Positions 1-64,000 of a stretch of 64,000 nt of DNA are shown here, one piece after another. The notes beneath the pieces were generated by a model. That model did no database searches and had not been told where the DNA came from. It was given only the letters and a program-made list of their open reading frames with translations. The DNA is from Candidatus Heimdallarchaeum aukensis (lineage in GTDB: Archaea > Asgardarchaeota > Heimdallarchaeia > Heimdallarchaeales > Heimdallarchaeaceae), in the NCBI GenBank assembly GCA_021513695.1, contig CP084166.1, positions 992,001 through 1,056,000 on the forward strand, in the 5' to 3' direction. How positions within the stretch are numbered: the stretch's first letter is position 1; the number at the start of each line of letters is the position of its first letter. The position numbers were made by a program, and so were the translations under genes.

Positions 1-1
1 A

Positions 2-646
2 GATGTAAAGGGTCTTTCAATCTTAGATGCTGGATGTGGAAATGGATATTTAGCTAGAAAACTAGCAAAGCTAGGAGCTAAGGTTACTGGAGTAGATTTT
101 TCAAAGAATTTTATTGATTATTGCAAAAGTAGAGAAGAGCAAGAGAAACTAGGATGCAAATTCTTTACTGCTTCGTTAGATGATTTGAGTATTTTTGATG
201 AAGAGAGTTTCGATCTAGTTGTATCAAATATAGTTTTTATCGATGTAAAAAACTATGAACAATCCTTTTCAGAGATCAGCAGAGTATTAAAACAAAATGG
301 AAGGTTTATCTGGTCAAATCTTCATCCATGTTTTGGAAGAATAAACCAATTTAACATGAAATTACCTTTTGATAATCCGAGAAATGAAGATAAAATAATT
401 ATTTTTGACCGTTATTTCGATTCTAGAGCTAAACTTATCTCGTGGGGAAAAATAAAACCTATTTGGCAATTTGAAAGAACTTTGACAGAGTATTCTAAGG
501 CTTTAAAAAATGCAGGATTTGTAATAACAGAAATAGTAGAACCTAAACCAGAAATAGAAAAAATACAGAAACACCCAAAATTTCTAGCTTTTGAATATGA
601 GAGAGCTCCAACTTTTATAATCTTTGAATGTCAAAAAATTAAATAA
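2..646 (+). CDS. Class I SAM-dependent methyltransferase (5' end outside window)
   Basis: The frame of ORF 185..646 stays open back to nt 2. The upstream part translates DVKGLSILDAGCGNGYLARKLAKLGAKVTGVDFS, which is SAM-binding motif I (LDxGCGxG) plus the acidic motif II residue. Downstream FDLVVSNIVF fits motif IV. Confidence 0.8.
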   Translation, partial: DVKGLSILDAGCGNGYLARKLAKLGAKVTGVDFSKNFIDYCKSREEQEKLGCKFFTASLDDLSIFDEESFDLVVSNIVFIDVKNYEQSFSEISRVLKQNGRFIWSNLHPCFGRINQFNMKLPFDNPRNEDKIIIFDRYFDSRAKLISWGKIKPIWQFERTLTEYSKALKNAGFVITEIVEPKPEIEKIQKHPKFLAFEYERAPTFIIFECQKIK

Positions 647-807
647 TCTTAAAACAAAGTCTTTTTTCATTTTTTTAACAGTAACTTACAACTAAATCAG
701 ATATTTTCTTCAAAATGTCCTGTGTTGCACTCTGTTTCGTTATTAGTTAAACTATTGGCGGAAAAAGGTAAAAGTAACATTAAAAAAAGTTAAACATACG
801 ATAGAAA

Positions 808-1065
808 ATGAATATGAAAATGAAAATTGTAGAATGGAAATGGACTATACTTTCTGTTTTAATTACAACAATTTCCTTAATTTTAACAATAGTTTACGGC
901 TTTCCATTTTTATTTCTAATGATTTTTCCTCCCCTATTCTTAGGAAGAAAAAAATGGAAATTTTACGAAGAAGAACTAGTTGGGCAATACTGTGAGAATT
1001 GTGGATACCAATACCAAGGTTTTGAACAATACTGCCCTATATGTGGTTTTAAGAAAAATAAATGA
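808..1065 (+). CDS. Small membrane protein with C-terminal zinc ribbon
   Basis: One or two hydrophobic helices (ILSVLITTISLILTIVYGFPFLFLMIFPPLFL) followed by CENCG...CPICG (CxxC-x13-CxxC). Confidence 0.5.
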   Translation: MNMKMKIVEWKWTILSVLITTISLILTIVYGFPFLFLMIFPPLFLGRKKWKFYEEELVGQYCENCGYQYQGFEQYCPICGFKKNK

Positions 1066-1085
1066 ATAAAAAAAAGAAGGGAGAA

Positions 1086-2231
1086 TTAAAGAATTTGTGT
1101 AATGTTTTTTTCTACCCATTCAATAGGTTGATCGAACACTTCTTCTTTTCCTGCTTTCCATGATTTTGTTTCTGTATCAAAGTTTTTGTGATAAAACCAA
1201 TAGAGCATACTGTGGATATGATCCAGATGGTAATACTCAAGTTTGTCACATATCCCCCATAATAGATTGCTAAAAGCAGATGTATATACGGGAGGTAAAT
1301 TAAGTCTCCATAAAAACCCATCTTCTAGAAGAACAAATCCTGAATCAAAGGGAACCGGTGAATCATGAAGTAATTTGTAAAGTTTAAACTTGACTTCATC
1401 TGAACAATAAGCTCTAAACATTATTAGATCAACAAATTGAACTTTAGCTCTCCTATAGCCTAATCTGTATTCTTTGATTACATTATCGTTGAGAAATTTT
1501 ATTCTGCGAGTAATTGTAGCAGGAGAAACAGAAAATTTATTTGCTAATTCAATTTTTGAAAATTCTCTAGCATCCTTTGTTAACTGACGTAGTAATAAAA
1601 GGTCGATTTCAGTTAGTTTTTCCATCACATTTTTACATTGGTGAGGTTGATAGTTGTTTTCAAAAGACATGGTTAAGAAGTGCTTAAACCAAGAACCTAG
1701 GTTTATTTTTCCATCTTCAATTTGCCAGACCCATTCTCCTTTGTCATTGTCATAAAAAGTGAAATCAGGAAAATTGCTGTGGTGATAATCTAGTGAAGGA
1801 AGAGTATTGAAGCTGTCAATTATATTGAGTTTCATTAGTTCTGTAAAAAGATCTTCCAAATATCTGTATGCAGACTGAGGAATGTTGAATTGCAAAAAAA
1901 GTCCTTGTCTACTACCAATAACCCTGTTTCTGTAACTTGTGAAATTATGAAAATCGGCAAGTTTTTCCAAGAATTTTATATTAGATAATTTATTTGATTC
2001 GACAAAAACACTGTAGGTTTTAAGACCTATTGAATCCACACAAATTCTGGCTTGAACACTTTCTAACCCAGCTTTATTTCCAACTTTTTTACCAATATAC
2101 CCTTCAGAGACTAAAATATTATAATGTGCTTTAGCTGTTTTATCTGTAATTCCTAATGCACTAGCTATTTCAGTGAAACTAGCTAATGGATTCTTCTGTA
2201 AATACTGAAATTCTTTGAAGTACGGAATCAT
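1086..2231 (-). CDS. Transcriptional regulator with two winged-HTH-like segments
   Basis: N-terminal SFTEIASALGITDKTAKAHYNILVSEGYI and internal FSKIELANKFSVSPATITRRIKFLNDNVI both look like Lrp/AsnC- or TrmB-style HTH units. The ORF is 381 aa. The internal antisense ORF 1112..1321 is ignored. Confidence 0.55.
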   Translation of the reverse strand: MIPYFKEFQYLQKNPLASFTEIASALGITDKTAKAHYNILVSEGYIGKKVGNKAGLESVQARICVDSIGLKTYSVFVESNKLSNIKFLEKLADFHNFTSYRNRVIGSRQGLFLQFNIPQSAYRYLEDLFTELMKLNIIDSFNTLPSLDYHHSNFPDFTFYDNDKGEWVWQIEDGKINLGSWFKHFLTMSFENNYQPHQCKNVMEKLTEIDLLLLRQLTKDAREFSKIELANKFSVSPATITRRIKFLNDNVIKEYRLGYRRAKVQFVDLIMFRAYCSDEVKFKLYKLLHDSPVPFDSGFVLLEDGFLWRLNLPPVYTSAFSNLLWGICDKLEYYHLDHIHSMLYWFYHKNFDTETKSWKAGKEEVFDQPIEWVEKNITQIL

Positions 2232-2281
2232 CTATTTTGTCTCCTAACAAGGTTAATAATAAAGTTGAGAAAAATTAATTT

Positions 2282-2740
2282 TTAAATAACTCTTATACCA
2301 ACGTATGGATCTCCTTCACTTCCTCCAGGGGGGTCAAAAATCATTATGTCAGTTACCGATAACCATCCATTGTTATTGGTTATGATAGAAGCTTCAACTA
2401 TATAGTCTCCAGAAACAGTAGCATGATTATAGAAAATAACTTCAAATCTTAATGATTTCAAGGAAGTAAATACGTGATACATAACTGTACTTTCTTCATT
2501 AATGGGGTTAGTTAGCGTCACTACTAAATAGTATTTTTCAGTGGTTGAACTTGTATCTACATTAACTGTTAAGTAAGTATAAATGTCAGTATCGATATAA
2601 TACGCGTCATCAATTATAATTTCATGTACATCAACAGAAAGTGTTCTCACAGATGCTGCATCTACTGCAGCGATTTGAGAAATAAAAAATAAACTAGAGA
2701 TCAAAAGCAAATATGAGAGCAATTTATATTTACTATTCAT
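2282..2740 (-). CDS. Secreted protein of unknown function
   Basis: N-terminal signal-like segment MNSKYKLLSYLLLISSLFFISQIAAVDA followed by a beta-rich sequence. It is co-oriented with the caspase-like gene upstream of it on the minus strand. Confidence 0.5.
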   Translation of the reverse strand: MNSKYKLLSYLLLISSLFFISQIAAVDAASVRTLSVDVHEIIIDDAYYIDTDIYTYLTVNVDTSSTTEKYYLVVTLTNPINEESTVMYHVFTSLKSLRFEVIFYNHATVSGDYIVEASIITNNNGWLSVTDIMIFDPPGGSEGDPYVGIRVI

Positions 2741-2824
2741 ATGAAAAAGAAAGTTTTTTATTATAAAAATTTTTCCGAAAAATTTACTTTCAATTGAATA
2801 AGAAAAAAAGAAATTTCTATCTCG

Positions 2825-3625
2825 TTAGAGATAGAAGAAAACTCCGGTATCGCCATCAAATTCTTGAGGTGTATCTCCACCGTCATAAGGATAAACGGAT
2901 AGAGCACTATCAAAAGTCTCTTCCATTGAAGCTGAACCACCATATATTCCAATAAGAGTGTATTCTAAGAAGTAATAGGTCCAAGCTCCATTTTGATGAG
3001 TAGGATCATCATATCCGTATCCATCGTCGGTGCAGGTTGTGGTCATATACACCTTAGCAGCATTAGCGTTTTCCATAACTTCATTCATACCGCCACTGAA
3101 GCAGTGATCAAGGAAAATGAAGGTGTTACTTACAGATGGGGCCATCATATCTTTAAGTTCTGAGTCATAAATTAGACCATCTTCTCCATTTTGACCAGCA
3201 CTTGTGTCCCACATGCATAATGCTTGAACATAGACACGAGTCCATCTGCTTCTTCCACCAATGTTGACCTCTGTTCCATGACCTGAACTTATGAATGCTA
3301 CGATATCGTTTTCGTCAGCTTGTGCAAGTATGTTTGCCCAAGCAGTTTTTACGTTATATTCTGTGGCTAATCCATCATATTGTGGATAATTTGCAGGATT
3401 GCTATCTCCTAATAATACTATTTGATAGCCTAATCCATTTAAGTAATTATACCAATCGGTAGCATCTTCATCGCAGTATGATAAGTCGCTAATTACGTCA
3501 TAGTCGCTTATACCGATAATAAGAGCATATTTGTCAACAGGATCAACTACAGCTTTTGCTGCTGTTATTGATGTAAACAATACCATCAAACCGATAAAAC
3601 CCATAAGGATTGTTTTTCTTTTCAT
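2825..3625 (-). CDS. Secreted caspase-like (peptidase C14 / metacaspase-orthocaspase type) protein
   Basis: Signal peptide MKRKTILMGFIGLMVLFTSITAAKA. The His-Cys dyad contexts FISSGHGTE and FLDHCFSGGM match the metacaspase consensus (SGHG ... D-C-x-SG). Confidence 0.7.
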   Translation of the reverse strand: MKRKTILMGFIGLMVLFTSITAAKAVVDPVDKYALIIGISDYDVISDLSYCDEDATDWYNYLNGLGYQIVLLGDSNPANYPQYDGLATEYNVKTAWANILAQADENDIVAFISSGHGTEVNIGGRSRWTRVYVQALCMWDTSAGQNGEDGLIYDSELKDMMAPSVSNTFIFLDHCFSGGMNEVMENANAAKVYMTTTCTDDGYGYDDPTHQNGAWTYYFLEYTLIGIYGGSASMEETFDSALSVYPYDGGDTPQEFDGDTGVFFYL

Positions 3626-4000
3626 TTGTTATCACTTGGGTTAAACCCAATTAAATTCGATTTTTTTAATTAATAAAGGTTATGAAAAAAATCAGAAAAA
3701 GCAAATTAAAAATTCCGAAAAATATTATATATCTTTCTTTTTTCAATATTCTGAAGAAAATAATAAAAAAAGGTAAAGTAAGGCAAAAAAATAGAAAAAA
3801 GAAGGAAAAGTGATGTCAGAAAAAACAGAAATTAACAAATTTACATAGAAATTTTCTTATTTAGTGTAAGTAATGCAAATGAGAATTGAAATGAAACGAA
3901 GTTAAATTGTTAAATTAGCTTAAAGAACATATTTGTAAATTAATGAAGAAAGGTGTATCCGAAAAATAAAACTTTTGAAATAGTGCAAAAACGTACAGAT

Positions 4001-4013
4001 AAACTATTTAAAC
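4001..4013 (+). promoter_or_regulatory. BRE/TATA-like box (aaactatttaaac) about 25 nt upstream of ATG 4034
   Basis: It matches the recurrent window motif AAAC-N-TTTAAAT. The spacing implies a leaderless or very short-leader mRNA. Confidence 0.4.
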
Positions 4014-4033
4014 AGATTTTTTAATATTAATTT

Positions 4034-4765
4034 ATGTCTCATAATTTTCAGTTTTTAACTTGGGAAGATGTAAAGAATCTAGATAAAGAGAAAACAGTTA
4101 TACTTCTTCCTTTAGGAAGCATTGAACAACATGGACCTCAAAATCCTATAGGGACTGATTATCTTATTTCTTCATATATTGCAGAAAAGTCTTCAGAAAA
4201 AAACCCGATGGCTTACTGTTTACCTCCAATACCTGTAGGTGTTTCTTCACATCACCGTAACTTTCCTGGAACTTTATGGTTCAGTCCAGAAGTGTTTAGA
4301 TCTATAATTAAAGAAATATTTCTGGCTCTTAAACACCACGGATTCAAGAAAATTATCGTTGTAAATGGACATGGAGGAAATACTGCTTCAATAATGGAAG
4401 TTATTGGAGAATTTAATGATAAACATGATTTTGTCTCCCTATTGTTTGAGTGGTGGAAAGATGAAAAGATATTAGAAGAAGTTATAGGTCATTCACAAGT
4501 TATCCATGCAGATGAGGTAGAAACTTCTGTAATCTGGGCTGTTAATGAGGAATACGTGAAGAAAGAGAAATTTGAAAATTTGACTTCATCTCCAAAGTGG
4601 GGAAGATATATTGGTGATCTATTTCTTTCTTCTCGGACAGACCAATTCACAGAGAGTGGTATTGCTGGGGCTTTAAATAACATTTCTCGTGAGAATGGTT
4701 TGAAAATATTAGAAGAATGTATAAAGAAACTTGATAGACACATTGATCTTTTAAGTAAGTACTAA
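4034..4765 (+). CDS. Creatininase-family amidohydrolase
   Basis: LPLGSIEQHGPQNPIGTDY matches the family signature (EQHGPHLPLGTD). VVNGHGGN and HADEVETS metal-ligand motifs are present. Confidence 0.8.
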   Translation: MSHNFQFLTWEDVKNLDKEKTVILLPLGSIEQHGPQNPIGTDYLISSYIAEKSSEKNPMAYCLPPIPVGVSSHHRNFPGTLWFSPEVFRSIIKEIFLALKHHGFKKIIVVNGHGGNTASIMEVIGEFNDKHDFVSLLFEWWKDEKILEEVIGHSQVIHADEVETSVIWAVNEEYVKKEKFENLTSSPKWGRYIGDLFLSSRTDQFTESGIAGALNNISRENGLKILEECIKKLDRHIDLLSKY

Positions 4766-4907
4766 TTTTTTACTTTTTTTTAAAGGTAAATAGGATGATT
4801 CTCTTTTTCCGAAATTCGAAATTATAGGAAAAGGGGAAAAAAGAAGAGAAGAGGAAAAAAAGAAGAAGAAAGGAGAGGGGAGGAGAGAAGAGGAGTGGAG
4901 TGAAGAT

Positions 4908-4936
4908 GAGGGTTTTAAATAGGGAAAAAAAGTAAG
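4908..4936 (+). promoter_or_regulatory. IS-borne promoter block gagggttttaaatagggaaaaaaagtaag
   Basis: It contains the TATA-like ttttaaata about 30 nt upstream of ATG 4951. A near-identical block (gaggggtttttatagggaaaaaaagtag) sits upstream of the second tnpB on the minus strand. Confidence 0.45.
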
Positions 4937-4950
4937 ATAAATGAAAAAAA

Positions 4951-6208
4951 ATGAGGAAAAAGGTGTGGCGAACTGAGGAAATATGGGTGAAAGATTCGAT
5001 CACTCTAAAACAGTTAGCACACAAGGTAAAAAACTTGTATAATCAAGCAAATTACATTATTAAGTATCAGTTAAGAAGAAGTAAATATTTCACAAAAGAG
5101 TTTGAACTAATGAATATTTTAAGGTATCACCCCGACTTACACAGCTTTACCTGGTCATACGGCACAACAGACGATAAAGTTTCTATGTTTAGCGTGGAAA
5201 GGGTATTTTAGGTCTTTAGAAGAATGGAAAAAGGAACCAGAAAAGTTTAACGGTAAACCTCGTCCTCCAAGATATAAGAAGAAAGAGGGACTAGGTATAA
5301 TCTATTTTACTAACTCTCAAGTGAAAATTAAAGAAGAAAAAGAAAAAGAAAAGAAAAGTAAAGGTAAATTCTTTATCTCTTTTCCTAAACGTGTAGGACT
5401 AAAGATAGTTACAAGACTCGACCCTTCAACTAAAGTGAAGTTTGCCCGGCTCATACCTATGGGAACGAAGTTTAAATTAGAGATAGTTTACGAGAAAGAG
5501 ATAGAAGAGCTAAAAGAACGACCAGCAGAAAGAGTTTTAGCTCTTGTTCTGGGAGTGAATAACCTTGTAGCTGGTTTGACCACTATTCCTGGTGAAAAAG
5601 GCTTCCTGATAAATGGTCGGCCCATTAAAGCTGTTAATCAGTGGTTCAACAAACGTAAAGCAAAATTACAGTCAATCTATGACAGACAAGGGTTAACCAC
5701 TTGGGGAAGAAAAATGCTCACCCTCCAGTTAGAGCGAATGTGTAAAATAGCTGACTATTTCCATAAAGCAAGTAGAAAAATAGTAGACTACTGTTTAGAA
5801 AAAAACATTGATACAATAGTTATAGGTTATAACCCCCGATGGAAACAGAAGGTTGATATGGGTAAAAAAAATAACCAAAACTTCGTTTTTATCCCCTTCA
5901 AAACCCTCATTGATAAAATCACTTACAAAGCAGAAGAAAAAGGAATAAAAGTTATTCCTACCAAAGAATATTACACTTCTGTCTGCAGTTTCTTGGATAA
6001 TGAAGAGATAGCTTTTCACACTCATTATGCTGGTAAAAGGATCCACCGTGGACTGTTTATCAGTGCCCAAGGATTAAGAATTAACGCTGATATCAACTCT
6101 GCAGGTAATATCGGTCGCAAAGTATTCCCCACGTTATTCTCTGTTATGTCTAACTACGGGATAGTCTGGGGTGCCGTGGTTCACCCTGTCCGTTGGAAAA
6201 TAAGTTAG
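4951..6208 (+). pseudogene. tnpB: TnpB (OrfB) RNA-guided-nuclease-like gene, frameshifted and with the RuvC-I Asp replaced
   Basis: ORFs 4951..5211 (frame 1) and 5123/5321..6208 (frame 2) are two parts of one TnpB. Removing one T from ttt at 5146-5148 gives ...RYHPDLHSLPGHTAQQTIKFL..., the typical LPxxxAQQ segment. The later part carries KEYYTS (RuvC-II Glu) and INADINSAGNI (RuvC-III Asp). The RuvC-I site reads LALVLGVNN where GIDLGVNN is expected. Confidence 0.75.
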
Positions 6209-6282
6209 CAAGTTAAGTTAGTCCAGCTCTTACGCTGTTCTTTCTCTTTCTTTATTTTTCGACCGACTAAACTTACTACTTC

Positions 6283-6307
6283 TTCCGATTTTTAATCAAA
6301 ATCGGAA
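6283..6307. repeat. Perfect 10-bp stem / 5-nt loop hairpin at the 3' end of IS copy 1
   Basis: ttccgatttt-taatc-aaaatcggaa. This may be a subterminal IS200/IS605-type hairpin, the 3' stem of a guide-RNA scaffold, or a terminator. Confidence 0.5.
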
Positions 6308-6375
6308 TTTGGGAAAAGGTAAACCATAAAACTTAAAACACCCTTTTTTTTGCTTGCTTATCTTAAGGTGTTTAA

Positions 6376-7662
6376 ATGACTGAACAGTTGGATCTCTCTT
6401 TGGTATATACTCCTAAAGAACAATATCTTACTCTAATTGGGGTAGTTATGGCTTGGATGTTTGATGCAGCAGATTTTTTGCTGTTGACATTCTTAATTAT
6501 ACAAATTGGAGAAGATTTTGGGATAGACTCTCATACAAAGAGCTGGTTATTAGGATTGCAGTTACTGGGTACAGGATTAGGAGGATTACTTTTTGGTTAC
6601 TTAGGTGATATTTTAGGAAGAAAAAGAACTTTGATTTTTGTTATTAGTATATATAGTATTTGTACAGCAGCAACAGCTTTCGTATGGACTATTGAAGCTT
6701 TATTTGTAGTTCGGATATTAACTGGATTTGGTGTAGGAGGAGTATGGGCTTTAGGTTCAAGTCTTATTTCAGAAATATGGCCAAAAGAAAAAAGAAATGT
6801 AGGAATAGCAATAACACAAGCAGGATGGCCTTTAGGTGAACTGATCGCTGCTTTAATTGTATCATTTATTGTTCCAGTTTTTGATGCTTCACATGTTGTT
6901 GTAGGCTCAAAAGTATTGCATGGATGGAGAATGGCTTTTCTCTTTGGGGGTTTAGCACTTTTTAGTGCATTATTTATTCACCTTTTTGTTCCAGAATCAA
7001 AGGGGTGGAAGAAAAAACAATCCTTAAAATTGAAAGACAGAGGAGAAAATAATCTAGAAATAAGAGTTTTCAGGGAACTTTTCTCTAAAAGATTGTTCAA
7101 AACGTTTCTTTTAGGTTTATTATTTGGTATTACTGGAATGATGACTTTCTATTCAATAAATTCATGGCTACCTGAATATTTCCAAAGAAATGGTTTAAAA
7201 CTGAAAGATTCTGCTTTAATGATCGGTTTATTTTGGGGAACCTCTGGATATATTGGACATGTGCTTTTTGGATTTATATCAAATAAAATAGGTAGAAAAC
7301 CTACTTTTATTGGTTATACTTCTTTGGTTGTATCTTCTGGAATCATAATGTATCTCTGGGTAACTGAAACATGGGCAAAATATTTAGGTTTGGCCTTATT
7401 TACATTTGGTTGTGGATACTTCTCAAGTTTTGGTGCAGTGTTCAGCGAGATTTATCCAACTGAGGTGAGAAGCACAGCTTCATCAATCTCATATAATGGA
7501 GCTAGAGGTTTTTCATTAGTTGCACCTCCATTGGTCATTTGGGTAGGAGACGTCTTTAATAACATGGGTGCAGGCTTAATGGTTGGTGGATTCTTTGTTA
7601 TTTTAAGTTCTATAATATTGTTCTTTCTTCCAACAAAAGAAGGACAAGATATTATAGACTAA
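6376..7662 (+). CDS. MFS transporter
   Basis: About 12 predicted TM helices. The loop 2-3 motif GYLGDILGRKRTL matches the MFS signature (G-x-L-x-D-x-x-GR-K/R). Confidence 0.8.
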   Translation: MTEQLDLSLVYTPKEQYLTLIGVVMAWMFDAADFLLLTFLIIQIGEDFGIDSHTKSWLLGLQLLGTGLGGLLFGYLGDILGRKRTLIFVISIYSICTAATAFVWTIEALFVVRILTGFGVGGVWALGSSLISEIWPKEKRNVGIAITQAGWPLGELIAALIVSFIVPVFDASHVVVGSKVLHGWRMAFLFGGLALFSALFIHLFVPESKGWKKKQSLKLKDRGENNLEIRVFRELFSKRLFKTFLLGLLFGITGMMTFYSINSWLPEYFQRNGLKLKDSALMIGLFWGTSGYIGHVLFGFISNKIGRKPTFIGYTSLVVSSGIIMYLWVTETWAKYLGLALFTFGCGYFSSFGAVFSEIYPTEVRSTASSISYNGARGFSLVAPPLVIWVGDVFNNMGAGLMVGGFFVILSSIILFFLPTKEGQDIID

Positions 7663-7675
7663 TTTTTTATTTTTT
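7663..7675 (+). terminator. Oligo-T tract (ttttttatttttt) directly after the MFS stop codon
   Basis: Archaeal terminators are typically T-runs, and two T6 runs start 1 nt after the stop. Confidence 0.35.
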
Positions 7676-7826
7676 AAATAACTATTAAGAGACTGTTAGG
7701 AATAATTGTATTAACTTTTTGGCATATTCGTTTAAATAGATTATTTAAGTTCAATTTAATCTCTTTTTCAAAAAACTTTGCTTAATTCAAACGAAAAAAT
7801 TCTTAAATACTTCATAGATTTTAGTC

Positions 7827-9539
7827 TTGTTGAATATGAGTACGCTAGATGAAGTTCCACAAGAATTAATTGAACAAAGATTAAGATATGAAGCATTAGG
7901 ATTAAGTATCAATACAGGAAATAAAATTGCAAGCTGGTTGAAAGTTTTGTATACTTTTTGCTTGATTATACTTTTGCCTACTTTACTATTACTATCTGAT
8001 CCATTAAAGGATAATGTCACATACATGTACCAGGCACTAGGTATTGGATTCAGAATCTTGTTAGCTTCAATGATTATTTATTTTATTTCAAAAATAGCTC
8101 CACTTCTTTATGCAGCTAAAAATGATTATAATAAATTGTTAAGTACAGTAGGCTACAATGACCCTGAAAAAAATACTAAAGATGAGGTTCAATTAGTTAG
8201 AAGGAAGTTTGTTATCGATTACATTTACTTAATATCTTTAATATCTGTTCTTCTAAGCGTGTTTGTAGTTAATAACAGAAACAATATTGCTTTTATTATA
8301 GGTCATGAAGTAATTGTTTTTGTTATTCTTGTTGGATTAATTCTAATTTGGAAATTTTGGTTGTATAAAGATTCTACAAAAGTGCCCTTTTTAGGAGGAC
8401 GGTTACTCGTTTTGTCTTTCATTCCTTTAGTAACCGTTTGGGGAATTGAAATATTTATAGAATTTTTCAGTACTCTATCAAAACCAAGATTTGATTTTAA
8501 CAGGCTACAATTAACTTATTCATTAGTTTATCCAATTGTCTTCATTTTGATATCAGTTGCTGTTTTAATTTCTACAAAGAAAACAAAAAGAGAAAAGCTA
8601 GCATTAAGAAAAGAGAAAGATTATGAAATTACTCGTAAGTCAAAGTTTATTGAAGATAAAAATGTATTAAGCAAAGCCTTTTTCAAAATTGAAACAACAA
8701 TATACAAGATAAAGTCAACTTTTCGAAAAGAAATGGACGAACAGAAACTTGAGAAAAAACTGGATAAAAAACCAAGTTATATACTAGTCCAAAGTATTTG
8801 GATTGCATTGATTCTTTCCTTTATACCTCTTTCAATTCTGATATCATGGAACCTTTTCCCGCATGATGGAATCTTTATGATTGTTTCTGTTATAACAGCA
8901 TATGTTTATTCAATGGTTAAATATCATCGCTATGACATAGATGTAATAGGATATATAGAGAAAAAAGCAGAAAAAGAACCTCCATTACTCAGAAAACCAG
9001 AAATTTCTTCACAACTATTTCAATCTCTCTCATTAGTTAGTGTAGTATTTATTGTAGCAATTATGATCGTAGGACCTATTATTACAAAAGGAGATTACTC
9101 TGGTTTTAACGGAATGATTGTTACTGCATTCTCCTGGATCAGTGTTATTCTTTCGTTTCCTCTTTCTATTAGACTTATGTACTTCTTGAAACAAGGATTT
9201 GATGAAACTAGAAGAAAAGAAGATACTGCACTTCCTCTACAAACTCTTCTACCTATATTAATAATGGAACTTGCATTAGTAATCGGAATGTTTGCAGCAC
9301 ACATTTATGTGCCAAATTTTGGGATACAATTTCTAGCTAACATCTCTTTCTACTTGATTTTATTAATTATATTCTTAGTTCTAGTTATTCCTATTTCATA
9401 CATTCTTGTAGTACCATTTGCAAAAGATGATAAACAATACCAAATTATTACAATAGGTTTCTATGCTTTGCTATTCTGTTCTATTATGGGTTCATTTGTT
9501 TGGTTTATTTTTGATGTTATAATAGGACAATTTTCTTAA
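7827..9539 (+). CDS. Polytopic membrane protein, unknown function
   Basis: 570 aa with many hydrophobic helices and a charged central loop (KKTKREKLALRKEKDYE). The probable true start is ATG 7836 (MSTLDEV). It lies upstream of the ABC transporter pair. Confidence 0.5.
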   Translation: MLNMSTLDEVPQELIEQRLRYEALGLSINTGNKIASWLKVLYTFCLIILLPTLLLLSDPLKDNVTYMYQALGIGFRILLASMIIYFISKIAPLLYAAKNDYNKLLSTVGYNDPEKNTKDEVQLVRRKFVIDYIYLISLISVLLSVFVVNNRNNIAFIIGHEVIVFVILVGLILIWKFWLYKDSTKVPFLGGRLLVLSFIPLVTVWGIEIFIEFFSTLSKPRFDFNRLQLTYSLVYPIVFILISVAVLISTKKTKREKLALRKEKDYEITRKSKFIEDKNVLSKAFFKIETTIYKIKSTFRKEMDEQKLEKKLDKKPSYILVQSIWIALILSFIPLSILISWNLFPHDGIFMIVSVITAYVYSMVKYHRYDIDVIGYIEKKAEKEPPLLRKPEISSQLFQSLSLVSVVFIVAIMIVGPIITKGDYSGFNGMIVTAFSWISVILSFPLSIRLMYFLKQGFDETRRKEDTALPLQTLLPILIMELALVIGMFAAHIYVPNFGIQFLANISFYLILLIIFLVLVIPISYILVVPFAKDDKQYQIITIGFYALLFCSIMGSFVWFIFDVIIGQFS

Positions 9540-9563
9540 CTTTCTCTTTTTTTTGTGATTTGA

Positions 9564-10313
9564 ATGACCTATATGATAAAGACACTAAATTTGACAAAAT
9601 CATTCAAAGAAAAAGTAGCTGTAAATAACATGAACTTACTTGTACCAAAAGGTACTATATATGCTCTTCTTGGACCTAATGGGGCAGGAAAAACAACCAC
9701 TATTCGTTTACTTTTAGGTTTGTTAAAACCTGATTATGGAAAAATCGAAATAAATAACATTGATGTTGTATCACAACCTAAGGAAATAAGAGGAAAAATA
9801 GCCCTATTGCCCCAAATATCTGCTGCATACCATGATCTGACTCCAATGCAAAATATAAAATTCATACTTGAGTTAAATAATATTCAGTTTGATGAGGTAA
9901 AAGCGGAATTAAACTATTATTTGAGAAGGTTAGAAATAACAGCTGATCTTCTTCTAAAACCTTTCTCCAAACTATCAGGAGGAGAACAAAGAGCTATTTC
10001 TTTTATCATGACCATTATACTAAATAAAGACTTTCTTATCCTAGATGAACCTACAAGTGGGCTCGATATCTCTAGAGGAAAATATGTTCGCGAAATAATT
10101 CTTGATCTCGCGAAAAAAGGAAAAACGATAATGTTATCTTCCCATATTATCTCAGATTTGGAAGAACTGGCAGAGTATTGCGGTATAATGAAAAATGGTT
10201 TTCTCACTTTCCAAGATAAAAAAGAGAAGCTTATAGAGAAGTATGCTCCGAACACTGAAGATTTCGAAGAAGCTATTATACAAGCATTTAGAGCTCCTAT
10301 AAACGGTGAATAA
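9564..10313 (+). CDS. ABC transporter ATP-binding protein
   Basis: Walker A GPNGAGKTT, ABC signature LSGGEQR, Walker B FLILDEPTSGLD and H-loop SSHI. Confidence 0.9.
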   Translation: MTYMIKTLNLTKSFKEKVAVNNMNLLVPKGTIYALLGPNGAGKTTTIRLLLGLLKPDYGKIEINNIDVVSQPKEIRGKIALLPQISAAYHDLTPMQNIKFILELNNIQFDEVKAELNYYLRRLEITADLLLKPFSKLSGGEQRAISFIMTIILNKDFLILDEPTSGLDISRGKYVREIILDLAKKGKTIMLSSHIISDLEELAEYCGIMKNGFLTFQDKKEKLIEKYAPNTEDFEEAIIQAFRAPINGE

Positions 10314-11541
10314 GATGAAAGAAACTAAAAAGACTTTGAAGAAAAAATTAAACTTACAACAATTTAAGGCAATTTTAAAGAAAGATTTATCCTTACTATT
10401 TAGAAAAAAAATAGCTTTCTTCATATTTGGAGGACCGTTCTTATTAATGTTTTTTATGTTTATAATCCCAACTCTTTTTTCGACTTCTACTCAATTGAAT
10501 CTTCTGATATATAATGAAGATCAAGGATACATGGATCAAAATATAGGGGACTTAATAGTTCAATCATTAAATCTATATTATTCATCAAATGATTCTCTTG
10601 TATCAGTAATTTTGGTCGATAATTACTCTGCAATTTTAAAAACAGAAGACCTGGGATTATATATTCCCTCGAATTTTTCTACTCTCGCATTTTCTTCATC
10701 ACCAAGTTTGTACATAGTTGATACCCTACAAACAATCACTTCTCAAACGCAAATATCAATTATCTACAATATTTGTCAGAAAGTCATGACCACTGCTATA
10801 GCAAATAGATCTATTCCTGACATTCAAACTGTTCAAGTTTCTCCAGTTTCAGGAACAGGAGAACAAAGTCTAAGCGTTAAAGCTTCAATTGTCGCGTATC
10901 CTCTGGGATATATGATCTTTTTACTGATTGCATTGAACTCTTCATCAAATAGTCTAATAGGTTTTGCAAGAGAAAAAAGAATGCGAACTATGGAAATAAT
11001 GCTAGCATATACAATAAACCATCGTTCTCTCATTATCTCAAAAGTAATTACTGGCGTAGTAGCTTCTGTAGGGTCAACACTCTCTTATTTTCTAGGAGTA
11101 GGAGCTGCAGCATTAATTATTAATAGAAACTCTGAAACTAATTTCTTTGATATCTTTTCTTTAAATCTTAACTTGCTCAATTTTTGGGATATTCTTTTGG
11201 TAATATTGAGTGTAATTGTTGCTCTATTTCTTTCTACTTTAATGACTATGGCCGTTGACTGTAATTTAACAAGAGAAGCTAGTGAAAGATTAAGCCCTTT
11301 GATATCAATAGGCTTTAGTTTCTTCTTCTATTTCTTGATAATTGTAAATCCTTTTGCTTTTTCAACAGCGTTGATGATTAATCCTTTTTATTGGCCATAT
11401 AGACTTGTACTACTAGTAGTATCAAAGAAATTCACCATAGAGGTGATAATATATATAATTGAAATCATATCATTAACTTTCATACTAATATATTTTGCAA
11501 CAAGAGGAATTGAAAAAGAGAAAAACTTATACTTAGAATAA
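10306..11541 (+). CDS. ABC-2-type transporter permease
   Basis: It starts immediately after, or overlapping, the ATPase stop (GTG 10306 or ATG 10315). One N-terminal TM helix, a large extracytoplasmic loop and 5 C-terminal TM helices give the typical ABC-2 topology. Confidence 0.65.
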   Translation: MNKMKETKKTLKKKLNLQQFKAILKKDLSLLFRKKIAFFIFGGPFLLMFFMFIIPTLFSTSTQLNLLIYNEDQGYMDQNIGDLIVQSLNLYYSSNDSLVSVILVDNYSAILKTEDLGLYIPSNFSTLAFSSSPSLYIVDTLQTITSQTQISIIYNICQKVMTTAIANRSIPDIQTVQVSPVSGTGEQSLSVKASIVAYPLGYMIFLLIALNSSSNSLIGFAREKRMRTMEIMLAYTINHRSLIISKVITGVVASVGSTLSYFLGVGAAALIINRNSETNFFDIFSLNLNLLNFWDILLVILSVIVALFLSTLMTMAVDCNLTREASERLSPLISIGFSFFFYFLIIVNPFAFSTALMINPFYWPYRLVLLVVSKKFTIEVIIYIIEIISLTFILIYFATRGIEKEKNLYLE

Positions 11542-11547
11542 GAAAAG

Positions 11548-12024
11548 TTACTGAATATTTTTCCAAATAATCCAAATTAGGCCATTTAAAGCTGAAACCA
11601 TTGCAAAGCTGACAAATATGATGAAAAGAACATCAATAAATTGCTTCCTGAAAATCGATAGTTTACCTATAGAATTATCCTCCTTTTCTGGGGGAGTAAC
11701 CTTTTTTCTGTTTGTAGAAGCATAGAGTTCTACTAAACCACCAAAGATAGTATTACTAATTGCAATGAATATGTCAACACTCTCTTTAATGCCTTGAGAA
11801 AAACGTAATAGAGAGTAGATAACAGCAAACATGAAAAATGCACTAGACGCAATCATAGGAATGATATAGAACCTGGGGTATTCATACCAATATGAAACTA
11901 GTTCATTTGAACAGACAGGACAATCATGCTTTTCAACAATGTCTTTTTTTCTTGTAAATAGTTTGAATAGAAAAACCTCTTTTTTGCAACTAGTACAGTA
12001 GTGTTTTCGTTCAAGGAAAATCAT
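11548..12024 (-). CDS. Zinc-ribbon membrane protein
   Basis: N-terminal CTSCKK...CPVCSNE (CxxC-x22-CxxC) followed by several hydrophobic helices. Confidence 0.5.
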   Translation of the reverse strand: MIFLERKHYCTSCKKEVFLFKLFTRKKDIVEKHDCPVCSNELVSYWYEYPRFYIIPMIASSAFFMFAVIYSLLRFSQGIKESVDIFIAISNTIFGGLVELYASTNRKKVTPPEKEDNSIGKLSIFRKQFIDVLFIIFVSFAMVSALNGLIWIIWKNIQ

Positions 12025-12084
12025 TATAATTCTGCTTAAAATTGAATATAAAAATTCATCGATTTTAAGTTTAATTTGCTTTGC

Positions 12085-12098
12085 AAAACTTTTTAAAT
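12085..12098 (+). promoter_or_regulatory. BRE/TATA-like box aaaactttttaaat
   Basis: Same motif as the other promoters in the window. Here it lies about 50 nt upstream of ATG 12147, with a purine-rich aagaggt 8 nt before the ATG. Confidence 0.4.
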
Positions 12099-12146
12099 GT
12101 TCTTAAGTCGATGTTTTCAGTATTGTATACGTAAGAGGTTTAATAG

Positions 12147-14624
12147 ATGAAATTTACAAATCGGTTACAAGTACTGATTAATTCTGTAATAATTTTAAGT
12201 TTAATAACAGTAGGAATGGTTACATCTTCTGCAATTCAGATCAATTCAGAAGAGAATTCTTCTGTTAGAGAAACAATTACTGAGGATACAGTCTGGGAAG
12301 GTATAACAATCTACATTAATGAATCAATGCTTTTCAATGCCAAATTAACAATATCTAACTCAATTGTAATTTTTAAAGCAAATGCTACAAATGAGGTTAT
12401 TTTAGAAATAGGGGATACTTTAAACATAACTGACAGTCAAATATTAGCAGATGATCCTGATTACAACGGAAAAATCAAAAGTTTGCTCGGAGAAGAAATA
12501 ATTATAAGTAATTCTGAAATAAAGAATATAGATATTAGCGTCAATAGTGCAGAAGTGACTATAATTGACTCAGTTTTTGACAACTGCTATGAAGTAAAAT
12601 TCTTGACATTGCCAGAAACAAGTATTATAGCAAGAAACACTTTCAAGAATAATGAAACAGGATTATCACTTACTTACTCTCCAATAGAGTTAATAAATAA
12701 TACTTTCGAGAACTTAGATATAGGTGTATCAGTATCCTCTAGCGAAGGTATTTTGATTAAAGGAAATTCCTTTACCAACATTGCAGAAACTGCTATTTAC
12801 CAAACAAAACAGGGTGCAACAATAGAAAATAATGAGTTTACTGATGTTAATCGTGGAATAACCATTCAACAATCCAAAGCTGTATTAATTAAAGAAAATA
12901 CTTTTGAAAAATCTTATACAGCTATCATGACTCTAGACTCAAGCTATGTTACTATATCTACAAACAGTTTCGCAAACAATGAATTTAGTATTGACATGTC
13001 TGAAACTTATTATTCTGAAGTTTCAGATAACACAATAGAAAACACAACTGAAATAGCAATGCAAATACTAGAGTCAGATTATGTTGATATTCTAAATAAT
13101 GAGATAACTAATAGTTCAATTGGAATAAAATTAAATGAAAATAGAGCTTCTGCAATTCAATATAACACAATTACAGATGCTTTACTTTCCATTGATATCG
13201 AACATTCAAGATCCATCGATGTGATAGCAAATACAATTATAAACTCTGAAACAGCAATGTATATCGAAGATTCAGACAAAGCAACTTTAACTGCAAATGA
13301 TATCTTGACTTCCAATATTGGTATATCCATTTGGTCTTCAACTTCTCCTGCATTATCAAGTAACAAAATACTTGATACTAATATAGGAACAGAGTTGATA
13401 CTTGTTTCAGAAGGGTTATTACTAGGAAATGAATTTACTAACTCTCAAATGGGTATTTATGTTGTAGATACCAGTGAAACAAAGGTTGTAGATGGAACAT
13501 TAGTTAATGTTGCAGATGGTATAAAAATAGTCGAAAGTCCTAATTTTGAAGTAAGTGGAAACACTTTTGAAGACATTTCTGGAGATGCAGTAATTTTTGA
13601 TGATAGCAATGACTCTGTTGTTTATCATAATAACTTTTACAATATTACTGGTAAATATGGTAGCATAATTGATTGTATTGTTAACTTTGAATACGAAGTT
13701 TCTAATGGAACAATTCACGGTAACTACTATGAAGGAGTAGACGAAACATCAGTCTATATTGACACAGTCACTTATGAAGGAAAAGAAATTGAAATCTATG
13801 ACAATCATCCATTGACAGAAAAATACACTGTTCCTCCAGCAATAAGTGTTGTAGAAAGAGATGTACAAGATCCTGATGACACAATGATCGTAAATGTCAC
13901 AGCACAAATCTATAAACCATCAGAACTTTCAATTTCAGCATACTTAGATTACATGTCAAACTTTGATGATGATTGGACATCAGTTGAAATGACAATTGTA
14001 TCTTCTGTTGGTCAAATATACATCTATCAATCTTCTATACCTAAATTAGACTACGGACTTGAAATAACCTACAGGATTAGAGTAGTTTATGAATCTGAGT
14101 CTACTATATCAAGCAATTATACATATGTTGTCGAATACTCTGATGAAACACCTATCATCATTAATAATCCAACAGTAGTCGTAAGAGCTGAAGGTTCAGA
14201 TAAATTTACTTACACAAGTGTATACTATGATCTATACTATATAGTTGTGCAAGTTAGAGTAAAGAATCAAACAGCTAATCTCGCAAAAATAGATGGAAGA
14301 GATTATGTCAATATCTCATGGACATTAATAACAAATGAAGGAAATGAAACACATGATAACATAATGTTCTACAACACCACTACAGGAGTGTTCGAACTAG
14401 AATTAGGAAAGTTTACAGCCAATTCTAACATTACTTATCGAATATATGCAGAAGACGAACTAGGTAATTCAAGATGGACATTAGAAACCTATGAAATACA
14501 CATCACCTCTGAAACTACTGAAGAAACAGGTTTCGATAGCGTTACATTAATAGGAATAACAGCAAGTTTATTCATAATTCAAACTATAGTTGTTATTCAA
14601 AGAAGAAAAAGACAAGAAAACTAA
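12147..14624 (+). CDS. Surface protein with right-handed parallel beta-helix (PbH1/NosD-like) repeats and a C-terminal membrane anchor
   Basis: N-terminal signal/anchor segment. There are more than 10 iterations of an approximately 22-aa I-x-x-N-x-F/I-x-x-x-x-x-G-I repeat (for example IKGNSFTNIAETAIY, IENNEFTDVNRGITI, IKENTFEKSYTAIMT). The C-terminus is TLIGITASLFIIQTIVVIQRRKRQEN. Confidence 0.7.
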   Translation: MKFTNRLQVLINSVIILSLITVGMVTSSAIQINSEENSSVRETITEDTVWEGITIYINESMLFNAKLTISNSIVIFKANATNEVILEIGDTLNITDSQILADDPDYNGKIKSLLGEEIIISNSEIKNIDISVNSAEVTIIDSVFDNCYEVKFLTLPETSIIARNTFKNNETGLSLTYSPIELINNTFENLDIGVSVSSSEGILIKGNSFTNIAETAIYQTKQGATIENNEFTDVNRGITIQQSKAVLIKENTFEKSYTAIMTLDSSYVTISTNSFANNEFSIDMSETYYSEVSDNTIENTTEIAMQILESDYVDILNNEITNSSIGIKLNENRASAIQYNTITDALLSIDIEHSRSIDVIANTIINSETAMYIEDSDKATLTANDILTSNIGISIWSSTSPALSSNKILDTNIGTELILVSEGLLLGNEFTNSQMGIYVVDTSETKVVDGTLVNVADGIKIVESPNFEVSGNTFEDISGDAVIFDDSNDSVVYHNNFYNITGKYGSIIDCIVNFEYEVSNGTIHGNYYEGVDETSVYIDTVTYEGKEIEIYDNHPLTEKYTVPPAISVVERDVQDPDDTMIVNVTAQIYKPSELSISAYLDYMSNFDDDWTSVEMTIVSSVGQIYIYQSSIPKLDYGLEITYRIRVVYESESTISSNYTYVVEYSDETPIIINNPTVVVRAEGSDKFTYTSVYYDLYYIVVQVRVKNQTANLAKIDGRDYVNISWTLITNEGNETHDNIMFYNTTTGVFELELGKFTANSNITYRIYAEDELGNSRWTLETYEIHITSETTEETGFDSVTLIGITASLFIIQTIVVIQRRKRQEN

Positions 14625-14734
14625 AAAGTCTCTCTTTTACTTTTTATTTCTTTTTTATGTTTTTGAAAAAGTTTTATATTTATTTCAAACTCTTTAAATA
14701 AAACAGTTTATAAACAACACCGACATTTTTAATA

Positions 14735-15448
14735 TTGAAACTTCAAAAATTAAATAAGAAAAGAGGAAAAGTAATGAAAAAAAAATTTATTATGATTTTT
14801 TTGTTTATAGCTATTATATTTAGTTCAGTTCCCTTTTTGGCAAAAGGAGAAACGAAAACCGAAACTGTATTGGAAGAATATAATATAATTTTTGATTGGG
14901 GATATGTTTATTATTTTACAGAAACAACTCCTGCAAAGCAAACCGAAGTTACTCTTGAAATAAGTAGTGATCAATCTCTCATTTTCTTTGTATGCAATAA
15001 GGAAGACGCAGAAAACTACGCAAATGGTGAAGAAATAGATGTATATTATGTTAACTATGATGTGTCAGTTACAACATTAACTTTTGTTTTGGATGAAAAA
15101 AGAACCTATGACTTTGCTTTTGATAATACAAACTCAGAAAATGCTGCAGCTAACATCGATTATGTTATTATTACCTTTACTTATGAAACATCAAGCAGTG
15201 GATGGATAGTATGGGTTATTATCCTTGCAGCAGTAATTGGTTTTGTAATCTTAATTGTTAAAAAACGCAGCAAACCTACTGCAGAAGGGTACATTCAACC
15301 TTCACAATATACTGCCTATGAACCTCCTTCAACAGTTCAACAAACCTATCAACAACCAGTGACGCCGTCTAATTATTGTACAAATTGTGGAGCAACAAAT
15401 GAAGAAAACGCAATGTTTTGTACTAACTGTGGAGCAAAACTAGTTTGA
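14735..15448 (+). CDS. Single-pass membrane protein with C-terminal double zinc ribbon
   Basis: The likely true start is ATG 14774 (MKKKFIMIFLFIAIIFSSVPFLAKGE signal). TM segment WIVWVIILAAVIGFVILIV, a P/Q/Y-rich linker, then CTNCGATNEENAMFCTNCGAKL. Confidence 0.55.
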   Translation: MKLQKLNKKRGKVMKKKFIMIFLFIAIIFSSVPFLAKGETKTETVLEEYNIIFDWGYVYYFTETTPAKQTEVTLEISSDQSLIFFVCNKEDAENYANGEEIDVYYVNYDVSVTTLTFVLDEKRTYDFAFDNTNSENAAANIDYVIITFTYETSSSGWIVWVIILAAVIGFVILIVKKRSKPTAEGYIQPSQYTAYEPPSTVQQTYQQPVTPSNYCTNCGATNEENAMFCTNCGAKLV

Positions 15449-15540
15449 TTGTTGTAAGAAAGTGATGAATAATGTTTCCACTTTTTCTTTTTCTTGAACT
15501 AAAAATTTCTAGTAAAATAAAAATAGATTTTATTACTATA

Positions 15541-15564
15541 CAAAACTCTTTAAATGTTTAAATA
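15541..15564 (+). promoter_or_regulatory. BRE/TATA-like box caaaactctttaaatgtttaaata
   Basis: The TATA-like ctttaaat lies about 25 nt upstream of ATG 15574/15583. Confidence 0.4.
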
Positions 15565-15573
15565 ATTCAAGGG

Positions 15574-16323
15574 ATGAGGAAAATGGGTCATTATGTACCA
15601 AAAAGAAGAAAATTCATCGATCGTAGGAATTTAGTTCAAAATATAGTTTTAGGAGTAGTATTAACAGCATCGGTTGTATTAGGTTTTATTTCAGGAAATC
15701 CCCTTTTTAAAATAATCGGATTTATTATTATTGCAATACTCACGGGGACATTCTTCTCTGGAGTTATGATCCGCTTTTTGACAGGAAGAGGATATGCTAT
15801 AGCTAGTGCTATAAATGAACTATTGTATATTTTTGTAGCTATACCAATAATTGTGATGGCTGCGACATACTTACCTGTTAGTATATATCTAACCTTTTTC
15901 GGAACTCAATGGTCATCACAAATCTTGATTGGAATATTTTTTATTACTGGAATGTTAATGTTAGGTTCCATTCTCTATCTAATTAAAGGTCATCTTAGAG
16001 ATAAGAAAATGGGTTTATTTAGCTACATAGCCTATTTATTTGATTTTGAAAAAAGAGCTCAAGAAAGAATAAAACAAAAAGAAAGAGTGAAAAGAATTGA
16101 TGAATTCTATGCTGGATTTCATCAAATAGAATCTGCTGTAGCTGCTAAAATGGAAAAAAGAATGACTGGTTTCCAAGAGTTTGATTGGAAAGCAAGATTG
16201 AACGAGACTCCAGAATGGATGAAAGAACAAGAGCAGGAACAAGAGCAAGAGCAAGAGCAAGAACAAGAGCAGGAACAAGAGCAAGAGCAAGAGCAAGAAC
16301 AAGAGCAGGAACAAGAAAATTAG
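15574..16323 (+). CDS. Membrane protein with C-terminal (EQ)n low-complexity tail
   Basis: Four or five TM helices, then a charged coiled segment, then 20 or more Glu-Gln dipeptides encoded by the tandem repeat at 16225-16316. Confidence 0.55.
   Translation: MRKMGHYVPKRRKFIDRRNLVQNIVLGVVLTASVVLGFISGNPLFKIIGFIIIAILTGTFFSGVMIRFLTGRGYAIASAINELLYIFVAIPIIVMAATYLPVSIYLTFFGTQWSSQILIGIFFITGMLMLGSILYLIKGHLRDKKMGLFSYIAYLFDFEKRAQERIKQKERVKRIDEFYAGFHQIESAVAAKMEKRMTGFQEFDWKARLNETPEWMKEQEQEQEQEQEQEQEQEQEQEQEQEQEQEQEN
16225..16316 (+). repeat. Perfect tandem repeat, 36-nt unit x about 2.6
   Basis: gaacaagagcaggaacaagagcaagagcaagagcaa at 16225-16260 is repeated exactly at 16261-16296, and its first 20 nt recur at 16297-16316. 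Each unit encodes (EQ)6. Confidence 0.95.
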
Positions 16324-16393
16324 ATATACTTAAGCTTAAAGCAGTTCTAAAAAAATAGTATAAAAATATACTTTATAAACTAAATTAATTTTT

Positions 16394-17050
16394 TTGATTA
16401 AAATGATTAAAGTTGTTATTTTTGATTTTGATGGGGTAATTTCTGATTCAAAAAGAGCATACGCTCTGCAAATGCAAGAAACAATAAAAAAGATTTCAGG
16501 AAAAGATATCTCTATTTCAGAGTTTGATAAAAGGGGAGGAAATACTGATCAAATAGACGATTTCAAGCATTTGTTACAAACAGAAGATAGAAGTGTTCTT
16601 GATAAAGCGTCAAAAATATATCAAGAATTAACTGTAAAATATAAAAACATGCGTAAACTTTATCCTGGAGTGAAAGAAACTCTGAAGAAAGTTAGAGAAA
16701 TGTGTAAAATAGCAATTGTGTCAAGAAAAGAACAAAATAGGTTAATTGAATGGATCAATTTTTATTCTATTGGTGAACTCATAGATAAAGCAATAGGAAC
16801 ACTTGACCATTCTAAAGCTCCAGCAATTAAAAGAGTTCTTGAAGAGTTCAATTGCCAACCAGAAGAAGCTCTAATGGTGGGAGATACTGCATTTGATATT
16901 GTAAGTGCAAAAGAAGCAAAGGTTAGAAGCGTTTTAGCAAAGTATGGAACAACAATGTATGAAGAAGCTGTTGAACAAAAACCAGACTTTATTATTGACT
17001 CAATAAGCGAAATTATAACATTAATAAATCAGCTAAATAATGAAGAGTGA
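16394..17050 (+). CDS. HAD-superfamily hydrolase (phosphatase-like)
   Basis: Motif I VVIFDFDGVISDS (DxDG), motif II VSRK, motif IV MVGDTAFD. The probable start is ATG 16403. Confidence 0.8.
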   Translation: MIKMIKVVIFDFDGVISDSKRAYALQMQETIKKISGKDISISEFDKRGGNTDQIDDFKHLLQTEDRSVLDKASKIYQELTVKYKNMRKLYPGVKETLKKVREMCKIAIVSRKEQNRLIEWINFYSIGELIDKAIGTLDHSKAPAIKRVLEEFNCQPEEALMVGDTAFDIVSAKEAKVRSVLAKYGTTMYEEAVEQKPDFIIDSISEIITLINQLNNEE

Positions 17051-17061
17051 ATTCCAAAAGT

Positions 17062-17075
17062 AACTTTTTAAATAT
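17062..17075 (+). promoter_or_regulatory. BRE/TATA-like box aactttttaaatat
   Basis: It lies about 24 nt upstream of ATG 17094, which implies a leaderless transcript. Confidence 0.4.
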
Positions 17076-17093
17076 CCCAATACATTTCTTTTT

Positions 17094-17891
17094 ATGAAAA
17101 TTGGCTTCTTTCAATTTGAACCTAAATTTTTAGATGTAGAAGAAAATATAAACCAGATTATATCTGAATTAGAAAAATCTCAAACTTTTGATTTGATAGT
17201 TTTACCAGAGTTAGCTAATTCAGGTTACCTCTTTAAGAAAAAGGAAGAGTTAGAACAAGTAGCTGAAGAAATACCTGGGGGAACATTTGTTTCACATTTA
17301 GAAAGCATTTGCAAGAGTAAGAATGCATATATTGTTGCTGGAGTTGCAGAAAAAAAAGGTTCAATATTCTTTAATTCTTCAGTGTTAGTTGGTCCTGAAG
17401 GGTATGTTTCTACTTATAGGAAGTTACATCTGTTTGATAGAGAGAAACTGTTTTTTGAACCAGGTAATAAACCGTTAGAAGTCTATGATATTGGAAAAGC
17501 CAAAGTGGGATTAATGATTTGTTTTGATTGGATATTCCCTGAAACAGTTAGAGTCCTTGCTCTAAAAGGTGCTGAAATCATATGTCACTCTGCAAATCTT
17601 GTTTTACCGTACAGTCAAACAGCAATGTTAGCACGATCAGTAGAAAATGCAGTCTTTACAATAACAGCAAATAGGATTGGAACAGAAAAAAATGATGAAC
17701 TTATCTTAAGTTTTACAGGACAAAGCCAGATTACATCTCCAAAAATGAAAACTCTAGCTAAAGCAGAAAAAGATACAATAGAAATAAAAATTGTTGAAAT
17801 AGACCCTGAATTGGCAAAAAATAAGTGGATAAATGAAAGAAATAATTTATTCGAGGATAGAAGAGTAGATTATTACGCAATTTTAACCTAA
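17094..17891 (+). CDS. Carbon-nitrogen hydrolase (nitrilase superfamily)
   Basis: The Glu-Lys-Cys triad contexts are all present: VLPELANSGY, YRKLHLF and GLMICFDWIFPE. Confidence 0.85.
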   Translation: MKIGFFQFEPKFLDVEENINQIISELEKSQTFDLIVLPELANSGYLFKKKEELEQVAEEIPGGTFVSHLESICKSKNAYIVAGVAEKKGSIFFNSSVLVGPEGYVSTYRKLHLFDREKLFFEPGNKPLEVYDIGKAKVGLMICFDWIFPETVRVLALKGAEIICHSANLVLPYSQTAMLARSVENAVFTITANRIGTEKNDELILSFTGQSQITSPKMKTLAKAEKDTIEIKIVEIDPELAKNKWINERNNLFEDRRVDYYAILT

Positions 17892-17947
17892 AAATAATAA
17901 AAAAAACATCAAAACCTTTTTTAAATTTTAGTAGATTATAATTAGTT

Positions 17948-18841
17948 GTGAGGATTATGAGTGTTGAAGAGTATTCAGGTAAAGACAGAGTTAATTTGGA
18001 GTACCTTGTGAAAGTGATTGATGATTTAATTAAAAAAACAAATCTTATTGAGAAAATGTTAACTGATGAAAAAGAGGGTAGAATTAATCAATATAAAGAA
18101 TTAACAAAGAAAATTGAAAAAAGTGAAAAAGAAACTAAAAGTATTAACACTCAACTGTCAAATTTAAAAACAAAACAACTGTCAAGCCTTTCTAAAGAAA
18201 TTGAAGATTCAAAGAAGGCGTTATTAATTATAAAAGAAAGAATTGATGAAAAAGATAAAGATATTGAAAATCTTGAGATGAAAATTAGTGAAGTAAACAA
18301 ACTGTTTGAACAGTTTAAATCTAATCTAAACGAAGAAAAACAGATCAGAGAAGAAAAAGAACAAGAAATACAAGAGCTAAAAGAAAAGAATAGCGAACTA
18401 AGCATAAGGTTAGAAGAAAAAGAAGAAAGACTGAAACAACTTGAGAATGAATTAACAAAATTAAAAGAACAACTAGGTTCATTGAAAGATAAAAAAGAAA
18501 ATCTTACTTCTAAAATTGAGAAATTAAAGGAAGAAAAGAAAGAACTAAACGAAAAATTGAAAGAAATCGAAAAAGAATATAAAAACTACAAAGACAATAT
18601 GGAACCAGTAATTGCTCAAAATACACATATTAAAAAACTACTTGACGAGAGTTTACAAGGAAAAATATATCTTTACTTACTAGAAAAATATCCAAAAACA
18701 TCAAATATTGATGATATAGCGAAAGAAATAGACTCTCCTGCTGTGAAAATAAAGTCAGAAATACTAGCAATGCAAGAAATGGGTGTAATAAGATACAATA
18801 CTGATACAAGAGAAGTTTTTATCACAGAAAAAAAAGTCTAA
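17948..18841 (+). CDS. Coiled-coil protein with C-terminal winged-helix-like domain
   Basis: About 200 aa of heptad-rich E/K/L sequence, then IYLYLLEKYPKTSNIDDIAKEIDSPAVKIKSEILAMQEMGVIRY (wHTH-like). The probable start is ATG 17957. Confidence 0.45.
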   Translation: MRIMSVEEYSGKDRVNLEYLVKVIDDLIKKTNLIEKMLTDEKEGRINQYKELTKKIEKSEKETKSINTQLSNLKTKQLSSLSKEIEDSKKALLIIKERIDEKDKDIENLEMKISEVNKLFEQFKSNLNEEKQIREEKEQEIQELKEKNSELSIRLEEKEERLKQLENELTKLKEQLGSLKDKKENLTSKIEKLKEEKKELNEKLKEIEKEYKNYKDNMEPVIAQNTHIKKLLDESLQGKIYLYLLEKYPKTSNIDDIAKEIDSPAVKIKSEILAMQEMGVIRYNTDTREVFITEKKV

Positions 18842-19107
18842 GATATTTTTAGTTAATTTTTTTATCATTCTTTTATTTGAAAAAATAAGTAATACAAAAA
18901 AGAAAATGTATTACGACTTGTTTTTGATTTATCAACTCTAAGCCTATTTAAAAAAATCTTTTAATTAGGAAAAACTATTTTAATGGAATAAAGTGCTTTT
19001 TCAAAAAACTATGTAGTTGAGTGTGGTGCATATAAAATAAATATTTGTGGAGTAACTTTTTACTTTTGTGCATGGTAAGGTTTATAAAAATTTAATAAAA
19101 AAATAAC

Positions 19108-19368
19108 TTGATGATGCAAACGAAGTTTCCTATTCCTTACTCAACGGACAGTGAAAGAGAAGAATTTATTGATCATATGTTTTGCCCTATTTGTAAACTG
19201 TCAAGCAAAAAAGATATTGTCTCTAAGTCCGAGTTAGAAGAGCAAAGAATTACCTATATTGTATTCACTCTTCGTTGTGATAACTGTGATAAACTGTATG
19301 AAGTAACTTTTTTTGACGAAAATCAAATAGATTCAATTGAAAAATTGAAAACTTATTCATTTTATTAA
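19108..19368 (+). CDS. Small zinc-finger protein
   Basis: CPICK...CDNCD (CxxC-x28-CxxC). A TATA-like tttataaa lies about 25 nt upstream of ATG 19111. Confidence 0.4.
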   Translation: MMMQTKFPIPYSTDSEREEFIDHMFCPICKLSSKKDIVSKSELEEQRITYIVFTLRCDNCDKLYEVTFFDENQIDSIEKLKTYSFY

Positions 19369-19613
19369 CTTCTAATTTTATTCATATCTCTAAATCTATT
19401 AAGTTGTTCTTCATCATAGAATTTCAAAGGAAAAACTACAAAAAAATAATTTCACCTGATAATGGTCAAATTAAAGGTGTAGTTCTCTTCTTCTTTCTTT
19501 TTTGTTGTAAACAACAACAATGATTACTTGTTTTACACTTTGGACAATACATTCTGATCTTTAACTATATGAATTTTTCATTTGTTCCTTTATATGTTTA
19601 AGTAAACACAAGC

Positions 19614-20699
19614 TTATCTCCAGTCAAAATAAACTGAACTAAACTTTTCTGGAATTTCGATATTGTTAAGTAAAATAATGTCGAAACTTAATTTCTTAGG
19701 GAAAAATACAAAGTTAGCTTTTTGTAAAGGCTTAGAGTTATAATACGGAATATAAGGAGATTGTAATCCAACCCATCCTTTTGCATTACTTGTTTCTGAT
19801 AAGTACAGACTTAAATCTTTTGCTTCTTGTATAGATAGGTTTTTTATGTGGATAATGTCGATCCAACCAAAGGGAATAGAATTCCCAAAACCTGCTAATT
19901 GAAATTCCCAAGCAAGCATGAATCCTTTAACTTCTTTATTTTTTTCATAAATAACACAATTAGTAATTGGTTGTTCTAGTAACCATTTAAAATCTTCAAA
20001 GTTTGGCTCTATAGATGCGTTAAAATCTTTAGTTAGATTAGTAATCAACTCAAATAAAATAGGGATATCATCTTTTCTAAATTTCCTAAGATTTGCTCTG
20101 TTTTTTATTTTCTTATTCTTTTCTTTCAATTTGAAAAAATATTTTTCGTAAAATTTTAGTTTAACAACTTTTGAAACCTTTTCTGAATTGAAAACCCTAA
20201 TGATGAACTTGTTAGTTTCATATGGACGAAAAACTTGAAAACTTTTTTCTCTAGCAACTGACAAAGCTGTATCAATTCCATGTTGTAGGTTTTTTGGGCT
20301 TAATTCCTAGAGAATTTAGGATAAAGAAAGAAACTTACAAATTTGCTATTCCTGCTTGGTTAGCTGTACATCACCAACATAGAAGAAAAGGTTTAGCAAA
20401 AATGATGGGCAAAAAGATGCTTGAGATTGCTCAACAGGAATCATTTGATGGAGGTCTTGCTTTATTTGAACCAGAACAACATCGTTTGTTTTCTTGTAAA
20501 CAGCTCTAACAAAATAGTTTTTCTTAACTGTTGGAGAACCAAAAATTAACTTTATAGTTTTACCAGAAAAAAGAATAGAAGCTCCTTCTTCAATAGCTGC
20601 AGGGTCAGATAAGAAAGATTCAGAGAGTAGATCAGCTATTTTATTGTATTCTTTTTCTTCCAGCGTATATTGTTCTATTAGATAATCCTCATTATTCAT
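19614..20699 (-). pseudogene. Two-domain GNAT-family acyltransferase gene interrupted by an internal 203-bp inversion
   Basis: The N-terminal part reads on the minus strand (20699 down to about 20483, MNNEDYLIEQY...KKTNDV). The middle part reads on the PLUS strand (20280-20482) and contains the acetyl-CoA motif HQHRRKGLAKMMG. The C-terminal part reads on the minus strand again (20279 down to 19614). See the inversion finding. Confidence 0.7.
20280..20482. other. Inverted DNA segment bounded by the 7-bp inverted repeat atgttgt / acaacat
   Basis: atgttgt sits at 20280-20286 and acaacat at 20476-20482. Reverse-complementing 20280-20482 joins all three GNAT pieces in frame at both junctions (...KKTNDVVGFLGLIPREF... 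and ...LFEPEQHGIDTALSVAREK...). Confidence 0.75.
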
Positions 20700-20854
20700 C
20701 TGTTTCAAAAACTTGAAGTTGTTTTTATTTTTTTCTCGATTTAAGAAAAAAGAGAAGTCAAAGATTTTTACAATTGAACAGTAATAGTCTAAGTTCGACA
20801 ATAATAGTCTATATCCGATAGTAATAATAAACACTTTATTAATACAACGATAAA

Positions 20855-21361
20855 TTGAAAAGTTTTATATTTGTGTGTTATTTTATTAAAGTGGCAAAGA
20901 AAAATAAAGGAAGAAGAAAAGTGATTGAGTCAGTCTATATTATTTCCCGAACAGGATTACCTTTACTTTATGTAGATTTTGTTTCACAAGAAGATGATGT
21001 AGATGCCGTAACTTTATTTTCTGGAATAATTTCAGCGATACAAGTAGCAATGGCTGAAATTGATGTAGGTGTTCCGTCATTCTTTGATACAGAAAAAAAT
21101 GAAATCTTCATGAATGTAACAGAAAAATTTGCTATTGCTGTAGTAAAAAACCAAGAACCAATAGATAGAAATGAAATGAATAAACTAATGGATCAAATTC
21201 AAACCCTAGTATCATTTGATCAAGAAGTGGAAGATTTTAGTACCATTAGTGATGAAACAAAAAATAAAATTTCCAAAAAAATAAGGGAAATAGTTAATAA
21301 CTGGGAAGACTATATTAGCGAGAGAGAAGCAACAAAAAGAATAACGGAATCATTATGGTAA
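20855..21361 (+). CDS. Roadblock/LC7- or longin-like small protein
   Basis: VIESVYIISRTGLPLLYVDF...TLFSGIISAIQVAMAEI...EIFMNVTEKFAIAVVKNQ follows the alpha-beta-beta-alpha-beta-beta-beta pattern typical of roadblock/MglB-type domains. The probable start is GTG 20891, about 25 nt after a TATA-like ttttatattt. Confidence 0.45.
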   Translation: MKSFIFVCYFIKVAKKNKGRRKVIESVYIISRTGLPLLYVDFVSQEDDVDAVTLFSGIISAIQVAMAEIDVGVPSFFDTEKNEIFMNVTEKFAIAVVKNQEPIDRNEMNKLMDQIQTLVSFDQEVEDFSTISDETKNKISKKIREIVNNWEDYISEREATKRITESLW

Positions 21362-21378
21362 AAAGGTGAAAAATACAA

Positions 21379-22122
21379 ATGGTTGTCTGGCAAAATAAAA
21401 TTCCAATAAGTTCTATAATCTTTGAACTAGTGGTTGTTATTGCGCTAACTTTTATGGTAATAACAATTTTTGCAAGGTATTTTGCAAAAAGAAAAAAACC
21501 TGTGTTATATCTGGCTTTAGCATACCTGTTTTACGATCTTGCAACTTTAACAAGCTGTATCGGTCGGTGGTTAGGTTATTTCTCTTCAATTCCCTATACC
21601 GAGTTCTCATATACTGACTTTACAACCTTATTTGCATATGTGCTAATGGCTATAGCGAACGTATTTATTGCTGCATTTATTGACACAATATTTATTCAAA
21701 AAGGAGTAGATTTTGTCGCATTCTTTGCTATATTGAGCGGAATAATAATAGGTATGATAGTCCCTATACTGAATTTTGAATGGGGAAACATGAGATCACA
21801 TGTCTTAATAGTATCTTACCATTTAATACTTTCAATATTAATATTTCTAATACTAGCAATTGTGTCTTTAAGAGAAGCTAAAATGAATAAAAAGAAAATA
21901 GCAAAAATAGGTTTCGCTCTAATTGGAACCTATGCTATATTCATGATTCTATTATTTGTTTCATTTACATCAGATTCACTGCTTATAACTTATGTAGACG
22001 CATTTTCAAAGGGATACTCTCCTGCATATTACTTTGGATGGACACTTTTAGTTATAGGATCAATAATAGGTTATCTTGGACTAATTATGCCTAAATGGTT
22101 CGTAAAGATGCTTAAGTTATAA
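21379..22122 (+). CDS. Seven-transmembrane protein, unknown function
   Basis: Seven hydrophobic helices can be counted in 247 aa. It starts 17 nt downstream of the roadblock-like gene. Confidence 0.55.
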   Translation: MVVWQNKIPISSIIFELVVVIALTFMVITIFARYFAKRKKPVLYLALAYLFYDLATLTSCIGRWLGYFSSIPYTEFSYTDFTTLFAYVLMAIANVFIAAFIDTIFIQKGVDFVAFFAILSGIIIGMIVPILNFEWGNMRSHVLIVSYHLILSILIFLILAIVSLREAKMNKKKIAKIGFALIGTYAIFMILLFVSFTSDSLLITYVDAFSKGYSPAYYFGWTLLVIGSIIGYLGLIMPKWFVKMLKL

Positions 22123-22593
22123 TTAAATTAAATAAAATATAAAATCACTTTTTTCTTTTTTTTTAATATTACTTCATTATTCATGAGTTGAAATTTTACT
22201 TAATTTCTTCAGGACTCTACCCAACCAGTCAACAAACATATCGAAAGTTGTGAGGACTGGGTTAAGAGAACATGAAAGACACAGTCTTAATTAAGTTCTC
22301 TAGGGGGTTCATCTCCTGATTCCGGGCACTCATCACTCCCACAGGGAAGACCGGGTGTCGTAGGAATGAAACCTACGTCTTTAAGCATCTAGCTCAAGAC
22401 ACTATATAAATGATAATTGATTATATAAAGACAGCTGAAAAGTCTTGACACTCCCCCATATCGTGTAATCTTTCTAATAACTCCACAAACTAAAAATTTA
22501 GTTCTTTACGTAAAAAAGTATTTCATCTATATTTGTGTTAAGCAAAAATGGTTGATGAAACATATTCTTTATAAAAGTTAATGTGAAAGATAA

Positions 22594-23313
22594 ATGCGTA
22601 ATGTGGGTTTTATGAACAAATCATCCGTGAAAAGAAATTTAATGATTGTAAGAGAACAGGATGTTGTTGTTACTGGCGGTGTGGTTTTTATTGGAGATGG
22701 ACATACTGGCAAAACGCATACAGCTCTTAATCTTGTAAGAAATAAGGATAGATATAAGAAAACAGACTTGATCTCGAAGTCAATAAATGTAGAATTTGAC
22801 TATTTTGTTTATCAATCTAATTACCAACAGTATAAATTTACAATAAGTGCACAATTGTTTATATTTCCCGGGCAAAAAGGACGAGCGAAAAAAGGAGAAG
22901 GGTTAGCATTTGAGGATGCTCTAGACCTGTATTTTGATGTTAGAACGGTGAAAGAGGTTATTGTTCTAATACTAACTTTCAATCTTACAGATATAGCTAC
23001 ATTTCAAAACTTAGAATATTGGGTTAAAACAGCTATAGAGAATAATTTAGTCTCAGAAGCAACTAACATAATTTTGTTAGGTACTCACTACGATAAGAAA
23101 TCAAACATTGCTGTGAATGAAACAGATATTATACATGGAAAAAAATTTGTTCAAGAACAAATTGCTAATGAATTGAATATTGATTTTCCTCTGAAACAGA
23201 TCACTGAAGTGAATATATCAAATTTGACAGAAGAAGGTATCGAAAATTTAATTGGAGCGATTATAGACGCTTTTTTCAACGTTTTTAATATAGATGAGTT
23301 TAATTTAATTTAG
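22594..23313 (+). CDS. Ras-superfamily small GTPase (divergent)
   Basis: G1 GDGHTGKT, G3-like FIFPGQKG (DxxGQ variant) and G4-like LLGTHYDKK (NKxD variant). A TATA-like ctttataaaa lies about 25 nt upstream. Confidence 0.65.
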   Translation: MRNVGFMNKSSVKRNLMIVREQDVVVTGGVVFIGDGHTGKTHTALNLVRNKDRYKKTDLISKSINVEFDYFVYQSNYQQYKFTISAQLFIFPGQKGRAKKGEGLAFEDALDLYFDVRTVKEVIVLILTFNLTDIATFQNLEYWVKTAIENNLVSEATNIILLGTHYDKKSNIAVNETDIIHGKKFVQEQIANELNIDFPLKQITEVNISNLTEEGIENLIGAIIDAFFNVFNIDEFNLI

Positions 23314-23334
23314 AAATAAAAAAGGTAAAAAGAA

Positions 23335-26300
23335 ATGAAGTTTCAAAAGCATATAATAATCACAATAAATTTTTTATTAATTTTACAGTCATTGTTATAT
23401 ATTCAAAATATTAGCAATTCACAAAAAGATAGACAGAATATTACTCAGATTATCCCAGGAAACATTGAAAACAATCAACAAGAGAGTATTTATCATTCAG
23501 ATGTTTCCTCAACAAATGTACATACAACTCTTACTCAAGGAACAAACAAAACTTTTGGTTTCTTTACGCAAGATAGCTATGTAAATTTAGATTCTGATGG
23601 AAATGTGTTTCAATGGGAAAAGTATGATGTTGTAAAAGATACAGGTGATAATAGTGTTTATGCTGATTTTGCAATGGATTACTCTTATTCTTATACTTGG
23701 CCAAGTTCTCCTAATAGCTATGTTCCATTAATTGATATTGAAACAGGAACACAACTAGCTTCAACCTTTAGTCCTCCTTTTTCAGAGACTACTTATCTAT
23801 CAGGAAAAGTTTACTTCTTAACATATATTTCCACTTATGTATCAAGTTTTACCATTACTTTAACTCTCAGAATTCGATTGTGGTTATATAATCCTAATGA
23901 TGGAGGACTTACAGAAATTTTAACTATCGAATCTGTTCTTCCCGATAATTCTGATTTAACACAACGTGTTTATTCTTCAACTTTAGAAGATAAAGTTACC
24001 ATCCCCTCAGGTTATAGATTAAAAGTAACTTATGAAGCAAAAACGAGCAGAATAGATAGAGCTGCTTATGTTCATCTTGAAACTGGAGAATATTCAGATG
24101 GTGACCAAGTTAACTGGCAGATAAATGACGCAGAGTATTCTAACACTTATACTTTAAATGACGTTACTTCAGCTCTAGGTGTACAGTTGTATATGTATGA
24201 TGAAACATATCCTACTATTTCAATTTCTGGAGCAGAAAACAATACGATTTATTACGATACTAATGAAATAACAATCAGTACATCTGGAGCAGTAAGTAAT
24301 TCCTACAAATGGGACAGTAATTCATATACTGCTTTTGATCCTCCTGTGAATACAACTCTCCCTTCATCAACAGGTTGGCATTATTTGTATATTCAAGCAC
24401 TAGATGAATATGATAACAAAAATGAAGTAGTATACAAAATAGGCTATGAAAGTTCTAGCATAGTTTTACATAATGCAAACAATAATTCTTTAGTTCCAAA
24501 TAATTTTCTTCTTAACTTTAGTTTGTCTGGATACGATTCAGCGCAATATGCTTGGGATAGTGGAGGAAATTATACTTTTTCTGATCCTTATGACATTTCA
24601 GTACCAGATTTCTCAGGAGAGCACACACTCTATATTTATACAGTAAGCAGCTTTGGAGAAAATAAAACTGTTTATGTTTTTGAAGTTGATAACAGCCCGC
24701 CCTTAATCTCCTTAAGAGACTTAAGCAACGATACTACACAACCTACAAACAAGAAAATTGAACTGAATATTACAGATCAAACTTCAACTATTGAAGTTCT
24801 ATATAATTGGGATAATGTTGCTAATTCAACCTGGAGCCCATTAGAAGGAACAATCTACCAAACTTTTGCTCCAGATACTGATGGTTTTCATTGGCTCAAT
24901 GTATATGCAAACGATAGTTTTGGTCATATTATTGATGTACATTACAGATTTAATATTAGTTCAGACTATTTGCTGGTAGAATTAAGAACAATGATAAATG
25001 ACAGTTATTATTACGGAGGAAACACAGTTGAGGTTACGATTACAGGTACAAATGGGACAATAAAGTATCAGTGGGACTCAAATGGATTCAAAGATGGGGT
25101 AACAGTTGATTCAATCTTGTCTTTATCAGGTTCAGAATCATTACCGAAAGACCTTGGAGTGCATTATCTTACAATAATAGTTGGAGATGTAGATGACAAT
25201 CCCAAATCAACTTTGTTTAAATTTACAATTGACCAAGAAAATCCTGTAGTTTCTAATTTTGGAAATTACAATAATTCAAGATTACACAGTTCCACAATAA
25301 TTGATCTTGAAATAACAGATAATTTTACTTTAAGTAGTGAAATAGAAGCATGGGTATCAATAGATGGAGGAGGAAATATATCTTTTACGTATCCCTATGA
25401 TATTAAAATATCTTCTTTAGAAGATGGAGTTCATAATATTACTGTTTTTGCCTTTGATATTGCGCGAAATAATGTTTCTTGCTTAATAATTTTTGAAATT
25501 GATACGACAGCTCCAGAAATAGATATTGTTTCCATTCAAGGGTTAGAAGTTTCTTCTAGCGGTGTTTCATATATTCCCGGAAATGCAGCAATTGAATGCT
25601 CTTTTGTTGATGCAGACCCCGAAATTTATCACTTTTATTCATGGAATAACTCAGCTTTTACACTATTTGCTGGAAATACTTTTAATTTACCTGATACTGA
25701 TGGAAACGCAACCCTACGCATTTTAGCTAATGATACATTAGGAAATGAGAAAATTTTAACATTAGATCTTTTTATAGACACTACTCCTCCTCAATTGTCT
25801 ATACTGTTTCCTAATAACTACTCTAAAATCAATGAAGCGACACCTTTATTGTTTTTTGCTAATGATAGTGCAAGTGACACCATTTCTTCAATTTCTGCAA
25901 AATGGGACCAATTTCTAGAAGGAAAAATAGACCTTTCTCCACCTTATTTTACAATTTATTTATCAAGTCTTAAAAAACTCTATGAAGAGTTATCAGTTGC
26001 AGAGTTATATATTGATGCAAAAGATATTCTAGGAAATAATTTTACGTATATTTATTCATTTAATCTTGATTTTTCTCCGCCTTCCTACAATTTAGTAGGT
26101 GCCCAAAATAATACTTTTGTAAGAAGTGATACAATCCTTCAATTTGAAAATTTAAGTAATGACTTAATGAAGTTCGTTTATTATTGGGATTCTAATGATA
26201 TATCTATCTTAGATGATCCGTGGACTATATCAATACCAAATAATGATGGGGTACATAATCTTACAGTAATTCTTTACGATAACACAGGTGAGGGATATTA

Positions 26301-27942
26301 CCCAAATTGGGTTAAATCATTTTACACTTTTGTTGTTGATGATATTGGGATTGAAATTACTAGTCCGTCAAGTTTTTCCAATAATACAGAAGTTGGAATT
26401 GTATATAAACAATCATTTACCTTTTCTGTTGATGTCTACGATACAGCAGACAATCAAATTATAGATAATCTTAATTTTGTAATTTTAAACAATACACTGA
26501 ATCTAGAAATAGAGAATGAAACCTTAGATGGAAAAACATATACGATAACCATTCATGGTACAAATGTTGGATCAACAAGATTAATTTTTCAGTTTTCTAA
26601 GGGAAATTCGAATAAACATCAAATTGTTGTTCCTCTTACGATTGAAAAGAAAGAAGGAACAGTTTCATTGTTAGGGACAAGCGTCTTAAGCGTGATATAT
26701 GAAGAAAATTTCACTATAATACTGAATTTAGAGGATGAAAACTCTAATCTTTTAAATATTACCCGGGTGACTGTTAATGGTAGTTTAGTGAGCGATTTTA
26801 TCTATTTAGATGAATATCATGCTATACAATTTAATTATTCTTCAAGAGAAACAATAGGAAAAGGAGAATATAATCTGTTAGTTAATATTGAATCTAATTA
26901 TTACTATGGAGAAAAAATAATTGGCATTGAGGTTAAACCTATCCCTATTATTCTAAGTTTATCAGTCTCAAGTTATACTGTAATTGAAGGTTCTCAAGTT
27001 GCAATTACAGGAACTCTTACTTTTACAAATGGGACTCCGATACCTTCTATAACTCTATACTTTTCTATATATATAGTCTATAAGAATCAGTCCAATAATA
27101 ATGTCATGGCTCTGCCTTCAGAATACGGAAGTAAGGTTGTTTTCTCAGGATTAACTAATTCCTCTGGACAAGTAACGATTGCTTTTGAAATGACTTCAGA
27201 GATAGATTATATTTCAGTTGATTGTTCTTTTGGAGGGAGTAATATCTTTGACACAGTTTACTATGAAATGGAGGAATATATTTATTCTATACCTACTCCA
27301 AAACTTCCAACTTGGATATTATACACAATAATTGGTGGAAGTATTATATTGGCAGCAATAATCTCCTTTGTTGTTTATAAGCTTACTAGACCTAAACCAT
27401 TTGATGAGATATTAAATTCAATTTCTGATAATGATATCGTGATGAACATGACCCGTATCTGCCCTGGTGTTGTTCTATCAATCTTTGATCAACGCAAAGG
27501 TGCAATTCCATTAGTGTCTGATCATTCATTGGATTATAGTTACAGTGGAAGAATTAGGATAGGGCTTGAAAACTTTATGTTGAAAATTTCAGATCAAGCT
27601 TACTCTTCATTGGGCTTTGAAGAGCACCATTCTGGGCGTAGAACAGGAACAATTACTCTACCAAATGAAGGACTTGTAGGTTTTATTCATGGGATACAAT
27701 TGGAAAATAAAGCTGCGAGAGGAGGTTTTGAAAACCTTTCACTTATTGTGCTTGTAGAAAATGAGTACGGGACAATGTTACTTAGTTATCAAGAATACCT
27801 GTATCCCTTAATTGATGAGTTAATTTCCATGCTAAAAAATAAGAAACCGTTGGAGGATATTGAAGAACAATTATCGAATATACGTAGTCAAGCAACAAAA
27901 ACAGTTTTAGCTTCATTAGAATATGAAAATGCAATGTCTTAA
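23335..27942 (+). CDS. Giant (1535 aa) surface protein: repeat-rich ectodomain, single TM helix, cytoplasmic roadblock/longin-like tail
   Basis: N-terminal signal/anchor. At least 7 copies of an approximately 100-aa module with consensus Y-x-WD-S/N ... P-x-x-DG-x-H-x-L-x-V-x-A-x-D-x-x-GN ... F-x-I/V-D. TM helix WILYTIIGGSIILAAIISFVVYKL (about nt 27310-27385). The roughly 200-aa tail is CPGVVLSIFDQRKGAIPLVSD...LVGFIHGIQLEN...LSLIVLVENEYG. Confidence 0.7.
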   Translation: MKFQKHIIITINFLLILQSLLYIQNISNSQKDRQNITQIIPGNIENNQQESIYHSDVSSTNVHTTLTQGTNKTFGFFTQDSYVNLDSDGNVFQWEKYDVVKDTGDNSVYADFAMDYSYSYTWPSSPNSYVPLIDIETGTQLASTFSPPFSETTYLSGKVYFLTYISTYVSSFTITLTLRIRLWLYNPNDGGLTEILTIESVLPDNSDLTQRVYSSTLEDKVTIPSGYRLKVTYEAKTSRIDRAAYVHLETGEYSDGDQVNWQINDAEYSNTYTLNDVTSALGVQLYMYDETYPTISISGAENNTIYYDTNEITISTSGAVSNSYKWDSNSYTAFDPPVNTTLPSSTGWHYLYIQALDEYDNKNEVVYKIGYESSSIVLHNANNNSLVPNNFLLNFSLSGYDSAQYAWDSGGNYTFSDPYDISVPDFSGEHTLYIYTVSSFGENKTVYVFEVDNSPPLISLRDLSNDTTQPTNKKIELNITDQTSTIEVLYNWDNVANSTWSPLEGTIYQTFAPDTDGFHWLNVYANDSFGHIIDVHYRFNISSDYLLVELRTMINDSYYYGGNTVEVTITGTNGTIKYQWDSNGFKDGVTVDSILSLSGSESLPKDLGVHYLTIIVGDVDDNPKSTLFKFTIDQENPVVSNFGNYNNSRLHSSTIIDLEITDNFTLSSEIEAWVSIDGGGNISFTYPYDIKISSLEDGVHNITVFAFDIARNNVSCLIIFEIDTTAPEIDIVSIQGLEVSSSGVSYIPGNAAIECSFVDADPEIYHFYSWNNSAFTLFAGNTFNLPDTDGNATLRILANDTLGNEKILTLDLFIDTTPPQLSILFPNNYSKINEATPLLFFANDSASDTISSISAKWDQFLEGKIDLSPPYFTIYLSSLKKLYEELSVAELYIDAKDILGNNFTYIYSFNLDFSPPSYNLVGAQNNTFVRSDTILQFENLSNDLMKFVYYWDSNDISILDDPWTISIPNNDGVHNLTVILYDNTGEGYYPNWVKSFYTFVVDDIGIEITSPSSFSNNTEVGIVYKQSFTFSVDVYDTADNQIIDNLNFVILNNTLNLEIENETLDGKTYTITIHGTNVGSTRLIFQFSKGNSNKHQIVVPLTIEKKEGTVSLLGTSVLSVIYEENFTIILNLEDENSNLLNITRVTVNGSLVSDFIYLDEYHAIQFNYSSRETIGKGEYNLLVNIESNYYYGEKIIGIEVKPIPIILSLSVSSYTVIEGSQVAITGTLTFTNGTPIPSITLYFSIYIVYKNQSNNNVMALPSEYGSKVVFSGLTNSSGQVTIAFEMTSEIDYISVDCSFGGSNIFDTVYYEMEEYIYSIPTPKLPTWILYTIIGGSIILAAIISFVVYKLTRPKPFDEILNSISDNDIVMNMTRICPGVVLSIFDQRKGAIPLVSDHSLDYSYSGRIRIGLENFMLKISDQAYSSLGFEEHHSGRRTGTITLPNEGLVGFIHGIQLENKAARGGFENLSLIVLVENEYGTMLLSYQEYLYPLIDELISMLKNKKPLEDIEEQLSNIRSQATKTVLASLEYENAMS

Positions 27943-27989
27943 CAAATTTTTTATAGAAAAATAAAACTAATGCTTTTTTTATTTTTTAT

Positions 27990-29462
27990 TTGCACCTAGG
28001 AAAATGTTATTTATTGTTAACGAACTATTGGTATAATAGGAGAAGCAATATGTCTTATCTTTTAGATGAGTTAAAGAGGAAAAAACAAGCTGAAACCGAC
28101 GAAACCATTGATAAAATACTTCTAATGGGACTTCAAGAAGCTGGAAAAACAGCTATTAAAGATGTTGTTTTTTTTGATAAAGATCCTGAAGAAGTTGTAG
28201 AATATATGGCAACAACTCATTATCAAAGACAAATCATTGGAGACAAAAAAAAGAATTTACTTATCGATTCAGGAGGACAAGAAACTTACTGGAACGAAGC
28301 AGTAACATATTTTCGCTACTTGATTTTTTCTAATGCTAAAATCCTTATTTGGGTGGTAGATTTAACTCATCCTGAACTTTTTGATGAATCAGAAAGAAGA
28401 TTTAGCTTCACAATTAGACAATTTAAGAAAGAGAACAAAGATGGAAAGGTCTATGTTTTTTGTCATAAAGCTGATGTTGTTGAACCAGAAAAACTAGATG
28501 CAGTAGTTGAGCATGTAAAAGAACTGTTATCTGATCCCAAATTTGAGATTGAATTTAAAATTACATCAATATTCAAAAAAAATGAGTTAAAGCAAATAAT
28601 GAATAAAATTCTCGAAGAATCTTCAATTGATCAAGAACAAATAGAACTTGTCACTGATGTTGAAAAGAAAATTGAAGAAAGCCCTGAATTTGTTAAATTT
28701 CTAGAAGAACATAAAGCAGATCCACGAGTTAAAGAACTCATGGAATATATTAAACCTCAACCAAAACAATATTTACCTTCATTTGGGAAAGTAGAAGTAG
28801 ATGTGAACCTTGAAAATTATGGTATTATTGAAATCATTATACTTGATAAAGAAACATTGAAGCCAGCAATAGGAGCTTCATCACATATCATCTCTAATAA
28901 AAAACAATCATTTGAATATATTCTGGCTCTTAATTATTTTAAAAACTTAATAAAATCAAAAGAACAGAAAATTGAAGCTCTTGGAAGTACCTTTAGTTAT
29001 CCTGAAGGTGAAGTTCATGCATTGATTTTTAATTTGAAGAATAGTTACATTATAATTACCTCATTTAATGAAATAGATGAAAACATAAAAAAGGAATTAT
29101 ACAAATTTATTCTCAAATTTTCAGATGAAATGGTAAAAGAAAAATCACTCGTTAAAGAAGAAAGCATTTCTAAACCCCCTAGTATAGCAACTGAACAAAG
29201 CGTTGAAATAGAACAATCAATAGCCCAAGAAGTGAAAAAAGATGAAAAGAAGGTTTTTGCAGAAGAAGTTTCTTCAACGCAAAAAGAAACTTTAGTCAAA
29301 GAAGATGAAGAACAAAAACAAATGATAAAACAAGTCTCCTCTGAAAAAGCTAAATTAGAAGAAAAGAAAAATGGAGTAGGTTTAGATATTACAGAGAGAG
29401 ACATAACTAAAATAGCTAAATTTCTATATGATCAGCTGGATAAAGAAAAAAAAGAAGAGTGA
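27990..29462 (+). CDS. Rag/Gtr1-like GTPase with roadblock-like middle domain and charged tail
   Basis: The probable start is ATG 28050 (MSYLLDEL). G1 LLMGLQEAGKTAI, G3 LIDSGGQETY and G4 FCHKADV (the HKxD variant seen in Rag/Gtr1). It continues with IIEIIILDKETLKPAIGASS...GEVHALIFNLKNSYIIITSF, then a K/E-rich C-terminus. Confidence 0.7.
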   Translation: MHLGKCYLLLTNYWYNRRSNMSYLLDELKRKKQAETDETIDKILLMGLQEAGKTAIKDVVFFDKDPEEVVEYMATTHYQRQIIGDKKKNLLIDSGGQETYWNEAVTYFRYLIFSNAKILIWVVDLTHPELFDESERRFSFTIRQFKKENKDGKVYVFCHKADVVEPEKLDAVVEHVKELLSDPKFEIEFKITSIFKKNELKQIMNKILEESSIDQEQIELVTDVEKKIEESPEFVKFLEEHKADPRVKELMEYIKPQPKQYLPSFGKVEVDVNLENYGIIEIIILDKETLKPAIGASSHIISNKKQSFEYILALNYFKNLIKSKEQKIEALGSTFSYPEGEVHALIFNLKNSYIIITSFNEIDENIKKELYKFILKFSDEMVKEKSLVKEESISKPPSIATEQSVEIEQSIAQEVKKDEKKVFAEEVSSTQKETLVKEDEEQKQMIKQVSSEKAKLEEKKNGVGLDITERDITKIAKFLYDQLDKEKKEE

Positions 29463-30686
29463 TTAAACTGGTCTACTTTTTCCAATACTTCTGTATTCAC
29501 AGTTATTGTCAAGAAGAATTGGAATCTCTCTCATTTCAGTTATACATTCATGAATTGGGTATAATTCTATAGTTGTAGTACCAAATCCTTTCTTAATTTG
29601 AATTGCATGCTCAAAATTATCAGCATTCTCTAAAGCTACCTCTAATATTGATTTATGTAATTCTCTTCCACAAATGTCACATTTAAAGTAAATTTGCTTA
29701 TTGATCTTGGTTTCTAATTGTTCTTTGTTTAATATGTTATGAGATTCGAAAAAGGTAATCAATTTATCTTTAACCTTTATTTTAGCAACAGAGATGACTT
29801 CTTCTGTTTTGAACATTTTTCTCATTTGATCACAAATTTCATGAAAAGTAGAAATCTGCTGATTTAACTGTTCTTGCGAAGAAAAAACTGAAGTAATGAC
29901 AAGGTCTTCTTCGATTTCTCTAATAAATATCCTTGAGTCACTCAAAGAAAAGACAATATAATTCAAATCAAGACTAGGTGAGTAGATCTTAACTAGTTCA
30001 GAGCGTAATCTGGAAAGATTGAGATTAACTTCTTTTTCTGGTTCAGAGTATAAAACCAAACCTTTGGAAGTTGATAGGGTTAGAAGATTTAGATTATATT
30101 CTGATACTATCTCTTGAATGTTAGAAGCTTTTGTTAGGTCTCTAGGATAAACAACAGAAAAAATTCTTTGCATTGCATCCCATATATTCTCTTCAAAGAT
30201 AGAAGTTTCATAGATTTCAGAATTGGGATACTTGCTCAACTCAAAAATATCTTTAATTGAACGTGTAATAGCAGCCCTTTTGTCAACAGGAACAACATCC
30301 ATTTTATGGGCGAAAACATAGATTCTAGCGCTAGAACCAATTTTTTTAAGATTATCCAAAGTAAGATCAAAATAATATTTAGAACGCATGATGTTAGAAG
30401 CATCAGAAATATCAACAACATAAATCAAAGCTTTAAGGTCACTAAAAGTTCTTTCAGTATATTTCTCAAAAAGCTCATTTAAATAAGAAGATTGACCTCC
30501 TACATCAACAAGATTAATAGAACTTCCTGCAAAATTGAAAAGCTTACGATTAATTCGAACTGTAGCAGGATTAAGAGAAGTTGCTTGAGGAGCAAAGCCT
30601 TCAAAAACAACTTGACGAATAGAAGTTTTACCAGATTGAGATAACCCCAGAATAACAATTTTTGATTGAAGTGAACGATCATTCAT
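29463..30686 (-). CDS. Rag/Gtr1-like GTPase with roadblock-like domain and C-terminal Cys/His cluster
   Basis: G1 ILGLSQSGKTSI, G3 LVDVGGQSSY, G4 FAHKMDVV. The middle part is LLTLSTSKGLVLYSEPE...IVFSLSDSRIFIREIEEDLVITSVF. The C-terminus carries CDICGRELHK...HEC. Its stop abuts the stop of the convergent GTPase gene (29462/29463). Confidence 0.75.
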   Translation of the reverse strand: MNDRSLQSKIVILGLSQSGKTSIRQVVFEGFAPQATSLNPATVRINRKLFNFAGSSINLVDVGGQSSYLNELFEKYTERTFSDLKALIYVVDISDASNIMRSKYYFDLTLDNLKKIGSSARIYVFAHKMDVVPVDKRAAITRSIKDIFELSKYPNSEIYETSIFEENIWDAMQRIFSVVYPRDLTKASNIQEIVSEYNLNLLTLSTSKGLVLYSEPEKEVNLNLSRLRSELVKIYSPSLDLNYIVFSLSDSRIFIREIEEDLVITSVFSSQEQLNQQISTFHEICDQMRKMFKTEEVISVAKIKVKDKLITFFESHNILNKEQLETKINKQIYFKCDICGRELHKSILEVALENADNFEHAIQIKKGFGTTTIELYPIHECITEMREIPILLDNNCEYRSIGKSRPV

Positions 30687-31002
30687 TATATAATAATTAA
30701 ATCATACGAACTTAAAAAAGTGATTATTATCAAATTTATTTTGCAAAAAAAAGTAATTTCTATTATTCTTTATGCTAAAGGGTATTTGGAAATAAAACAT
30801 GCTTATTACACCCTATTCAAAAATTCAAACTAGTACTTAAAATAACTAAAATAATTTTAGTAAAAGTGAATTTAACATCTATCTAAATCTTAATAAAATT
30901 TTAACATTGTTTGAATTCGGTGGCAAAAAATGGGTGAATACGTTTGTCTACAAAGATTTTATGAATAATAAAGTATTCTCACTTAGCAGACCCACTAAAA
31001 AG

Positions 31003-31100
31003 CCACAGCAGTATTTTTCTAGCTACTTGGAGTTAATAGGTAATACACCTTTAGTTTTTTTGAATAAGGTGAGTAAAGCTATTAACCACGAACTCTATGA
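31003..31100 (+). pseudogene. Short remnant resembling the N-terminus of a cysteine synthase / PLP fold-type II enzyme
   Basis: YFSSYLELIGNTPLVFLNKVSK resembles the LIGNTPLVxLN signature near the N-terminus of CysK/CBS-type enzymes. The similarity is lost within about 30 codons and no full gene follows. Confidence 0.3.
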
Positions 31101-31344
31101 TTTACTTTTTTACGTAAAGTTTTTCGCGCTCTGTCTTGCAAGAGAGAAAACAAGTAAAAGTTTAATCTCTTGAACTCAACCAAGCCATACAATGCTATGA
31201 AGAGGATGAGACAGACATCATACACGAATCGTGGGAATCATAAAGAAGAAAAGAACTAAAAACTCTTTTCTTCACTCCACGAGAGACAAAAAGAAAGAAA
31301 GATTTCCTCCTCCTACAGGAGAGAATTTGTCCTTTCGTTTTTGT

Positions 31345-32802
31345 CTACTGGGACTGCAACCAATGGCTGAGCCCTAGGCAAACAGTGAAATGGGTAGAAC
31401 TGTATCTTTGACCAGTGAGGTAATCAGTGATAGTGTTTCCTTGAGGACTGAAAAGAGCACCAAGGAACTTACGAGCGATATTCATTGCTCCTGTGAGGTC
31501 AGAGTGGAAAGTGTAATTGCAAGAAGAACAATGAACTAAACCTCTTACTGGACGGACAACTTTCCTTCCACAACGAGCACAGTGAGAAGATGTCCCTTTT
31601 TCCTCTATCGTTAATATTCGGTGAGGGTCAAAACCTCTTAATATTAGTGCCCGACGGAGAAGAGTAAGAACAAGGTAAAAATTCCACTGATGAAGTTTCC
31701 TGCGAAACTTACGAGTACTTTTACCTTTCTCTTTTCCTTTCTCCTCGCGAACATGTTTAGGGTAACCTACAACGACGAAAAGGTCATACATTCGCGCATA
31801 GGTCTCTATCGTCTGCACAACCTCACTTACAAATTGGTAAATATAGGCTCGTTTAACGTTTCTATATCTTCTTCGAAGAAGACTAAGAAAACGATAAACT
31901 TGATGTTTTTTACCCGACTGGTCGTTTAAAGCTGCTTTTCTCTGAAGACGGGAAAGTTTGACTTTATATCGATGGTTGACTCTATTCCACTGTTTGGTAT
32001 GCCAGAATTTTATCTCCTTACTTGTTAATTTCTTTTTAGGGGTTAGTAACACTCCTGCAGCAGGAATGTTTATCCCTAGATCTATTCCCAGCACAGCTGG
32101 GGGGAGAGAAGAAGAATTCTCTTCTTTAGGAGGATAAAAAGAAGAAGGAAGAACTCTTAGTTGGAAATACACCCACCATTCATGTGTAGAACGTTTATAT
32201 CTTAGTTCTAAACTTTTCACCCTCCCTTTTTTTAACTCTTTCTGGTGGAAAGTGCTCATCTCTAAAGGTAACCATAACTTCTGATGATAGGAGGTGTTTC
32301 TTCTCCACGTATCTAACGAGTCTCTTATCCCCACCCACCAACGAGTGAGAGTGTTATTCTTCTCTTTAGGTAAATGGACGAGAACGAACCTCTTTGCATT
32401 AATTAGTTGTCTTCTCACTCTCTTTATTGGAGGACGAGTAGAACTGGGTTTATAACCTTGTTCGTATAATTGCACAGCTATATCTCTACATTCTTGAAAT
32501 TCGTTGTGGGAACAATAAGGGAACATTTTCTTCAGGTCGTGAGGAACAGTCTTTCTTCTCTCTTCTTCTTTAACTTTTGAAGTCGTTAGCGTCAATTCAT
32601 CTAGTTTTCCTCTATGAACTCTTATTTTCCCTTTTTTAGTTTTAGCACATATTTTTCTTCTGTTGTGATGAATTATTCTCACATACTTCTCTATTATCCT
32701 CGTGTCTCTCCCCGTTATTCTCCTTAACCTTTCCTTTTTCCTCGTCGTCAACACCTCATTCTTTATTCTCACTTTCAAGGTTTTGACGACGTCCTCCACC
32801 AT
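31345..32802 (-). CDS. tnpB: TnpB (OrfB) RNA-guided endonuclease-like protein
   Basis: RuvC-I LGIDLGINIPAAG, RuvC-II Glu in TIEEKGTSSHC, zinc finger CARCG...CSSCN and RuvC-III HSDLTGAMNIA. The ORF is 485 aa and uninterrupted. Confidence 0.85.
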   Translation of the reverse strand: MVEDVVKTLKVRIKNEVLTTRKKERLRRITGRDTRIIEKYVRIIHHNRRKICAKTKKGKIRVHRGKLDELTLTTSKVKEEERRKTVPHDLKKMFPYCSHNEFQECRDIAVQLYEQGYKPSSTRPPIKRVRRQLINAKRFVLVHLPKEKNNTLTRWWVGIRDSLDTWRRNTSYHQKLWLPLEMSTFHQKELKKGRVKSLELRYKRSTHEWWVYFQLRVLPSSFYPPKEENSSSLPPAVLGIDLGINIPAAGVLLTPKKKLTSKEIKFWHTKQWNRVNHRYKVKLSRLQRKAALNDQSGKKHQVYRFLSLLRRRYRNVKRAYIYQFVSEVVQTIETYARMYDLFVVVGYPKHVREEKGKEKGKSTRKFRRKLHQWNFYLVLTLLRRALILRGFDPHRILTIEEKGTSSHCARCGRKVVRPVRGLVHCSSCNYTFHSDLTGAMNIARKFLGALFSPQGNTITDYLTGQRYSSTHFTVCLGLSHWLQSQ

Positions 32803-32871
32803 TCTTTTCCTTCCTTCTTTTCTTTTTCTGTTTATTTTTTCTCTTGTTTTTTCTTCTTATCTTTTTTTATT

Positions 32872-32899
32872 CTACTTTTTTTCCCTATAAAAACCCCTC
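32872..32899 (-). promoter_or_regulatory. IS-borne promoter block (minus strand gaggggtttttatagggaaaaaaagtag)
   Basis: Near-identical to 4908-4936 of copy 1, with a TATA-like tttttata. Confidence 0.4.
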
Positions 32900-32973
32900 T
32901 CCTCTTTCTCCTCTCCTTTCTTCTCTTTTTTCTCTCCTTCTTCCTCAACAACTGTAAATTACGTGAAAAATAG

Positions 32974-34553
32974 ACACATGGTGACACAGGAAAAATAAAA
33001 TGGAAATTTAAAACTGGGGGATCAATAAGAGCATCTCCAGCTCTAGGAGATCTTAACAATGATGGCTATCTGGATATAGTTATAGGGTCTTCTGATTCTT
33101 ATTACTATGCATTTAATGGAAGAACTAGGACAATCCTCTGGACACTCAAGACAGAACTAATAATAGGGGGAACTGCTCCAACATTGGCAGACGTTGATGG
33201 GGATAACGAACTAGATGTCCTACTTAATGGTAAAAATGTGTATCTTGTTGGAGGAAGAAAGGGCAATTTAATCTCTATTTATAATCAAAATGAAGAGGTT
33301 GGAACTTCTATCACTGTTGGTGATTTGGATAATGATGGCAGTTTTGAGATGATATATGGTTCCAAAAGTGGAAACGTTTTTTGTTATACGATTACTAATT
33401 CTGATAAAACAAGTTATAGGATCTATTGGCAGGGGGATGGTGGTGATTTCTTCAATTCTGGAAACAGTTTTACAATAGATAAAGATGGAGATACTGTTTC
33501 TACTTTCTCTGAAAAAATTATTGGAACAGACCCAGAAAAAAGGATACGGATGGAGATTTTCTTATAGATGGATATGAAATATCTGCTACTAAAACAGACC
33601 CCTTAGTTCAAGATTCAGATAATAATAATATCGGAGACCAGAATGAAGATTTTGATGGTGATGGGTTAACAAACCTAGAAGAATATAAGAAAAAAACAGA
33701 TCCTTTGAGTAGAGACACAGATGAAGATTTTATACCAGATAAAATTGATATTTTCCCAATTTTGTTTCCAGAAGGTTTAATTTATCTCTCTCTATTCTTT
33801 CTTTTATCAATATTAATAGTTTCTACAATAGTAAAAAAGAGAATAGAAAATAAAGGCGATAAAAATGAAAGTCTTATTCTTAAATTTAAAATGAAAAGAA
33901 ATCAAATATTATCAGAGATATCTTGGAAAGGCTCTTATAATAATTACAAAAGTGTTCATTTACAAGCTTTTAGATGGTTTGGAATTTTTGCTATTTCATC
34001 TGCAATAATGATTAATTTTATCATTTATCCACTTTTTAAAACAGAAATTGTTTACCATGATATTGTAAAAACAAGCTATTCTACAGTTATCTATGTTTTA
34101 ATTAATGTTATTTATTTTGCGTTATTTTATTTATTAGGTTCTGGTTTTTACTCGCTAGGGTTTTCAAGTAATGGAGTAACTTTTAGCTATGATTCTATTG
34201 CTACAAACTTGTTTCTTTCTTCTCTTATCATTTTAAGCATTTCTTTCGTAAAAGTATCAATAAACTTAATTTTACTTCCAATTTTAACTTATTTACTTAC
34301 ATCTGCTTTCATCACACTTTATAATATACGAAAGGAAAAGATTACTAATAGTAATAATCTCTTAAACTTTGTTTTCATCCTTTTTCCAATATCTTTTCTA
34401 TCTCTTTTATGGTATCAAACGCTTTCTTTCTATTTTGCTATTCCACAACAAATTTTGAGGATAATTTCTTTGATAACAGGAGTGTTAATGTTTCTTCTAG
34501 CACTAGAAATCTTTACATTATCTACTCTGAATTCTCGTGAAAAAACAAAATAA
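32974..34553 (+). pseudogene. FG-GAP/beta-propeller + thrombospondin-type-3-like repeat + polytopic membrane domain gene, 5'-truncated and frameshifted
   Basis: The frame opens at 32974 in mid-repeat (GKIKWKFKTGGSIRASPALGDLNNDGYLDIVIGS; further FG-GAP-like units LADVDGDNELDVLL and VGDLDNDGSFEMIYGS). Reading shifts from frame 1 to frame 0 at the A6 run 33536-33541. Downstream come DTDGDFLIDGYE, DFDGDGLTNLEEY and DTDEDFIPD (Ca-binding TSP3-like repeats) and about 8 TM helices. Confidence 0.65.
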
Positions 34554-34990
34554 AGAGCATTTGAAATCTAACAATTCTAGTACTCCTTTCTAATTTTTTT
34601 ATCTCACATAGATAATAGTTAGTTGTAATGTTTGAAAACAGGTTGTGAATAAAGTAATAATAGCTCCTCTGTCATTGATTATGCAATAAGTATAATCTTC
34701 CATATTCTTGACATTACATCTTATCTCTCAAATATGATTATCTATATGAACTCATTTCTTTAAACAAACTATCTTCATTTGCTTATTTTTGTAAATAGTA
34801 CATAATTTCCTATTATTAAGACAACAAAAATCTCCTAAAAAGTTCGGTAATACATGATTGAAAGAAGTCGATTGATGGAGAAATCCTGGTGATTAACTTC
34901 TTGAGAGATACTAATTAATTATTTTCGAGCAAATGCTCAAGAAAATGATTATTCTTCTTGGAACTCTTTAAACTACAAGACAGAGTAATT

Positions 34991-36031
34991 TTATGCTCTT
35001 TCACATTTATTTTTTTCATTATTTTCTACAATACATAGTTCTAGAAGTATATCATACGTTTTTATCATCTCTCTCATAGTTTTTAACATTATTGGGTAAA
35101 GACGCATAATACTATGATTCTTTGTATATTTATAATCTGAATGATAATTAGGATAACGCGAAGCACCAACATGTTTTTCCAAATTCATGCTTAAAATAAC
35201 TATATATGCAAACAGTAGTATAAGATAAAGATAACTTTCTATTTGTACTAACCAATCTTCTTTCTGAATTTGTGTGATAAATTCTTCTCTCAACATTCTT
35301 CGCTCATCAGTTTGCAATTTGATATTATATTCTTGTTCGATTGTTTGAATGACATAGTCTGTTATGCTAATGAACTCTTCTTTCACAATTTTATCAAAAT
35401 TTTCTTTTCTTATGGATTTTATTCCTTTCCTAAATAATGAAAACAGCTTGTTGTATTTAATTAATATTTCCTTTAATGTAGTGTGTTCAAGATACAGAGT
35501 TTCTTCTGATTTCCTTTTTTGCTCATAATCACTCAAATATTTATCAATTGCTTCTATAATGCTTAAAAATCCTTCTCTTTGGTTATCATTAGAATAATCA
35601 GCTAAAGATTCATAGAGATCTTTTAGTTTTTCGAAGAAGAATTTAGTAAAAGTATGTCCAACTTTTATAAGCCGTTCAGTTTGACACAGTCCAGTAAGTA
35701 GAAGTAGTGATTTTCCTAATTTCTCAACAGATTGTTGGAGGAAGAAAATAGACTGTGCATATAGTTTCTTGTGATATAGAATTTTTGAAGCTCTTAAATC
35801 CTCTTCAGCAGTATCTAACAGTCCTAAAGCTGATATTAAATCTCTCTTTTCTGGTGGGATCTCATACTGTGATCCATATTTTAATTGCCATATTAATTGC
35901 CTTTTGATATCTTCTATATCTGTTTCTTGTAATGCAATTTTGTCATTATTATCATTCATTAAATAGCACTGATGGTTAATATTTAAATAATTAATGGCAA
36001 CTATTATCATAATGCAATAAAAATCGAGCAT
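34991..36031 (-). CDS. HEPN-domain protein
   Basis: ALGLLDTAEEDLRASKILYHKKLYAQSIFFLQQSVEKLGKSLLL matches the first helices of the classic HEPN domain. The C-terminal GASRYPNYH supplies the RYP / R-x4-H motif. The probable start is the internal MNDNNDK. Confidence 0.55.
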   Translation of the reverse strand: MLDFYCIMIIVAINYLNINHQCYLMNDNNDKIALQETDIEDIKRQLIWQLKYGSQYEIPPEKRDLISALGLLDTAEEDLRASKILYHKKLYAQSIFFLQQSVEKLGKSLLLLTGLCQTERLIKVGHTFTKFFFEKLKDLYESLADYSNDNQREGFLSIIEAIDKYLSDYEQKRKSEETLYLEHTTLKEILIKYNKLFSLFRKGIKSIRKENFDKIVKEEFISITDYVIQTIEQEYNIKLQTDERRMLREEFITQIQKEDWLVQIESYLYLILLFAYIVILSMNLEKHVGASRYPNYHSDYKYTKNHSIMRLYPIMLKTMREMIKTYDILLELCIVENNEKNKCERA

Positions 36032-36183
36032 CTGCTCTTTAAAATGAGAAACTATTTTATATTAAAAACTCTTAATTGGTTTTAAAACATGATAATTAAA
36101 GAAAAAAGAATAATTAAATCCTTCTATTTAACTATAAGGAGGAGTAAATAAACATAAAAAAATTGTGAGTAGAAGGGAAATAT

Positions 36184-37419
36184 ATGTCATTTAATTTTGA
36201 AGTTAAAAATACAATTGCATCCTTAAGGCAATCAAGGTTGAAGCTTGGCAATGTAGAAATAGAAACACCAAATTATATAATGACACATATTGAAACTAGA
36301 CGACTTACTACAGGGTATAATCTTGTTGGGAGTCGTGAGCCTAACCCAAAACTGAATGAATTAATTAGTGATCATATACCTGATAGATTAACTGCACAAA
36401 AAATATTTGAAAACTCCGATGAAATAGAAAAATTATGTAACAAGCTAGATAACTTGACTAAATCTGATCGGATGAATTTTGTTCAATTTCGTTTGAAGGC
36501 TGGAAATGAAATTAGCAAATATGAATTATGTCAAATTGTTAGGTTGCAGTCTGATATGAACAAATTTTCCATTATAACAATACCTGATCCTACTTGTTCA
36601 TATAATAACTCTTGGATTGATTCTATGGAAGCAGCTCTCTATGAGGCTAAGGTTTCACAAGAAGTTGGAACATCGGAACTATTTATGCCTACTGTTTCGC
36701 TTGCTCAGCCTTTATTGGATGTGGAAAAGAAAATTTCGTGGTTAATAGATAAGCAAGTTCCATCCATTGGATTAAGAGCACACGGGCCACATTTTCCAGC
36801 TACTTTGCACAAATCAACAAATCTGATTACACAATCAGATAATCCGATTTGGATTCATCTGTTTGACTTATCCAAAAAATATAAGAATGTGTCCCAACTG
36901 CATTTGGCACCTTTGACAAGTGTTGATACTATTTCCTTGAAAAAAAAACATGGGTATAGCAGCAGCAAGAAAAATATTATGGATGGTTTATTGCCAACAC
37001 CAGAGAATATATCTTTAGAACCAACTGCTAGGGAAATAGAAGAACAAAAGGTCAGAGAGATAAAGCGTAGTCAACGGTTTTTGTTTGAGCAATTAGCTTT
37101 AGGTTACATTTCTATAAATGAGCGGACTAAATGGATTGGTCATGAACTTTCTTGTACTTGTCCCATTTGTAAAAAGACAAAAGATATAGATACCTTTAGG
37201 ATTTATCTCTCAACACATGATAAAAACTCACTTCTACAAGTGCATGAATATACTGGTTTTAACCAGGAAATGTTGGCAATTAGAAAAAATATTAGGGATA
37301 ATGATATCTCAGAGTATTTTAGACAAAAAATATTAGTAAAACGACATAGACGCAAACTATCTAAAAGATATCCTGAGCTTGAAAGGTTTATTAATCCGCC
37401 TTTAGATAGTTACTTCTGA
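36184..37419 (+). CDS. tRNA-guanine-transglycosylase superfamily protein, stand-alone (DpdA-like / ArcTGT catalytic-domain-like)
   Basis: The N-terminus FEVKNTIASLRQSRLKLGNVEIETPNYIM parallels ArcTGT FEIKARDGAGRIGKL...IETPAIMPV. The zinc motif SCTCPICKK...LLQVHEY parallels CSCPVCSK...LLALHNL (CxCxxC...H). There are no PUA or C-terminal tRNA-binding domains (411 aa). Confidence 0.6.
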   Translation: MSFNFEVKNTIASLRQSRLKLGNVEIETPNYIMTHIETRRLTTGYNLVGSREPNPKLNELISDHIPDRLTAQKIFENSDEIEKLCNKLDNLTKSDRMNFVQFRLKAGNEISKYELCQIVRLQSDMNKFSIITIPDPTCSYNNSWIDSMEAALYEAKVSQEVGTSELFMPTVSLAQPLLDVEKKISWLIDKQVPSIGLRAHGPHFPATLHKSTNLITQSDNPIWIHLFDLSKKYKNVSQLHLAPLTSVDTISLKKKHGYSSSKKNIMDGLLPTPENISLEPTAREIEEQKVREIKRSQRFLFEQLALGYISINERTKWIGHELSCTCPICKKTKDIDTFRIYLSTHDKNSLLQVHEYTGFNQEMLAIRKNIRDNDISEYFRQKILVKRHRRKLSKRYPELERFINPPLDSYF

Positions 37420-37447
37420 GATATTTATCCAAGAAAAGGTGATATAA

Positions 37448-38059
37448 ATGAATCAAAAAGCGACAAAAAATATGTCGGAAGAAGAAAATAAAATGATAAA
37501 AAAATGGATCTATTTAATGTTAGCTGCAGATAACAATAGTTCAATCAAAGGAAAAGTTAGAATAACTAAAGAATTCTTTTTGATTACCAAGCAGTTAGCT
37601 CCTGAAGTATTTAAGGCAGCTCAATTCTATCCTTATCACTTTGGGCCTTATAGTACTCGTTTTGCTGTTTGTGTTAACGAACTGATTAAAAGTAATCATA
37701 TTAATATATTGTATAAAAGTGGAGATTATCATTATGAGTTGTCAAAAAAAGGTTTAGTTGAAGCTAAAAAATATTTGAAAACAATCCCTAAGAAAGAAAA
37801 ACAAGTAATTGATGATATTAAGAAAAAAAGTAAGTCTCAATCTTTAAAATCAATGTTAAAAGAAATTTACGAAAAATATCCTAAGTATACAGTTCGTTCT
37901 GTTATTAAAGCAGATCTTGATACTAAAAAAGTAAACTTAGATTCTGTAGAAAAAGTAGATGATAGTTCAGGGTTTGTTTCAAGTGATATGAAACATGAAC
38001 GTGACATCGTCTTGAAAGGTGAAGCTGCAAAAAGATTTCTAGAAATAATCTCAAAGTGA
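37448..38059 (+). CDS. Putative antitoxin, SocA/Panacea (DUF4065)-like
   Basis: IKKWIYLMLAAD...ITKEFFLITKQL...FYPYHFGPYSTRF resembles the KLxYL ... GPxS core of the Panacea domain. Its stop lies 7 nt before the GNAT toxin start. Confidence 0.4.
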   Translation: MNQKATKNMSEEENKMIKKWIYLMLAADNNSSIKGKVRITKEFFLITKQLAPEVFKAAQFYPYHFGPYSTRFAVCVNELIKSNHINILYKSGDYHYELSKKGLVEAKKYLKTIPKKEKQVIDDIKKKSKSQSLKSMLKEIYEKYPKYTVRSVIKADLDTKKVNLDSVEKVDDSSGFVSSDMKHERDIVLKGEAAKRFLEIISK

Positions 38060-38066
38060 TACATCA

Positions 38067-38570
38067 ATGACTAGTCATGAAGTAGAGTATAAAATTGAGA
38101 AACTAAATATATCTCATACTCTATTAGACTTTGATTGTGGTGATGAAAACGTTAATGAGTATTTTAATCAGAGAAGCTATGAAGAAGTTGAATTAGGTAA
38201 TGCTCAAATTTATGTGTTTATACTTGTGAATACAAATGACCTCATAGGTTTCTATACGCTTTCAATGAAATCTGTTCGTTTTAACTATGAAGGAAGAGAA
38301 TATGATCAACCTGTGTGTTTGCTTGGGCAAATTGGAGTAAATAAAATTTTCCAAAATAAAGGTTGGGGAACAATATTAATTAAAGATGCAAAGAAGAGAT
38401 GTAAAAAAATCTCAGAAGATATTGGAAGCATTGGTTTATTATTGGAAACATATAAAGAAGAATTAGTGAACGGGTTTTTCAAGAAACTTGGTTTCGAATA
38501 TGTTGAACATCACAAAATGAAAAACCGAGGTACAAGATATAGATTGTTTTGCAAACATGAACATGAATAG
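38067..38570 (+). CDS. GNAT-family acetyltransferase toxin (TacT/AtaT/KacT-like)
   Basis: LDFDCGDENVNEYFNQRS...IYVFIL...LIGFYTLSMKSV...PVCLLGQIGVNKIFQNKGWGTILI...FFKKLGFE matches the F-x-CG-x-x-x-L-x-x-x-L ... GFY-x-L ... G-x-G architecture of tRNA-acetylating TA toxins. Confidence 0.7.
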   Translation: MTSHEVEYKIEKLNISHTLLDFDCGDENVNEYFNQRSYEEVELGNAQIYVFILVNTNDLIGFYTLSMKSVRFNYEGREYDQPVCLLGQIGVNKIFQNKGWGTILIKDAKKRCKKISEDIGSIGLLLETYKEELVNGFFKKLGFEYVEHHKMKNRGTRYRLFCKHEHE

Positions 38571-38624
38571 AAAAAGGAGAAATGGATATAAAACAGCTTA
38601 CTCTATTTAAAGCTTAAAGCTATT

Positions 38625-38666
38625 TTTGAATATTATTCTTTACTTTTTTCTAGCTCTAATCCTCTC
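38625..38666. repeat. 42-nt IS-leader-like repeat, copy A
   Basis: tttgaatattattctttacttttttctagctctaatcctctc is identical at 39 of 42 positions to 41084-41125, in the same orientation. Confidence 0.85.
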
Positions 38667-38901
38667 TTCTTGTTTAATTACTGTAAGTATAATTACTTGT
38701 TCGAGTGTAAGATTGTTGAAGTTCAGTTCAGTACCTAAATCATCCAAAAAAATAGTTATTTAATAGGAATTTATATTTAACTCGAAAAAATCCCATTTTT
38801 AATATTTCTTTATGAAAGTATTTTCAATAAACGGAAAGTTTGCTACAAGAACTCGAAGAGTTTTCTATTACTATTGCAATCCTTCTTTTTTAAAATGTAA
38901 T

Positions 38902-39354
38902 TTATTGTATAGAATCTATGAACCTCTTTAAATCCTCTTCTGGTAAATCAGTATATTTCTTATATCTCTTGAATTTTTTACTGAAGAATTTTATATCAAC
39001 ATAAATTTGTATTTTCTCTTTGCCTTCAATTTGTTTTCTGTCTGTTACAGGAAAAGTTGCCCAATATAACTTGTATTCTTTTGAATGCTTAAGTTCATAT
39101 TGTTGTTGTTTTGGTCTTATCTTTCCTTGATACTCAACACTATCAATTATCATTTTTATGTCCAACAGAAACATGAGTGTAGAAGCAGTTCCAGCATTAA
39201 TTATGTAAAGTCCCCATTCTTTTGCTTGTGGGTTGAATATTGGTCCAGATAAGTTTAGCGAAGCTCTTTTTGGTCTAAAGAAGGATAGGTATACTGTTAC
39301 AACTGACAGAAAAATAGATATTGTAGAGAATATTAATGAGACTACTTCTGTCAT
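38902..39354 (-). CDS. Small N-terminally membrane-anchored protein, unknown function
   Basis: The N-terminus VVSLIFSTISIFLSVVTVYLSFF is a TM helix. It is co-oriented with, and downstream of, the 447-aa gene. Confidence 0.4.
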   Translation of the reverse strand: MTEVVSLIFSTISIFLSVVTVYLSFFRPKRASLNLSGPIFNPQAKEWGLYIINAGTASTLMFLLDIKMIIDSVEYQGKIRPKQQQYELKHSKEYKLYWATFPVTDRKQIEGKEKIQIYVDIKFFSKKFKRYKKYTDLPEEDLKRFIDSIQ

Positions 39355-39589
39355 AAATACTAATACACATTATCAATTAATTAACAGTTCGGTATATTGT
39401 TTCACCCATGGCACATTCACCCCAAGATAAAATACTGAACCATTAGATGTTGGATCAATTGGTAAGGAGATCCTAAAGATTAAAGAGTAGTTTGATTTAG
39501 AGATTATTACTATAAATAATACTTATGTTGCTTTGTTTTGTAATGTTAAAAAACAAGTGATAAGCCAAATTTAAGGTTACTAAGTCTAA

Positions 39590-40933
39590 TTATTCCTCAT
39601 GAAGTAAAGGTGTTTCTAAAAGGACATTTGTTAAGTCGATATTGTTAGGGTTTATTTTTTTTGGATAAACAAAAGAGAAGTGGCAGACGTAAGATTTGTT
39701 GTTTCTTATTATTTTGATCCAAACATTTTCTGGTTTTTCCATTATTATTCTTAACATCCATGATGTATTTTCTTCTGATACTCTAAGCAAGGCATAAAGA
39801 GTTCTTTTTTTTAATTCTAGTGTCTTATACTTTTCGAATTTTTCTTTTAACTGTTCTGCGTTCCCCCAAAAAAGGTTGGGAAAAACTTTTTCATCTTTAT
39901 CAAATACTATTGTTATCTCTTTTATTTTATTGTACTCTGAAATATCTTTCAAGATTTCCTTCTTTTCATCAATAGGGATTCTTTGTTGAATACCTCTAGA
40001 TTTTCTTAAAATTTGATCGAGGAGAAACCATATTGAATTGTCCATATATTTAATAAACGAATTAATTTCCATTTTAAATGCAACTTCTGTTTTTTGTATT
40101 TCTACATTACCTTTTTTATTTATCCAACCGTTTATTTTAAAATAAGAAAAACGAGGATCGACATATTCGAAAGATTGTTTGGGTGGAAAGGTTTTTCCAT
40201 TTTTTCTTGCCAAAGTTATTGCATCTTCTATCCATAATTTGAAATTGGTATTTGCTGACCTTGCGGGAATTTTGTCAATAATAACCCATATCTCATCGTT
40301 ATTGAAATCCAGAACTTTTTTACCACTATGTGTAACAGTATTACGTAAGTATAGAAACACACTGAATGCAAGTGATGGATTGATATATTTATCTGAATAG
40401 GGCTCGTAATGTCTAATTAGTTCATCAAAAATACGTTCATACCTATATCGTTTTAATTCGGGAAGATTATTTAAATACGCTTCTGTGAATCTTGAAGTTA
40501 GTTCCAAAAGTTCCAGACCAGCTGAAACATATGTTTCAAAGAGACATATAAAAAGGAACTTTATAGTTGGTATTTTAGTCCAATCAAATCGTATTTGATA
40601 ATACTCTATTTGGTCTCTTACTAATTGGAAGTACGCAAGTCTATATTTAATGCTGTTTAATGTTTCAATATACCTTCCTTTTTTCACTAATTCATTAATA
40701 TGAAAAACTAGTAAACTGTAGTCTCTTGATTCGTTATGTGCTTCCAGATAGTATGAAAACATACTCAAAACGCCAAGACTTGTATCAAGAACATGCCGAG
40801 AAATACTAATTTCTTTTTTTTCTTTTTTTTCTTTTAACGAATTAAAAAACTCATATTCGTTAAGCAAAATTTTTAACAAAAGTTCATGAGATTCTTTACT
40901 TTCTATTTCTTGCTTATCCTTATTTTGATTCAT
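39590..40933 (-). CDS. Hypothetical protein with HEPN-type RNxxxH motif (Abi-like candidate)
   Basis: 447 aa and alpha-helical. FLYLRNTVTHSGKK fits the R-N-x-x-x-H catalytic motif of Abi2/AbiD-F-type HEPN RNases. No other recognisable motif was found. Confidence 0.4.
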   Translation of the reverse strand: MNQNKDKQEIESKESHELLLKILLNEYEFFNSLKEKKEKKEISISRHVLDTSLGVLSMFSYYLEAHNESRDYSLLVFHINELVKKGRYIETLNSIKYRLAYFQLVRDQIEYYQIRFDWTKIPTIKFLFICLFETYVSAGLELLELTSRFTEAYLNNLPELKRYRYERIFDELIRHYEPYSDKYINPSLAFSVFLYLRNTVTHSGKKVLDFNNDEIWVIIDKIPARSANTNFKLWIEDAITLARKNGKTFPPKQSFEYVDPRFSYFKINGWINKKGNVEIQKTEVAFKMEINSFIKYMDNSIWFLLDQILRKSRGIQQRIPIDEKKEILKDISEYNKIKEITIVFDKDEKVFPNLFWGNAEQLKEKFEKYKTLELKKRTLYALLRVSEENTSWMLRIIMEKPENVWIKIIRNNKSYVCHFSFVYPKKINPNNIDLTNVLLETPLLHEE

Positions 40934-41083
40934 TTGTTATTAATATTATTTTATAACAAAATAAAAAAGTTTAGTTAAATATTACTGTGCAATTCTTCCT
41001 CTATTTTGATAAATAAATGAACTAGAATAATTTTCTTTCCAAGAATAAACTGCCTTTAAGGATAGTTAATAAGTAGTTAAAGG

Positions 41084-41280
41084 TTTGAATATTATCCTTT
41101 ACTTTTTTCCAGCTCTAACCCTCTCCCCTCTCCCATCTTTACAATCCTTCTTTCCCCTGAAATTATTTTTTTTGTTTCCTTTTTCTATATTCTCTTTTCT
41201 TTCTAACCAACCTTATACTCTTTTTCTTTACCTTTGTTCTTGTTATTGCTTTTGTTACTGTTTTTAGTCCTAGTTCTGTA
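41084..41280. repeat. IS-leader-like repeat copy B plus about 150 nt pyrimidine-rich tract (solo left-end remnant, minus orientation)
   Basis: 41084-41125 matches copy A at 39/42 positions. Its reverse complement gagagggttagagctggaaaaaagtaaagg aligns with the IS promoter block gagggttttaaatagggaaaaaaagtaag. The adjacent CT-rich tract mirrors the purine-rich leaders of both tnpB elements. ORF 41085..41267 is low-complexity and not credible. Confidence 0.6.
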
Positions 41281-41472
41281 CTATTAGTTCAGTCTCTTTT
41301 TTAGGATAATCTGTGGATAGTAATTCTTCAAGAAATTAGAGGAAAAATATGAAATCAATAATAAACTTTCTCTAAATTGTCTTAAGGTCTTCTTCTAGTT
41401 ATAACCTCCTTACAAGAAGATGCTTTACTTTGCAACAAAATGAAAAATAAACTAAAGAAACTATTCATAGGG

Positions 41473-41480
41473 TTTAAATA
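41473..41480 (+). promoter_or_regulatory. TATA-like box tttaaata about 25 nt upstream of the methyltransferase ATG
   Basis: The context is gggtttaaatac, and ATG 41501 follows 20 nt after the box. Confidence 0.4.
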
Positions 41481-41500
41481 CTTATTTCTCGTATAGGCTA

Positions 41501-42637
41501 ATGATGGAAATAAACAAAATTTATCTTAAAGATTGTATAGAAGGTATGAAGGAACTTCCTGAAGATAGCATAGATTTAATATTTGCAGATCCACCATATA
41601 ATCTTCAATTGAAAAATGAATTATATCGACCTAATCAGTCATTAGTGGATGCTGTAAATGATGAATGGGATAAATTTTCATCATTTGAAGAGTACGATGA
41701 TTTTACAAAAAAGTGGTTATCAGAATGTAGGAGGGTGTTAAAAAAAACAGGTTCTATATGGGTAATAGGGTCGTATCACAATATATTTAGAATCGGAAAA
41801 ATAATGCAAGATTTAGGTTTCTGGATATTAAATGATATCATTTGGATAAAAACAAACCCTATGCCAAATTTTAGAGGTACTAGATTTAATAATGCACATG
41901 AAACTCTGATTTGGGCTTCGAAAAATGAAAAAGCTAAACCTACTTTTCATTATAAAGCTATGAAGGTATTTAATAATGATAAACAAATGCGAAGTGATTG
42001 GTATATTCCAATTTGTATAGGAAAAGAAAGGTTGAAATTAAACGGAAAAAAATTACATTCTACACAAAAACCTGAAGCATTGCTATATAGAATAATAATA
42101 TCAACATCAAATGTAAATGATATAGTGCTTGATCCTTTTATGGGTTCAGGTACTACAGCTGCAGTAGCAAAGAAACTAAGAAGGAATTTTATTGGTTTTG
42201 AAACAAATGAAATATATGTAAAAGCAGCAAGAGAGAGAGTTGTTAAAGTCATACCCATGGATCCTGACATTTTGGATTATAAAGTGGAAAAAAAACCACC
42301 AAAAGTTCCTTTTGGTACTTTAGTAGAACATAATTATATTAAAGCTGGAGATTGGCTTTATTCAAAAGATATGAGATATAAAGCAATAATAAAAGCAAAT
42401 GGGTCAATTGAATATCAAGGTAAAAACGGTTCTATTCATAAAATTAGTGCTCAAATTTTAAATAAAAAAGCAAATAATGGATGGGATTTTTGGTATGTAA
42501 AAGAAAACGATAATCTTGTATCGATTGATACTATTAGAAGAAATTATGCAAGTAAAAACATGAATTATATGAATGATGAAATAGATATGAGAAATAAAAA
42601 AGTAACAGACAAACTTTTAACTAATTACTTGGAATAA
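41501..42637 (+). CDS. Beta-class N6-adenine DNA methyltransferase, CcrM / M.HinfI family (likely GANTC)
   Basis: Motif IV IFADPPYNL precedes motif I VLDPFMGSGTTAAVA (beta-class order), and HSTQKPEALL is present. The C-terminal VPFGTLVEHNYIKAGDWLYS...NGSIEYQGKNGSIHKISAQIL...NGWDFWYV parallels the CcrM-specific C-terminal domain. Confidence 0.9.
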   Translation: MMEINKIYLKDCIEGMKELPEDSIDLIFADPPYNLQLKNELYRPNQSLVDAVNDEWDKFSSFEEYDDFTKKWLSECRRVLKKTGSIWVIGSYHNIFRIGKIMQDLGFWILNDIIWIKTNPMPNFRGTRFNNAHETLIWASKNEKAKPTFHYKAMKVFNNDKQMRSDWYIPICIGKERLKLNGKKLHSTQKPEALLYRIIISTSNVNDIVLDPFMGSGTTAAVAKKLRRNFIGFETNEIYVKAARERVVKVIPMDPDILDYKVEKKPPKVPFGTLVEHNYIKAGDWLYSKDMRYKAIIKANGSIEYQGKNGSIHKISAQILNKKANNGWDFWYVKENDNLVSIDTIRRNYASKNMNYMNDEIDMRNKKVTDKLLTNYLE

Positions 42638-42642
42638 TCTTC

Positions 42643-43512
42643 GTGCTTACTAATTATCTTCCCTATGAAGTTTTTAAAAGAATATTAACAAAGACAATCT
42701 TTCAAAATGCTAAAATAAGTTTATTAGAAAAAGTTGCTAAATATCCTTCAAGATATACAGGTTTATTTAGGCCTACCAAACCTAAATTAAAATTAATCCA
42801 GAACATTACTCAATCAAATGAAATTCTATTTGGCGATGCTTTTGAGATCATAATTAATGAATATTTGAATAGATTAGGTTTCTCTCCAATTAAAAAAAAT
42901 TATTCCTATAATGGAAATGACTTAATGTTTGATCAGATTGTAGGAAAAGAAAATACTATTATTTACATAGAACAAAAAATAAGAGATGATCATGATTCAA
43001 CAAAAAAAAGAGGTCAAATAGAAAATTTTGAGAAAAAGGGTGAATTATTATTGAAACTATATCCTGATTTCAAAATTACTGGTATAATGTATTTTATAGA
43101 CCCAAATTTAAAGAAAAATCGAAGATATTATATGCAAGAATTACAAAGAATAAGTACTCAATTTAATTTTGAAACTCATCTCTTTTATGGAAAAGAGTTT
43201 TTTGAATGGATAGGAAAAGATGAAATCTGGTTAGAAATAACAAGCTATTTATCAAAGTGGAAAGAAGAGATACCTGATTTTCCCACAATTAATTTTGATG
43301 AAAATCCCGAAGAATCTTTTGAGGAAATCAAGCATCTACAACCTAATTTACTGATAAAGCTTCTAAGAAATGATGCAATATGTAAGGAGATTTTTCCCGA
43401 ATTGTTCCCGGAAAAAACGACATTAAATCTACTTCTGGAATACTATATTCATGAAAGAGAAAAAAATAAGACTAATACAATGGTTATTGAACATTTAAAA
43501 AAAGTGTTGTGA
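42643..43512 (+). CDS. Putative type II restriction endonuclease partner (PD-(D/E)xK-like)
   Basis: It starts 5 nt after the methyltransferase stop. FDQIVGKENTIIYIEQKIRD gives a D-x13-E-x-K arrangement. The assignment rests mainly on context. Confidence 0.5.
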   Translation: MLTNYLPYEVFKRILTKTIFQNAKISLLEKVAKYPSRYTGLFRPTKPKLKLIQNITQSNEILFGDAFEIIINEYLNRLGFSPIKKNYSYNGNDLMFDQIVGKENTIIYIEQKIRDDHDSTKKRGQIENFEKKGELLLKLYPDFKITGIMYFIDPNLKKNRRYYMQELQRISTQFNFETHLFYGKEFFEWIGKDEIWLEITSYLSKWKEEIPDFPTINFDENPEESFEEIKHLQPNLLIKLLRNDAICKEIFPELFPEKTTLNLLLEYYIHEREKNKTNTMVIEHLKKVL

Positions 43513-44322
43513 AAAAAAATCTAAAATCACAAAAAAGATCTATATAATTGTACGATTTTTTGTTCAAAAAAAAACTATCACCGTTTGATTGACATGTTAT
43601 AAAAATAGTTTCTGAAGAAAAACCTTTACATCCATTAACTCTCAGATGCTTTATACCATTATTTTGAAATAGATACTACATGCTTGAATTAAAATGAATT
43701 TCTGGACTAGTTGATTTTCCTTTCTTAATTATAAATTATATAATTTTCCTAATTGAATTGAGAGATAATTTTTCTTTTTCAAACCAAGCATGATCTATTA
43801 TAGGAGGTTTTAAACGGAGAAGATTCAAACTTTGGATATATATTCTACATATATTATAAATATTGTTTGATATTCATCATTTGAGTTTCTCAATAAAAGA
43901 TTATTCCATATTTTAGTTTCTAGTTTGAAGATTATGAATTATTTAATAAATGTCTTAAATTCGGGATACCTTTCTTTCATATTTTCCTCAGAATCATGTA
44001 ATGGAATTTGTAGTGTTCCTTTTACTAATATTCTATATTCCTCAAGTTTAAGAATATGATTTGATTATAGCAGTGTGCCATTACTTGTTATGTTTGTTGT
44101 TATTTTTTTCGATAAATGTAGAGATTCTGGTAAAGAAATAATGTTTTCAGTTATGAATTGTATATTATCATGAAATCTAACCTTCTTAATTTAACTCAAA
44201 TTAATTAAGTAGTAAAGATAATAAAAGAAGGTATCTAAATGTTTATTGCGGAGATTTATTATAGGGTTTTTAATTTTCATCTCCCACATCGAATAATACG
44301 CATTTATCAATAAATCCTTATA

Positions 44323-45342
44323 TTAATTAGAGCAATATGAAGTTTTATTTGTGAAAATTTCAGGATCATCTAGTTCTCTCAATCTTTTAAGTGTAACACT
44401 TTTCCATTTATCATAAAAATCAACTAAAATACCTTCTTTTTCCTTTAATGTTGGTTTTCCTGTATCATCATCCATAATAAATTCAAATCCGTAATCAATC
44501 TTAAAATTAAATTGATCTGTATGCAAAACTCTTTCATGAGGAAACTTAATATCGTTATCCAAAGATGAACAAAAATTATAATGTCGAACTTCAATATGAA
44601 TTGATGAGTTTGAATATAAACCAAGCCAGTCCATTATATTTTTCTTTGTTGATTGAGGATTATATCTATTTGCTTTCGGTGTTGTAGTACAAATAATAAA
44701 ATTGCCATTTCTTATATTCTCCTTTTCAAATTGTTTTACTAACCAATTTAATGTTTTATAGTGTCGCTTATTATTAACTAAATTTACACCAAGATATCTG
44801 TCCACAATCATTACTTCCTTTGCAAATCTGAATATCTTTTTGATAAATCTTGAATGCACTTCTGTTAAATTATTTAATTCTGCTAAGTTTAATGATGTAT
44901 TCTGTATTTTATTGTAGAAATCTATTTCTGTAATTAATTCCTCTGATACATAGCTACTACTCAATTTTCCAATTTCACACTTATTTCTACAATTATTGTA
45001 AGGAAGTATTATCCAATCTGGATTTTCTCTGCTTTGAATTTCACAATAAGCTATACATTCATCTTTTTTTTTCTTTCCTTCAATTTTAATTTCAATTATT
45101 CTTCTATTATTTTGCATATTCGAAAGCATTTCTTCTATGATGAGTCTTTCTTCTATTGGTATAAGTGAAAGGGTTTTTGATTTAATAGGTAAACTAAAAC
45201 CTTCTGGTTTTAGAAGTATACCGTTTTTTCTAAGGGAAATCAATAAAGAAACTAATATTTTAGAACGATACATAATAAGCGTAGAATTTTCAGAATTGTC
45301 ATCTAAAATTTTAGGAGATAATACAAATGTCTGTACCGTCAT
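44323..45342 (-). CDS. Hypothetical protein, fourth gene of the four-gene operon
   Basis: A 339-aa uninterrupted ORF. Its ATG overlaps the ATPase stop (ATGA at 45339-45342). No confident motif was found. Confidence 0.5.
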   Translation of the reverse strand: MTVQTFVLSPKILDDNSENSTLIMYRSKILVSLLISLRKNGILLKPEGFSLPIKSKTLSLIPIEERLIIEEMLSNMQNNRRIIEIKIEGKKKKDECIAYCEIQSRENPDWIILPYNNCRNKCEIGKLSSSYVSEELITEIDFYNKIQNTSLNLAELNNLTEVHSRFIKKIFRFAKEVMIVDRYLGVNLVNNKRHYKTLNWLVKQFEKENIRNGNFIICTTTPKANRYNPQSTKKNIMDWLGLYSNSSIHIEVRHYNFCSSLDNDIKFPHERVLHTDQFNFKIDYGFEFIMDDDTGKPTLKEKEGILVDFYDKWKSVTLKRLRELDDPEIFTNKTSYCSN

Positions 45343-47249
45343 TCAAATAGCTCCTTATAACTTAGATCAAAGAAATCATCTGGCCATTCATTTATAAAAT
45401 TACCATGTTTGTCAAATTCGATAGGAACTATATTAGCTCCTAGTTTTGTTTTTTCAACAAATATAATTGATATAAGTTTTGGACTTATTTTCTTTTTCCT
45501 AATGAGTTTTTTGATTCGTAGAATTAATTGTTGACTATGAGTTTCAATTATAAATTGTTTTGATAAATTCCTTTTAACATGTTCAACAAAAAATTCTCCC
45601 AATTCAGCTTGCAATCTTGGATTAAGATGTATCTCTGGTTGTTCTATTAAAAGAATTTCATTTGGTTTATTTGACATTATCGTTTGTACAAGAATGGGGA
45701 GAACCTGACTCACACCAAATCCAATATCCGGTAATGCCACCGGATATTTTGTGATATTATCTTCGAATTTCAAGGAATATACCCCTGATAGTTTGTCTTT
45801 ATCTGCTGTATATGAGACTGTGTAACCGATTTTTAGTTTTTTCAACCAATTATTTAGTTCATTTATTTTATTTTTATATGAATAGATAAAATCTGCTGTT
45901 TTTGATCCTGAAACACCTACATTAATAGGTCTACTCCCTCCAAATATGTAATATCGAGATGGTTTATCTCTAAGAGGACCAATAAAAGTAATGCTCTTCA
46001 TCAATTCAATGAATTGATTTCTATTCTCTTCAGTCACGTCATAATCAAAATATAAATTCTTTTTTCCATGTTCAAGTTTAAAAAACGTGTTGATTTTAAG
46101 TAATTCACCTTTAATTGGATTACCAACAAATTCAATAGATAAATTATGATGAATAAACTTAATTAATTTGTTAATTAGATCTGTTTCTATCTCCGATGGG
46201 TCTTTAAACATAATAATTCTAAATAATTTCTCAATTTTCATATTAATTGATTCTTCAATTAGAATCCTAAAATCATGATCGATTAAAATATCATCTTTTA
46301 TTTCATTTAAACCAATTTCAACCTTTTTGCAAATTTTTTCAATTATTTTATCTTTTTTTAACAGAAAAAATTTGTTTTTTTCTAATTCTCTTCTAATTTT
46401 TTCTACTATATTTTTAATTTCAATTTTTTTCGCTTGACTATTTTCCTGATAAATTTTCAATATAGTTTCTATAGGAACTTTAATATTAATCGTAGGAATT
46501 TTATCGTTATCAAAATGAATCTTCTTTTCAATTTTTTCTTCTATATCAAAGACATCAATTTTAAATTTCTCTTCATATGCAGAATAAGAGATTATAAATG
46601 GTGTATCAATGTTTTCAACAATTGTGATTTTCTTGTATCCTCCAGATATTGACTCTCTCAAAAACGGTAAAAGAATCATCGGTATAACTCTTTCTGTACT
46701 TATTTTTGAAAGAGAACAAGTATATTTTATCCGCTGATAAATCCTAGAATTTTCTGTTTTGCAATATACTAATTTTGCTGAAATTAATGATTTTTCAATC
46801 TTTTTGCCATAATTTCTAGATATTCCCCATATTATTTTATCTAAAAGAATGTAAGGTCTCTCTTCAATCTTTTTTGAAATGTATGTTAAGTTGATTTTGA
46901 ATTTTTTAAAAATCCTTTCCTTGTATGGTGAAATATGAAGATAATCTGAGGATCGCCACTGTAACCCAATTTCAACTCTTTTTCTAGTATCATGACCAAA
47001 AACAATTTCTTCGAAAGGTCCAATATCAACATAAGTCCCTTGATGTAGAAGAACATTATTTGGGTCATTGTCTTCTATAGTTTGTTTTAAGGCTAAAAGT
47101 GATTTCAAAATAGATGATTTTCCACTACTATTTTCTCCAAATATCAGTGTAATCGGTTTACATGGTATTCTAGAGCCCTTTTTTCCAAAGGCTTTAAAAT
47201 TTCTTAAATAAATTTCAGTTAACATGAACAAACACCAAGTTTCTTTCAT
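45339..47249 (-). CDS. ABC/SMC-like AAA ATPase (AAA_15/AAA_21-type, as in OLD/Septu/PARIS-class defence ATPases)
   Basis: The N-terminus is LTEIYLRNFKAFG...ITLIFGENSSGKSSILKSL (Walker A). About 400 aa of helical insert follow, then LLIEQPEIHLNPRLQ (Walker B / D-loop) and IIETHSQQL (H-loop). The probable start is ATG at 47225 (MLTEIY). Confidence 0.8.
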   Translation of the reverse strand: MKETWCLFMLTEIYLRNFKAFGKKGSRIPCKPITLIFGENSSGKSSILKSLLALKQTIEDNDPNNVLLHQGTYVDIGPFEEIVFGHDTRKRVEIGLQWRSSDYLHISPYKERIFKKFKINLTYISKKIEERPYILLDKIIWGISRNYGKKIEKSLISAKLVYCKTENSRIYQRIKYTCSLSKISTERVIPMILLPFLRESISGGYKKITIVENIDTPFIISYSAYEEKFKIDVFDIEEKIEKKIHFDNDKIPTINIKVPIETILKIYQENSQAKKIEIKNIVEKIRRELEKNKFFLLKKDKIIEKICKKVEIGLNEIKDDILIDHDFRILIEESINMKIEKLFRIIMFKDPSEIETDLINKLIKFIHHNLSIEFVGNPIKGELLKINTFFKLEHGKKNLYFDYDVTEENRNQFIELMKSITFIGPLRDKPSRYYIFGGSRPINVGVSGSKTADFIYSYKNKINELNNWLKKLKIGYTVSYTADKDKLSGVYSLKFEDNITKYPVALPDIGFGVSQVLPILVQTIMSNKPNEILLIEQPEIHLNPRLQAELGEFFVEHVKRNLSKQFIIETHSQQLILRIKKLIRKKKISPKLISIIFVEKTKLGANIVPIEFDKHGNFINEWPDDFFDLSYKELFE

Positions 47250-47317
47250 TCACACTCTTGATGAATTCTTTACAAATTTATGTAATAAAAATAAAAACTT
47301 TTCTGGAATATCTATGT

Positions 47318-50300
47318 TTAATTTTCACTAAGATATTTTATTATTTTAGGAAGTAGGAAAACATTTTTTCTTAATGTTGAAAAACTTAATGCTTCTCCTA
47401 GAAGTGTGTGAACTTGTTTAGGTATTTTTCCAAACATTGGATGACTAACTACATATCCATAGGTAAATGATTTGAAATTCCCACTTTCTATTATTACACG
47501 CATTGGCTCTTCCAACAAGCTCATATCACCAAAGTAAATGCTTGATAATGGTGATGATAATGCTCTTAAACGTTCAATAGTTGCTTTTTCAATATCTTCA
47601 CTCAAAAAAATATCACTATCTTCTATTATATCAAGAGTTATTAATAAATATGAATCACCAGCAAATATAATTGGTGGACTTAAAAGTTTACTAAATTTTT
47701 TTGCTAATGAAAATGCATTATTTGTTGAGTTGATAAAATGATATAAGCTTGGATATTTTCTACTTTTTTCATCTTTTTTTACATTTCTTCCATAATAAGT
47801 TCTGACCATCTTTTCTAAGTAGTTTAATCCTTTATTTATTGTGTATAAGTTTCGAGGTTTTTCCAGATAATTAAGTATTTCTTGTTTATCTGTTTTGTCA
47901 TAAGCTTTTACTGTTACACGAAAACCTTTTGCTATTTGTTGATTAGTGACTTTATAGAATAGATAAGAAGGTATCGTCATATCATTCCATCTACCTGCTT
48001 CATTAAATGTAAGTATAAATTCAGGAGAGGGATATAATCTGAAATGGTTTAATGCTGTTTTTATAGATGGAAAATAATTTTTCAAAAAATCATCTAAATA
48101 GATATTATCAACTGAAAATGCTCTTTTACTAACTCTTCCAAATAGACTGAATTTTCTTTTAGTTCTTTCCGAAATCTTGCTTCTGCTAAAAACTGGTAGG
48201 ACATGTTCATTATTGTTGATTAGTATATCTCTAATAAAACTTCTTAACTGATGAAATTTGATATTTTGATCTTTTAGAGTGGCATTTTTGTTCAAAGCAG
48301 AAATCATAGACACTAATCTTGGCTTCAAATCTGTTTCTTCTCCTCTCATCCTTTTAATTACTTGCCTAAAATATTCTAGATTGATCATAGAATCGAAATA
48401 AGTTGTTGAGCCATAGTCTGTTTTTAAGGGGAAAGGAGGAAGGATAATTAAAATTTCATGCCATGAATATGTAGTTCCAAATGCTAATGAAGAGGTTCCT
48501 ACTATATTTTTTTTAGGTGTTTCTTCTATTAATAATGTGTCACGAGAATCGTGAGTAATAGAAACTGCATCATAATTGTTTAAATGGAGGTATTCTACTA
48601 ATGAATCTACAAACTGTTTATTGTTAACATAAAAAATTACTTTACCCTCTTGTAAATATTTTTCAAATGATTTTTTTCTATTGTCAATTCGTGATTTTTT
48701 TACAAGCTTGTCTAATATTTCAAAAATTTTTTTAAAATTTATTTCCTCTTCATATTTACCCTCACAAATAAATGATGCTGCACAATAATCAATATTGAAA
48801 TTTAAGAGATATCTCAGAAAAATACCTTTAATCGGAGTATTAATTATTTTAAATTCCTCTGGTTCTTGAATGTCTTCATTAAAATTAGTTATTTGAAATT
48901 GTGTCATCCATTTTTTTGAATTTGGATCAACTAATGTGTTCAACATGGAAATTACTAATTTCATACTTGTGATAGATGCATCAGTAATTACAAAGCGAGG
49001 AACATTTATGTTATTATTTACCATTAATCGATTCCTTGCTTCTATTAGTAAATCAATAAAATTTTTTGCAACTGTTGGTCCAGAATTAGTTAATTCATCA
49101 AAGATGAACATATATGTCTTTGTGAATAGTAATTTCCAATTGTATGATTGTTTTAGAAAATAATCTAAAGCTTGGGAAGATACTAATATAACTTTTTGTC
49201 CTTGTTTCTCTAGTGCTTTTTTCAATCGATTTCCTGTTTCACTGAAAATTGTTTCATACCCCTTAAGTGTTATTGGATCTCTTATTAACTCTTTTTCTCT
49301 TTTACCAATAATTAATTCTAAATGGACATTTTTTTCTATATCATTTTTGATTAATCTTTGAATTTTATCTTTAGTTTGTATTAAGGTTGTAATTCTTGGA
49401 CAGAAATACAGAATAGTAAAGTTTTTTTTAGTTTTTGCAAGCTTTTTAATATAATTTGCAATCACATAATTTTTTCCAACACCTTGAGATGAACCATTTA
49501 TTATTATATTATAACAATCATTGGTTAATAATTTTAGGAAGTTCTTCTCATGTTCTTTTCTTACATTTTCTATTTCGTTTCTAGTAACACTCTGTCTTTT
49601 TACGATAGAAGGTTGAATCTTCTCTTTAGTTTCAGGATAAGCTTCAATAAATTCTGTTTTTTCATCCTTCAAAATTATTTTTAACTCCTCTCCTCTAGTT
49701 CCTTCAAAAAAATACATTCTTTTATTGTTTTTTTCTTTTATTCTCATCGATATTTTTCCACTCATAAATAATTCAAAAATTCGTCTTCTTTCAAAATCTT
49801 CCAATATATATTCTTTCTTTTTACCAAATTCTGTTTCCACTATAGTACTAGGAATCAAGTTACATAGAAATCGTAATATTTTCCTTAAATCGGTTTCAGA
49901 TTTAATATGAAAAGAAGATATAGCTCCAGGTAAAACTATTTGAACTTCAATCTCACTGTTATAATTTTGAGTTTCGTTATAATATAATTGTGCATAGGAG
50001 AATACTTTTAAGTATTTCTGGAGAGCTGTTGCAATTCTGTAAAAATCTCTTGCAGGAATCTTTTTGTTCTTATGTAAATTTAGTTTTCTTAGTTTTTCCT
50101 TTGAAAAATCTTCGACAATTAATTGTTCAATATAATCTTGAAGTAATCGCTCTTTCGTCATATTTACAAAAAATATATATGATTTAATATCGCCAATACA
50201 TAAGAACTCGATTTGGTTCATTTCATAATTAAAGGCTTCCTCTTGATTGTTAGATGTTTTCTTTCTAATGATTATAAAATCAGGTTTTTTTTCCCTAAAT

Positions 50301-50779
50301 GTTGGTTCTATAAATATTTCTAATTCTGTATCTGGTTTTTTCCATTCAAGATTTGCATTTAGTAATACCGATATTGAACATTGAAATCCTGTTTTTATCA
50401 TTCTTAAGGCTGTATATCCCACTTTTTGTTCTTCCAAAATATCTGTGATTTCTCTTTCATCAATCTTTAAGTCTGTTCTAAACATTTGCCTTTTTTGAAA
50501 ATAATTTTTAAATATTAAGTACGAATCTGTGATGCTTGATTTTCTGATAAATAAATCGATTGCTTGTTCTATCTGTATTCCAATTACATTTTCAAGATAT
50601 GAATTCAACTCTATTCTATTTTCAATATCTAAAATAGGTGGTTCAATTCTTATGCCTACAAAAGGTTTAATGTTGTAGCATTTTGATTTTGACGCAATTC
50701 CAAGAAAGAATCCAAATTCAAGTGCTTCTCCATATATTAATGGTGCTATTCTATTAATTTTCTTTTCGTAATTTACCAT
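47318..50779 (-). CDS. Large (1153 aa) nuclease-helicase-like protein
   Basis: N-terminal PD-(D/E)xK-like pattern EIFIEP...KPDFIIIRKK...EFLCIGDIKSY. P-loop IINGSSQGVGKNYV (about nt 49469-49498). Walker B/DExx-like MFIFDELT, then VITDAS, GTSSLAFGTTY and FRQVIKRMRG (motif VI-like). The motifs are degenerate. Confidence 0.5.
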   Translation of the reverse strand: MVNYEKKINRIAPLIYGEALEFGFFLGIASKSKCYNIKPFVGIRIEPPILDIENRIELNSYLENVIGIQIEQAIDLFIRKSSITDSYLIFKNYFQKRQMFRTDLKIDEREITDILEEQKVGYTALRMIKTGFQCSISVLLNANLEWKKPDTELEIFIEPTFREKKPDFIIIRKKTSNNQEEAFNYEMNQIEFLCIGDIKSYIFFVNMTKERLLQDYIEQLIVEDFSKEKLRKLNLHKNKKIPARDFYRIATALQKYLKVFSYAQLYYNETQNYNSEIEVQIVLPGAISSFHIKSETDLRKILRFLCNLIPSTIVETEFGKKKEYILEDFERRRIFELFMSGKISMRIKEKNNKRMYFFEGTRGEELKIILKDEKTEFIEAYPETKEKIQPSIVKRQSVTRNEIENVRKEHEKNFLKLLTNDCYNIIINGSSQGVGKNYVIANYIKKLAKTKKNFTILYFCPRITTLIQTKDKIQRLIKNDIEKNVHLELIIGKREKELIRDPITLKGYETIFSETGNRLKKALEKQGQKVILVSSQALDYFLKQSYNWKLLFTKTYMFIFDELTNSGPTVAKNFIDLLIEARNRLMVNNNINVPRFVITDASITSMKLVISMLNTLVDPNSKKWMTQFQITNFNEDIQEPEEFKIINTPIKGIFLRYLLNFNIDYCAASFICEGKYEEEINFKKIFEILDKLVKKSRIDNRKKSFEKYLQEGKVIFYVNNKQFVDSLVEYLHLNNYDAVSITHDSRDTLLIEETPKKNIVGTSSLAFGTTYSWHEILIILPPFPLKTDYGSTTYFDSMINLEYFRQVIKRMRGEETDLKPRLVSMISALNKNATLKDQNIKFHQLRSFIRDILINNNEHVLPVFSRSKISERTKRKFSLFGRVSKRAFSVDNIYLDDFLKNYFPSIKTALNHFRLYPSPEFILTFNEAGRWNDMTIPSYLFYKVTNQQIAKGFRVTVKAYDKTDKQEILNYLEKPRNLYTINKGLNYLEKMVRTYYGRNVKKDEKSRKYPSLYHFINSTNNAFSLAKKFSKLLSPPIIFAGDSYLLITLDIIEDSDIFLSEDIEKATIERLRALSSPLSSIYFGDMSLLEEPMRVIIESGNFKSFTYGYVVSHPMFGKIPKQVHTLLGEALSFSTLRKNVFLLPKIIKYLSEN

Positions 50780-50780
50780 T

Positions 50781-53702
50781 TTATATCAACTTCTCCTGAA
50801 TTTTTATTCTGTTTATCCCTTTGATGAAAATACTTGGATCTAGCAACTTTTTGGAATCAGGATATGGTAGATGAAATAACCTTTTTAAACTTTCAATACT
50901 AATTCCGCCTTTTTCATCTCCGTAAATGGTTAATATTCTTGAGAATTCTTTCAAATAAGAAATAGTTTCTTCAGACGATCTTTCATATGGTATTACAGTA
51001 AAAATAAGAGACGGTTGTAAATCTTTTTTAATTTCACCCTCAAGCTTTTCTTCTCTTCTCGAACCAAAAATCAACATTCCAACTATTTTTCTCTTATCTC
51101 TTCCATTATATTTCAAAGGTTCATTAATATATATAATTAATTGTCTATTTGATTTTGACTTTGGCAGTAATTTTCCAATTTCTCTTGAAGGAGTAAAAAT
51201 AGCTTTTTCATTAAAAACAAACAATGGAATTTTTAATTGTTTATTCTTTTCAAATATCCAGTCAATAATGGTATCTTCTTTACTAAGATCACTATCTTGT
51301 ATTTTTCTATTTACAGATTCAGATATAATGTCATAAGTGCTCTCCGTTCTTGAACTATGTTTAGCTCTTATTAAAATTAGAATATCTTCTTTTGCTAATT
51401 CTGATACTATTAGTGAGGCTAATTCAAAATTTATATCGCATCCTATGTTTCCAAATGAATCTTCTATAAAGTTTTCCTCCATTACATTAATTTCTCGTTC
51501 ATCAGTTAGGTGAGCATAAGCTGCGATATTTCTTATGTATCTTTGTTCTTCTTTAATTATTTCGACCCATTTTTCTGATGAAAGAGAAAGTAATAATATA
51601 TCTTTTGTTTTTATTAATTTATCAAGAGCTTTATCATGTAGAGTATATCCCGCTGTAGAAGTATTTTTTAAGGAGTGTGAAGTAAAATACCATTCATCCA
51701 TAAATAATCTTCCAAAAGCTTTATTTATATTATGATAATTTGATAAAAACTTGTACAAATAGATACCAGGTAAAGCAATTTTTTTCTCTTTGGAAGCTGT
51801 TTGATAAGTAAATAATTCTACTTTACCTATGTTATCAAAAGTATAAAATGAAAAAGGTCCATCGAAGTATTTTAAGATTTGATTTTTTGACCATACTACA
51901 TTCCCGTTTTTTCTAATACCATCTTTTGTCATCATTTGAACATTAATACGTCTTCTTGACCTATTGATTGTACTTTTATTTTGCCAGATTTTCTTTATTA
52001 TTTGCCTAATCTCTTTTTCTTTATATTCTTTTGATAAAGAATCAAAAGAAAAGCCTTGAGAATATTCGAAATATTTTGTTTCCCATGAGTGTACTCCTTT
52101 TAATAACATATAATAAAATTCATGAAAAAGACTTCTTTTTACTTTCTTCGATAAATATGGGATAAACCAAATGTTATCTCCTCCTTTTACAAATCTAAAT
52201 TCATGATTAAGCCTTGTTAAAGATTGTTTAATATCAGGGTCATTAATTAGGTATAGTATTGCACTATCTATAACTGCCTTTAAAGATGCAAAAAATCTAT
52301 AATTGTCGTTGTTTAGTCTTTCTCTCAAATCTGTATTAATTCTTTTGTGATATATTTCAATTTCTTCTGGAAAAAATTCAGTATTTGCTATAAGATAAGT
52401 GATAAATTCTTGTAATCCATATTCTTTATCTCCATACCAGATAGATGTTTTATTTTTTTCATCAATTCCTTCATTCTTTTTTAAATAAATATTTTCATGA
52501 ATAAAAACTATCAATCTTTTTGGATTTATTTGTTTGGGAGAGATGTTTATCTTTTGAATTCTTTCTAATTTCTCTTTTTTTGCGCATAAGTAATGATCAA
52601 ATTCTGGAAATTCACAATTTTCAACAATTTCCTTTAGTTTATCAAATAATTCTTCAAAATCTTTATAACTTATTTCGTTAAAACCTAAAAGTATTGAAAA
52701 AGCGAATAATTTATCTTTAATATCTTCAACCATTTCTAAGAATTCTTGGTCATTTGTATCCATTTGTTCCATTATCCATTCTTGAAGGTTAATGAGTAAA
52801 GGCAAGATTGTTTTTTCTTTATTCCAGCCTTCTCCATATATTCTGAAACAATAAAGGTTTTTATCATAATCTTCATGAAGATTAAGAAATTTTGGGCAGC
52901 TTCCTACAGAGATTAATCCAGGAAAAGAAGGAAATGACATACCTTTGAAACTATGATTTATTATTTTCTCAAACAGAGTTTTCTCTTCAGCTGATAATTT
53001 TTTAATAAATTTATCATTCTTAAGTAAGACGGTACATTCTTTCTTAAAATCTAAATATCTGTCGTATGCAGCATTACGAACTTCTTCATTTCTAATGTAT
53101 TTTATATAATATTTTACTAATTTTTTCTGAACTGGATTATTAATAATGTTTGAAAATTGCTCTGTAGCTTTAATGGAAACTTCTTCTGCTTTTAAAGCTG
53201 TTTTAAAAAATGAAATTGGAATCTCATTTTCATGAATTTTCTCATTTGCGTTTCTAAATCTTGATTCATTTTCTTGAATTTCAATATAAGAAAAAGTAGA
53301 ACCAACTTCTTCTGATTTCCATTCATCTCGCTTTGCTTTATCCCATAATGTTGCTGGATTTTCATACTTTTTTTCTTTTTTCATTAACTCTTCTTTAATT
53401 GTGATTATAACTTTGTCGCTTATCTCTAATAATGTAGTATTAGGACTTTGGACAATTCTAGATTTTAGCTTTTTCACCAGTAACCAATTTTGTAACGAGG
53501 GATCAGATATTTCATTAATTTCTTCTAATGTATTTTGATACGCTTTGTGAACTATTCTACAAAAATCATCAAAGGGATATGTTATAGTACAAAGCATATC
53601 AAAGAATTTTTTATCCTGAATATATTCTGAAATTAATTTTGAGAAGAATATAGACCAAAATTCTTTATCTATTCCTTCTGTTAGTTTTACTAATCTAGCC
53701 AC
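50781..53702 (-). CDS. Large (973 aa) hypothetical protein, first gene of the four-gene operon
   Basis: Uninterrupted ORF with a GTG start preceded by gaggaga. Its stop is separated by 1 nt from the next gene's ATG. No recognisable catalytic motif was found. Confidence 0.5.
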   Translation of the reverse strand: MARLVKLTEGIDKEFWSIFFSKLISEYIQDKKFFDMLCTITYPFDDFCRIVHKAYQNTLEEINEISDPSLQNWLLVKKLKSRIVQSPNTTLLEISDKVIITIKEELMKKEKKYENPATLWDKAKRDEWKSEEVGSTFSYIEIQENESRFRNANEKIHENEIPISFFKTALKAEEVSIKATEQFSNIINNPVQKKLVKYYIKYIRNEEVRNAAYDRYLDFKKECTVLLKNDKFIKKLSAEEKTLFEKIINHSFKGMSFPSFPGLISVGSCPKFLNLHEDYDKNLYCFRIYGEGWNKEKTILPLLINLQEWIMEQMDTNDQEFLEMVEDIKDKLFAFSILLGFNEISYKDFEELFDKLKEIVENCEFPEFDHYLCAKKEKLERIQKINISPKQINPKRLIVFIHENIYLKKNEGIDEKNKTSIWYGDKEYGLQEFITYLIANTEFFPEEIEIYHKRINTDLRERLNNDNYRFFASLKAVIDSAILYLINDPDIKQSLTRLNHEFRFVKGGDNIWFIPYLSKKVKRSLFHEFYYMLLKGVHSWETKYFEYSQGFSFDSLSKEYKEKEIRQIIKKIWQNKSTINRSRRRINVQMMTKDGIRKNGNVVWSKNQILKYFDGPFSFYTFDNIGKVELFTYQTASKEKKIALPGIYLYKFLSNYHNINKAFGRLFMDEWYFTSHSLKNTSTAGYTLHDKALDKLIKTKDILLLSLSSEKWVEIIKEEQRYIRNIAAYAHLTDEREINVMEENFIEDSFGNIGCDINFELASLIVSELAKEDILILIRAKHSSRTESTYDIISESVNRKIQDSDLSKEDTIIDWIFEKNKQLKIPLFVFNEKAIFTPSREIGKLLPKSKSNRQLIIYINEPLKYNGRDKRKIVGMLIFGSRREEKLEGEIKKDLQPSLIFTVIPYERSSEETISYLKEFSRILTIYGDEKGGISIESLKRLFHLPYPDSKKLLDPSIFIKGINRIKIQEKLI

Positions 53703-54374
53703 AAACTTCTCTCCTCATAGGTAATTGTACTAAAACTTATCTTGAATGTTAAACAATTTCTTTTTTTATTTATATAATTTTTGATAATAAATGTTTTCAT
53801 CTTTTATTCATTTATTATCTGTATTCAATAAATTATTCATGAGTTTAGTTTTATCTTTTTAATATTAATCAAAAATATGCTATATGTTTAACTTTGACGA
53901 CTTAGAGTAATCTCAAATTGTTGTTATAGTAGTTAGATTTATTTTTTATTTATATTCACCCACTAAAGTTTTATTTAACTCGCTTCAACTCTTTAAATTA
54001 AATATGTCTAGTTGATAGATACATTTTCATCCTCCTATACGCTTGAAAATACTAGATGATTCTCTAGTTTAAATTATATGGTTAATGTAAGAAGATATAC
54101 AAGTTTAAATGCCATAAAACGGAGACGTTGGCCATGAAACAAAAATAAATAGAATACTGTTGTTTTCTAAGTGCAAAGAAAAATATATAGAAGTATAAAA
54201 TACAAAAATTAGTGTAAGAGAAAAATAAGAAACTCAACAAGAATTTACAAAAAGTAGTTTAGCATAAAAAATAAGAAAGTATTTTATTATGGTGCAATTG
54301 CTAAGACATGACAAAATAATATGGTTGTTTGGTGATTTAATTAGAAAAATTTAATAACCAAAGTAATTAAAAAA

Positions 54375-55127
54375 TTGAGGATGGAAATAGAGCATATTTT
54401 TTTTGACGACGGAGGAGTGCTAAACAATAATAATTTAAGAGAGAAACAGTGGCAAAAACTAATTTACGAGTTTTTTAGTCCTAAATATGGGAAAACACTA
54501 GATGATTGGAGTAAAGCAAACGAATACGCATTTCAAAGGTACTTAAAAAACTATTACAACTCAATAAAGGATGATCCTGACATAGATTATAAAGAACTAA
54601 TATCTTTCTTAGAGTTCAACTGGATTAAGGATATGTTTGTTTACCTCGATTTAATGGAGAATTTTCCAGATAAACCATTGAAGCTAGCTAGAGAAGCAGT
54701 AGTTTGGATCACACAAAGAGTGCAATCTGCTGTTCCTGGAATAGTTGAAGTCGTTAAAGAGCTAGCTAACCAGGGATATAAACTATATACGGCTTCAGCT
54801 GAAAATTCTTGGGAATTGAAAGGATATTTAAAAGGAATGGGTATAGACCACCTTTTTACCGAGTTTTATGGATTAGATGTCCTAAATAGAGCAGGAAAAG
54901 ATACTATTTTTTATAAACGTATGTTTGAACATGCTGGCGTGGAACCTAAAAATTCTATAGTTATTGACGATAGACCCAACAAGTTGTATTTTGCAAAAGA
55001 AACAGGAGCAACAGTAATACAGTCTAGAGTGTTAAAAGAGCATGATGTGGCAGTGAAATACTTTTATGAAAGAGCGGAAGAACTACTACCTCTTATTGAA
55101 AAAATTAACAACACAAATAAACTATGA
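54375..55127 (+). CDS. HAD-like hydrolase (motif I variant)
   Basis: HIFFDDGGVLNNN (Dx-GGVL variant of motif I), TASAENS (motif II region) and IVIDDRPNK (motif IV). The probable start is ATG 54381. Confidence 0.6.
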   Translation: MRMEIEHIFFDDGGVLNNNNLREKQWQKLIYEFFSPKYGKTLDDWSKANEYAFQRYLKNYYNSIKDDPDIDYKELISFLEFNWIKDMFVYLDLMENFPDKPLKLAREAVVWITQRVQSAVPGIVEVVKELANQGYKLYTASAENSWELKGYLKGMGIDHLFTEFYGLDVLNRAGKDTIFYKRMFEHAGVEPKNSIVIDDRPNKLYFAKETGATVIQSRVLKEHDVAVKYFYERAEELLPLIEKINNTNKL

Positions 55128-55185
55128 AAAATTAAAGTGTAGAAACTAAAACAAATAAAAAATGAAAAAAAATTCTTCAAAATTT

Positions 55186-55995
55186 CTATTCTTTTACGAA
55201 AGATTGATGGCCAAAGATAATTATTACCAATAACGCGTAGACAAAGAAAAGAACTGATCTTACTATTTCTGTTTTATCACCTAAATCAAACATTTCTCCA
55301 AAGAGGTTAACAAAAAAATGAAAGAAAATAACTGCTAAAATACTTCTGTTAGTGTTGTTAAATACCCAAGTTATTAATATAGATTGGATTATTATGTTGA
55401 ACATAAATAACCAAAATTGATAACTATTGAACCCTAACTCATTTTGATAAGTTCCTTTAATGAAAAAAAGTGGAATATGCCAAACAGCCCAAATGAGACC
55501 AAGGAATAAACTGGATAGCAAAGCGGAAAAATTAAGTTGTAATTTGTCTAAAGCATATCCTCTCCACCCTACTTCTTCGAAAAAAACAGCAACAAGGTTC
55601 AAGCTTATTGTTACAAAAATTAGACTTGGATTTGTAAAAAAATTTCTTATTCCAGTAAAATTACTCTCACCAAATTTAAAAAGATAAGCTATTAGAATTG
55701 CTAATAGTGAAGCTGATAAAGTAACAACTATTATAATGCCAAACCAAGAAAAACCAATACGACTAAAATTAATAACTCTTTTCCAAAATTCTTTTTTGTT
55801 ACTTTCTTTGTTTAAATAGAGAAGAATAAGAGAAACAACAGAAGGGCCTGTTCCTCCAAGAATATAGAAAATGACAGTAGGAAATTGAAGAGCTTCTTTT
55901 TTGGAGAATATAGCAATAAACCAAAAAGACCAGGAATAAATTAAGGTAAAAGCTAAATAAGACCAAGGAGAAAAAAAAACATTTTTTTCTAACAT
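55186..55995 (-). CDS. CPBP-family intramembrane metalloprotease (CAAX protease-like)
   Basis: FFEEVGWRGY (EExxxR), AVWHIPLF and FFHFFVNL motifs are set in a polytopic membrane protein. Confidence 0.85.
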   Translation of the reverse strand: MLEKNVFFSPWSYLAFTLIYSWSFWFIAIFSKKEALQFPTVIFYILGGTGPSVVSLILLYLNKESNKKEFWKRVINFSRIGFSWFGIIIVVTLSASLLAILIAYLFKFGESNFTGIRNFFTNPSLIFVTISLNLVAVFFEEVGWRGYALDKLQLNFSALLSSLFLGLIWAVWHIPLFFIKGTYQNELGFNSYQFWLFMFNIIIQSILITWVFNNTNRSILAVIFFHFFVNLFGEMFDLGDKTEIVRSVLFFVYALLVIIIFGHQSFVKE

Positions 55996-56187
55996 TTAAT
56001 GTCAATTCAAATAAATCTTATTTAATTATTACCATTTGATTTTTAGAATTAGAAAGTTTCATTGAATTACATTTTCAAAGCTCTAAAATAAGAGAATTTC
56101 TGAAAAATTAGTTTTTTAATATTACAAAAAAGAAAGGAGAAGAAAAAAAAGAAACTTATTTGGTTATAATCTAAACCTTTGTAGAAT

Positions 56188-57369
56188 TTAGAGTAAATTC
56201 AAGGATTTGTGCTTTTCTACAATAGTTTGTACTAACTGATCTAGCGCTTTGAAATCCTCTTCTTTTGGATAGCCTTTACAGTATACTGGAGTTAGAATTT
56301 CGGCACTTTTTAATTTAGGAACCATAGCAACTACTTGTTTTACAGTATTTGAAAACCAGCCGTAGGAACCTATTACAGTTATGAATTTTATTTTTGGTCT
56401 AATAGCATTCAGTAGATAGGTTGCATAAACTGCAAGAGGATGAGGACCTGCATGTACAGTGGGTGTTCCAAGAACAACAGTAGCTGCTCCCACAAGATTA
56501 ATAGCAAGTTTACCTATATCTCCTCCTACTAAATCGAATTGATAAGCTGTTATACCTTCTTCAGCTAACTTTCCTACAAGGTATTCTACCATTTTTCTAG
56601 TTGTCCCGTGCATAGAAACATAAGGAATGACAACCAGATTCTCTCTTTTGTCAGAGATCCATTCTTCATAAGCATTGAGGATAAATTCTGGTTTATCATA
56701 AATAGGCCCGTGACTCGGGCAGATAAGTTTTATGTCTAACTCTGCAATTTTAGCCATATTACGCTTTATAATGTTACTAAATGGCATCATTATTTCTGCA
56801 AAATATCTTTTGGCAGCTTCGTAGACCAACCCCTCGTCAGTGACGTAAAGATCAGTTGTTGCTATATGTGAACCAAAGAAATCACATGAAAAAAGAATTT
56901 TGTCTTCAACTAAATAACTAACCATTGTTTCAGGCCAATGAACCCAAGGAGTATGAATAAAACGTAAAGTTTTATCACCTAAGGATATTTCTTCTCCATC
57001 TTCAACTACTTTAAACTGTTCTTCTGGGATAAGAAGATGGTTTGTTAACATGTCTTTTCCTTTTTCTGTAGTAACTACAGTAGCAGAAGGAAAGAGCTCT
57101 AAAACGGCAGGAATAGCTCCTGAATGATCTTGTTCAGAGTGATGGGAGATGATGTAATCTATTTGAGAAATAGAACTTAGCTGTTCTAATAGTTTCTCTG
57201 TCATTGGTGGATCGACAGAGTCAATTAGCGCTGTTTTTTCCTTTCCTTTGATTAAGTAAGCGTTATAGCTTGTTCCATCAGGTAAAGGAATAAGGGAGTC
57301 AAAAAGCCTTCTATCCCAATCAACAGCTCCTAACCAATATACGTTTTTAATTATTTCACGCATTTTCAT
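56188..57369 (-). CDS. fprA: Flavodiiron protein (FprA-type; metallo-beta-lactamase-like + flavodoxin-like)
   Basis: IISHHSEQDHSG (HxExDH di-iron motif), FHTPWVHWPE-like IHTPWVHWPETM, and a C-terminal flavodoxin-like half (VVIPYVSMHGTTRKM). Confidence 0.85.
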   Translation of the reverse strand: MKMREIIKNVYWLGAVDWDRRLFDSLIPLPDGTSYNAYLIKGKEKTALIDSVDPPMTEKLLEQLSSISQIDYIISHHSEQDHSGAIPAVLELFPSATVVTTEKGKDMLTNHLLIPEEQFKVVEDGEEISLGDKTLRFIHTPWVHWPETMVSYLVEDKILFSCDFFGSHIATTDLYVTDEGLVYEAAKRYFAEIMMPFSNIIKRNMAKIAELDIKLICPSHGPIYDKPEFILNAYEEWISDKRENLVVIPYVSMHGTTRKMVEYLVGKLAEEGITAYQFDLVGGDIGKLAINLVGAATVVLGTPTVHAGPHPLAVYATYLLNAIRPKIKFITVIGSYGWFSNTVKQVVAMVPKLKSAEILTPVYCKGYPKEEDFKALDQLVQTIVEKHKSLNLL

Positions 57370-57575
57370 AGTAAAATGAACTATTTATTATTAAAAAACA
57401 TTTCTTTTAAACAACAAATTTGAATGCTTAATTAGTCCGTCTTTTTAAATTTCTATTTTCTAAAACGTTATTTTGCCTTTCCTTTTCTCCTTTTTCTAAT
57501 CCTTTTTCACCATTTTGTTTTTGAAGCTTAGAAACGACCTTTGATTTTTTCCAGTTCTATCGTTAGTTAAGATAT

Positions 57576-58520
57576 TTATAAAATAAAATAAGTTATAACC
57601 AAGATTTCTAGTGGAAGTAGAATCAAAGCAATTAATGTTAAAATCGTTATATATCTGCTTGTTATCGTCCCATCTAAGTTAAAATAGTTAGCGTAAGCAG
57701 TATTATTTACTGCAGGAGGAGAAAGACTTTGTATTATTAAAGAAACTTGAGCAGGAATTGCTAAAGGAAAGAAAAATATGGGTATTGTTGCTAATAACCC
57801 CCCTCCAAATCTGGTGACTATTCCTCGACTAATAGCTGCTTCCTTCCATTCTTGTTTTTTTGGGAATCTGAACTTTAATCCTACTAAAGCTAACATTAAA
57901 AACATTGTTACATCTCTGAAAATATTTACTCCAATGTTATTTGGAACAACGTTTCCTAAACTAACTCTCAAGATCGCTCCGATTATTAAACCTATAGAAG
58001 GTGGAAATAAGAGCATCCCTCTCATTATTTTCCATAGAGACTTTCCTTCAGTAGAACCAAAATAAATACCAATAAAAACGCCCAAACTGTTTCTAAGGAT
58101 CACATTAACTATTAGAAAAATAGAAGCAGCGAGTAATCCATCATTACCTACTAAACCTATGATTATTGGAAAAGGGTAAAAAAGACTGTTCATAAAACTT
58201 ACTGCACTAATTTCAGCTCCTTTTTGTGTATTAGTCATATCTAGTCTGTTTCGTATCCACAACCAATCTATAATCATAGAAAAAATGCAAGTTAGAATAC
58301 CAACTAGTACAATATAACCCCAAGATATTGATGTATCATCAATTCCTAACATTACAAAAATGAGAAGAACAGGAGTAAGAATATTTAAACCAATGAAAGT
58401 CAACCATTTACTTAATTTTTCAGAGTTTTTTAAAAATTGGAGAAGAAAACCAGCTAATATTCCTCCGTAGATAGTACCTATTCTAATAGCTAGTTCAGTA
58501 ATATAATGCATTAATCTCAT
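57576..58520 (-). CDS. AEC-family (auxin efflux carrier-like) transporter
   Basis: 314 aa with about 10 TM helices and a two-fold repeat organisation. The family call is by overall look only. Confidence 0.5.
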   Translation of the reverse strand: MRLMHYITELAIRIGTIYGGILAGFLLQFLKNSEKLSKWLTFIGLNILTPVLLIFVMLGIDDTSISWGYIVLVGILTCIFSMIIDWLWIRNRLDMTNTQKGAEISAVSFMNSLFYPFPIIIGLVGNDGLLAASIFLIVNVILRNSLGVFIGIYFGSTEGKSLWKIMRGMLLFPPSIGLIIGAILRVSLGNVVPNNIGVNIFRDVTMFLMLALVGLKFRFPKKQEWKEAAISRGIVTRFGGGLLATIPIFFFPLAIPAQVSLIIQSLSPPAVNNTAYANYFNLDGTITSRYITILTLIALILLPLEILVITYFIL

Positions 58521-58957
58521 TTCTTTGATTTTATAGTCTTTTTTAAATTTACTTTTTAACGAAATTTTAATACAAAGAGTCTATTTTACTAATGCATAAT
58601 AAAACTATTTTTCTATAGATATTAGTGAATAACTATTAAAGCATTAAATGAACTTGCAAGTTTTAACTAGGTCATCTAAATGCGAACAGAAATAAAAAAA
58701 TTGATTCTAACGAACCAGATTTACAAACATTAACCTAAGAAAAATAATATGAAAAATCAGTAAAAGATATTCAGAAACATTTATTAAAGCTCTTAGAGCA
58801 GACAGACGAGAATAAGAACTTACTTTTGTAGAATCAATGGAAGAAGAAAAAGAAGAATTAGCTATATGAACCTATTAAGACGAGCTGCAACCGAAAGAAT
58901 TGATTTAAGTTAACTATTACGAAAACTATTAATGCTAATGAAGCTATAGTTACTATA

Positions 58958-59200
58958 GTGTATATGTCAACGACAATTCAAATAAAGAAAGAGACAAAAG
59001 AAGCTCTCTTTAATATAAAAAACAGATTAGAAAGAGAATTAGGTCGTCGTTTAAGTTATGACGAGGTTATAGAATATTTATTAGAAAAAAATGAATCCAC
59101 CTTTCCAAAAAAAGTATTAAGTGAATTTGCAGGAACGCTTGAGACTGAAGCCAAAGAAATATACGCTAATTTACGGAAGGAATATAGAGAAAATGACTAG
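58958..59200 (+). CDS. vapB: Putative antitoxin (VapB-like)
   Basis: An approximately 78-aa protein (probable ATG 58964, MSTTIQIKKETKEAL...). It overlaps the downstream PIN gene by 8 nt (ATGACTAG). Confidence 0.55.
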   Translation: MYMSTTIQIKKETKEALFNIKNRLERELGRRLSYDEVIEYLLEKNESTFPKKVLSEFAGTLETEAKEIYANLRKEYREND

Positions 59201-59660
59201 TCGCTCCCTAAAAGCTAAAGCTGCAGTTGTGGATACTGGTGTTCTGTTGGAGTATTTGACTTTAGACAAGACAAAAAAAGATTCAAGAAAATATTTTAAT
59301 TATTTGAATTCAGAATTATTCCAAAATCATAATTATAAACAAATATTCATTTCTTTTTTGACAAAAACGGAACTTTTGTATATAAGTTGTAGAATAAAGG
59401 GCTGGAGAAAAGCAAAAGAGTATGTAAGCAGCCTTGTAAATTCTTTTATTATTGTATCTAATGATGAAATTGATGAACTTGCAGCTTTGATAAAATGCAA
59501 AATCCCTATTGCGCTACCTGATTGTTTTAATTTAGCAATAGCTAAAATCTATAAAATACCAGCTTACTTTCTAGAAGAAAAAGAATTATCATCCCAAACA
59601 CAAAGAAAAATAATAACTGAATTAAATATCGATTTACACATTATTCAAAAAAGAGTATAA
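59193..59660 (+). CDS. vapC: PIN-domain toxin (VapC-like)
   Basis: Starting at ATG 59193 gives MTSRSLKAKAAVVDTGVLLEYL (first PIN Asp), then TKTELLYIS (Glu) and ALPDCFNLAIAKIY (Asp). The ORF-track start at 59121 would lie inside the antitoxin gene. Confidence 0.7.
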   Translation: MTSRSLKAKAAVVDTGVLLEYLTLDKTKKDSRKYFNYLNSELFQNHNYKQIFISFLTKTELLYISCRIKGWRKAKEYVSSLVNSFIIVSNDEIDELAALIKCKIPIALPDCFNLAIAKIYKIPAYFLEEKELSSQTQRKIITELNIDLHIIQKRV

Positions 59661-59680
59661 CAGCTTTAATTCATTTCTCT

Positions 59681-60247
59681 TTACCACTGATTAATCACTT
59701 TCTCAGCAAAACCTAATAATTTGTCTACTTTAACCTCTGTTCCATCATCTAAAATGACTTTTCCAGTAAAATATCCAAAAACTTGATGTTGAACTGATTT
59801 AAAAATCAGCAAGTTTACTTTTGAATTTCTGTCTATAATGGGTTCGAAATCCATTTCAAATCTTCCATCATTGCTTGTGAATTTCCAAGGTTTCAAGTAA
59901 TCAGATTCATCTATGTGAAAAGTAATCTGATCAAGTTTGTGTCCTTTGTTATTGTAATAGAAAATGTTCTCTGTTGCTGCAGAAGTGTCACCAAAACCAT
60001 ATCCTATATTAAAACCTACAGAAACACCATCTTGTATTCCTGAAGCTGAACCCCAGTACCAGATGTCTTTATAAGGCCAAACTCCCCTTCCCCAATCCAA
60101 TACCGCAAAACTATTCTCTTTTTTAAAGCTATACTCTTTATTACCATATTTTACTGTCCCTTCAGTAGGCATACAGTTAATTTTTTGATTATAGTAGAAG
60201 CATTTAGGTTTATTTTTCCAAGGAGTGGCGATAACCATTGTATCCAT
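59681..60247 (-). pseudogene. Truncated paralogue (C-terminal 188 codons) of the neighbouring 343-aa gene
   Basis: MDTMVIATPWKNKPKCFYYNQKINCMPTEG... aligns residue for residue with the last 188 aa of ORF 60450..61481, with scattered substitutions. Similarity stops exactly at the Met codon. Confidence 0.6.
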
Positions 60248-60449
60248 GCCTTTATAGATTCACAATAGTAAGCAACAGAAAAATTGATTTACGATAGCAA
60301 CTCCGAAATTTTATAACACTAGCTACGATCTATAATATTGCTTACTTTCTGAACTAAAAAAGTAATCTTGCTCAATAAAAGGAAGTTATAACTAAACTAA
60401 ATATCACTTGACATAAGAAAAAAAATTAATCAATTTTGTTTCACGTTTT

Positions 60450-61481
60450 TTACCATCGATTCATCACTTTCTCAGCAAATCCTAATAGTTTGTTTATTTT
60501 TACCTCTTTTCCATTGTCTAAGATTACTTTTCCTGTAAAATAACCAAAAACTTGGTGTTGTACTGATTTGAATATGAGAAGATTTACTTTTGAATTTCGA
60601 TCAATTATTGGCTCAAAATCCATTTCAAACCGTTCATCGTTACTAGTGAATTTCCAAGGCTTAAGGTAATCTGTTTCATCTATATGAAAAGTAACTTGAT
60701 CGAGTTTGTGTCCTTGATTATTGTAATAGAAAATATTTTCTGTAGCTGCAGAAGTATCACCAAACCCATAACCTATATTGAAGCCTACAGGAACCCCATC
60801 TTGTATTCCTGAAGCTGACCCCCAATACCAAACATCTTGGTATGGCCAAACTCCTCTACCCCAATCAAGAACTGCAAAACTGTTGTTTTTCTCAAAAATG
60901 TATTCTTTATCGCCATATTTTACTTTTCCTTCTGTAGGCATACAATTTATTTTCTGATTATAATAGAAACATTTAGGCTTATTTTTCCACGGAGTGGCAA
61001 TTACCATAGTATCCATATTTGGTTCTTGATGAAGTAAAAGTTCTCCTTTGATATCTGATTTTTTAGTAAAATTGGGAAAATTAAATCTAATTATCCTTTG
61101 TTCATTCTTCTTTTCTATATTTATACTCAGTTTTTTGCCTTTATACTTAATATCACCAAAATCAGAAGAAAGAGGTAAGTTTGTTCTACCTCTTGTGAAT
61201 AACTTCATTTCTTCTCCTGTAACAAAAGTTTTTTTCTTAAAATCTAACCAGACTATATTATATAATCCCATTATCCCTAAATCAGCTATAGTAAAGGTGA
61301 TCGCATAATCTGGATGAATAACAGCATAATAATCCCATTCTTTTATTCTGAACCATTTTTTCCTAATTTTTTCTCTATTGTATTTTAAATAAGGTTTCCT
61401 TGACCAACCTTTGTAGTTCAAGTGGCCTTTTTCATTTAGTAATTCTCCTTCTGAAATTATCTCATTTTGAGTAGACATCAC
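60450..61481 (-). CDS. Conserved hypothetical beta-rich protein (possibly DUF2804-like)
   Basis: A 343-aa uninterrupted ORF. The family guess rests on size and W/Y/G-rich beta-strand character only. Confidence 0.45.
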   Translation of the reverse strand: MMSTQNEIISEGELLNEKGHLNYKGWSRKPYLKYNREKIRKKWFRIKEWDYYAVIHPDYAITFTIADLGIMGLYNIVWLDFKKKTFVTGEEMKLFTRGRTNLPLSSDFGDIKYKGKKLSINIEKKNEQRIIRFNFPNFTKKSDIKGELLLHQEPNMDTMVIATPWKNKPKCFYYNQKINCMPTEGKVKYGDKEYIFEKNNSFAVLDWGRGVWPYQDVWYWGSASGIQDGVPVGFNIGYGFGDTSAATENIFYYNNQGHKLDQVTFHIDETDYLKPWKFTSNDERFEMDFEPIIDRNSKVNLLIFKSVQHQVFGYFTGKVILDNGKEVKINKLLGFAEKVMNRW

Positions 61482-61621
61482 TTTAACAATCTTTTAAAAT
61501 TCAAATATTTTTCTATAAGGGGATTCAAGATATTCAAAGATTAGAATTATAGTGTTTAATCATTTTGAATAATAAATCATCGAAAATTAAGTATATATTA
61601 GTAAACTGGAATTTTATTTAG

Positions 61622-62299
61622 ATGTTTAATGTAAGATTTCCAACTTCTCTCAATGAAGCTAGAAAATTTCAACAAATTGTATCCCAACAAATCTCCCTCA
61701 AAGATGAATTTGGAGATATTAACTATATTACCGGATTAGATATCTCTTACAAGAATAAAAGAGCTTATGGCGCAGCAATTGTTTATGATTGCAAAAATAA
61801 GAAAGTAATTGAGAAAAAAAGAGTAGAAATGTTACCAAAATTCGAATATGTCTCAGGATTTCTTTTTATGCGAGAGGTGCCAATATTTCTAAAATTAGTA
61901 GACCAACTAGTAAATCAATCTGATTTATTTCTTGTAGATGGGCACGGAATAGCTCATCCTGCTTATGCAGGGTCAGCTACCGTTTTTGGGTATTTCATAA
62001 AAAAGCCTGTAATTGGAGTAGCAAAAGCTCCAATGAATGTTTTTGAATTTGGAAGTGAAGAAAAAAGAGAAGATTTTCTTATAACAAACCTTTATGTAGG
62101 AAAAAGACTTGTTGGAAAAAAGATAGCTTACAAAGATAAAAATTGGAAACCAATTTATGTTTCACCAGGTAATAACATTTCAATTTCTTCTTCCTTAGAT
62201 GTAGTTATTAACTTGCTTGACTCAAAGCACAAGCTTCCTAAACCACTATTGCTTGCTCATCTAGCAGCAAATGAGTACAAAGAAAACATATATCATTAA
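61622..62299 (+). CDS. nfi: Endonuclease V
   Basis: ITGLDISY (catalytic Asp), FMREVPIFL and LFLVDGHGIAHPAYAGSATVFG (DGxGxxHPR-like) with VIGVAKAP. The order and spacing match EndoV. Confidence 0.85.
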   Translation: MFNVRFPTSLNEARKFQQIVSQQISLKDEFGDINYITGLDISYKNKRAYGAAIVYDCKNKKVIEKKRVEMLPKFEYVSGFLFMREVPIFLKLVDQLVNQSDLFLVDGHGIAHPAYAGSATVFGYFIKKPVIGVAKAPMNVFEFGSEEKREDFLITNLYVGKRLVGKKIAYKDKNWKPIYVSPGNNISISSSLDVVINLLDSKHKLPKPLLLAHLAANEYKENIYH

Positions 62300-62460
62300 C
62301 ACAATTGTCCTTCCAAAACTAATAAATAAAATCGCGCTTTTTAAGAAGCATTATCACAAATAATTTCATTGATTCTTCAACCATAAAACTTTGTTTGCAA
62401 CACTTTAAAAAAGAAATAAAAAGGAAAAATAGTTTTAGATTTGGAGTTTAATCTTAGATT

Positions 62461-63888
62461 TTACTTTTTTAAGTTAAATACAAGGCTTTTAACAGTCATG
62501 GGATAAACTTGACCTGAATAGAGAGGTTCTCCAATATCTATCCAGTCTCCTTCTTCTAATTCTATTTCATCAAGGCACATGAAATTATTTTGAAGCGATG
62601 TTTCTCTCTTAAGAGTTAGTCCCACCGTTCCTCCTATGTCTTCTTTAAAAATCAAAATGATCAGTTTGTTGTTACTAATTGAATTAGCAAATGAAGTTTC
62701 TAGTGCTTTTGCAAAAGATTTTATGTAATATTCGCTTCGATAAATCGGTTCGTCAAAAAATAGTGCTACAATATCCTCTCCTTCTTTCATATCAAATTTC
62801 AAATAAGCTTGATGAATAGCCTTTTTTGTCTTTTCGATACTAAATTCTTTTTTGTTCAAGTTTACTTTAATTACTGGAATATTTTTTATAGGTAAGTTCA
62901 AATTTCTATCAACATAACAAGTAGATCCGGAAACAGTGAGTGAAAATGAACCCGCTCCAATAACTGTTGCTCTAATGGTATTTTCAGGTTCAATTAGGGG
63001 AATATCCTTCTCTTTAATCAGTTTTTTTATCTCTTTTGCAAGTCTTTTTCCTATATCATCATATTCTATTGTTTCTTTTCCGTAGATATATTCAGCTACT
63101 CCTCCAGAAAAGGAAAAACCATCTATTTTTACTGAATAATCTAAATCTTCAGTCATCATAAGCTTTTTTGCTATTGTACTTTTTGCTGGACCTAAAAGAA
63201 CTTCGATTAAAACTTCTGCGTAAGTTTTTACTATCTTTTGAATATCACCCTCAGATATTGTATCTCCAACTTGATAACTCAATCCTAATTGCTGCATAAT
63301 AAACTCTGTAGGCTCATCTATTCTCGTAATTTTATAATTCTTATCTACACCAAGTAATCTCCCTCCAATATTAATGCATGCAGTGCTTAACACATCTCCA
63401 CAAGAAGCTATAGCTAAGTTACTTGTTCCTCCTCCAACATCTACATTCATATATGTTTTTTGATCAATTTCTGAGCGAGAAACAATACCACTTCCCATCG
63501 CTGCTAGATAAGATTCAAAATTAGGACCCGCAGTAGCACTGACAAACTTACCTGATTCAGAAGAAAGACGTTGCACTATCTCTTCTGCATTCTTTTTCTT
63601 TGCTGTTTCTCCTGTTATAATCACTGCTCCAGAATTAACCATTTCCTTTTTTATACCAGCTCTTTTATATTCGCTTTGAAAGAAAGAGATTAATTTCTCA
63701 ATATCTATAGTAAAACGGTCAAGCAAAGGAGTATCAATTATTTTCCCTTCATAAATAATTTCTCTATTAGTGAGATGAAATCTGTTCGTCATATTAAGAA
63801 AATTTCTTTCTCTTTGATATGATAAGCGTGAAAAAAATAAATGAGAGGTAGAAGAACCCACATCTATCCCCACACTTAGCAAGGTCAT
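62461..63888 (-). CDS. eutA: EutA-family reactivase (ethanolamine ammonia-lyase reactivating factor-like, ASKHA fold)
   Basis: MTLLSVGIDVGSSTSHLFFSRL, SGAVIITGETAKKKNA, ATAGPNFES, VDVGGGTSN, TACINIGGRLL, IRATVIGAGSFSLTVSGST and DWIDIGEPLYSG...PMTVKSLVF follow the E. coli EutA sequence as I recall it. Confidence 0.85.
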   Translation of the reverse strand: MTLLSVGIDVGSSTSHLFFSRLSYQRERNFLNMTNRFHLTNREIIYEGKIIDTPLLDRFTIDIEKLISFFQSEYKRAGIKKEMVNSGAVIITGETAKKKNAEEIVQRLSSESGKFVSATAGPNFESYLAAMGSGIVSRSEIDQKTYMNVDVGGGTSNLAIASCGDVLSTACINIGGRLLGVDKNYKITRIDEPTEFIMQQLGLSYQVGDTISEGDIQKIVKTYAEVLIEVLLGPAKSTIAKKLMMTEDLDYSVKIDGFSFSGGVAEYIYGKETIEYDDIGKRLAKEIKKLIKEKDIPLIEPENTIRATVIGAGSFSLTVSGSTCYVDRNLNLPIKNIPVIKVNLNKKEFSIEKTKKAIHQAYLKFDMKEGEDIVALFFDEPIYRSEYYIKSFAKALETSFANSISNNKLIILIFKEDIGGTVGLTLKRETSLQNNFMCLDEIELEEGDWIDIGEPLYSGQVYPMTVKSLVFNLKK

Positions 63889-64000
63889 ATATTCTTTCGA
63901 ATCAATTTCTGTAGAATGTTTAGTTTCGCTTTGCTCTTCTTTCCTTTCTTCTGAAAATGTTTTCTCTAATAACTTTATTTTTTCTGGTGCTTTCCTTATA

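Follow-up and report, generated by a model that had tools for sequence, protein, structure and literature searches.

Two nearly identical 42-nt direct repeats in the genome of the Asgard archaeon Candidatus Heimdallarchaeum aukensis enclose a gene for a 447-aa protein and a gene for a 150-aa protein (Table 1), and this arrangement raises the question of what the repeats are and whether they form a unit with the two genes. An earlier note, made from the letters of the 64,000-nucleotide stretch of DNA analyzed here (the window), had read the repeats as pieces of a tnpB insertion sequence (IS) leader that bracket a HEPN-like RNase and its membrane partner, with the IS end serving either as a captured promoter or as a site for mobilizing the pair. 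The explanation that we favor, and consider reasonably probable, is that a HEPN gene of an unnamed family lies in an island that varies between strains, that the repeats are a rearrangement scar, and that the 150-aa gene is separate. The HEPN gene sits in a Ca. H. aukensis defense island whose content differs from strain to strain.

Table 1. Positions of the features discussed, counted from the first nucleotide of the window.
Feature	Position	Strand	Remarks
Copy A of the 42-nt repeat	38625..38666	+	55 nt past the GNAT stop codon; 236 nt downstream of the 150-aa gene's stop
Copy B of the 42-nt repeat	41084..41125	+	On the minus strand, 150 nt ahead of the 447-aa gene's ATG
150-aa protein gene	38902..39354	-	One N-terminal transmembrane helix; no detectable family
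Inverted repeat with T-run, terminator-like	39530..39559	-	Weak; fold energy no better than shuffles
447-aa protein gene	39590..40933	-	LRNTVTHSG motif; HEPN helical domain
Purine-rich tract adjoining copy B	41126..41270	-	81% purine on the minus strand
Segment missing in H. endolithica (385-nt MITE instead)	39179..41313		Strain comparison
134-nt non-coding stretch after the H. endolithica MITE	41314..41447		86% identity with H. endolithica
Complete tnpB2 IS (comparison)	31097..32980	-	Multi-copy alignment
tnpB1 element (comparison)	4798..6208	+	Related left end, 4798-4862; block, 4908-4950

The direct repeats are present as the earlier note described them. Copies A and B lie on the same strand and are identical at 39 of 42 positions; at each of the three differences, copy A has T and copy B has C. 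Shuffling gave a chance expectation of zero for such a 42-mer match, and the independent Logan assembly of SRR15988954 carries both copies with the same differences. The repeat occurs twice within the 64-kb window and nowhere in a further 180 kb from other loci, and no third copy was found at up to 12 mismatches in the 246 kb of DNA scanned. Likewise, a 26-nt core of the repeat has no match in JGI metagenomes and a 20-nt core has none in IMG/VR, and a scan with TTAGAGCTRGAAAAAAGTAA of a genome contig set that evidently omits or masks the H. aukensis genome returned only 10 bacterial chance matches. The repeats are a genuine duplication of an intergenic stretch that is unique within the DNA scanned.

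The 447-aa open reading frame with its LRNTVTHSG motif was confirmed, and it belongs to a rare HEPN-domain family that has not yet been named. The protein has orphan status; its remote homologues number 32 among 1.84 billion representatives, and a word-indexed homologue search with the family profile yielded three proteins only. In the 27 distant homologues that were aligned (19-36% identity), residues E133, R197, and H202 are invariant, and R197 and H202 belong to the Rx4-6H motif of the HEPN superfamily, which is present here as RNTVTH. The protein also has the all-alpha, up-down helical bundle of the HEPN type, and a HEPN-like fold is seen in its AF2 model (pLDDT 84); a single-sequence AF2 prediction (pLDDT 38) was uninformative. 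The helical domain is followed by a middle beta-barrel (residues ~205-290) and a C-terminal domain (~320-447), the latter common only to the closest homologue. These invariant residues, together with the location of the gene in a defense island, uphold the HEPN reading of the earlier note.

Curated profiles do not recognize this protein. No match was obtained with Pfam, NCBIfam, or PADLOC even at an E value of 10, searches of PHROGs and PDB sequences with both the 447-aa and 150-aa proteins returned nothing, and hhalign found no similarity between the family and a neighboring protein that does match a Pfam HEPN family. Only one of the 27 relatives touches PF18730 (E value of 0.012). Among the approximately 30 family members, one comes from the DPANN archaeon Ca. 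Ainarchaeum and the remainder from unclassified metagenome contigs with G+C contents of 24-63%. A rare HEPN family that is missed by all current profile libraries is the useful result of this analysis, and the family combines invariant residues of a catalytic type with an unusual fused beta-barrel. For the 42-nt repeat, no role has been demonstrated.

The surroundings of the gene point in the same direction. Its neighbors in the window include the Pfam HEPN protein, a GNAT protein, a type II restriction-modification pair, an NsnB/AAA_21 ATPase, and a ResIII helicase, and the defense island, which varies between strains, spans ~39.2-54.3 kb and is bordered by conserved flanks. Elsewhere, homologues of the 447-aa protein neighbor genes for OLD-like ATPases, Fic, integrase, BrxC/D, restriction-modification systems, and AAA_21 proteins. 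An Rfam search of 30.5-42 kb gave nothing relevant. The 447-aa protein most likely functions in antiviral defense or abortive infection, as an RNase effector or a toxin. RNA cleavage would use the R197/H202 dyad, and its activity would be under the control of the fused beta-barrel and C-terminal domains. Because the gene lies in a defense island and its host is an Asgard archaeon, a relative of the eukaryotic lineage, its product is a candidate archaeal immune effector.

Comparison with other strains reveals how the locus varies. The corresponding region of H. endolithica is 94-99.6% identical to positions 32978-39178 of the window and includes copy A, of which 41 of 42 positions are conserved. 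To the right of copy A, H. endolithica retains 512 nt, ending in a truncated 150-aa gene of which the last 83 codons (residues 68-150) remain; this gene is followed by a 385-nt MITE and then by DNA matching 41314-41447, and the match to the far flank resumes at 54332. The segment that is missing includes copy B and the purine tract as well as the HEPN gene and the 5' portion of the 150-aa gene. In addition, a JGI contig carries 41345-48636 at 99.7% identity, joined to unrelated DNA, and copy B is absent from both H. endolithica and JGI contig L037. Since H. endolithica keeps copy A and 83 codons before the MITE and the 41314-41447 DNA after it, the ends of the missing segment are not at the repeats.

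The default reading of the repeats, and the one that accounts for them most simply, is that they are the scar of an old rearrangement that joined the left block to the variable part. Copy A belongs to the conserved left block, where it follows the GNAT operon, and copy B belongs to the variable part, where it precedes the HEPN gene. No empty site carrying one hybrid copy was found. On this reading, the repeats are neither the ends of the presently varying unit nor a transplanted IS promoter.

A different origin would be the capture of a promoter or leader, in which copy B and the adjoining tract are a piece of a tnpB IS left end that now serves the HEPN gene as its promoter, with copy A as another remnant. 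This proposal has a real basis in the anatomy of the IS. Multi-copy alignment places a purine tract and a TATA block inside the left end, whose order in tnpB2 is terminal motif, purine tract, TATA block (32857-32899), 5' UTR, and tnpB (31345-32802); the right end stops at 31097. (A boundary at ~32870, where a Logan contig ends, was rejected because the alignment extends the IS to 32980.) The tnpB gene of tnpB1 (4963-6208) is frameshifted. The tract beside copy B is one of four non-coding purine-rich tracts in the window, and elsewhere in Heimdallarchaeum DNA such tracts are nearly restricted to tnpB leaders. By eye, GAGGGTT and GGAAAAAAGTAA are common to the repeats and tnpB1, and AAAAAAGTARR, which marks IS ends and leader blocks, is in excess (10 observed versus 2 expected). 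Furthermore, in both other strains the loss of the HEPN gene extends to the tract and copy B.

However, promoter capture is unlikely when similarity is measured rather than judged by eye. Local alignment of the 42-mers, and of copy B with its tract, to both leaders gave z scores of -1.5 to 1.6 against dinucleotide-shuffled leaders, so the alignment to the leader block that had been claimed is no better than chance, and the best matches of the 42-mers in the window do not include the tnpB leaders. An nhmmer left-end profile built from seven IS copies, all outside the window, recovers tnpB2 (E value of 4e-21) and tnpB1 (0.016) but has no match at copy A or B even at an E value of 10, and a right-end profile is likewise blank at both copies. 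The repeats also lack the TATA box that every IS copy retains; in them, the spacer TTTAAATA or TTTTTATA of the IS leaders corresponds to TTAGAGCT. Upstream of the tract, the IS terminal motif (a T-run and ACGTAATTT after CATG) is absent; the best candidate, a left-end-like terminus at 41326-41351, had seemed convincing by eye but ranks only 113th in the window by PWM. Finally, the distance from copy B to the ATG is 150 nt, compared with 13-60 nt in the IS, and the tract falls short of the 96-100% purine content of IS leaders. The purine-rich tract of about 150 nt described in the earlier note is real; its homology to an IS leader, and with it the IS origin of the repeats, is not supported.

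It is similarly doubtful that the two genes constitute a toxin module, with the HEPN RNase and the 150-aa protein expressed from one operon as toxin and antitoxin or sensor. The genes are adjacent and on the same strand, and the small membrane protein does have the N-terminal transmembrane helix that had been predicted for it (residues 1-26 are hydrophobic). It matches nothing in Pfam, NCBIfam, or PADLOC. Two homologues of the 447-aa protein (L005 and L007) also have small membrane proteins encoded upstream, although these are unrelated to the 150-aa protein. Against a module, no relative of the 150-aa protein was found among the neighbors of eight homologues, and in the case of the closest homologue (36% identity) the next gene is on the opposite strand. 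The 235-nt spacer between the genes holds, just past the stop of the 447-aa gene, the weak hairpin and T-run listed in Table 1. The conserved left block includes the 3' portion of the 150-aa gene, whose remnant in H. endolithica persists without the HEPN gene. GC and GC3 values of both genes are unremarkable relative to the island. Given no conserved neighbor and a spacer of this kind, the proposed pairing of RNase and membrane partner is not borne out, and the 150-aa gene is probably a separate transcription unit and not an obligate partner of the HEPN gene.

The 42-mer could also be a functional signal that is used twice, for example a plus-strand oligo-T archaeal terminator or an operator. 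Copy A sits shortly after the stop of the GNAT operon, where a terminator is expected, and the repeat has T-runs (T6) on its plus strand. Its conservation in H. endolithica might seem to argue for function but is uninformative because the surrounding 3 kb are 99% identical. No plus-strand gene precedes copy B, folding of copies A and B revealed no structure in common, and the scans above found no further copies, all of which make a duplicated signal improbable.

We judge it very unlikely that the repeats serve as recombination sites, either att-like or of the IS-end type, between which a 2.46-kb segment moves as a unit. Direct repeats of this size around accessory genes are the expected trace of integration of a circle by site-specific or homologous recombination, and the HEPN gene is indeed strain specific. 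However, H. endolithica lacks 39179-41313 beside a MITE, the JGI strain breaks at 41345, and none of the breakpoints (39178, 41314, and 41345) is at a repeat. The absence of the HEPN gene from a related strain is not bounded by the repeats, which argues against the earlier note's proposal of a 2.4-kb cassette mobilized by recombination between them. Homologues at other loci lack flanking repeats. The window contains no tRNA gene, no integrase family was found among the approximately 30 ORFs scanned against Pfam (the window has 49 ORFs of at least 120 aa), and the repeats have no attC-type hairpin.

A most improbable alternative is that the DNA running from ~41345 as far as copy A derives from the Heimdallarchaeum tnpB IS by a swap of cargo, with the HEPN toxin replacing tnpB, the purine tract and copy B forming a degenerate left end, and copy A forming a right-end-like AAAAAAGTAAA terminus. 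If true, it would represent a transposon-borne defense gene in an Asgard archaeon, with JGI strain L037 as a second example (a related leader, …GGTAGGGCTGGAAAG, before another small ORF at this same junction of the island), but the leader-like block in L037 was rejected with a score at background level.

Several known systems invite comparison with the rearrangement scar and HEPN gene that we favor. Archaeal integrons exist, and integron cassettes with attC repeats (e.g., Vibrio VCRs) have similar direct repeats separating accessory genes; however, there are only two repeat copies here, and the attC reading was ruled out because no imperfect palindrome, exact GTTRRRY core site, or integrase was found. 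The Heimdallarchaeum IS200/IS605-type tnpB left end (the multi-copy tnpB2 family) resembles the copy B region in having a purine tract, then a block ending in GGAAAAAAGTAA, and a same-strand gene downstream, whereas the copy B region lacks the terminal motif, the TATA box, significant similarity, tnpB, and an omega-RNA-like right end. IS- or MITE-associated adjacent deletion is a further parallel. The 385-nt MITE of H. endolithica, which carries the end motifs of the tnpB IS family, occupies exactly the place of the missing 39179-41313, and its left end follows CATG as in all other copies. Such a deletion accounts for the absence of the HEPN gene from the sister species but not for the origin of the 42-nt repeats, and the comparison of the two Heimdallarchaeum species shows cleanly how a defense island can be reshaped by a MITE-associated deletion.

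The closest known systems to the 447-aa protein include the HEPN effector domains of defense proteins (AbiA, Csm6, and Csx1) and the minimal HEPN toxins of HEPN-MNT systems (SO_3166, PDB 5yep; 7ae2; HI0074; YutE). Unlike the HEPN-MNT toxins, with which it shares no sequence-level similarity, the 447-aa protein matches no Pfam HEPN family and has no MNT nucleotidyltransferase partner at its locus. It is three times longer than these toxins, is fused to a beta-barrel and a C-terminal domain, and has an additional invariant Glu.

The two 42-nt direct repeats that enclose the genes for a 447-aa HEPN protein and a 150-aa protein (copies A and B) had been pointed out in an earlier note made from the sequence alone, and they are real. 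The copies share orientation and are identical at 39 of 42 positions with a spacing of 2,459 nt, where shuffled sequences give an expectation of 0 such matches between 42-mers, and both copies recur with the same three differences in an independent Logan assembly. A gapped comparison adds approximately 6 nt (TTAAAG) on the left, and similarity on the right is gone within about 15 nt. No third copy was found in the window or in approximately 180 kb of other loci when as many as 12 mismatches were allowed. Exact matches are likewise absent for a 26-nt core from the JGI metagenomes and for a 20-nt core from IMG/VR, a scan of reference genomes, a set lacking the rest of the H. aukensis chromosome, returned only bacterial chance matches, and attC-like folding of the repeats was looked for and not found. 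We infer that the duplication is the scar of a rearrangement at the margin of a defence island that varies between strains.

Features of the repeat-flanked region and its surroundings (window positions unless stated)
Feature	Position	Strand	Remark
42-nt repeat copy A	38625-38666		same orientation as copy B
150-aa gene	38902-39354	minus	
447-aa HEPN gene	39590-40933	minus	
42-nt repeat copy B	41084-41125		same orientation as copy A
Purine-rich tract adjoining copy B	41126-41270	minus	
tnpB2 IS	31097-32980	minus	multi-copy alignment
MITE, ~350-385 nt	22182-22533	plus	ends AGTTGAAATTTTACNTAATTT ... TTTACGTAAAAAAGTATNTNAT, inserted after CATG
MITE, ~350-385 nt	H. endolithica locus L030, 7106-7490		ends AGTTGAAATTTTACNTAATTT ... 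TTTACGTAAAAAAGTATNTNAT, inserted after CATG
Pfam HEPN protein			island neighbour of HEPN gene
PDC-M19A-like protein + GNAT pair			island neighbour of HEPN gene
HpyAIV-type restriction-modification pair			island neighbour of HEPN gene
NsnB/AAA_21 ATPase with DUF3696			island neighbour of HEPN gene
ResIII helicase			island neighbour of HEPN gene

Strain comparisons place the breakpoints elsewhere. The GNAT protein was found by exact look-up in H. endolithica (CP084167.1) and four other Logan assemblies. H. endolithica matches the window at 94-99.6% identity from 32978, which coincides exactly with the left-end boundary of the tnpB2 IS, to 39178, and this common block takes in copy A (41/42) and the 3' part of the 150-aa gene (its final 83 codons). 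Homology ends at 39178 after CATG; beyond it lie a 385-nt MITE and a 134-nt counterpart of 41314-41447 (86%), after which the gene content differs until flank homology resumes at 54332. At its ends the MITE has the motifs of the tnpB2 IS family, and it is 82% identical to its counterpart in the window. Because the 150-aa gene persists there as a truncated remnant, the H. endolithica state is derived: 39179-41313 was deleted or replaced in association with the MITE, and the HEPN gene, copy B and the tract went with it. The MITE sits exactly at the position of the deletion. A JGI contig (Ga0366836_1006437, here L037) matches 41345-48636 at 99.7%, with this stretch joined to unrelated DNA. No breakpoint among the three falls at a repeat, no empty site with a single hybrid repeat was seen in the strains compared, and no integrase family occurs among the ORFs scanned, all of which speaks against the proposal that the cassette was mobilised between the repeats. 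The window also contains no tRNA gene.

Two further features emerge from the same comparison. The 134-nt non-coding segment at 41314-41447, upstream of a methylase gene, is kept in H. endolithica without the methylase and holds a short hairpin (CTTCTTGTAAGGAGG...CTAGAAGAAG). Between the two Heimdallarchaeum species, identity is 94-99.6% across the island's left block (32978-39178) versus 92% for a HAD hydrolase gene in the right flank (54332-55136); judged against this single comparison gene, a defence-gene block may have been exchanged recently between the species.

The repeats had also been attributed to the leader (purine tract plus TATA block) of the tnpB elements. The 485-aa TnpB of tnpB2 (31345-32802) belongs to a multi-copy family present in both Heimdallarchaeum species, and the ends of nine further IS copies from H. 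endolithica and JGI metagenomes were read where homology meets unrelated flanks. The left end starts with TGTCTATTTTTCACGTAATTTACAGTTGTTGA after a flanking CATG, and a 96-100% purine tract leads into GGGGTTTTTATAGGGAAAAAAAGTAGAAT, with the TATA box kept in all copies and a purine-rich 5'UTR after the TATA block; the right end terminates in ...CTTTACGTAAAAAAGTAAATCAT. Because the multi-copy alignment encloses it, the leader is truly part of the IS, as had been supposed. CATG precedes every copy, and the terminal inverted repeats are imperfect (ATGTGTCTATTTTTCACGTAA versus ATGATTTACTTTTTTACGTAA, the reverse complement of the right end). The H. aukensis copy lies at a synteny break, 34 nt inside the counterpart of an H. 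endolithica FG-GAP gene (539 aa; orthologues).

The second element, tnpB1 (4963-6208, plus strand), encodes a TnpB with no detectable sequence similarity to that of tnpB2. It is a frameshifted pseudogene whose first 80 codons are in a different frame from the OrfB_IS605/TNB part (5321-6208). The two leaders are significantly similar (score 73 versus 35±5.5 for shuffles, z 6.8), and the tnpB2 left-end profile matches tnpB1 weakly (E 0.016). Among the features of the similar left end and leader (4798-4962 and 32803-32980) are a purine tract and a TATA block with GGGAAAAAAAGTA at its end, which suggests that different tnpB lineages have a common mobilising or expression module.

Derivation of the 42-mers from a tnpB IS appears unlikely. 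In the Heimdallarchaeum DNA examined, non-coding purine-rich tracts hardly occur outside tnpB leaders, and AAAAAAGTARR, present in IS right ends, in leader blocks and in both repeats, is enriched (10 found, 2 expected). This evidence is circumstantial, however, and direct comparisons all oppose a detectable relationship. Even with filters off and a threshold of E 10, copies A and B are matched neither by the right-end profile nor by the left-end profile, from which the window copy had been excluded. Aligned with either leader, the 42-mers alone and copy B extended by 155 nt of tract both score at the level of dinucleotide shuffles (z -1.5 to 1.6), and the 42-mers match elsewhere in the window equally well or better. 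The TATA box, the functionally recognisable part of the block, is replaced by TTAGAGCT in the repeats, the terminal left-end motif was looked for ahead of the tract and is absent, and copy B lies 150 nt from the ATG. On L037, a purine-rich tract (320-520, minus) ends in GGGGGGAGGTAGGGCTGGAAAGAG 35 nt ahead of a 61-aa ORF, left of the shared restriction-modification block, with an inverted partial copy at 860-900 (plus); this block resembles that of copy B (GAGGGTTAGAGCTGGAAAAAAG) at an alignment score of only background level. A cargo-swapped IS derivative with a HEPN toxin on board is less credible still, indeed improbable: both end profiles fail to match, and no similarity to the omega-RNA/right-end region is seen in the 235 nt from the 150-aa gene to copy A.

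The 150-aa protein has a single, N-terminal hydrophobic helix and no relatives detected in the libraries searched, and the 235-nt spacer between it and the HEPN gene contains an inverted repeat and T-run (39530-39559). Genes directly beside the 447-aa homologues bear no relation to the 150-aa protein or to one another; the closest homologue begins 9 nt after its preceding gene, and the next gene is on the opposite strand. Conservation of the envisaged pair of RNase and membrane partner is not borne out.

The supported HEPN assignment is the valuable part of the result. In Candidatus Heimdallarchaeum aukensis the 447-aa protein is annotated as hypothetical protein K9W45_04240 (identical sequence, on a 3.08-Mb contig), and it has no match in any curated library searched. 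Run exhaustively against 1.84 billion representatives, phmmer recovered 32 relatives, nearly all metagenome singletons and one from a DPANN archaeon; the closest is 36% identical over the full length, and most are 20-30% identical over residues 45-310. Only M1, E133, R197 and H202 are invariant in a 27-sequence alignment, where R197 and H202 form the RNxxVH motif. AlphaFold2 reached a pLDDT of 84 with the family alignment versus 38 without it, and in the model an N-terminal helical domain is followed by a beta-rich middle domain and an alpha/beta domain at the C-terminus. The invariant motif and the helical N-terminal domain support the HEPN reading originally proposed.

The window (29.8% G+C) encodes Gtr1/RagA-type GTPases, consistent with an Asgard archaeon. 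A three-gene block kept in both Heimdallarchaeum species (36184-38570, plus) encodes a 411-aa protein whose C-terminus is weakly TGT-like, a 203-aa PDC-M19A/DUF4364-like protein with additional matches to two PHROGs, and a 167-aa GNAT protein, and it appears to be a candidate defence or toxin module in its own right. A four-gene block (44323-53702, minus; 99.7% shared with the JGI strain) encodes a 339-aa protein without family, the NsnB-like AAA_21/DUF3696 ATPase (636 aa), the ResIII helicase (1153 aa) and a 973-aa protein without family, and is probably an additional, mostly uncharacterised defence system. Farther on there is a 300-nt direct repeat (59680-59979 and 60449-60748, 83% identity), and a truncated DUF2804 paralogue (188 aa) adjoins the full gene (343 aa). 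Direct repeats flanking the 447-aa homologues were looked for and none were found; the surroundings of these homologues at other loci include an OLD-like ATPase, Fic and an integrase; BrxC/D accompanied by a restriction-modification pair and AAA_15/21; or genes of the ABC/AAA_21 kind.

Follow-up and report, generated by a model that had tools for sequence, protein, structure and literature searches.

The closest described relatives of the locus analysed here are Menshen and HEC-03, both of which include an ABC ATPase. Menshen consists of NsnA, NsnB and NsnC (Millman et al. 2022), and its dissection revealed three motif variants in NsnB, in which Glu replaces Asp in Walker B, GxG replaces SGG and an Arg occupies the place of the Q-loop glutamine (PMC12065111). 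Around 28% of Menshen loci adjoin restriction-modification (RM) or BREX systems. HEC-03 combines an ABC ATPase with a PIN protein, and both genes are required for its anti-phage activity; it occurs embedded in Hma systems, and the two-gene cassettes function alone in E. coli (Payne et al., bioRxiv 10.1101/2024.01.29.577857).

The 9.4-kb block studied here lies in a 64,000-nt stretch of DNA (the window) from Ca. Heimdallarchaeum aukensis, an Asgard archaeon. We consider, with reasonable confidence, that the block combines two separable gene pairs, each translationally coupled, pair A (genes 1 and 2) and pair B (genes 3 and 4), placed head-to-tail in a variable, defence-rich island (Table 1). 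ORF calls confirmed the four co-oriented minus-strand reading frames of the initial annotation, together with its junctions of 1 nt between genes 1 and 2 (TAA-a-ATG), 68 nt between genes 2 and 3, and a 4-nt ATGA overlap between genes 3 and 4; every motif that it quoted was found in the translations of genes 2 and 3. The 68-nt gap is measured from the first ATG of gene 3. The true start is probably the second ATG, M9 (position 47225), which gives a gap of 92 nt: residue 9 is both the first residue covered by the Pfam AAA_15 match and the one to which residue 1 of the N-terminally complete homologues (L008, L010, L017, L018 and L022) aligns. The spacer could contain a terminator and a promoter, although runs of this kind are expected by chance at 27-30% GC, and with a gap of just 68-92 nt co-transcription of genes 2 and 3 is possible. 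As all four ORFs have homologues of the same length on other contigs, at 44-61% identity, they are real genes and not chance reading frames. The AT-richer island with RM and HEPN neighbours that had been described was also borne out: GC is 0.25-0.27 over 42-54 kb compared with 0.28-0.35 in most of the remaining window, the block adjoins a type II methylase/endonuclease pair, and genes for a HEPN protein, a PIN protein and a TnpB-like protein are found nearby.

Table 1. Features of the four-gene block and its immediate neighbour (positions within the window).
Feature	Position	Strand	Remarks
Gene 1 (K9W45_04270)	50781-53702	minus	973 aa; GTG start
Gene 2	47318-50779	minus	1153 aa
Gene 2, PD-(D/E)xK-like motif region	50132-50332	minus	residues 150-216; E154/E158, P166-D167, D197-x-K199
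Gene 2, putative SF2 helicase core	48320-49546	minus	residues 412-820; ResIII match and motifs
Gene 2-gene 3 spacer	47226-47317	minus	T5-A-T5 run; TATA-like AT-rich boxes
Gene 3	45339-47249	minus	636 aa; 628 aa if M9 is the start
Gene 3, Walker A	47112-47138	minus	
Gene 3, GxG signature	45705-45722	minus	GFGVSQ, residues 510-515
Gene 3, Walker B	45633-45653	minus	LLIEQPE, residues 533-539
Gene 3, H-loop	45534-45545	minus	
Gene 3, C-terminal DUF3696 helix	45345-45488	minus	
Gene 4	44323-45342	minus	339 aa
Gene 4, N-terminal PIN-like domain (predicted)	about 44878-45342	minus	lacks conserved acidic catalytic set
Gene 4, C-terminal MIT_C/phospholipase-D-like domain (predicted)	about 44338-44865	minus	invariant D181, H269-x-R271
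Type II methylase/endonuclease pair	41501-43512		adjoins block

Gene 3 is, by its profile matches, an NsnB-type ABC ATPase with a DUF3696 tail. Its PADLOC matches are to NsnB (1.7e-58), HEC-03B (1.9e-52) and PDC-M55A (9.3e-51), with weaker matches to AriA (2.4e-22), GajA and PtuA, while phrog_21420 covers the full length of the protein (5e-52). The Pfam matches, AAA_21 (66.4 bits), AAA_15 (53.9 bits) and DUF3696 (25.8 bits against a cut-off of 22), agree with its earlier placement among the AAA_15/21 ABC ATPases. The protein carries a long insert, and the Q-loop position is occupied by an Arg in place of glutamine (GPLRD, residues 424-428).

Gene 4 belongs to a small family and gave a confident AlphaFold model (pLDDT 83.5) that matches MIT_C, phospholipase D (PLD) and PIN folds, the top structural match being 2YMB. 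According to this model gene 4 has the architecture of Menshen NsnC, a PIN-like N-terminal domain followed by a PLD-like C-terminal domain, and the D...HxR residues of the latter are invariant across the family. Gene 4 itself has no PADLOC match at E<=1; in a profile scan of 27 family members some matched NsnC and MIT_C. Genes 1 and 4 had both been described as showing no recognizable motif, which holds for gene 1 (see below) but not for gene 4, which is likely the effector of the ATPase.

The pairing of genes 3 and 4 is conserved. In all 16 other loci of this type the gene-4-like gene is directly preceded by that for a gene-3-like ATPase, and homologues of genes 1 or 2 were found in none of them. 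Upstream neighbours of these pairs include HsdR/M/S, RAMP proteins, an RtcR-like regulator and a divergent TIR gene, and many of the pairs closely follow type I restriction genes or are interspersed with type III CRISPR (RAMP) genes. NsnA, a DUF262 protein, did not precede pair B relatives in any of the 13 loci (out of 16) that show the upstream side. A similar result was obtained in the window, where genes 1 and 2 have no Pfam match to DUF262 at E<=1, the ORFs scanned between 23 and 64 kb have none at E<=0.001, and the DGxQR motif is absent from every reading frame. These data do not support the assignment of the ATPase as sensor for a helicase-nuclease effector, as the conserved partner of gene 3 is gene 4 and not gene 2.

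Gene 2 encodes a putative PD-(D/E)xK nuclease fused to a divergent superfamily 2 (SF2) helicase/translocase, consistent with the nuclease-helicase likeness noted in the initial annotation. The helicase part is matched by Pfam ResIII (residues 412-563, E 1.7e-6), while PADLOC, NCBIfam and PDB sequences gave no significant match to the protein, and its nuclease region had no profile or PDB match to the PD-(D/E)xK fold. Within this region D167, D197 and K199, along with E154/E158 and P166, are invariant in the three aligned homologues. Motif I of the helicase is NGSSQGVGKN, in which an unusual GKN replaces GKT/S, a Walker A variant that might alter ATPase activity; the other motifs are Ia FCPRI, II FDELT, III DASITS, V GTSSLAFGTTYSW and VI FRQVIKRMRG. 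Pattern matching recovered CIGD[IV]KSY, NGSxQG[IV]GKN, FFCPRI/YFCPRI and FDEL[TS]NSGP in 4/4 loci, motifs V and VI in each of the three loci whose sequence extends that far, and the strict PD string and DASITS in fewer than four. Gene 1 lacks a P-loop and has no significant match in Pfam, PADLOC, NCBIfam, PHROGs or PDB sequences, and its AlphaFold prediction was unsuccessful (pLDDT 38.9). Neither gene matches any PADLOC family at E<=1, among models that include Hachiman, DISARM, Druantia, Zorya, BREX, Dpd, Mokosh and Hma.

Pair A recurs in just three other metagenomic contigs (L001, L002 and L004), which hold the only gene 1 homologues found (44-60% identity), each directly followed by a gene 2 homologue; including the window, the start of gene 2 is coupled to the stop of gene 1 in 4/4 loci. 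The 23-kb L001 locus, the sole pair A contig that shows the downstream side, is defence-rich, with MkoA-like, DrmC-like and BrxH/Cas3-like genes; the next gene after pair A is a convergent PLD gene, and genes 3 and 4 were not found within the locus. Because pair A stands alone in L001, the one locus informative about its separability, and pair B alone in the 16 other loci, the block does not behave as one conserved four-gene system. The search for the same four-gene synteny elsewhere instead returned the two separate pairs. The contigs of the two closest relatives, L002 and L003, are uninformative in this respect, as the former ends within gene 2 and the latter begins within gene 3; since both have a GC of 0.29 and around 60% identity to the window, the four-gene order could also be present in these relatives.

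In the composite reading, pair B would be a HEC-03-like cassette without NsnA, in which an ABC ATPase is paired with an effector as in the NsnB-NsnC part of Menshen. By analogy with the models for Menshen, Septu and PARIS, the ATPase would oligomerize and hold the effector through its DUF3696 tail and the inactive PIN-like domain of the effector, a trigger would alter ATP binding or hydrolysis, and the PLD-like domain (D181, H269 and R271) would then be released or activated and cut nucleic acid. Pair A would be an independent and very rare module, in which an ATP-dependent SF2 translocase with an N-terminal PD-(D/E)xK nuclease acts with the 973-aa protein; its motifs and neighbours suggest, as the most likely role, a defence module of the restriction-like or helicase-nuclease kind. 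The position of pair B behind pair A probably has the same cause as that of its bacterial relatives behind type I restriction or type III CRISPR genes, such cassettes accumulating in other immune operons or becoming embedded beside them. The original view of the block as an anti-mobile-element system that cannot be placed in any named system thus divides between the pairs. The defence role is upheld for genes 3 and 4, which can be placed through the NsnB likeness of gene 3, the NsnC architecture of gene 4 and their resemblance to HEC-03, whereas genes 1 and 2 are still unplaced.

Among the alternatives the one that survives best, while unlikely, is that the four genes form one integrated system, in which genes 1 and 2, acting as a nuclease-helicase complex that translocates, replace NsnA as the DNA-sensing front end and signal to the ATPase, leading to release of the PLD effector. 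NsnB-NsnC would then be a plug-in back end serving NsnA, type I restriction enzymes, type III CRISPR complexes and genes 1 and 2. Such a system would account for the shared orientation of the four genes and the 68-92-nt gap, and the upstream sensor that is Menshen's third gene occupies exactly the position of pair A. It is also consistent with bacterial relatives that follow hsdS or RAMP genes on the same strand, with gaps as small as 10-95 nt (L022, L010 and L019), and the partial contigs L002 and L003 are compatible with the same order. By contrast, pair A occurs alone in L001 and pair B alone behind a divergent gene in L008, HEC-03-type two-gene cassettes suffice in E. coli, and gene 3 shows no sequence signal that would tie it to gene 1 or 2. 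A more elaborate proposal, which we advance tentatively and judge rather improbable, is that genes 1 and 2 are an undescribed nuclease-helicase immune system, known to date from four contigs only, and NsnB-NsnC a portable transducer-effector back end with interchangeable DNA-sensing front ends, the four genes cooperating as a Menshen analogue equipped with a new kind of sensor, or else as a guard set off by inhibition of the front end.

It is distinctly unlikely that pair A, instead of providing immunity, serves an unrecognized mobile element in replication, recombination or repair, as a helicase-nuclease with an accessory protein, and that pair B is an unrelated neighbour. The lack of any matching defence model is in line with such an origin, as is the position of the L002 pair beside a DNA polymerase B exonuclease-domain gene and a PDDEXK_1 gene, and the flanks of pair A differ at every locus, with background GC values of 0.29 and 0.43-0.45, as would those of mobile DNA. 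However, no integrase, transposase, replication initiator or terminal repeats flanking the block were found in the window, pair A was not found in viral contigs, phage records or plasmid records, and defence genes abound in the window and in L001, the two contexts whose flanks are annotated. That the block is a decaying remnant, a degenerate Menshen without nsnA and/or with inactive genes, is highly improbable, for while NsnA is absent and the Walker A of gene 2 is non-canonical (GKN), all four ORFs are uninterrupted and as long as their homologues, the catalytic-type residues do not vary within any of the families, GKN is itself conserved in 4/4 loci, and the NsnA-less form recurs in 13/13 loci that show the upstream side (of 16), indicating a stable arrangement and not a one-off loss.

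The composite reading makes half of the locus, pair B, a system of a known type whose host and context are new, and the other half, pair A, an orphan candidate. Menshen-type ATPase/effector cassettes would reach the Asgard archaea, and the stable NsnA-less form that follows type I restriction and type III CRISPR genes is relevant to the way in which these cassettes are triggered. Pair A, a coupled putative nuclease-helicase and a 973-aa protein that matches no library searched, is a clean and very rare candidate whose neighbourhoods are defence-rich in two unrelated genomic backgrounds. The locus also carries a caution of method, as tight co-oriented spacing inside a defence island is insufficient to call a multi-gene system.

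Compared with Menshen, gene 3 displays the NsnB-type ATPase domain, the DUF3696 tail and the same three motif variants, although its second Walker B residue is Gln and not the Asn reported in PMC12065111, and it is ∼200-250 aa longer than the PADLOC NsnB profile. Gene 4, like NsnC, lies directly downstream of the ATPase with overlapping stop and start codons, and shares with it an inactive PIN-like N-terminal domain, a PB-PLD1/MIT_C-like C-terminal domain with a D...H-x-R site and 2YMB as the top match. The block, in common with many Menshen loci, adjoins an RM pair. In contrast to Menshen, NsnA (ParB-DUF262 plus ParBDB) is missing both here and in the gene 4 family relatives examined, an unrelated nuclease-helicase pair occupies the upstream (NsnA) position, and the host is an Asgard archaeon while the published survey lists bacterial phyla only. 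With HEC-03, whose ATPase model matches gene 3 (E 1.9e-52), pair B shares the two-gene form without a separate sensor, a partner with a PIN-like domain (in gene 4 by fold only) and relatives embedded in or appended to other defence operons. The differences lie in the partner, as the HEC-03 partner model picked up neither gene 4 nor, in the family scan at E<=0.01, a single one of the 27 members, and the PIN-like domain of gene 4 lacks the conserved acidic set, the extra PLD-like domain being the likely active part.

In Septu (PtuAB), PARIS (AriAB), Gabija (GajA) and PrrC/RloC an ABC ATPase oligomer likewise restrains a nuclease until a trigger arrives, and PrrC, as with pair B relatives, is embedded in a type I restriction locus. 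The predicted effector of pair B is, however, PLD-like and not an HNH, Toprim or anticodon nuclease, the C-terminal tail and inserts of gene 3 differ from those of these ATPases, and their scores are far below that of NsnB. Pair A was also considered as a type I RM system and rejected, as the similarity of gene 2 to HsdR profiles is confined to motif I/Ia (hhalign probability 1.8%), that of gene 1 to HsdM gave 0.4%, gene 1 has no Pfam methylase domain, and, unlike type I RM, the pair lacks a methylase or specificity subunit. The overall layout of gene 2 does resemble that of HsdR, with a PD-(D/E)xK motif at the N terminus, then an SF2 motor and finally an extended C-terminal region. Like HsdR and other nuclease-helicase defence proteins such as Hachiman HamAB, DISARM DrmA and Cas3, gene 2 is accompanied by the gene for a large partner protein, in neighbourhoods rich in defence genes.

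The four co-oriented ORFs occur at the positions and with the junctions reported in the initial annotation, save for the start of gene 3. They are taken to be genuine genes, since length-matched homologues of every one of them exist on other contigs (44-61% identity). Genes 1 and 2 (pair A) are joined by the sequence TAA-a-ATG and genes 3 and 4 (pair B) by an ATGA overlap. The second ATG of gene 3 (M9, position 47225) is its most probable start: the match to the Pfam ATPase model opens at residue 9, and it is with this residue that residue 1 of the N-terminally complete homologues (loci L008, L010, L017, L018 and L022) aligns. The M9 start makes the gap between genes 2 and 3 92 nt rather than 68. 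This spacer contains T5-A-T5 and TATA-like boxes, runs expected by chance at the base composition found here. No direct or inverted repeats bounding the four-gene block were found, and Rfam gave no match over 43-55 kb. The block is flanked by unusually long AT-rich stretches lacking ORFs of at least 80 aa (43513-44322, 810 nt, and 53703-54374, 672 nt), in which no Rfam match, tRNA gene or bounding repeat was detected.

Coordinates of the four-gene block and the adjoining restriction-modification genes
Feature	Position	Strand	Remarks
Gene 1	50781-53702	-	973 aa, GTG start
Gene 2	47318-50779	-	1153 aa
Gene 3	45339-47249	-	636 aa
Gene 4	44323-45342	-	339 aa
Type II methylase (N6_N4_Mtase + RAMA) and endonuclease	41501-43512		convergent with gene 4

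Gene 3 had been assigned, correctly, to the AAA_15/21 ABC ATPases, and the data presented here narrow this to the NsnB type. Its best PADLOC matches are NsnB, the ABC ATPase of Menshen (E 1.7e-58), HEC-03B (1.9e-52) and PDC-M55A (9.3e-51), with AriA, GajA and PtuA scoring far lower, and the DUF3696 helix at its C-terminus matches Pfam above the cut-off. In the Walker B motif, LLIEQPE, Glu replaces Asp, the signature is of the GxG type (GFGVSQ) and an arginine occupies the Q-loop position (GPLRD). Gene 3 thus carries the same motif variants as Menshen NsnB (PMC12065111). Viral contigs scanned with gene 3 or gene 4 singly yielded nothing useful; one locus (L005) was set aside as a marginal partial match.

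Gene 4, in which no motif had been recognised, can now be identified as NsnC/MIT_C/PLD-like, a link visible only through its family and predicted structure. Alone, the protein matched nothing in any profile library searched, and Pfam gave no match to it whole or as two halves. When 1.84 billion representatives were searched in full with HMMER, a profile built from gene 4 and its single close homologue retrieved 31 proteins; almost all of them are 310-370 aa long and align end to end. In a 27-sequence alignment of this family D181 (DRYIGR), G185, W200, H269, R271, T275, Q277 and G285 are invariant, the C-terminal motif is PHxRYLxTDQ....RGFDLL, and the N-terminal half contains no invariant acidic residue. 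The PADLOC model of NsnC, the Menshen effector, is matched by seven of the 27 proteins, Pfam MIT_C by four and BrxL, whose C-terminus is also assigned to MIT_C (PMC12065111), by one. With the family alignment the AlphaFold model of gene 4 is confident (pLDDT 83.5, pTM 0.84), and its best Foldseek matches in the PDB are to the MIT_C domain of MITD1 (4a5z and 2ymb; probability 1.0, target TM 0.68), with the PLD3/PLD4 exonucleases ranking next. In the N-terminal domain (44878-45342) almost all of the 27 members have C96 and C118, and C122 is often present; these cysteines may form a metal site in the PIN-like domain.

The association of genes 3 and 4 extends to 16 further loci with a gene-4-like gene, 5 of them drawn from metagenome assemblies and 11 from GTDB species genomes. 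In 16/16 this gene is directly preceded by a gene-3-like ATPase ORF, with stop and start usually overlapping; relatives of genes 1 and 2 were found in none. Where visible, the upstream side of this cassette differs by locus. In several Nostoc genomes and a Desulfobacteraceae MAG (among L012-L015, L020, L021 and L022) hsdR-hsdM-hsdS stand directly upstream, L021 having an hsdS gene there and L022 a gap to the cassette of 10 nt; the hsd calls derive from Pfam in L012, L021 and L022, and from identical gene order in the remaining Nostoc loci. RAMP proteins (type III CRISPR) are encoded upstream in L010 and L019, where the cassette lies among such genes, together with Cmr2, Cmr3, Cas1 and Cas2 in L010. 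An RtcR-like CARF/sigma-54 regulator lies upstream in L017, with the cassette about 0.9 kb downstream of it, and a divergent TIR gene is found upstream in L008. The embedding of the cassette by hsd, RAMP and RtcR-like genes may inform on its triggering. A DUF262 protein, expected of the Menshen sensor NsnA, was not found upstream of the cassette in any pair B locus with a visible upstream side, and in the window the DGxQR motif is absent in all frames and Pfam gives no DUF262 match. Genes 3 and 4 are a fixed pair without NsnA. Among the related loci the DGxQR motif occurs in only one ORF (L022:8057-9004, plus strand; DGKQR at residue 168), which is situated on the downstream rather than the upstream side of the cassette and has no QRxxxW motif. 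DUF3696 ATPases, likewise without NsnA, are also encoded on the Azotobacter plasmid pAcX50e (L006) and an Aeromonas plasmid (L007), each with a 177-aa hypothetical protein and an RNA-ligase-family protein; in pAcX50e this arrangement follows a 165-aa fragment with the annotation DEAD/DEAH helicase.

Pair A is far rarer. Among 5.8 billion proteins, searched through a word index, gene 1 has three homologues and gene 2 has two; a third gene 2 homologue is present on contig L004, which derives from SRR30758808. They lie on three contigs (L001, L002 and L004), always adjacent and in the order gene 1 then gene 2, with the stop/start junctions TAAATG, ATGA and TAATG. The GC content of these contigs, 0.43-0.45 in two versus 0.29 in one, indicates that the pair occurs in at least two backgrounds. 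No further pair A was found with genes 1 and 2 in GTDB species genomes or JGI metagenome contigs, a weak negative as the source genome and L001 were also not returned (evidently absent from those collections, or masked). Further copies were likewise not found in viral contigs and plasmid records (genes 1 and 2) or phage records (gene 2 only).

The nuclease-helicase motifs noted earlier in gene 2 are present. Residues 412-563 match Pfam ResIII (E 1.7e-6) within a complete SF2 motif set that has an unusual Walker A, GKN. The motif I, Ia and II strings and the putative nuclease string CIGD[IV]KSY occur in 4/4 loci, motifs V and VI in every locus where the sequence extends that far, and the N-terminal PD-(D/E)xK-type residues (E154/E158...P166-D167...D197-x-K199) are invariant in three aligned homologues. 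The replacement of GK(T/S) by GxGKN (window 49469-49498, residues 428-437) is shared with L001, L002 and L004, and, being conserved in all four known homologues, does not represent decay; the variant might alter the handling of Mg-ATP. No PADLOC or NCBIfam model matched gene 2, nor did PDB sequences, searched singly and as a profile. Membership as a divergent type I R subunit was dropped, as hhalign against an HsdR alignment covers motif I/Ia only (probability 1.8%). Gene 1 remains, as first described, without a recognisable motif: alone or as a profile it gave no significant match in Pfam, PADLOC, NCBIfam, PHROGs or PDB sequences, it contains no P-loop, hhalign detected no similarity to HsdM or to gene 2, and its AlphaFold model is of low confidence (pLDDT 38.9, 4-sequence alignment).

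Whether the two pairs act together is informed by what follows gene 2 elsewhere, visible only in L001, where gene 2 is followed by a convergent gene for a DrmC-like PLD protein and 23 kb contain no relative of gene 3 or 4. With 16 pair B loci devoid of pair A, this renders the four-gene order so far unique to this genome, and suggests that the pairs are probably two autonomous modules, brought together by the usual causes, clustering in a defence island or embedding. Genuine functional coupling we consider unlikely, with two caveats. The 68-92-nt spacer between genes 2 and 3 allows read-through. In addition, L002 (scaffold_7316 of ERZ23498673) ends within gene 2 and L003 (Ga0366832_1010546 of JGI 3300033148) begins within gene 3; the two contigs resemble each other in GC and in identity to the window, so the same gene order may exist in a close relative. 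The view of the locus as a single, unplaceable four-gene system is thus not sustained, while its reading as a defence locus is supported. The placement proposed as a check in the initial annotation succeeded for gene 3 by profile and for gene 4 through its family and structure, both falling into a described kind of system, and not for genes 1 and 2.

The surroundings, in the closed 3.08 Mb genome of this Asgard archaeon, accord with the variable, defence-rich island previously recognised. GC is 0.25-0.27 at about 42-54 kb, against 0.28-0.35 across most of the remaining window, and the restriction-modification pair is accompanied by a HEPN protein, a PDC-M19A-like protein, a PIN protein and a TnpB-like gene. 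Just upstream of the methylase a 42-nt direct repeat (38625-38666 and 41084-41125, 93% identical) brackets two ORFs without a family match (38902-39354 and 39590-40933); its copies could be the borders of a segment that was inserted, or could stem from duplication of a regulatory region. On its left the variable region is marked by a GTPase of the Gtr1/RagA family, one of the eukaryote-like signature proteins of Asgard archaea, and an adjoining TnpB/Cas12f-like gene (29463-30686 and 31345-32802, both minus strand). Further left, a 1535-aa ORF (23335-27942, plus strand) has no match in Pfam or PADLOC at E<=0.001, and the 490-aa ORF that follows (27990-29462), compared with PADLOC only, has none there. 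The minus strand also carries a full-length DUF2804 gene and, after it, a second ORF whose match to this profile is confined to the C-terminal half (positions 154-339); the two lie at 59681-60247 and 60450-61481, and the second ORF is a tandem partial duplicate or truncated copy.

What is established is the identity of the domains, the invariant residues and the linkage of the genes. For pair B, a mechanism can be proposed by analogy with the published AlphaFold 3 models of NsnB4-NsnC2 and the solved Septu and PARIS complexes: an ATPase oligomer would clamp the PIN-like domain of the effector between its DUF3696 tails; a trigger would then change ATP binding or hydrolysis, and the PLD-like domain would be released or activated to cut nucleic acid, whether DNA or RNA. 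The positions of the cassette in other genomes suggest that it may be triggered by an inhibitor of the system next to it. For pair A, the motifs and neighbourhood point to an ATP-driven translocase with a putative PD-(D/E)xK nuclease and a large partner, perhaps mediating target recognition.

Genes 1 and 2 constitute an orphan pair without any assignable family, and it is rather improbable that they form a new nuclease-helicase system doubling as the front end of a portable NsnB-NsnC back end. Genes 3 and 4, half of the locus, are of the described Menshen/HEC-03 type; new here are the host lineage and the NsnA-less, PLD-armed form. NsnA is required for Menshen as defined (PMC12065111), so pair B departs from that system in this feature, while agreeing with it in the other three tested. 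HEC-03, a validated system of an ABC ATPase and a PIN protein, both needed for phage defence, came to light through its embedding in other systems (bioRxiv 10.1101/2024.01.29.577857). Like pair B it is a two-gene ATPase cassette without NsnA, but its partner model is not matched by gene 4. Pair B is thus most aptly seen as a variant intermediate between Menshen and HEC-03, PLD-armed and lacking NsnA.

Follow-up and report, generated by a model that had tools for sequence, protein, structure and literature searches.

Gene layout at the locus

The window (the whole 64,000-nt stretch of DNA analyzed here) comes from the Asgard archaeon Candidatus Heimdallarchaeum aukensis and carries, on its minus strand, an ATPase ORF at 45339-47249 followed by an ORF at 44323-45342 that encodes a 339-aa partner, a predicted effector with an NsnC-like two-domain architecture. 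The ATPase is 636 aa long as the longest ORF and probably 628 aa from an ATG at 47225. The two genes close a run of genes, opposite a convergently oriented type II restriction-modification system whose methyltransferase and restriction enzyme adjoin the pair (Pfam, PADLOC). Upstream in the run lie a gene for a 973-aa protein without a family and one for a 1153-aa protein, called a helicase here, that has only a weak ResIII match. GC content is 25-27% over 42-54 kb of the window, compared with 29-34% in the flanks of that block, and other candidate defense genes occur in this low-GC island. The window was found free of tRNAs, CRISPR arrays and Rfam RNAs, no cas gene or CARF regulator was found there near the pair, and a search for island-flanking repeats returned no convincing ones.

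As the sequence-only reading of this DNA had pointed out, the ATPase stop codon overlaps the partner's ATG (ATGA; TCAT on the plus strand at 45339-45342), and the coding strand at the junction reads ...GAATGACGG.... Within the 3′ end of the ATPase gene, 9-12 nt ahead of the partner's ATG, there is a GGAG. The overlap of -4 is not a chance feature, because relatives show it as well: it recurs in the closest ones (L001, L002, L004) and in L015 and L017, and about 30 relatives of HEC-03 type have it too. Judged from the sequence, translation of the two genes is coupled. The intergenic gap between the stop of the 1153-aa gene (47318) and the first ATPase ATG measures exactly 68 nt (47250-47317, minus strand; 22% GC), the length given in the same reading. 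A second in-frame ATG is present at 47225 (MLTEIYLRNFKAF) with GGTG just before it, and all homologs aligned with the ATPase (alignment A3) begin there; since the homolog starts and the GGTG favor this codon, the gap is more likely 92 nt (to 47226). The 68-nt gap could be a putative internal archaeal promoter or terminator region. It contains TATA-like T/A runs (TTTTTATTTTTATTACATAAAT), which in surrounding DNA of 26% GC are weak evidence for a promoter.

The product of 45339-47249 is identified by sequence as an ABC ATPase of NsnB/HEC-03 type that ends in a DUF3696 tail. Pfam returned AAA_21 (6e-18), AAA_15 (3e-14) and DUF3696 (PF12476; 1.3e-5, above the gathering score), the last covering a helical C-terminal tail (residues 588-635; 45345-45488, minus strand). 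In PADLOC the best match was NsnB (1.7e-58), followed by the HEC-03 ATPase model (1.9e-52), PDC-M55A (9e-51) and AriA (2e-22), with weaker matches to GajA and PtuA through the ATPase core (1e-8 to 1e-10). The NsnB match is partial, lying mainly at residues 391-634, and positions 206-435 of the 458 in the HEC-03 ATPase model align to residues 410-628 only. PHROG 21420 matches over the full length (5e-52), and the nearest solved structures are remote (OLD, 9e-6; PtuA, 7e-5). An identity with PDC-M55 was rejected: the ATPase model of that system matches (9e-51), but no member of the partner family matches its partner model at E ≤ 1.

The nucleotide-binding motifs of the ATPase are all intact on the minus strand. 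They comprise a Walker A/P-loop, GENSSGKSS (residues 38-46; 47112-47138), taken from the translation, with G..GKS conserved in alignment A3; a Walker B region, ILLIEQPE (residues 532-539; 45633-45656), whose E, Q and P are invariant in A3; and an H-loop, IIETHS (45534-45551), whose H is invariant in A3. An insert of ~300 aa that is specific to the clade separates Walker A from the signature/Walker B region. Neither the ATPase nor the partner contains a CARF, SAVED or other recognizable signal-binding domain. When the two proteins were compared by tblastn with 50,697 phage records, the ATPase gave C-terminal matches only, in Klebsiella phages, and the partner gave none.

Fold and predicted active site of the partner protein

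Profile and structure searches of the 339-aa protein, which the sequence-only reading had suggested, were empty at the level of family libraries (Pfam, PADLOC, NCBIfam and PHROGs), with no match in Pfam or PADLOC to the TOPRIM, DUF4435 or HNH-type effector families of PARIS, Septu and Gabija. A word-indexed homology search with the single sequence found one relative and a 27-sequence profile found three proteins; an exhaustive HMM profile search opened up a family of about 30 distant relatives. This family is rare and sporadic (about 31 clusters in a set of 1.84 billion representative proteins), and its profile matched nothing meaningful among PDB sequences. Because the ~30 distant relatives supplied an alignment, a confident AlphaFold2 (AF2) model of the partner could be obtained (pLDDT 83.5); a model made with only two sequences reached a pLDDT of 49 and was not used for searches. 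From this model and a Foldseek search a PIN-like plus phospholipase D (PLD) architecture emerged.

The N-terminal domain (about residues 1-160; 44863-45342, minus strand) is PIN-like and predicted to be catalytically inactive. Its family columns (1-165) hold no invariant D or E, that is, the catalytic acidic residues of PIN domains are absent; in a comparison with the acidic residues of VapC-like PIN domains, S9-P10 follows β1 and position 46 is a proline in the window protein. Two pairs of conserved cysteines, C96/C100 (45043-45057) and C118/C122 (44977-44991), lie in this domain on the minus strand. The C-terminal domain (about residues 165-339; 44326-44850, minus strand) is predicted to adopt the PLD α/β fold, of the MIT_C/PB-PLD1 type. 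Foldseek ranked MITD1 first (E 1e-4, probability 1.0), and the single-domain PLD nucleases Nuc, NucT, BfiI, NgoAVII, SauUSI and BrxL-HRD were also among the structural matches.

The stretch FPHERVLHTDQ...IDYGFEF, noted earlier and left unassigned, is present at residues 267-288 (44479-44544) and proved to be a family signature. Within it, PHERVLHTDQ (44512-44541, minus strand) has the form HxR(x)4(D/N)Q. This is apparently the HKD motif of PLD proteins with Arg in place of Lys, and it is the predicted active site; HxR(x)4(D/N) was matched to the HKD position by motif spacing and the literature. All 27 of 27 relatives have H269, R271, T275, Q277 and G285, and at position 276 D is present in 19 of them and N in six. 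A second conserved stretch, IVDRYLG (44788-44808, minus strand), directly follows the first strand of the PLD domain, with D181 and G185 invariant and R182 nearly so; it is the counterpart of the conserved D/E reported for PB-PLD1 (PMC12065111). The PADLOC NsnC model was weakly matched at this stretch by eight of the 27 family members, the window partner not being one of them. Pfam MIT_C matched four of the 27, the window partner itself falling below the model, and BrxL in PADLOC matched one.

These motifs have precedents. The NsnC protein of the Menshen system consists of an inactive PIN domain and a polymorphic effector, one form of which is PB-PLD1 with an MIT_C-like HDR site (Li et al., NAR 2025, PMC12065111); that motif has been described for PB-PLD1/MIT_C (PMC12065111), and the "HRD" variant of HKD in BrxL-HKD is considered active (PMC12839542). 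The partner had been suggested to be a new effector type, and this can no longer be maintained, as a PIN-like domain joined to an MIT_C-like PLD is already known from one NsnC class (PB-PLD1; PMC12065111). We regard the partner as a likely nuclease effector. Nuclease activity is not assured, because the closest solved match, the MIT_C domain of MITD1, binds membrane and has no demonstrated catalysis. The PLD-fold domain might accordingly be no nuclease at all, serving membrane or lipid binding as in MITD1 or hydrolyzing phospholipid head groups, so that the effector would act on the membrane. We consider this unlikely, since the single-domain PLDs that prokaryotic conflict systems use act as nucleases (Nuc, NucT, BfiI, NgoAVII, SauUSI, BrxL-HRD; PMC12839542), the fusion partner of this domain is PIN-like, of a nucleic-acid-binding type, and the AF2 model shows no evident membrane anchor, whether transmembrane or amphipathic. 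The conserved and confidently modeled HxR-type site (H269, R271, D181) is directly testable for nuclease activity, and its status bears on whether MIT_C-type domains, including those of BrxL and MITD1, are enzymes. That a prokaryotic immune-effector PLD of the MIT_C type, present in this Heimdallarchaeon, was the evolutionary source of the C-terminal domain of eukaryotic MITD1 is an idea to which we attach very little weight.

Conserved pairing and genomic context

The sequence-only reading had likened the two genes to the ABC-ATPase and effector pairs of Septu, PARIS and Gabija, and a survey of the genes that follow ATPase homologs bears out a conserved pairing of this kind. After HMM iteration, the partner family was found directly after the ATPase in 36 of the 88 loci examined, and on contigs found through the partner the pairing held in 7/7. 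In a neighbor-joining (NJ) tree, the 29 full-length ATPases that bear a partner formed one clade, sister to true HEC-03 in this survey and with no HEC-03-type ATPase inside it. ATPase clade and partner family co-occur without exception among the sampled loci, and relatives of the pair occur in bacteria as well.

The genomic settings in which the module is found are unrelated, and it moves between them. BLAST clustering of neighbors revealed no conserved third gene across the 36 partner-positive loci, and the recurrent neighbor clusters that were scanned were RtcR-like regulators or Cas/RAMP proteins. Six of the 36 loci lie among cas10/cmr/RAMP/cas1-cas2 genes (L003, L005, L011, L013, L026, L043), and in seven others an RtcR-like regulator with CARF, sigma-54 AAA+ and HTH domains adjoins the pair (L014, L021, L023, L039, L059, L061, L062); these loci are spread over more than one ATPase lineage in the NJ tree. 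Elsewhere the pair stands alone, in one relative among housekeeping (metabolic) genes (L006), in another adjoining ThsB-TIR (L002) and in a third with split genes (L007), a form of degradation also seen in L008.

In the window, the pair had been read as a sensor/effector sub-module embedded in a larger system, so that the four minus-strand genes would be one system in which the ATPase and partner work with, or back up, the helicase. The four genes are co-directional and tightly packed, with the 973-aa and 1153-aa genes adjacent and a gap of only 68-92 nt between helicase and ATPase; all four share the same low-GC block, and ABC-ATPase pairs embedded in larger systems are documented (10.1101/2024.01.29.577857; PMC12839542). 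We nevertheless find this arrangement improbable. At one locus (L088), homologs of both large proteins (47% identical to the 973-aa one and 52% to the 1153-aa one) sit together, and the gene after them is a convergent PLDc_2 gene, not an ATPase or partner gene. None of the 35 partner-positive loci other than the window has a homolog of either protein within 6 kb. The ATPase pair is, moreover, terminal in the run and not placed between system genes. No relative of the 973-aa protein turned up in a metagenome scan, and the 1153-aa helicase had no match among PDB sequences. By sequence, the 973-aa and 1153-aa genes are a separate conserved pair, and because that pair occurs elsewhere without the module, the module is juxtaposed in a low-GC defense island and not embedded. 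Taken as a whole, the ATPase and its partner are a variant of the Menshen/HEC-03 systems not described before, neither a new effector type nor part of a helicase system.

The six loci among type III cas genes and the seven beside RtcR-like regulators, in more than one ATPase lineage, also raise the idea that the pair serves type III CRISPR-Cas or CARF signaling as an accessory: signals of cyclic oligoadenylate or RNA damage would induce or license it, in place of its own sensing of infection. We hold this to be very unlikely: the surroundings of the window pair and the two proteins themselves show none of the elements searched for above, three relatives (L006, L007, L002) stand alone, and co-location in defense islands is common without functional coupling. 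A toxin-antitoxin-like addiction module or a housekeeping module for RNA quality control with no antiviral role is hardly credible, despite the Pfam label that relates AAA_21 to a "putative AbiEii toxin", the RNA repair genes normally found under RtcR and the metabolic surroundings of L006, given that the nearest tested relatives are defense systems, that the window copy sits in a low-GC island with restriction-modification and other candidate defense genes, and that the sporadic, rare distribution of the family and its degraded copies (L007, L008) are typical of defense genes and not of housekeeping ones.

A candidate two-gene immune module and its relation to known systems

The reading that we favor, and consider probable, is that the pair is an autonomous two-gene immune module resembling HEC-03 and the NsnB-NsnC half of Menshen, without NsnA. 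An antiviral role is probable by extrapolation from those two systems. In an AF3 model of NsnB-NsnC, the DUF3696 tails sandwich the inactive PIN domain of the effector (PMC12065111). Following the NsnB4-NsnC2 model and the structures of Septu and PARIS, ATPase oligomers would clamp the PIN-like domain of the effector between two DUF3696 tails and so keep the PLD domain inactive. With no NsnA, the ATPase itself would detect a viral cue, the ~300-aa insert being the likely sensing element, and ATP binding or hydrolysis would then free or rearrange the effector. The single-HKD-type PLD domain would probably dimerize, as in Nuc, BfiI and Zucchini, and the dimer may cleave phosphodiester bonds of nucleic acids, leading to aborted infection or degradation of the invader.

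If this proposal holds, the Menshen NsnB-NsnC core can stand as a self-sufficient two-gene system without a DUF262 sensor; the question of sensing therefore shifts to the ATPase, and the pair offers a simpler system for studying effector control by DUF3696 ATPases. It would also place ABC-ATPase immunity of this kind in an Asgard archaeon, a group with a small catalogued defense repertoire. A broader claim, which we advance tentatively, is that the long-insert DUF3696 ATPase and the PIN-like/HRD-PLD protein make up a distinct, unnamed defense system spanning Bacteria and Asgard archaea, in which the insert replaces NsnA as the sensor and which bacteria have repeatedly recruited, either as an effector that backs up type III CRISPR-Cas or under the control of RtcR-like CARF regulators. 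Such recruitment would link the system to cyclic-nucleotide or RNA-damage signaling, and the repeated occurrence of bacterial relatives in type III CRISPR-Cas loci or beside CARF-sigma54 regulators provides a lead on regulation.

Among known systems, Menshen shares with the window pair an ABC ATPase with a DUF3696 tail and an effector encoded immediately downstream. The PB-PLD1 class of NsnC likewise combines a PIN-like N-terminus without catalytic residues with an MIT_C-like PLD C-terminus, and has the conserved Asp after an early strand and the H-(D/E)-R motif. The pair differs from Menshen in that NsnA (ParB-DUF262 + ParBDB) is absent directly upstream and in the window, in that its ATPase carries the extra ~300-aa insert and aligns only partly to the NsnB model, and in its host, an archaeon, whereas Menshen has been catalogued from bacteria alone.

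HEC-03 (Hma-embedded candidate 03) is a pair of an ABC ATPase and a PIN protein (Payne et al., bioRxiv 2024, 10.1101/2024.01.29.577857); both genes are needed for phage defense, and the system is toxic when induced (10.1101/2024.01.29.577857). The layout is the same as in the window, a DUF3696-type ABC ATPase gene followed, usually with a 4-nt overlap, by one for a PIN-fold protein. The HEC-03 ATPase is, however, ~460 aa long (full-length model match of 3.7e-127 for L034, positions 1-454), compared with 628-636 aa here, and its PIN-only protein has ~160-180 aa (1e-28 to 1e-31), compared with 339 aa for the window partner, in which a PLD domain is added. The window partner had no PADLOC match to the HEC-03 PIN model, homology between its N-domain family and the small PIN family of HEC-03 was undetectable by hhalign (probability 10%), and no Hma system surrounds the window pair.

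More distant parallels are PARIS (AriA-AriB), Septu (PtuA-PtuB) and Gabija (GajA-GajB), in which an ABC ATPase oligomer also holds or regulates an adjacent or fused nuclease effector. Their effectors are TOPRIM/DUF4435 (AriB), HNH (PtuB) and a fused TOPRIM (GajA), in contrast to the PIN and PLD domains of the window partner, and their ATPases lack the DUF3696 tail. On the side of the PLD domain, MITD1, from eukaryotes, has an MIT domain, binds ESCRT-III and acts in cytokinesis; its identity to the partner is only 11-13%. BrxL is an AAA+/Lon-like component of BREX, some forms of which carry an HRD-type HKD domain at their C-terminus.

Gene organization at the ATPase-partner locus

The ATPase-partner locus belongs to the closed 3.08-Mb genome of the Asgard archaeon Candidatus Heimdallarchaeum aukensis, and the ORF table shows a run of four minus-strand genes there (44323-53702). 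The run encodes proteins of 973 aa (50781-53702), 1153 aa (47318-50779), 636 aa (the ATPase; 45339-47249) and 339 aa (the partner; 44323-45342), the last being identical to a H. aukensis hypothetical protein. The ATPase and partner ORFs have positions 45339-45342 in common, which read TCAT on the plus strand and ATGA in the coding direction; a GGAG occurs 9-12 nt upstream of the partner ATG. A 68-nt gap with 22% GC (47250-47317) precedes the ATPase ORF. The overlap and the gap, both described in a sequence-only reading of the locus, were thus borne out. Since every homologue begins where the ATPase has a second ATG (47225; MLTEIYLRNFKAF), which is preceded by GGTG, the functional gap is more likely 92 nt.

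To the same reading the ATPase and partner had looked like an embedded sub-module, a view that did not survive the survey of relatives. The 1153-aa protein has two homologues, and in both cases a 973-aa homologue (47% identity) is encoded ahead of it; these pairs lie on two metagenome contigs (L088, 7038-13450; L089, 3527-8737) and show 47-61% identity. What comes after the pair in L088 is a PLDc_2 gene in convergent orientation, with no ATPase and partner there. Conversely, when all neighbors up to 6 kb from the pair were clustered by BLAST over the 36 partner-positive loci, homologs of the two large proteins appeared only in the window. Each pair is therefore found without the other, and the window run consists of two independent two-gene modules in tandem. 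Searches of PADLOC, NCBIfam and PDB returned nothing for the two large proteins except a weak ResIII match at residues 412-563 of the 1153-aa protein. Because its L088 homologs are surrounded by UvrD-like helicases, the PLDc_2 protein and a radical-SAM gene, the 973-aa/1153-aa pair may be an undescribed helicase-based defense pair.

Convergent to the ATPase-partner pair is a plus-strand, type II restriction-modification system (41501-43512) comprising an N6_N4-type methyltransferase that carries a RAMA domain at its C-terminus (PADLOC MTase_II, 1e-171), together with a restriction enzyme (REase_II, 7e-76). The 810 nt between these genes and the partner stop codon (43513-44322) contain no ORF of at least 60 aa. 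GC content is 25-27% over the restriction-modification genes and both modules (42000-54000) and 29-34% in the flanks, a compositional pattern consistent with a horizontally acquired island; neither a tRNA gene nor a clear flanking repeat was found at its borders. Taken as a whole, the block around the pair is a defense island. Further mobile-element or defense-type genes occur at the island edge, a few kb from the modules, and encode a TnpB-like protein with a Cas12f1-like TNB domain (31345-32802, minus strand), adjoined by two short tandem repeats (32818-32943), and a 346-aa HEPN-domain protein (34991-36031, minus strand). In addition, a 42-nt direct repeat (38625-38666 and 41084-41125; 93% identical) brackets 2.4 kb containing two uncharacterized minus-strand genes (150 and 447 aa). 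The repeat may have arisen by duplication of a promoter or terminator region, or its copies may be the termini of a small element that inserted here. Farther away (23335-30686), two convergent small GTPases of the Gtr1/RagA family (490 aa, plus strand; 407 aa, minus strand) directly follow a 1535-aa protein lacking a Pfam domain. GTPases of this family belong to the eukaryote-like signature proteins that typify Asgard archaea.

Domain composition of the ATPase and its partner

The ATPase matched AAA_21, AAA_15 and a C-terminal DUF3696 in Pfam. Its best PADLOC models were NsnB of the Menshen system (1.7e-58), the ATPase of the two-gene system HEC-03 (1.9e-52) and PDC-M55A (9e-51), with far weaker matches to AriA, GajA and PtuA. 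Its ATPase motifs are intact and conserved (Walker A, GENSSGKSS; Walker B, ILLIEQPE; H-loop, IIETHS), and an insert of ~300 residues between Walker A and the signature region is poorly conserved in relatives. The nearest solved structures by sequence, an OLD-family protein and the retron PtuA, are both remote. The full-length protein matched PHROG 21420 (unknown function; 5e-52), and its C-terminal third resembled an unannotated gene of about a dozen Klebsiella phages (OK490394.1 and 13 others; 31% identity), indicating that DUF3696 ATPases are carried by phages too. No member of the partner family was found in the phage records searched.

For the partner itself, Pfam, PADLOC, NCBIfam and PHROGs all came up empty, and a word-indexed search yielded a single relative (P0002; 49% identity), whose gene is preceded by a 60%-identical ATPase gene with a 4-nt overlap. 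An exhaustive profile search of 1.84 billion representative proteins recovered 31 proteins (E <= 1e-3), almost all with lengths of 310-370 aa. Alignment showed D181, G185, W200, H269, R271, T275, Q277 and G285 to be invariant and R81, C96, C118, F171 and R182 nearly so. The motif left unassigned by the earlier reading is now recognized as part of the family signature, DRYxGR ... PHxR(Y/V)LxT(D/N)Q ... G. Within it, H269-x-R271-x4-D276 has the exact spacing of the phospholipase-D (PLD) motif HxK(x)4D, with a Lys-to-Arg substitution. A comparable "HRD" variant in the HKD domains of BrxL is considered likely to remain active (BREX survey, PMC12839542).

The AlphaFold2 model of the partner was confident when built with the family alignment (pLDDT 83.5, pTM 0.84); pLDDT was 49 when only two sequences were used. 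Foldseek independently put the eukaryotic MIT_C protein MITD1 at the top (E 1e-4, probability 1.00, target-normalized TM 0.68), and comparison with PLD-superfamily enzymes and nucleases ranked PLD (8.5), SauUSI (7.5), NgoAVII (7.1), Nuc (7.0), NucT (6.8), Zucchini (6.7) and BfiI (5.9). Sequence-level matches agree with this ranking: MIT_C was the only Pfam family matched by more than one member (4/27), the PADLOC NsnC model weakly matched eight of the 27 around the DRY motif, and one member matched BrxL.

The remaining domain of the partner is PIN-like. The family alignment showed no invariant acidic residue in it, Ser-Pro follows its first strand where PIN nucleases carry Asp, and residue 46, an Asp in most relatives, is Pro in the window protein. 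On these grounds the domain is predicted to be catalytically inactive. It also carries three to four conserved cysteines, which in the window protein are C96, C100, C118 and C122 (CxxxC ... CxxxC; 44977-45057). Their conservation (C96 and C118, 25/27 each; C122, 23/27) suggests a metal site, putatively zinc; the model is less confident nearby (pLDDT 57-70, residues 120-140). The sections of the Menshen report dealing with its inactive PIN domain mention no zinc site (PMC12065111).

Conservation and genomic contexts of the pair

The pairing proved to be conserved. On each of the seven contigs to which the partner family led, an AAA_15/AAA_21 + DUF3696 ATPase is encoded immediately before the partner gene, in the same orientation. 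The ATPase alignment was then scanned against one genome per GTDB species, with 80 loci kept, and ORFs called at the loci were searched iteratively with a partner HMM. Of the 88 loci examined in all, 36 had a partner-family gene directly after the ATPase, while 42 others encoded a ~460-aa ATPase and then a ~170-aa protein, a type identified by PADLOC as true HEC-03 (ATPase, 3.7e-127 over its full length; small PIN protein, 1e-28 to 1e-31). When the last 250 residues of the ATPases were compared in a neighbor-joining tree, all 29 full-length ATPases with a partner fell into one clade, to which no HEC-03-type ATPase belonged, and the window ATPase grouped with those of L002 and L004. Judged from this distance tree, which carries no support values, ATPase clade and partner type co-vary perfectly in the sample, a result to be read as co-segregation rather than as a resolved phylogeny. 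At two loci the genes are split, with the ATPase divided into 153-aa and 372-aa ORFs (L007, 8367-9933) or the partner spread across two ORFs (L008, 9700-10761); these look like degraded relatives. Gene decay is typical of rapidly turning-over defense genes.

The surroundings of the pair varied widely. Metabolic genes surround it in Hormoscilla (L006), and it adjoins a ThsB-type TIR gene in L002. It directly follows cas10/cmr/RAMP genes in L003 (1-9976), L005 (908-14239) and L026 (345-11322), lying between cmr genes and cas1-cas2 in L005, and L011, L013 and L043 have RAMP, Cas1-like or other conserved neighbors in common with these loci. The relatives lying within type III CRISPR-Cas loci are mostly cyanobacterial, and in L005, L011 and L013 the pair is followed by a gene for a conserved, uncharacterized protein (490-570 aa). 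A gene for an RtcR-like regulator (CARF, sigma-54 AAA+ and Fis-type HTH) adjoins the pair in seven loci (L014, 5571-7064; L021, 2723-4213; L023 and L039, 6216-7769; L059, 6425-7912; L061, 6309-7958; L062, 680-2254), whose hosts belong to Binatia, Syntrophorhabdaceae, Spirochaetaceae and SAR116; this arrangement suggests signal-dependent transcription of the module. The CRISPR and RtcR-like associations are spread over more than one ATPase lineage in the tree. Such varied contexts indicate that the module is mobile and autonomous, and they hint at regulatory ties to CARF signaling in bacteria. No CRISPR or CARF-type gene was found near the window copy.

Proposed mechanism and relation to Menshen and HEC-03

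We consider it fairly probable that the ATPase holds a PIN-PLD effector which, once freed on a viral cue, would cut nucleic acid. This proposal starts from the observed domain composition, intact ATPase motifs, invariant PLD-like HxR site, loss of PIN catalytic residues, translational coupling, strict co-occurrence and mobility; its steps follow, by analogy, the published NsnB-NsnC model and what the structures of Septu and PARIS show. The DUF3696 tails of an ATPase oligomer would engage the PIN-like domain and so keep the effector sequestered. As the module lacks a sensor gene of its own, the ATPase itself would sense the viral cue, probably through its large insert. The nucleotide cycle would then release or activate the effector, whose PLD domain, probably dimeric, is predicted to cut nucleic acid, either DNA or RNA, with lipid a less probable substrate.

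As outlined in the Menshen report (Li et al., PMC12065111), that system comprises a ParB-DUF262 sensor (NsnA), an ABC ATPase with a DUF3696 tail (NsnB) and NsnC, which has an N-terminal inactive PIN domain and a polymorphic C-terminal effector. One effector class, PB-PLD1, is an MIT_C-like PLD domain with an HDR motif and a conserved Asp/Glu following an early strand, and it also occurs at the C-terminus of some BrxL proteins. An AlphaFold 3 model in the same report sandwiches the inactive PIN of NsnC between the DUF3696 tails of an NsnB tetramer. The suggestion that the partner might be a new effector type was consequently abandoned, as its PIN-like and MIT_C-like PLD composition resembles the PB-PLD1 class already described there. 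The pair was nevertheless rejected as Menshen because it lacks NsnA, no NsnA/DUF262 gene having been found in the window defense island. HEC-03, an ABC ATPase and PIN protein that protects E. coli from phage, requires both genes and is toxic when induced (Payne et al., bioRxiv 10.1101/2024.01.29.577857), was rejected on two counts: the window ATPase belongs to a different clade, and the partner carries an extra domain and fails to match the HEC-03 model.

The Menshen catalog covers bacteria only (PMC12065111), and a recent survey of archaeal defense mentions neither Menshen nor HEC-03. The architecture and logic of the module will be familiar to specialists; the useful leads are its sensor-less core, its archaeal host and the CRISPR/CARF associations. 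In its way of working the pair is like both Menshen and HEC-03, and it is an NsnA-less, NsnB/NsnC(PIN-PLD)-type two-gene module in an Asgard archaeon.
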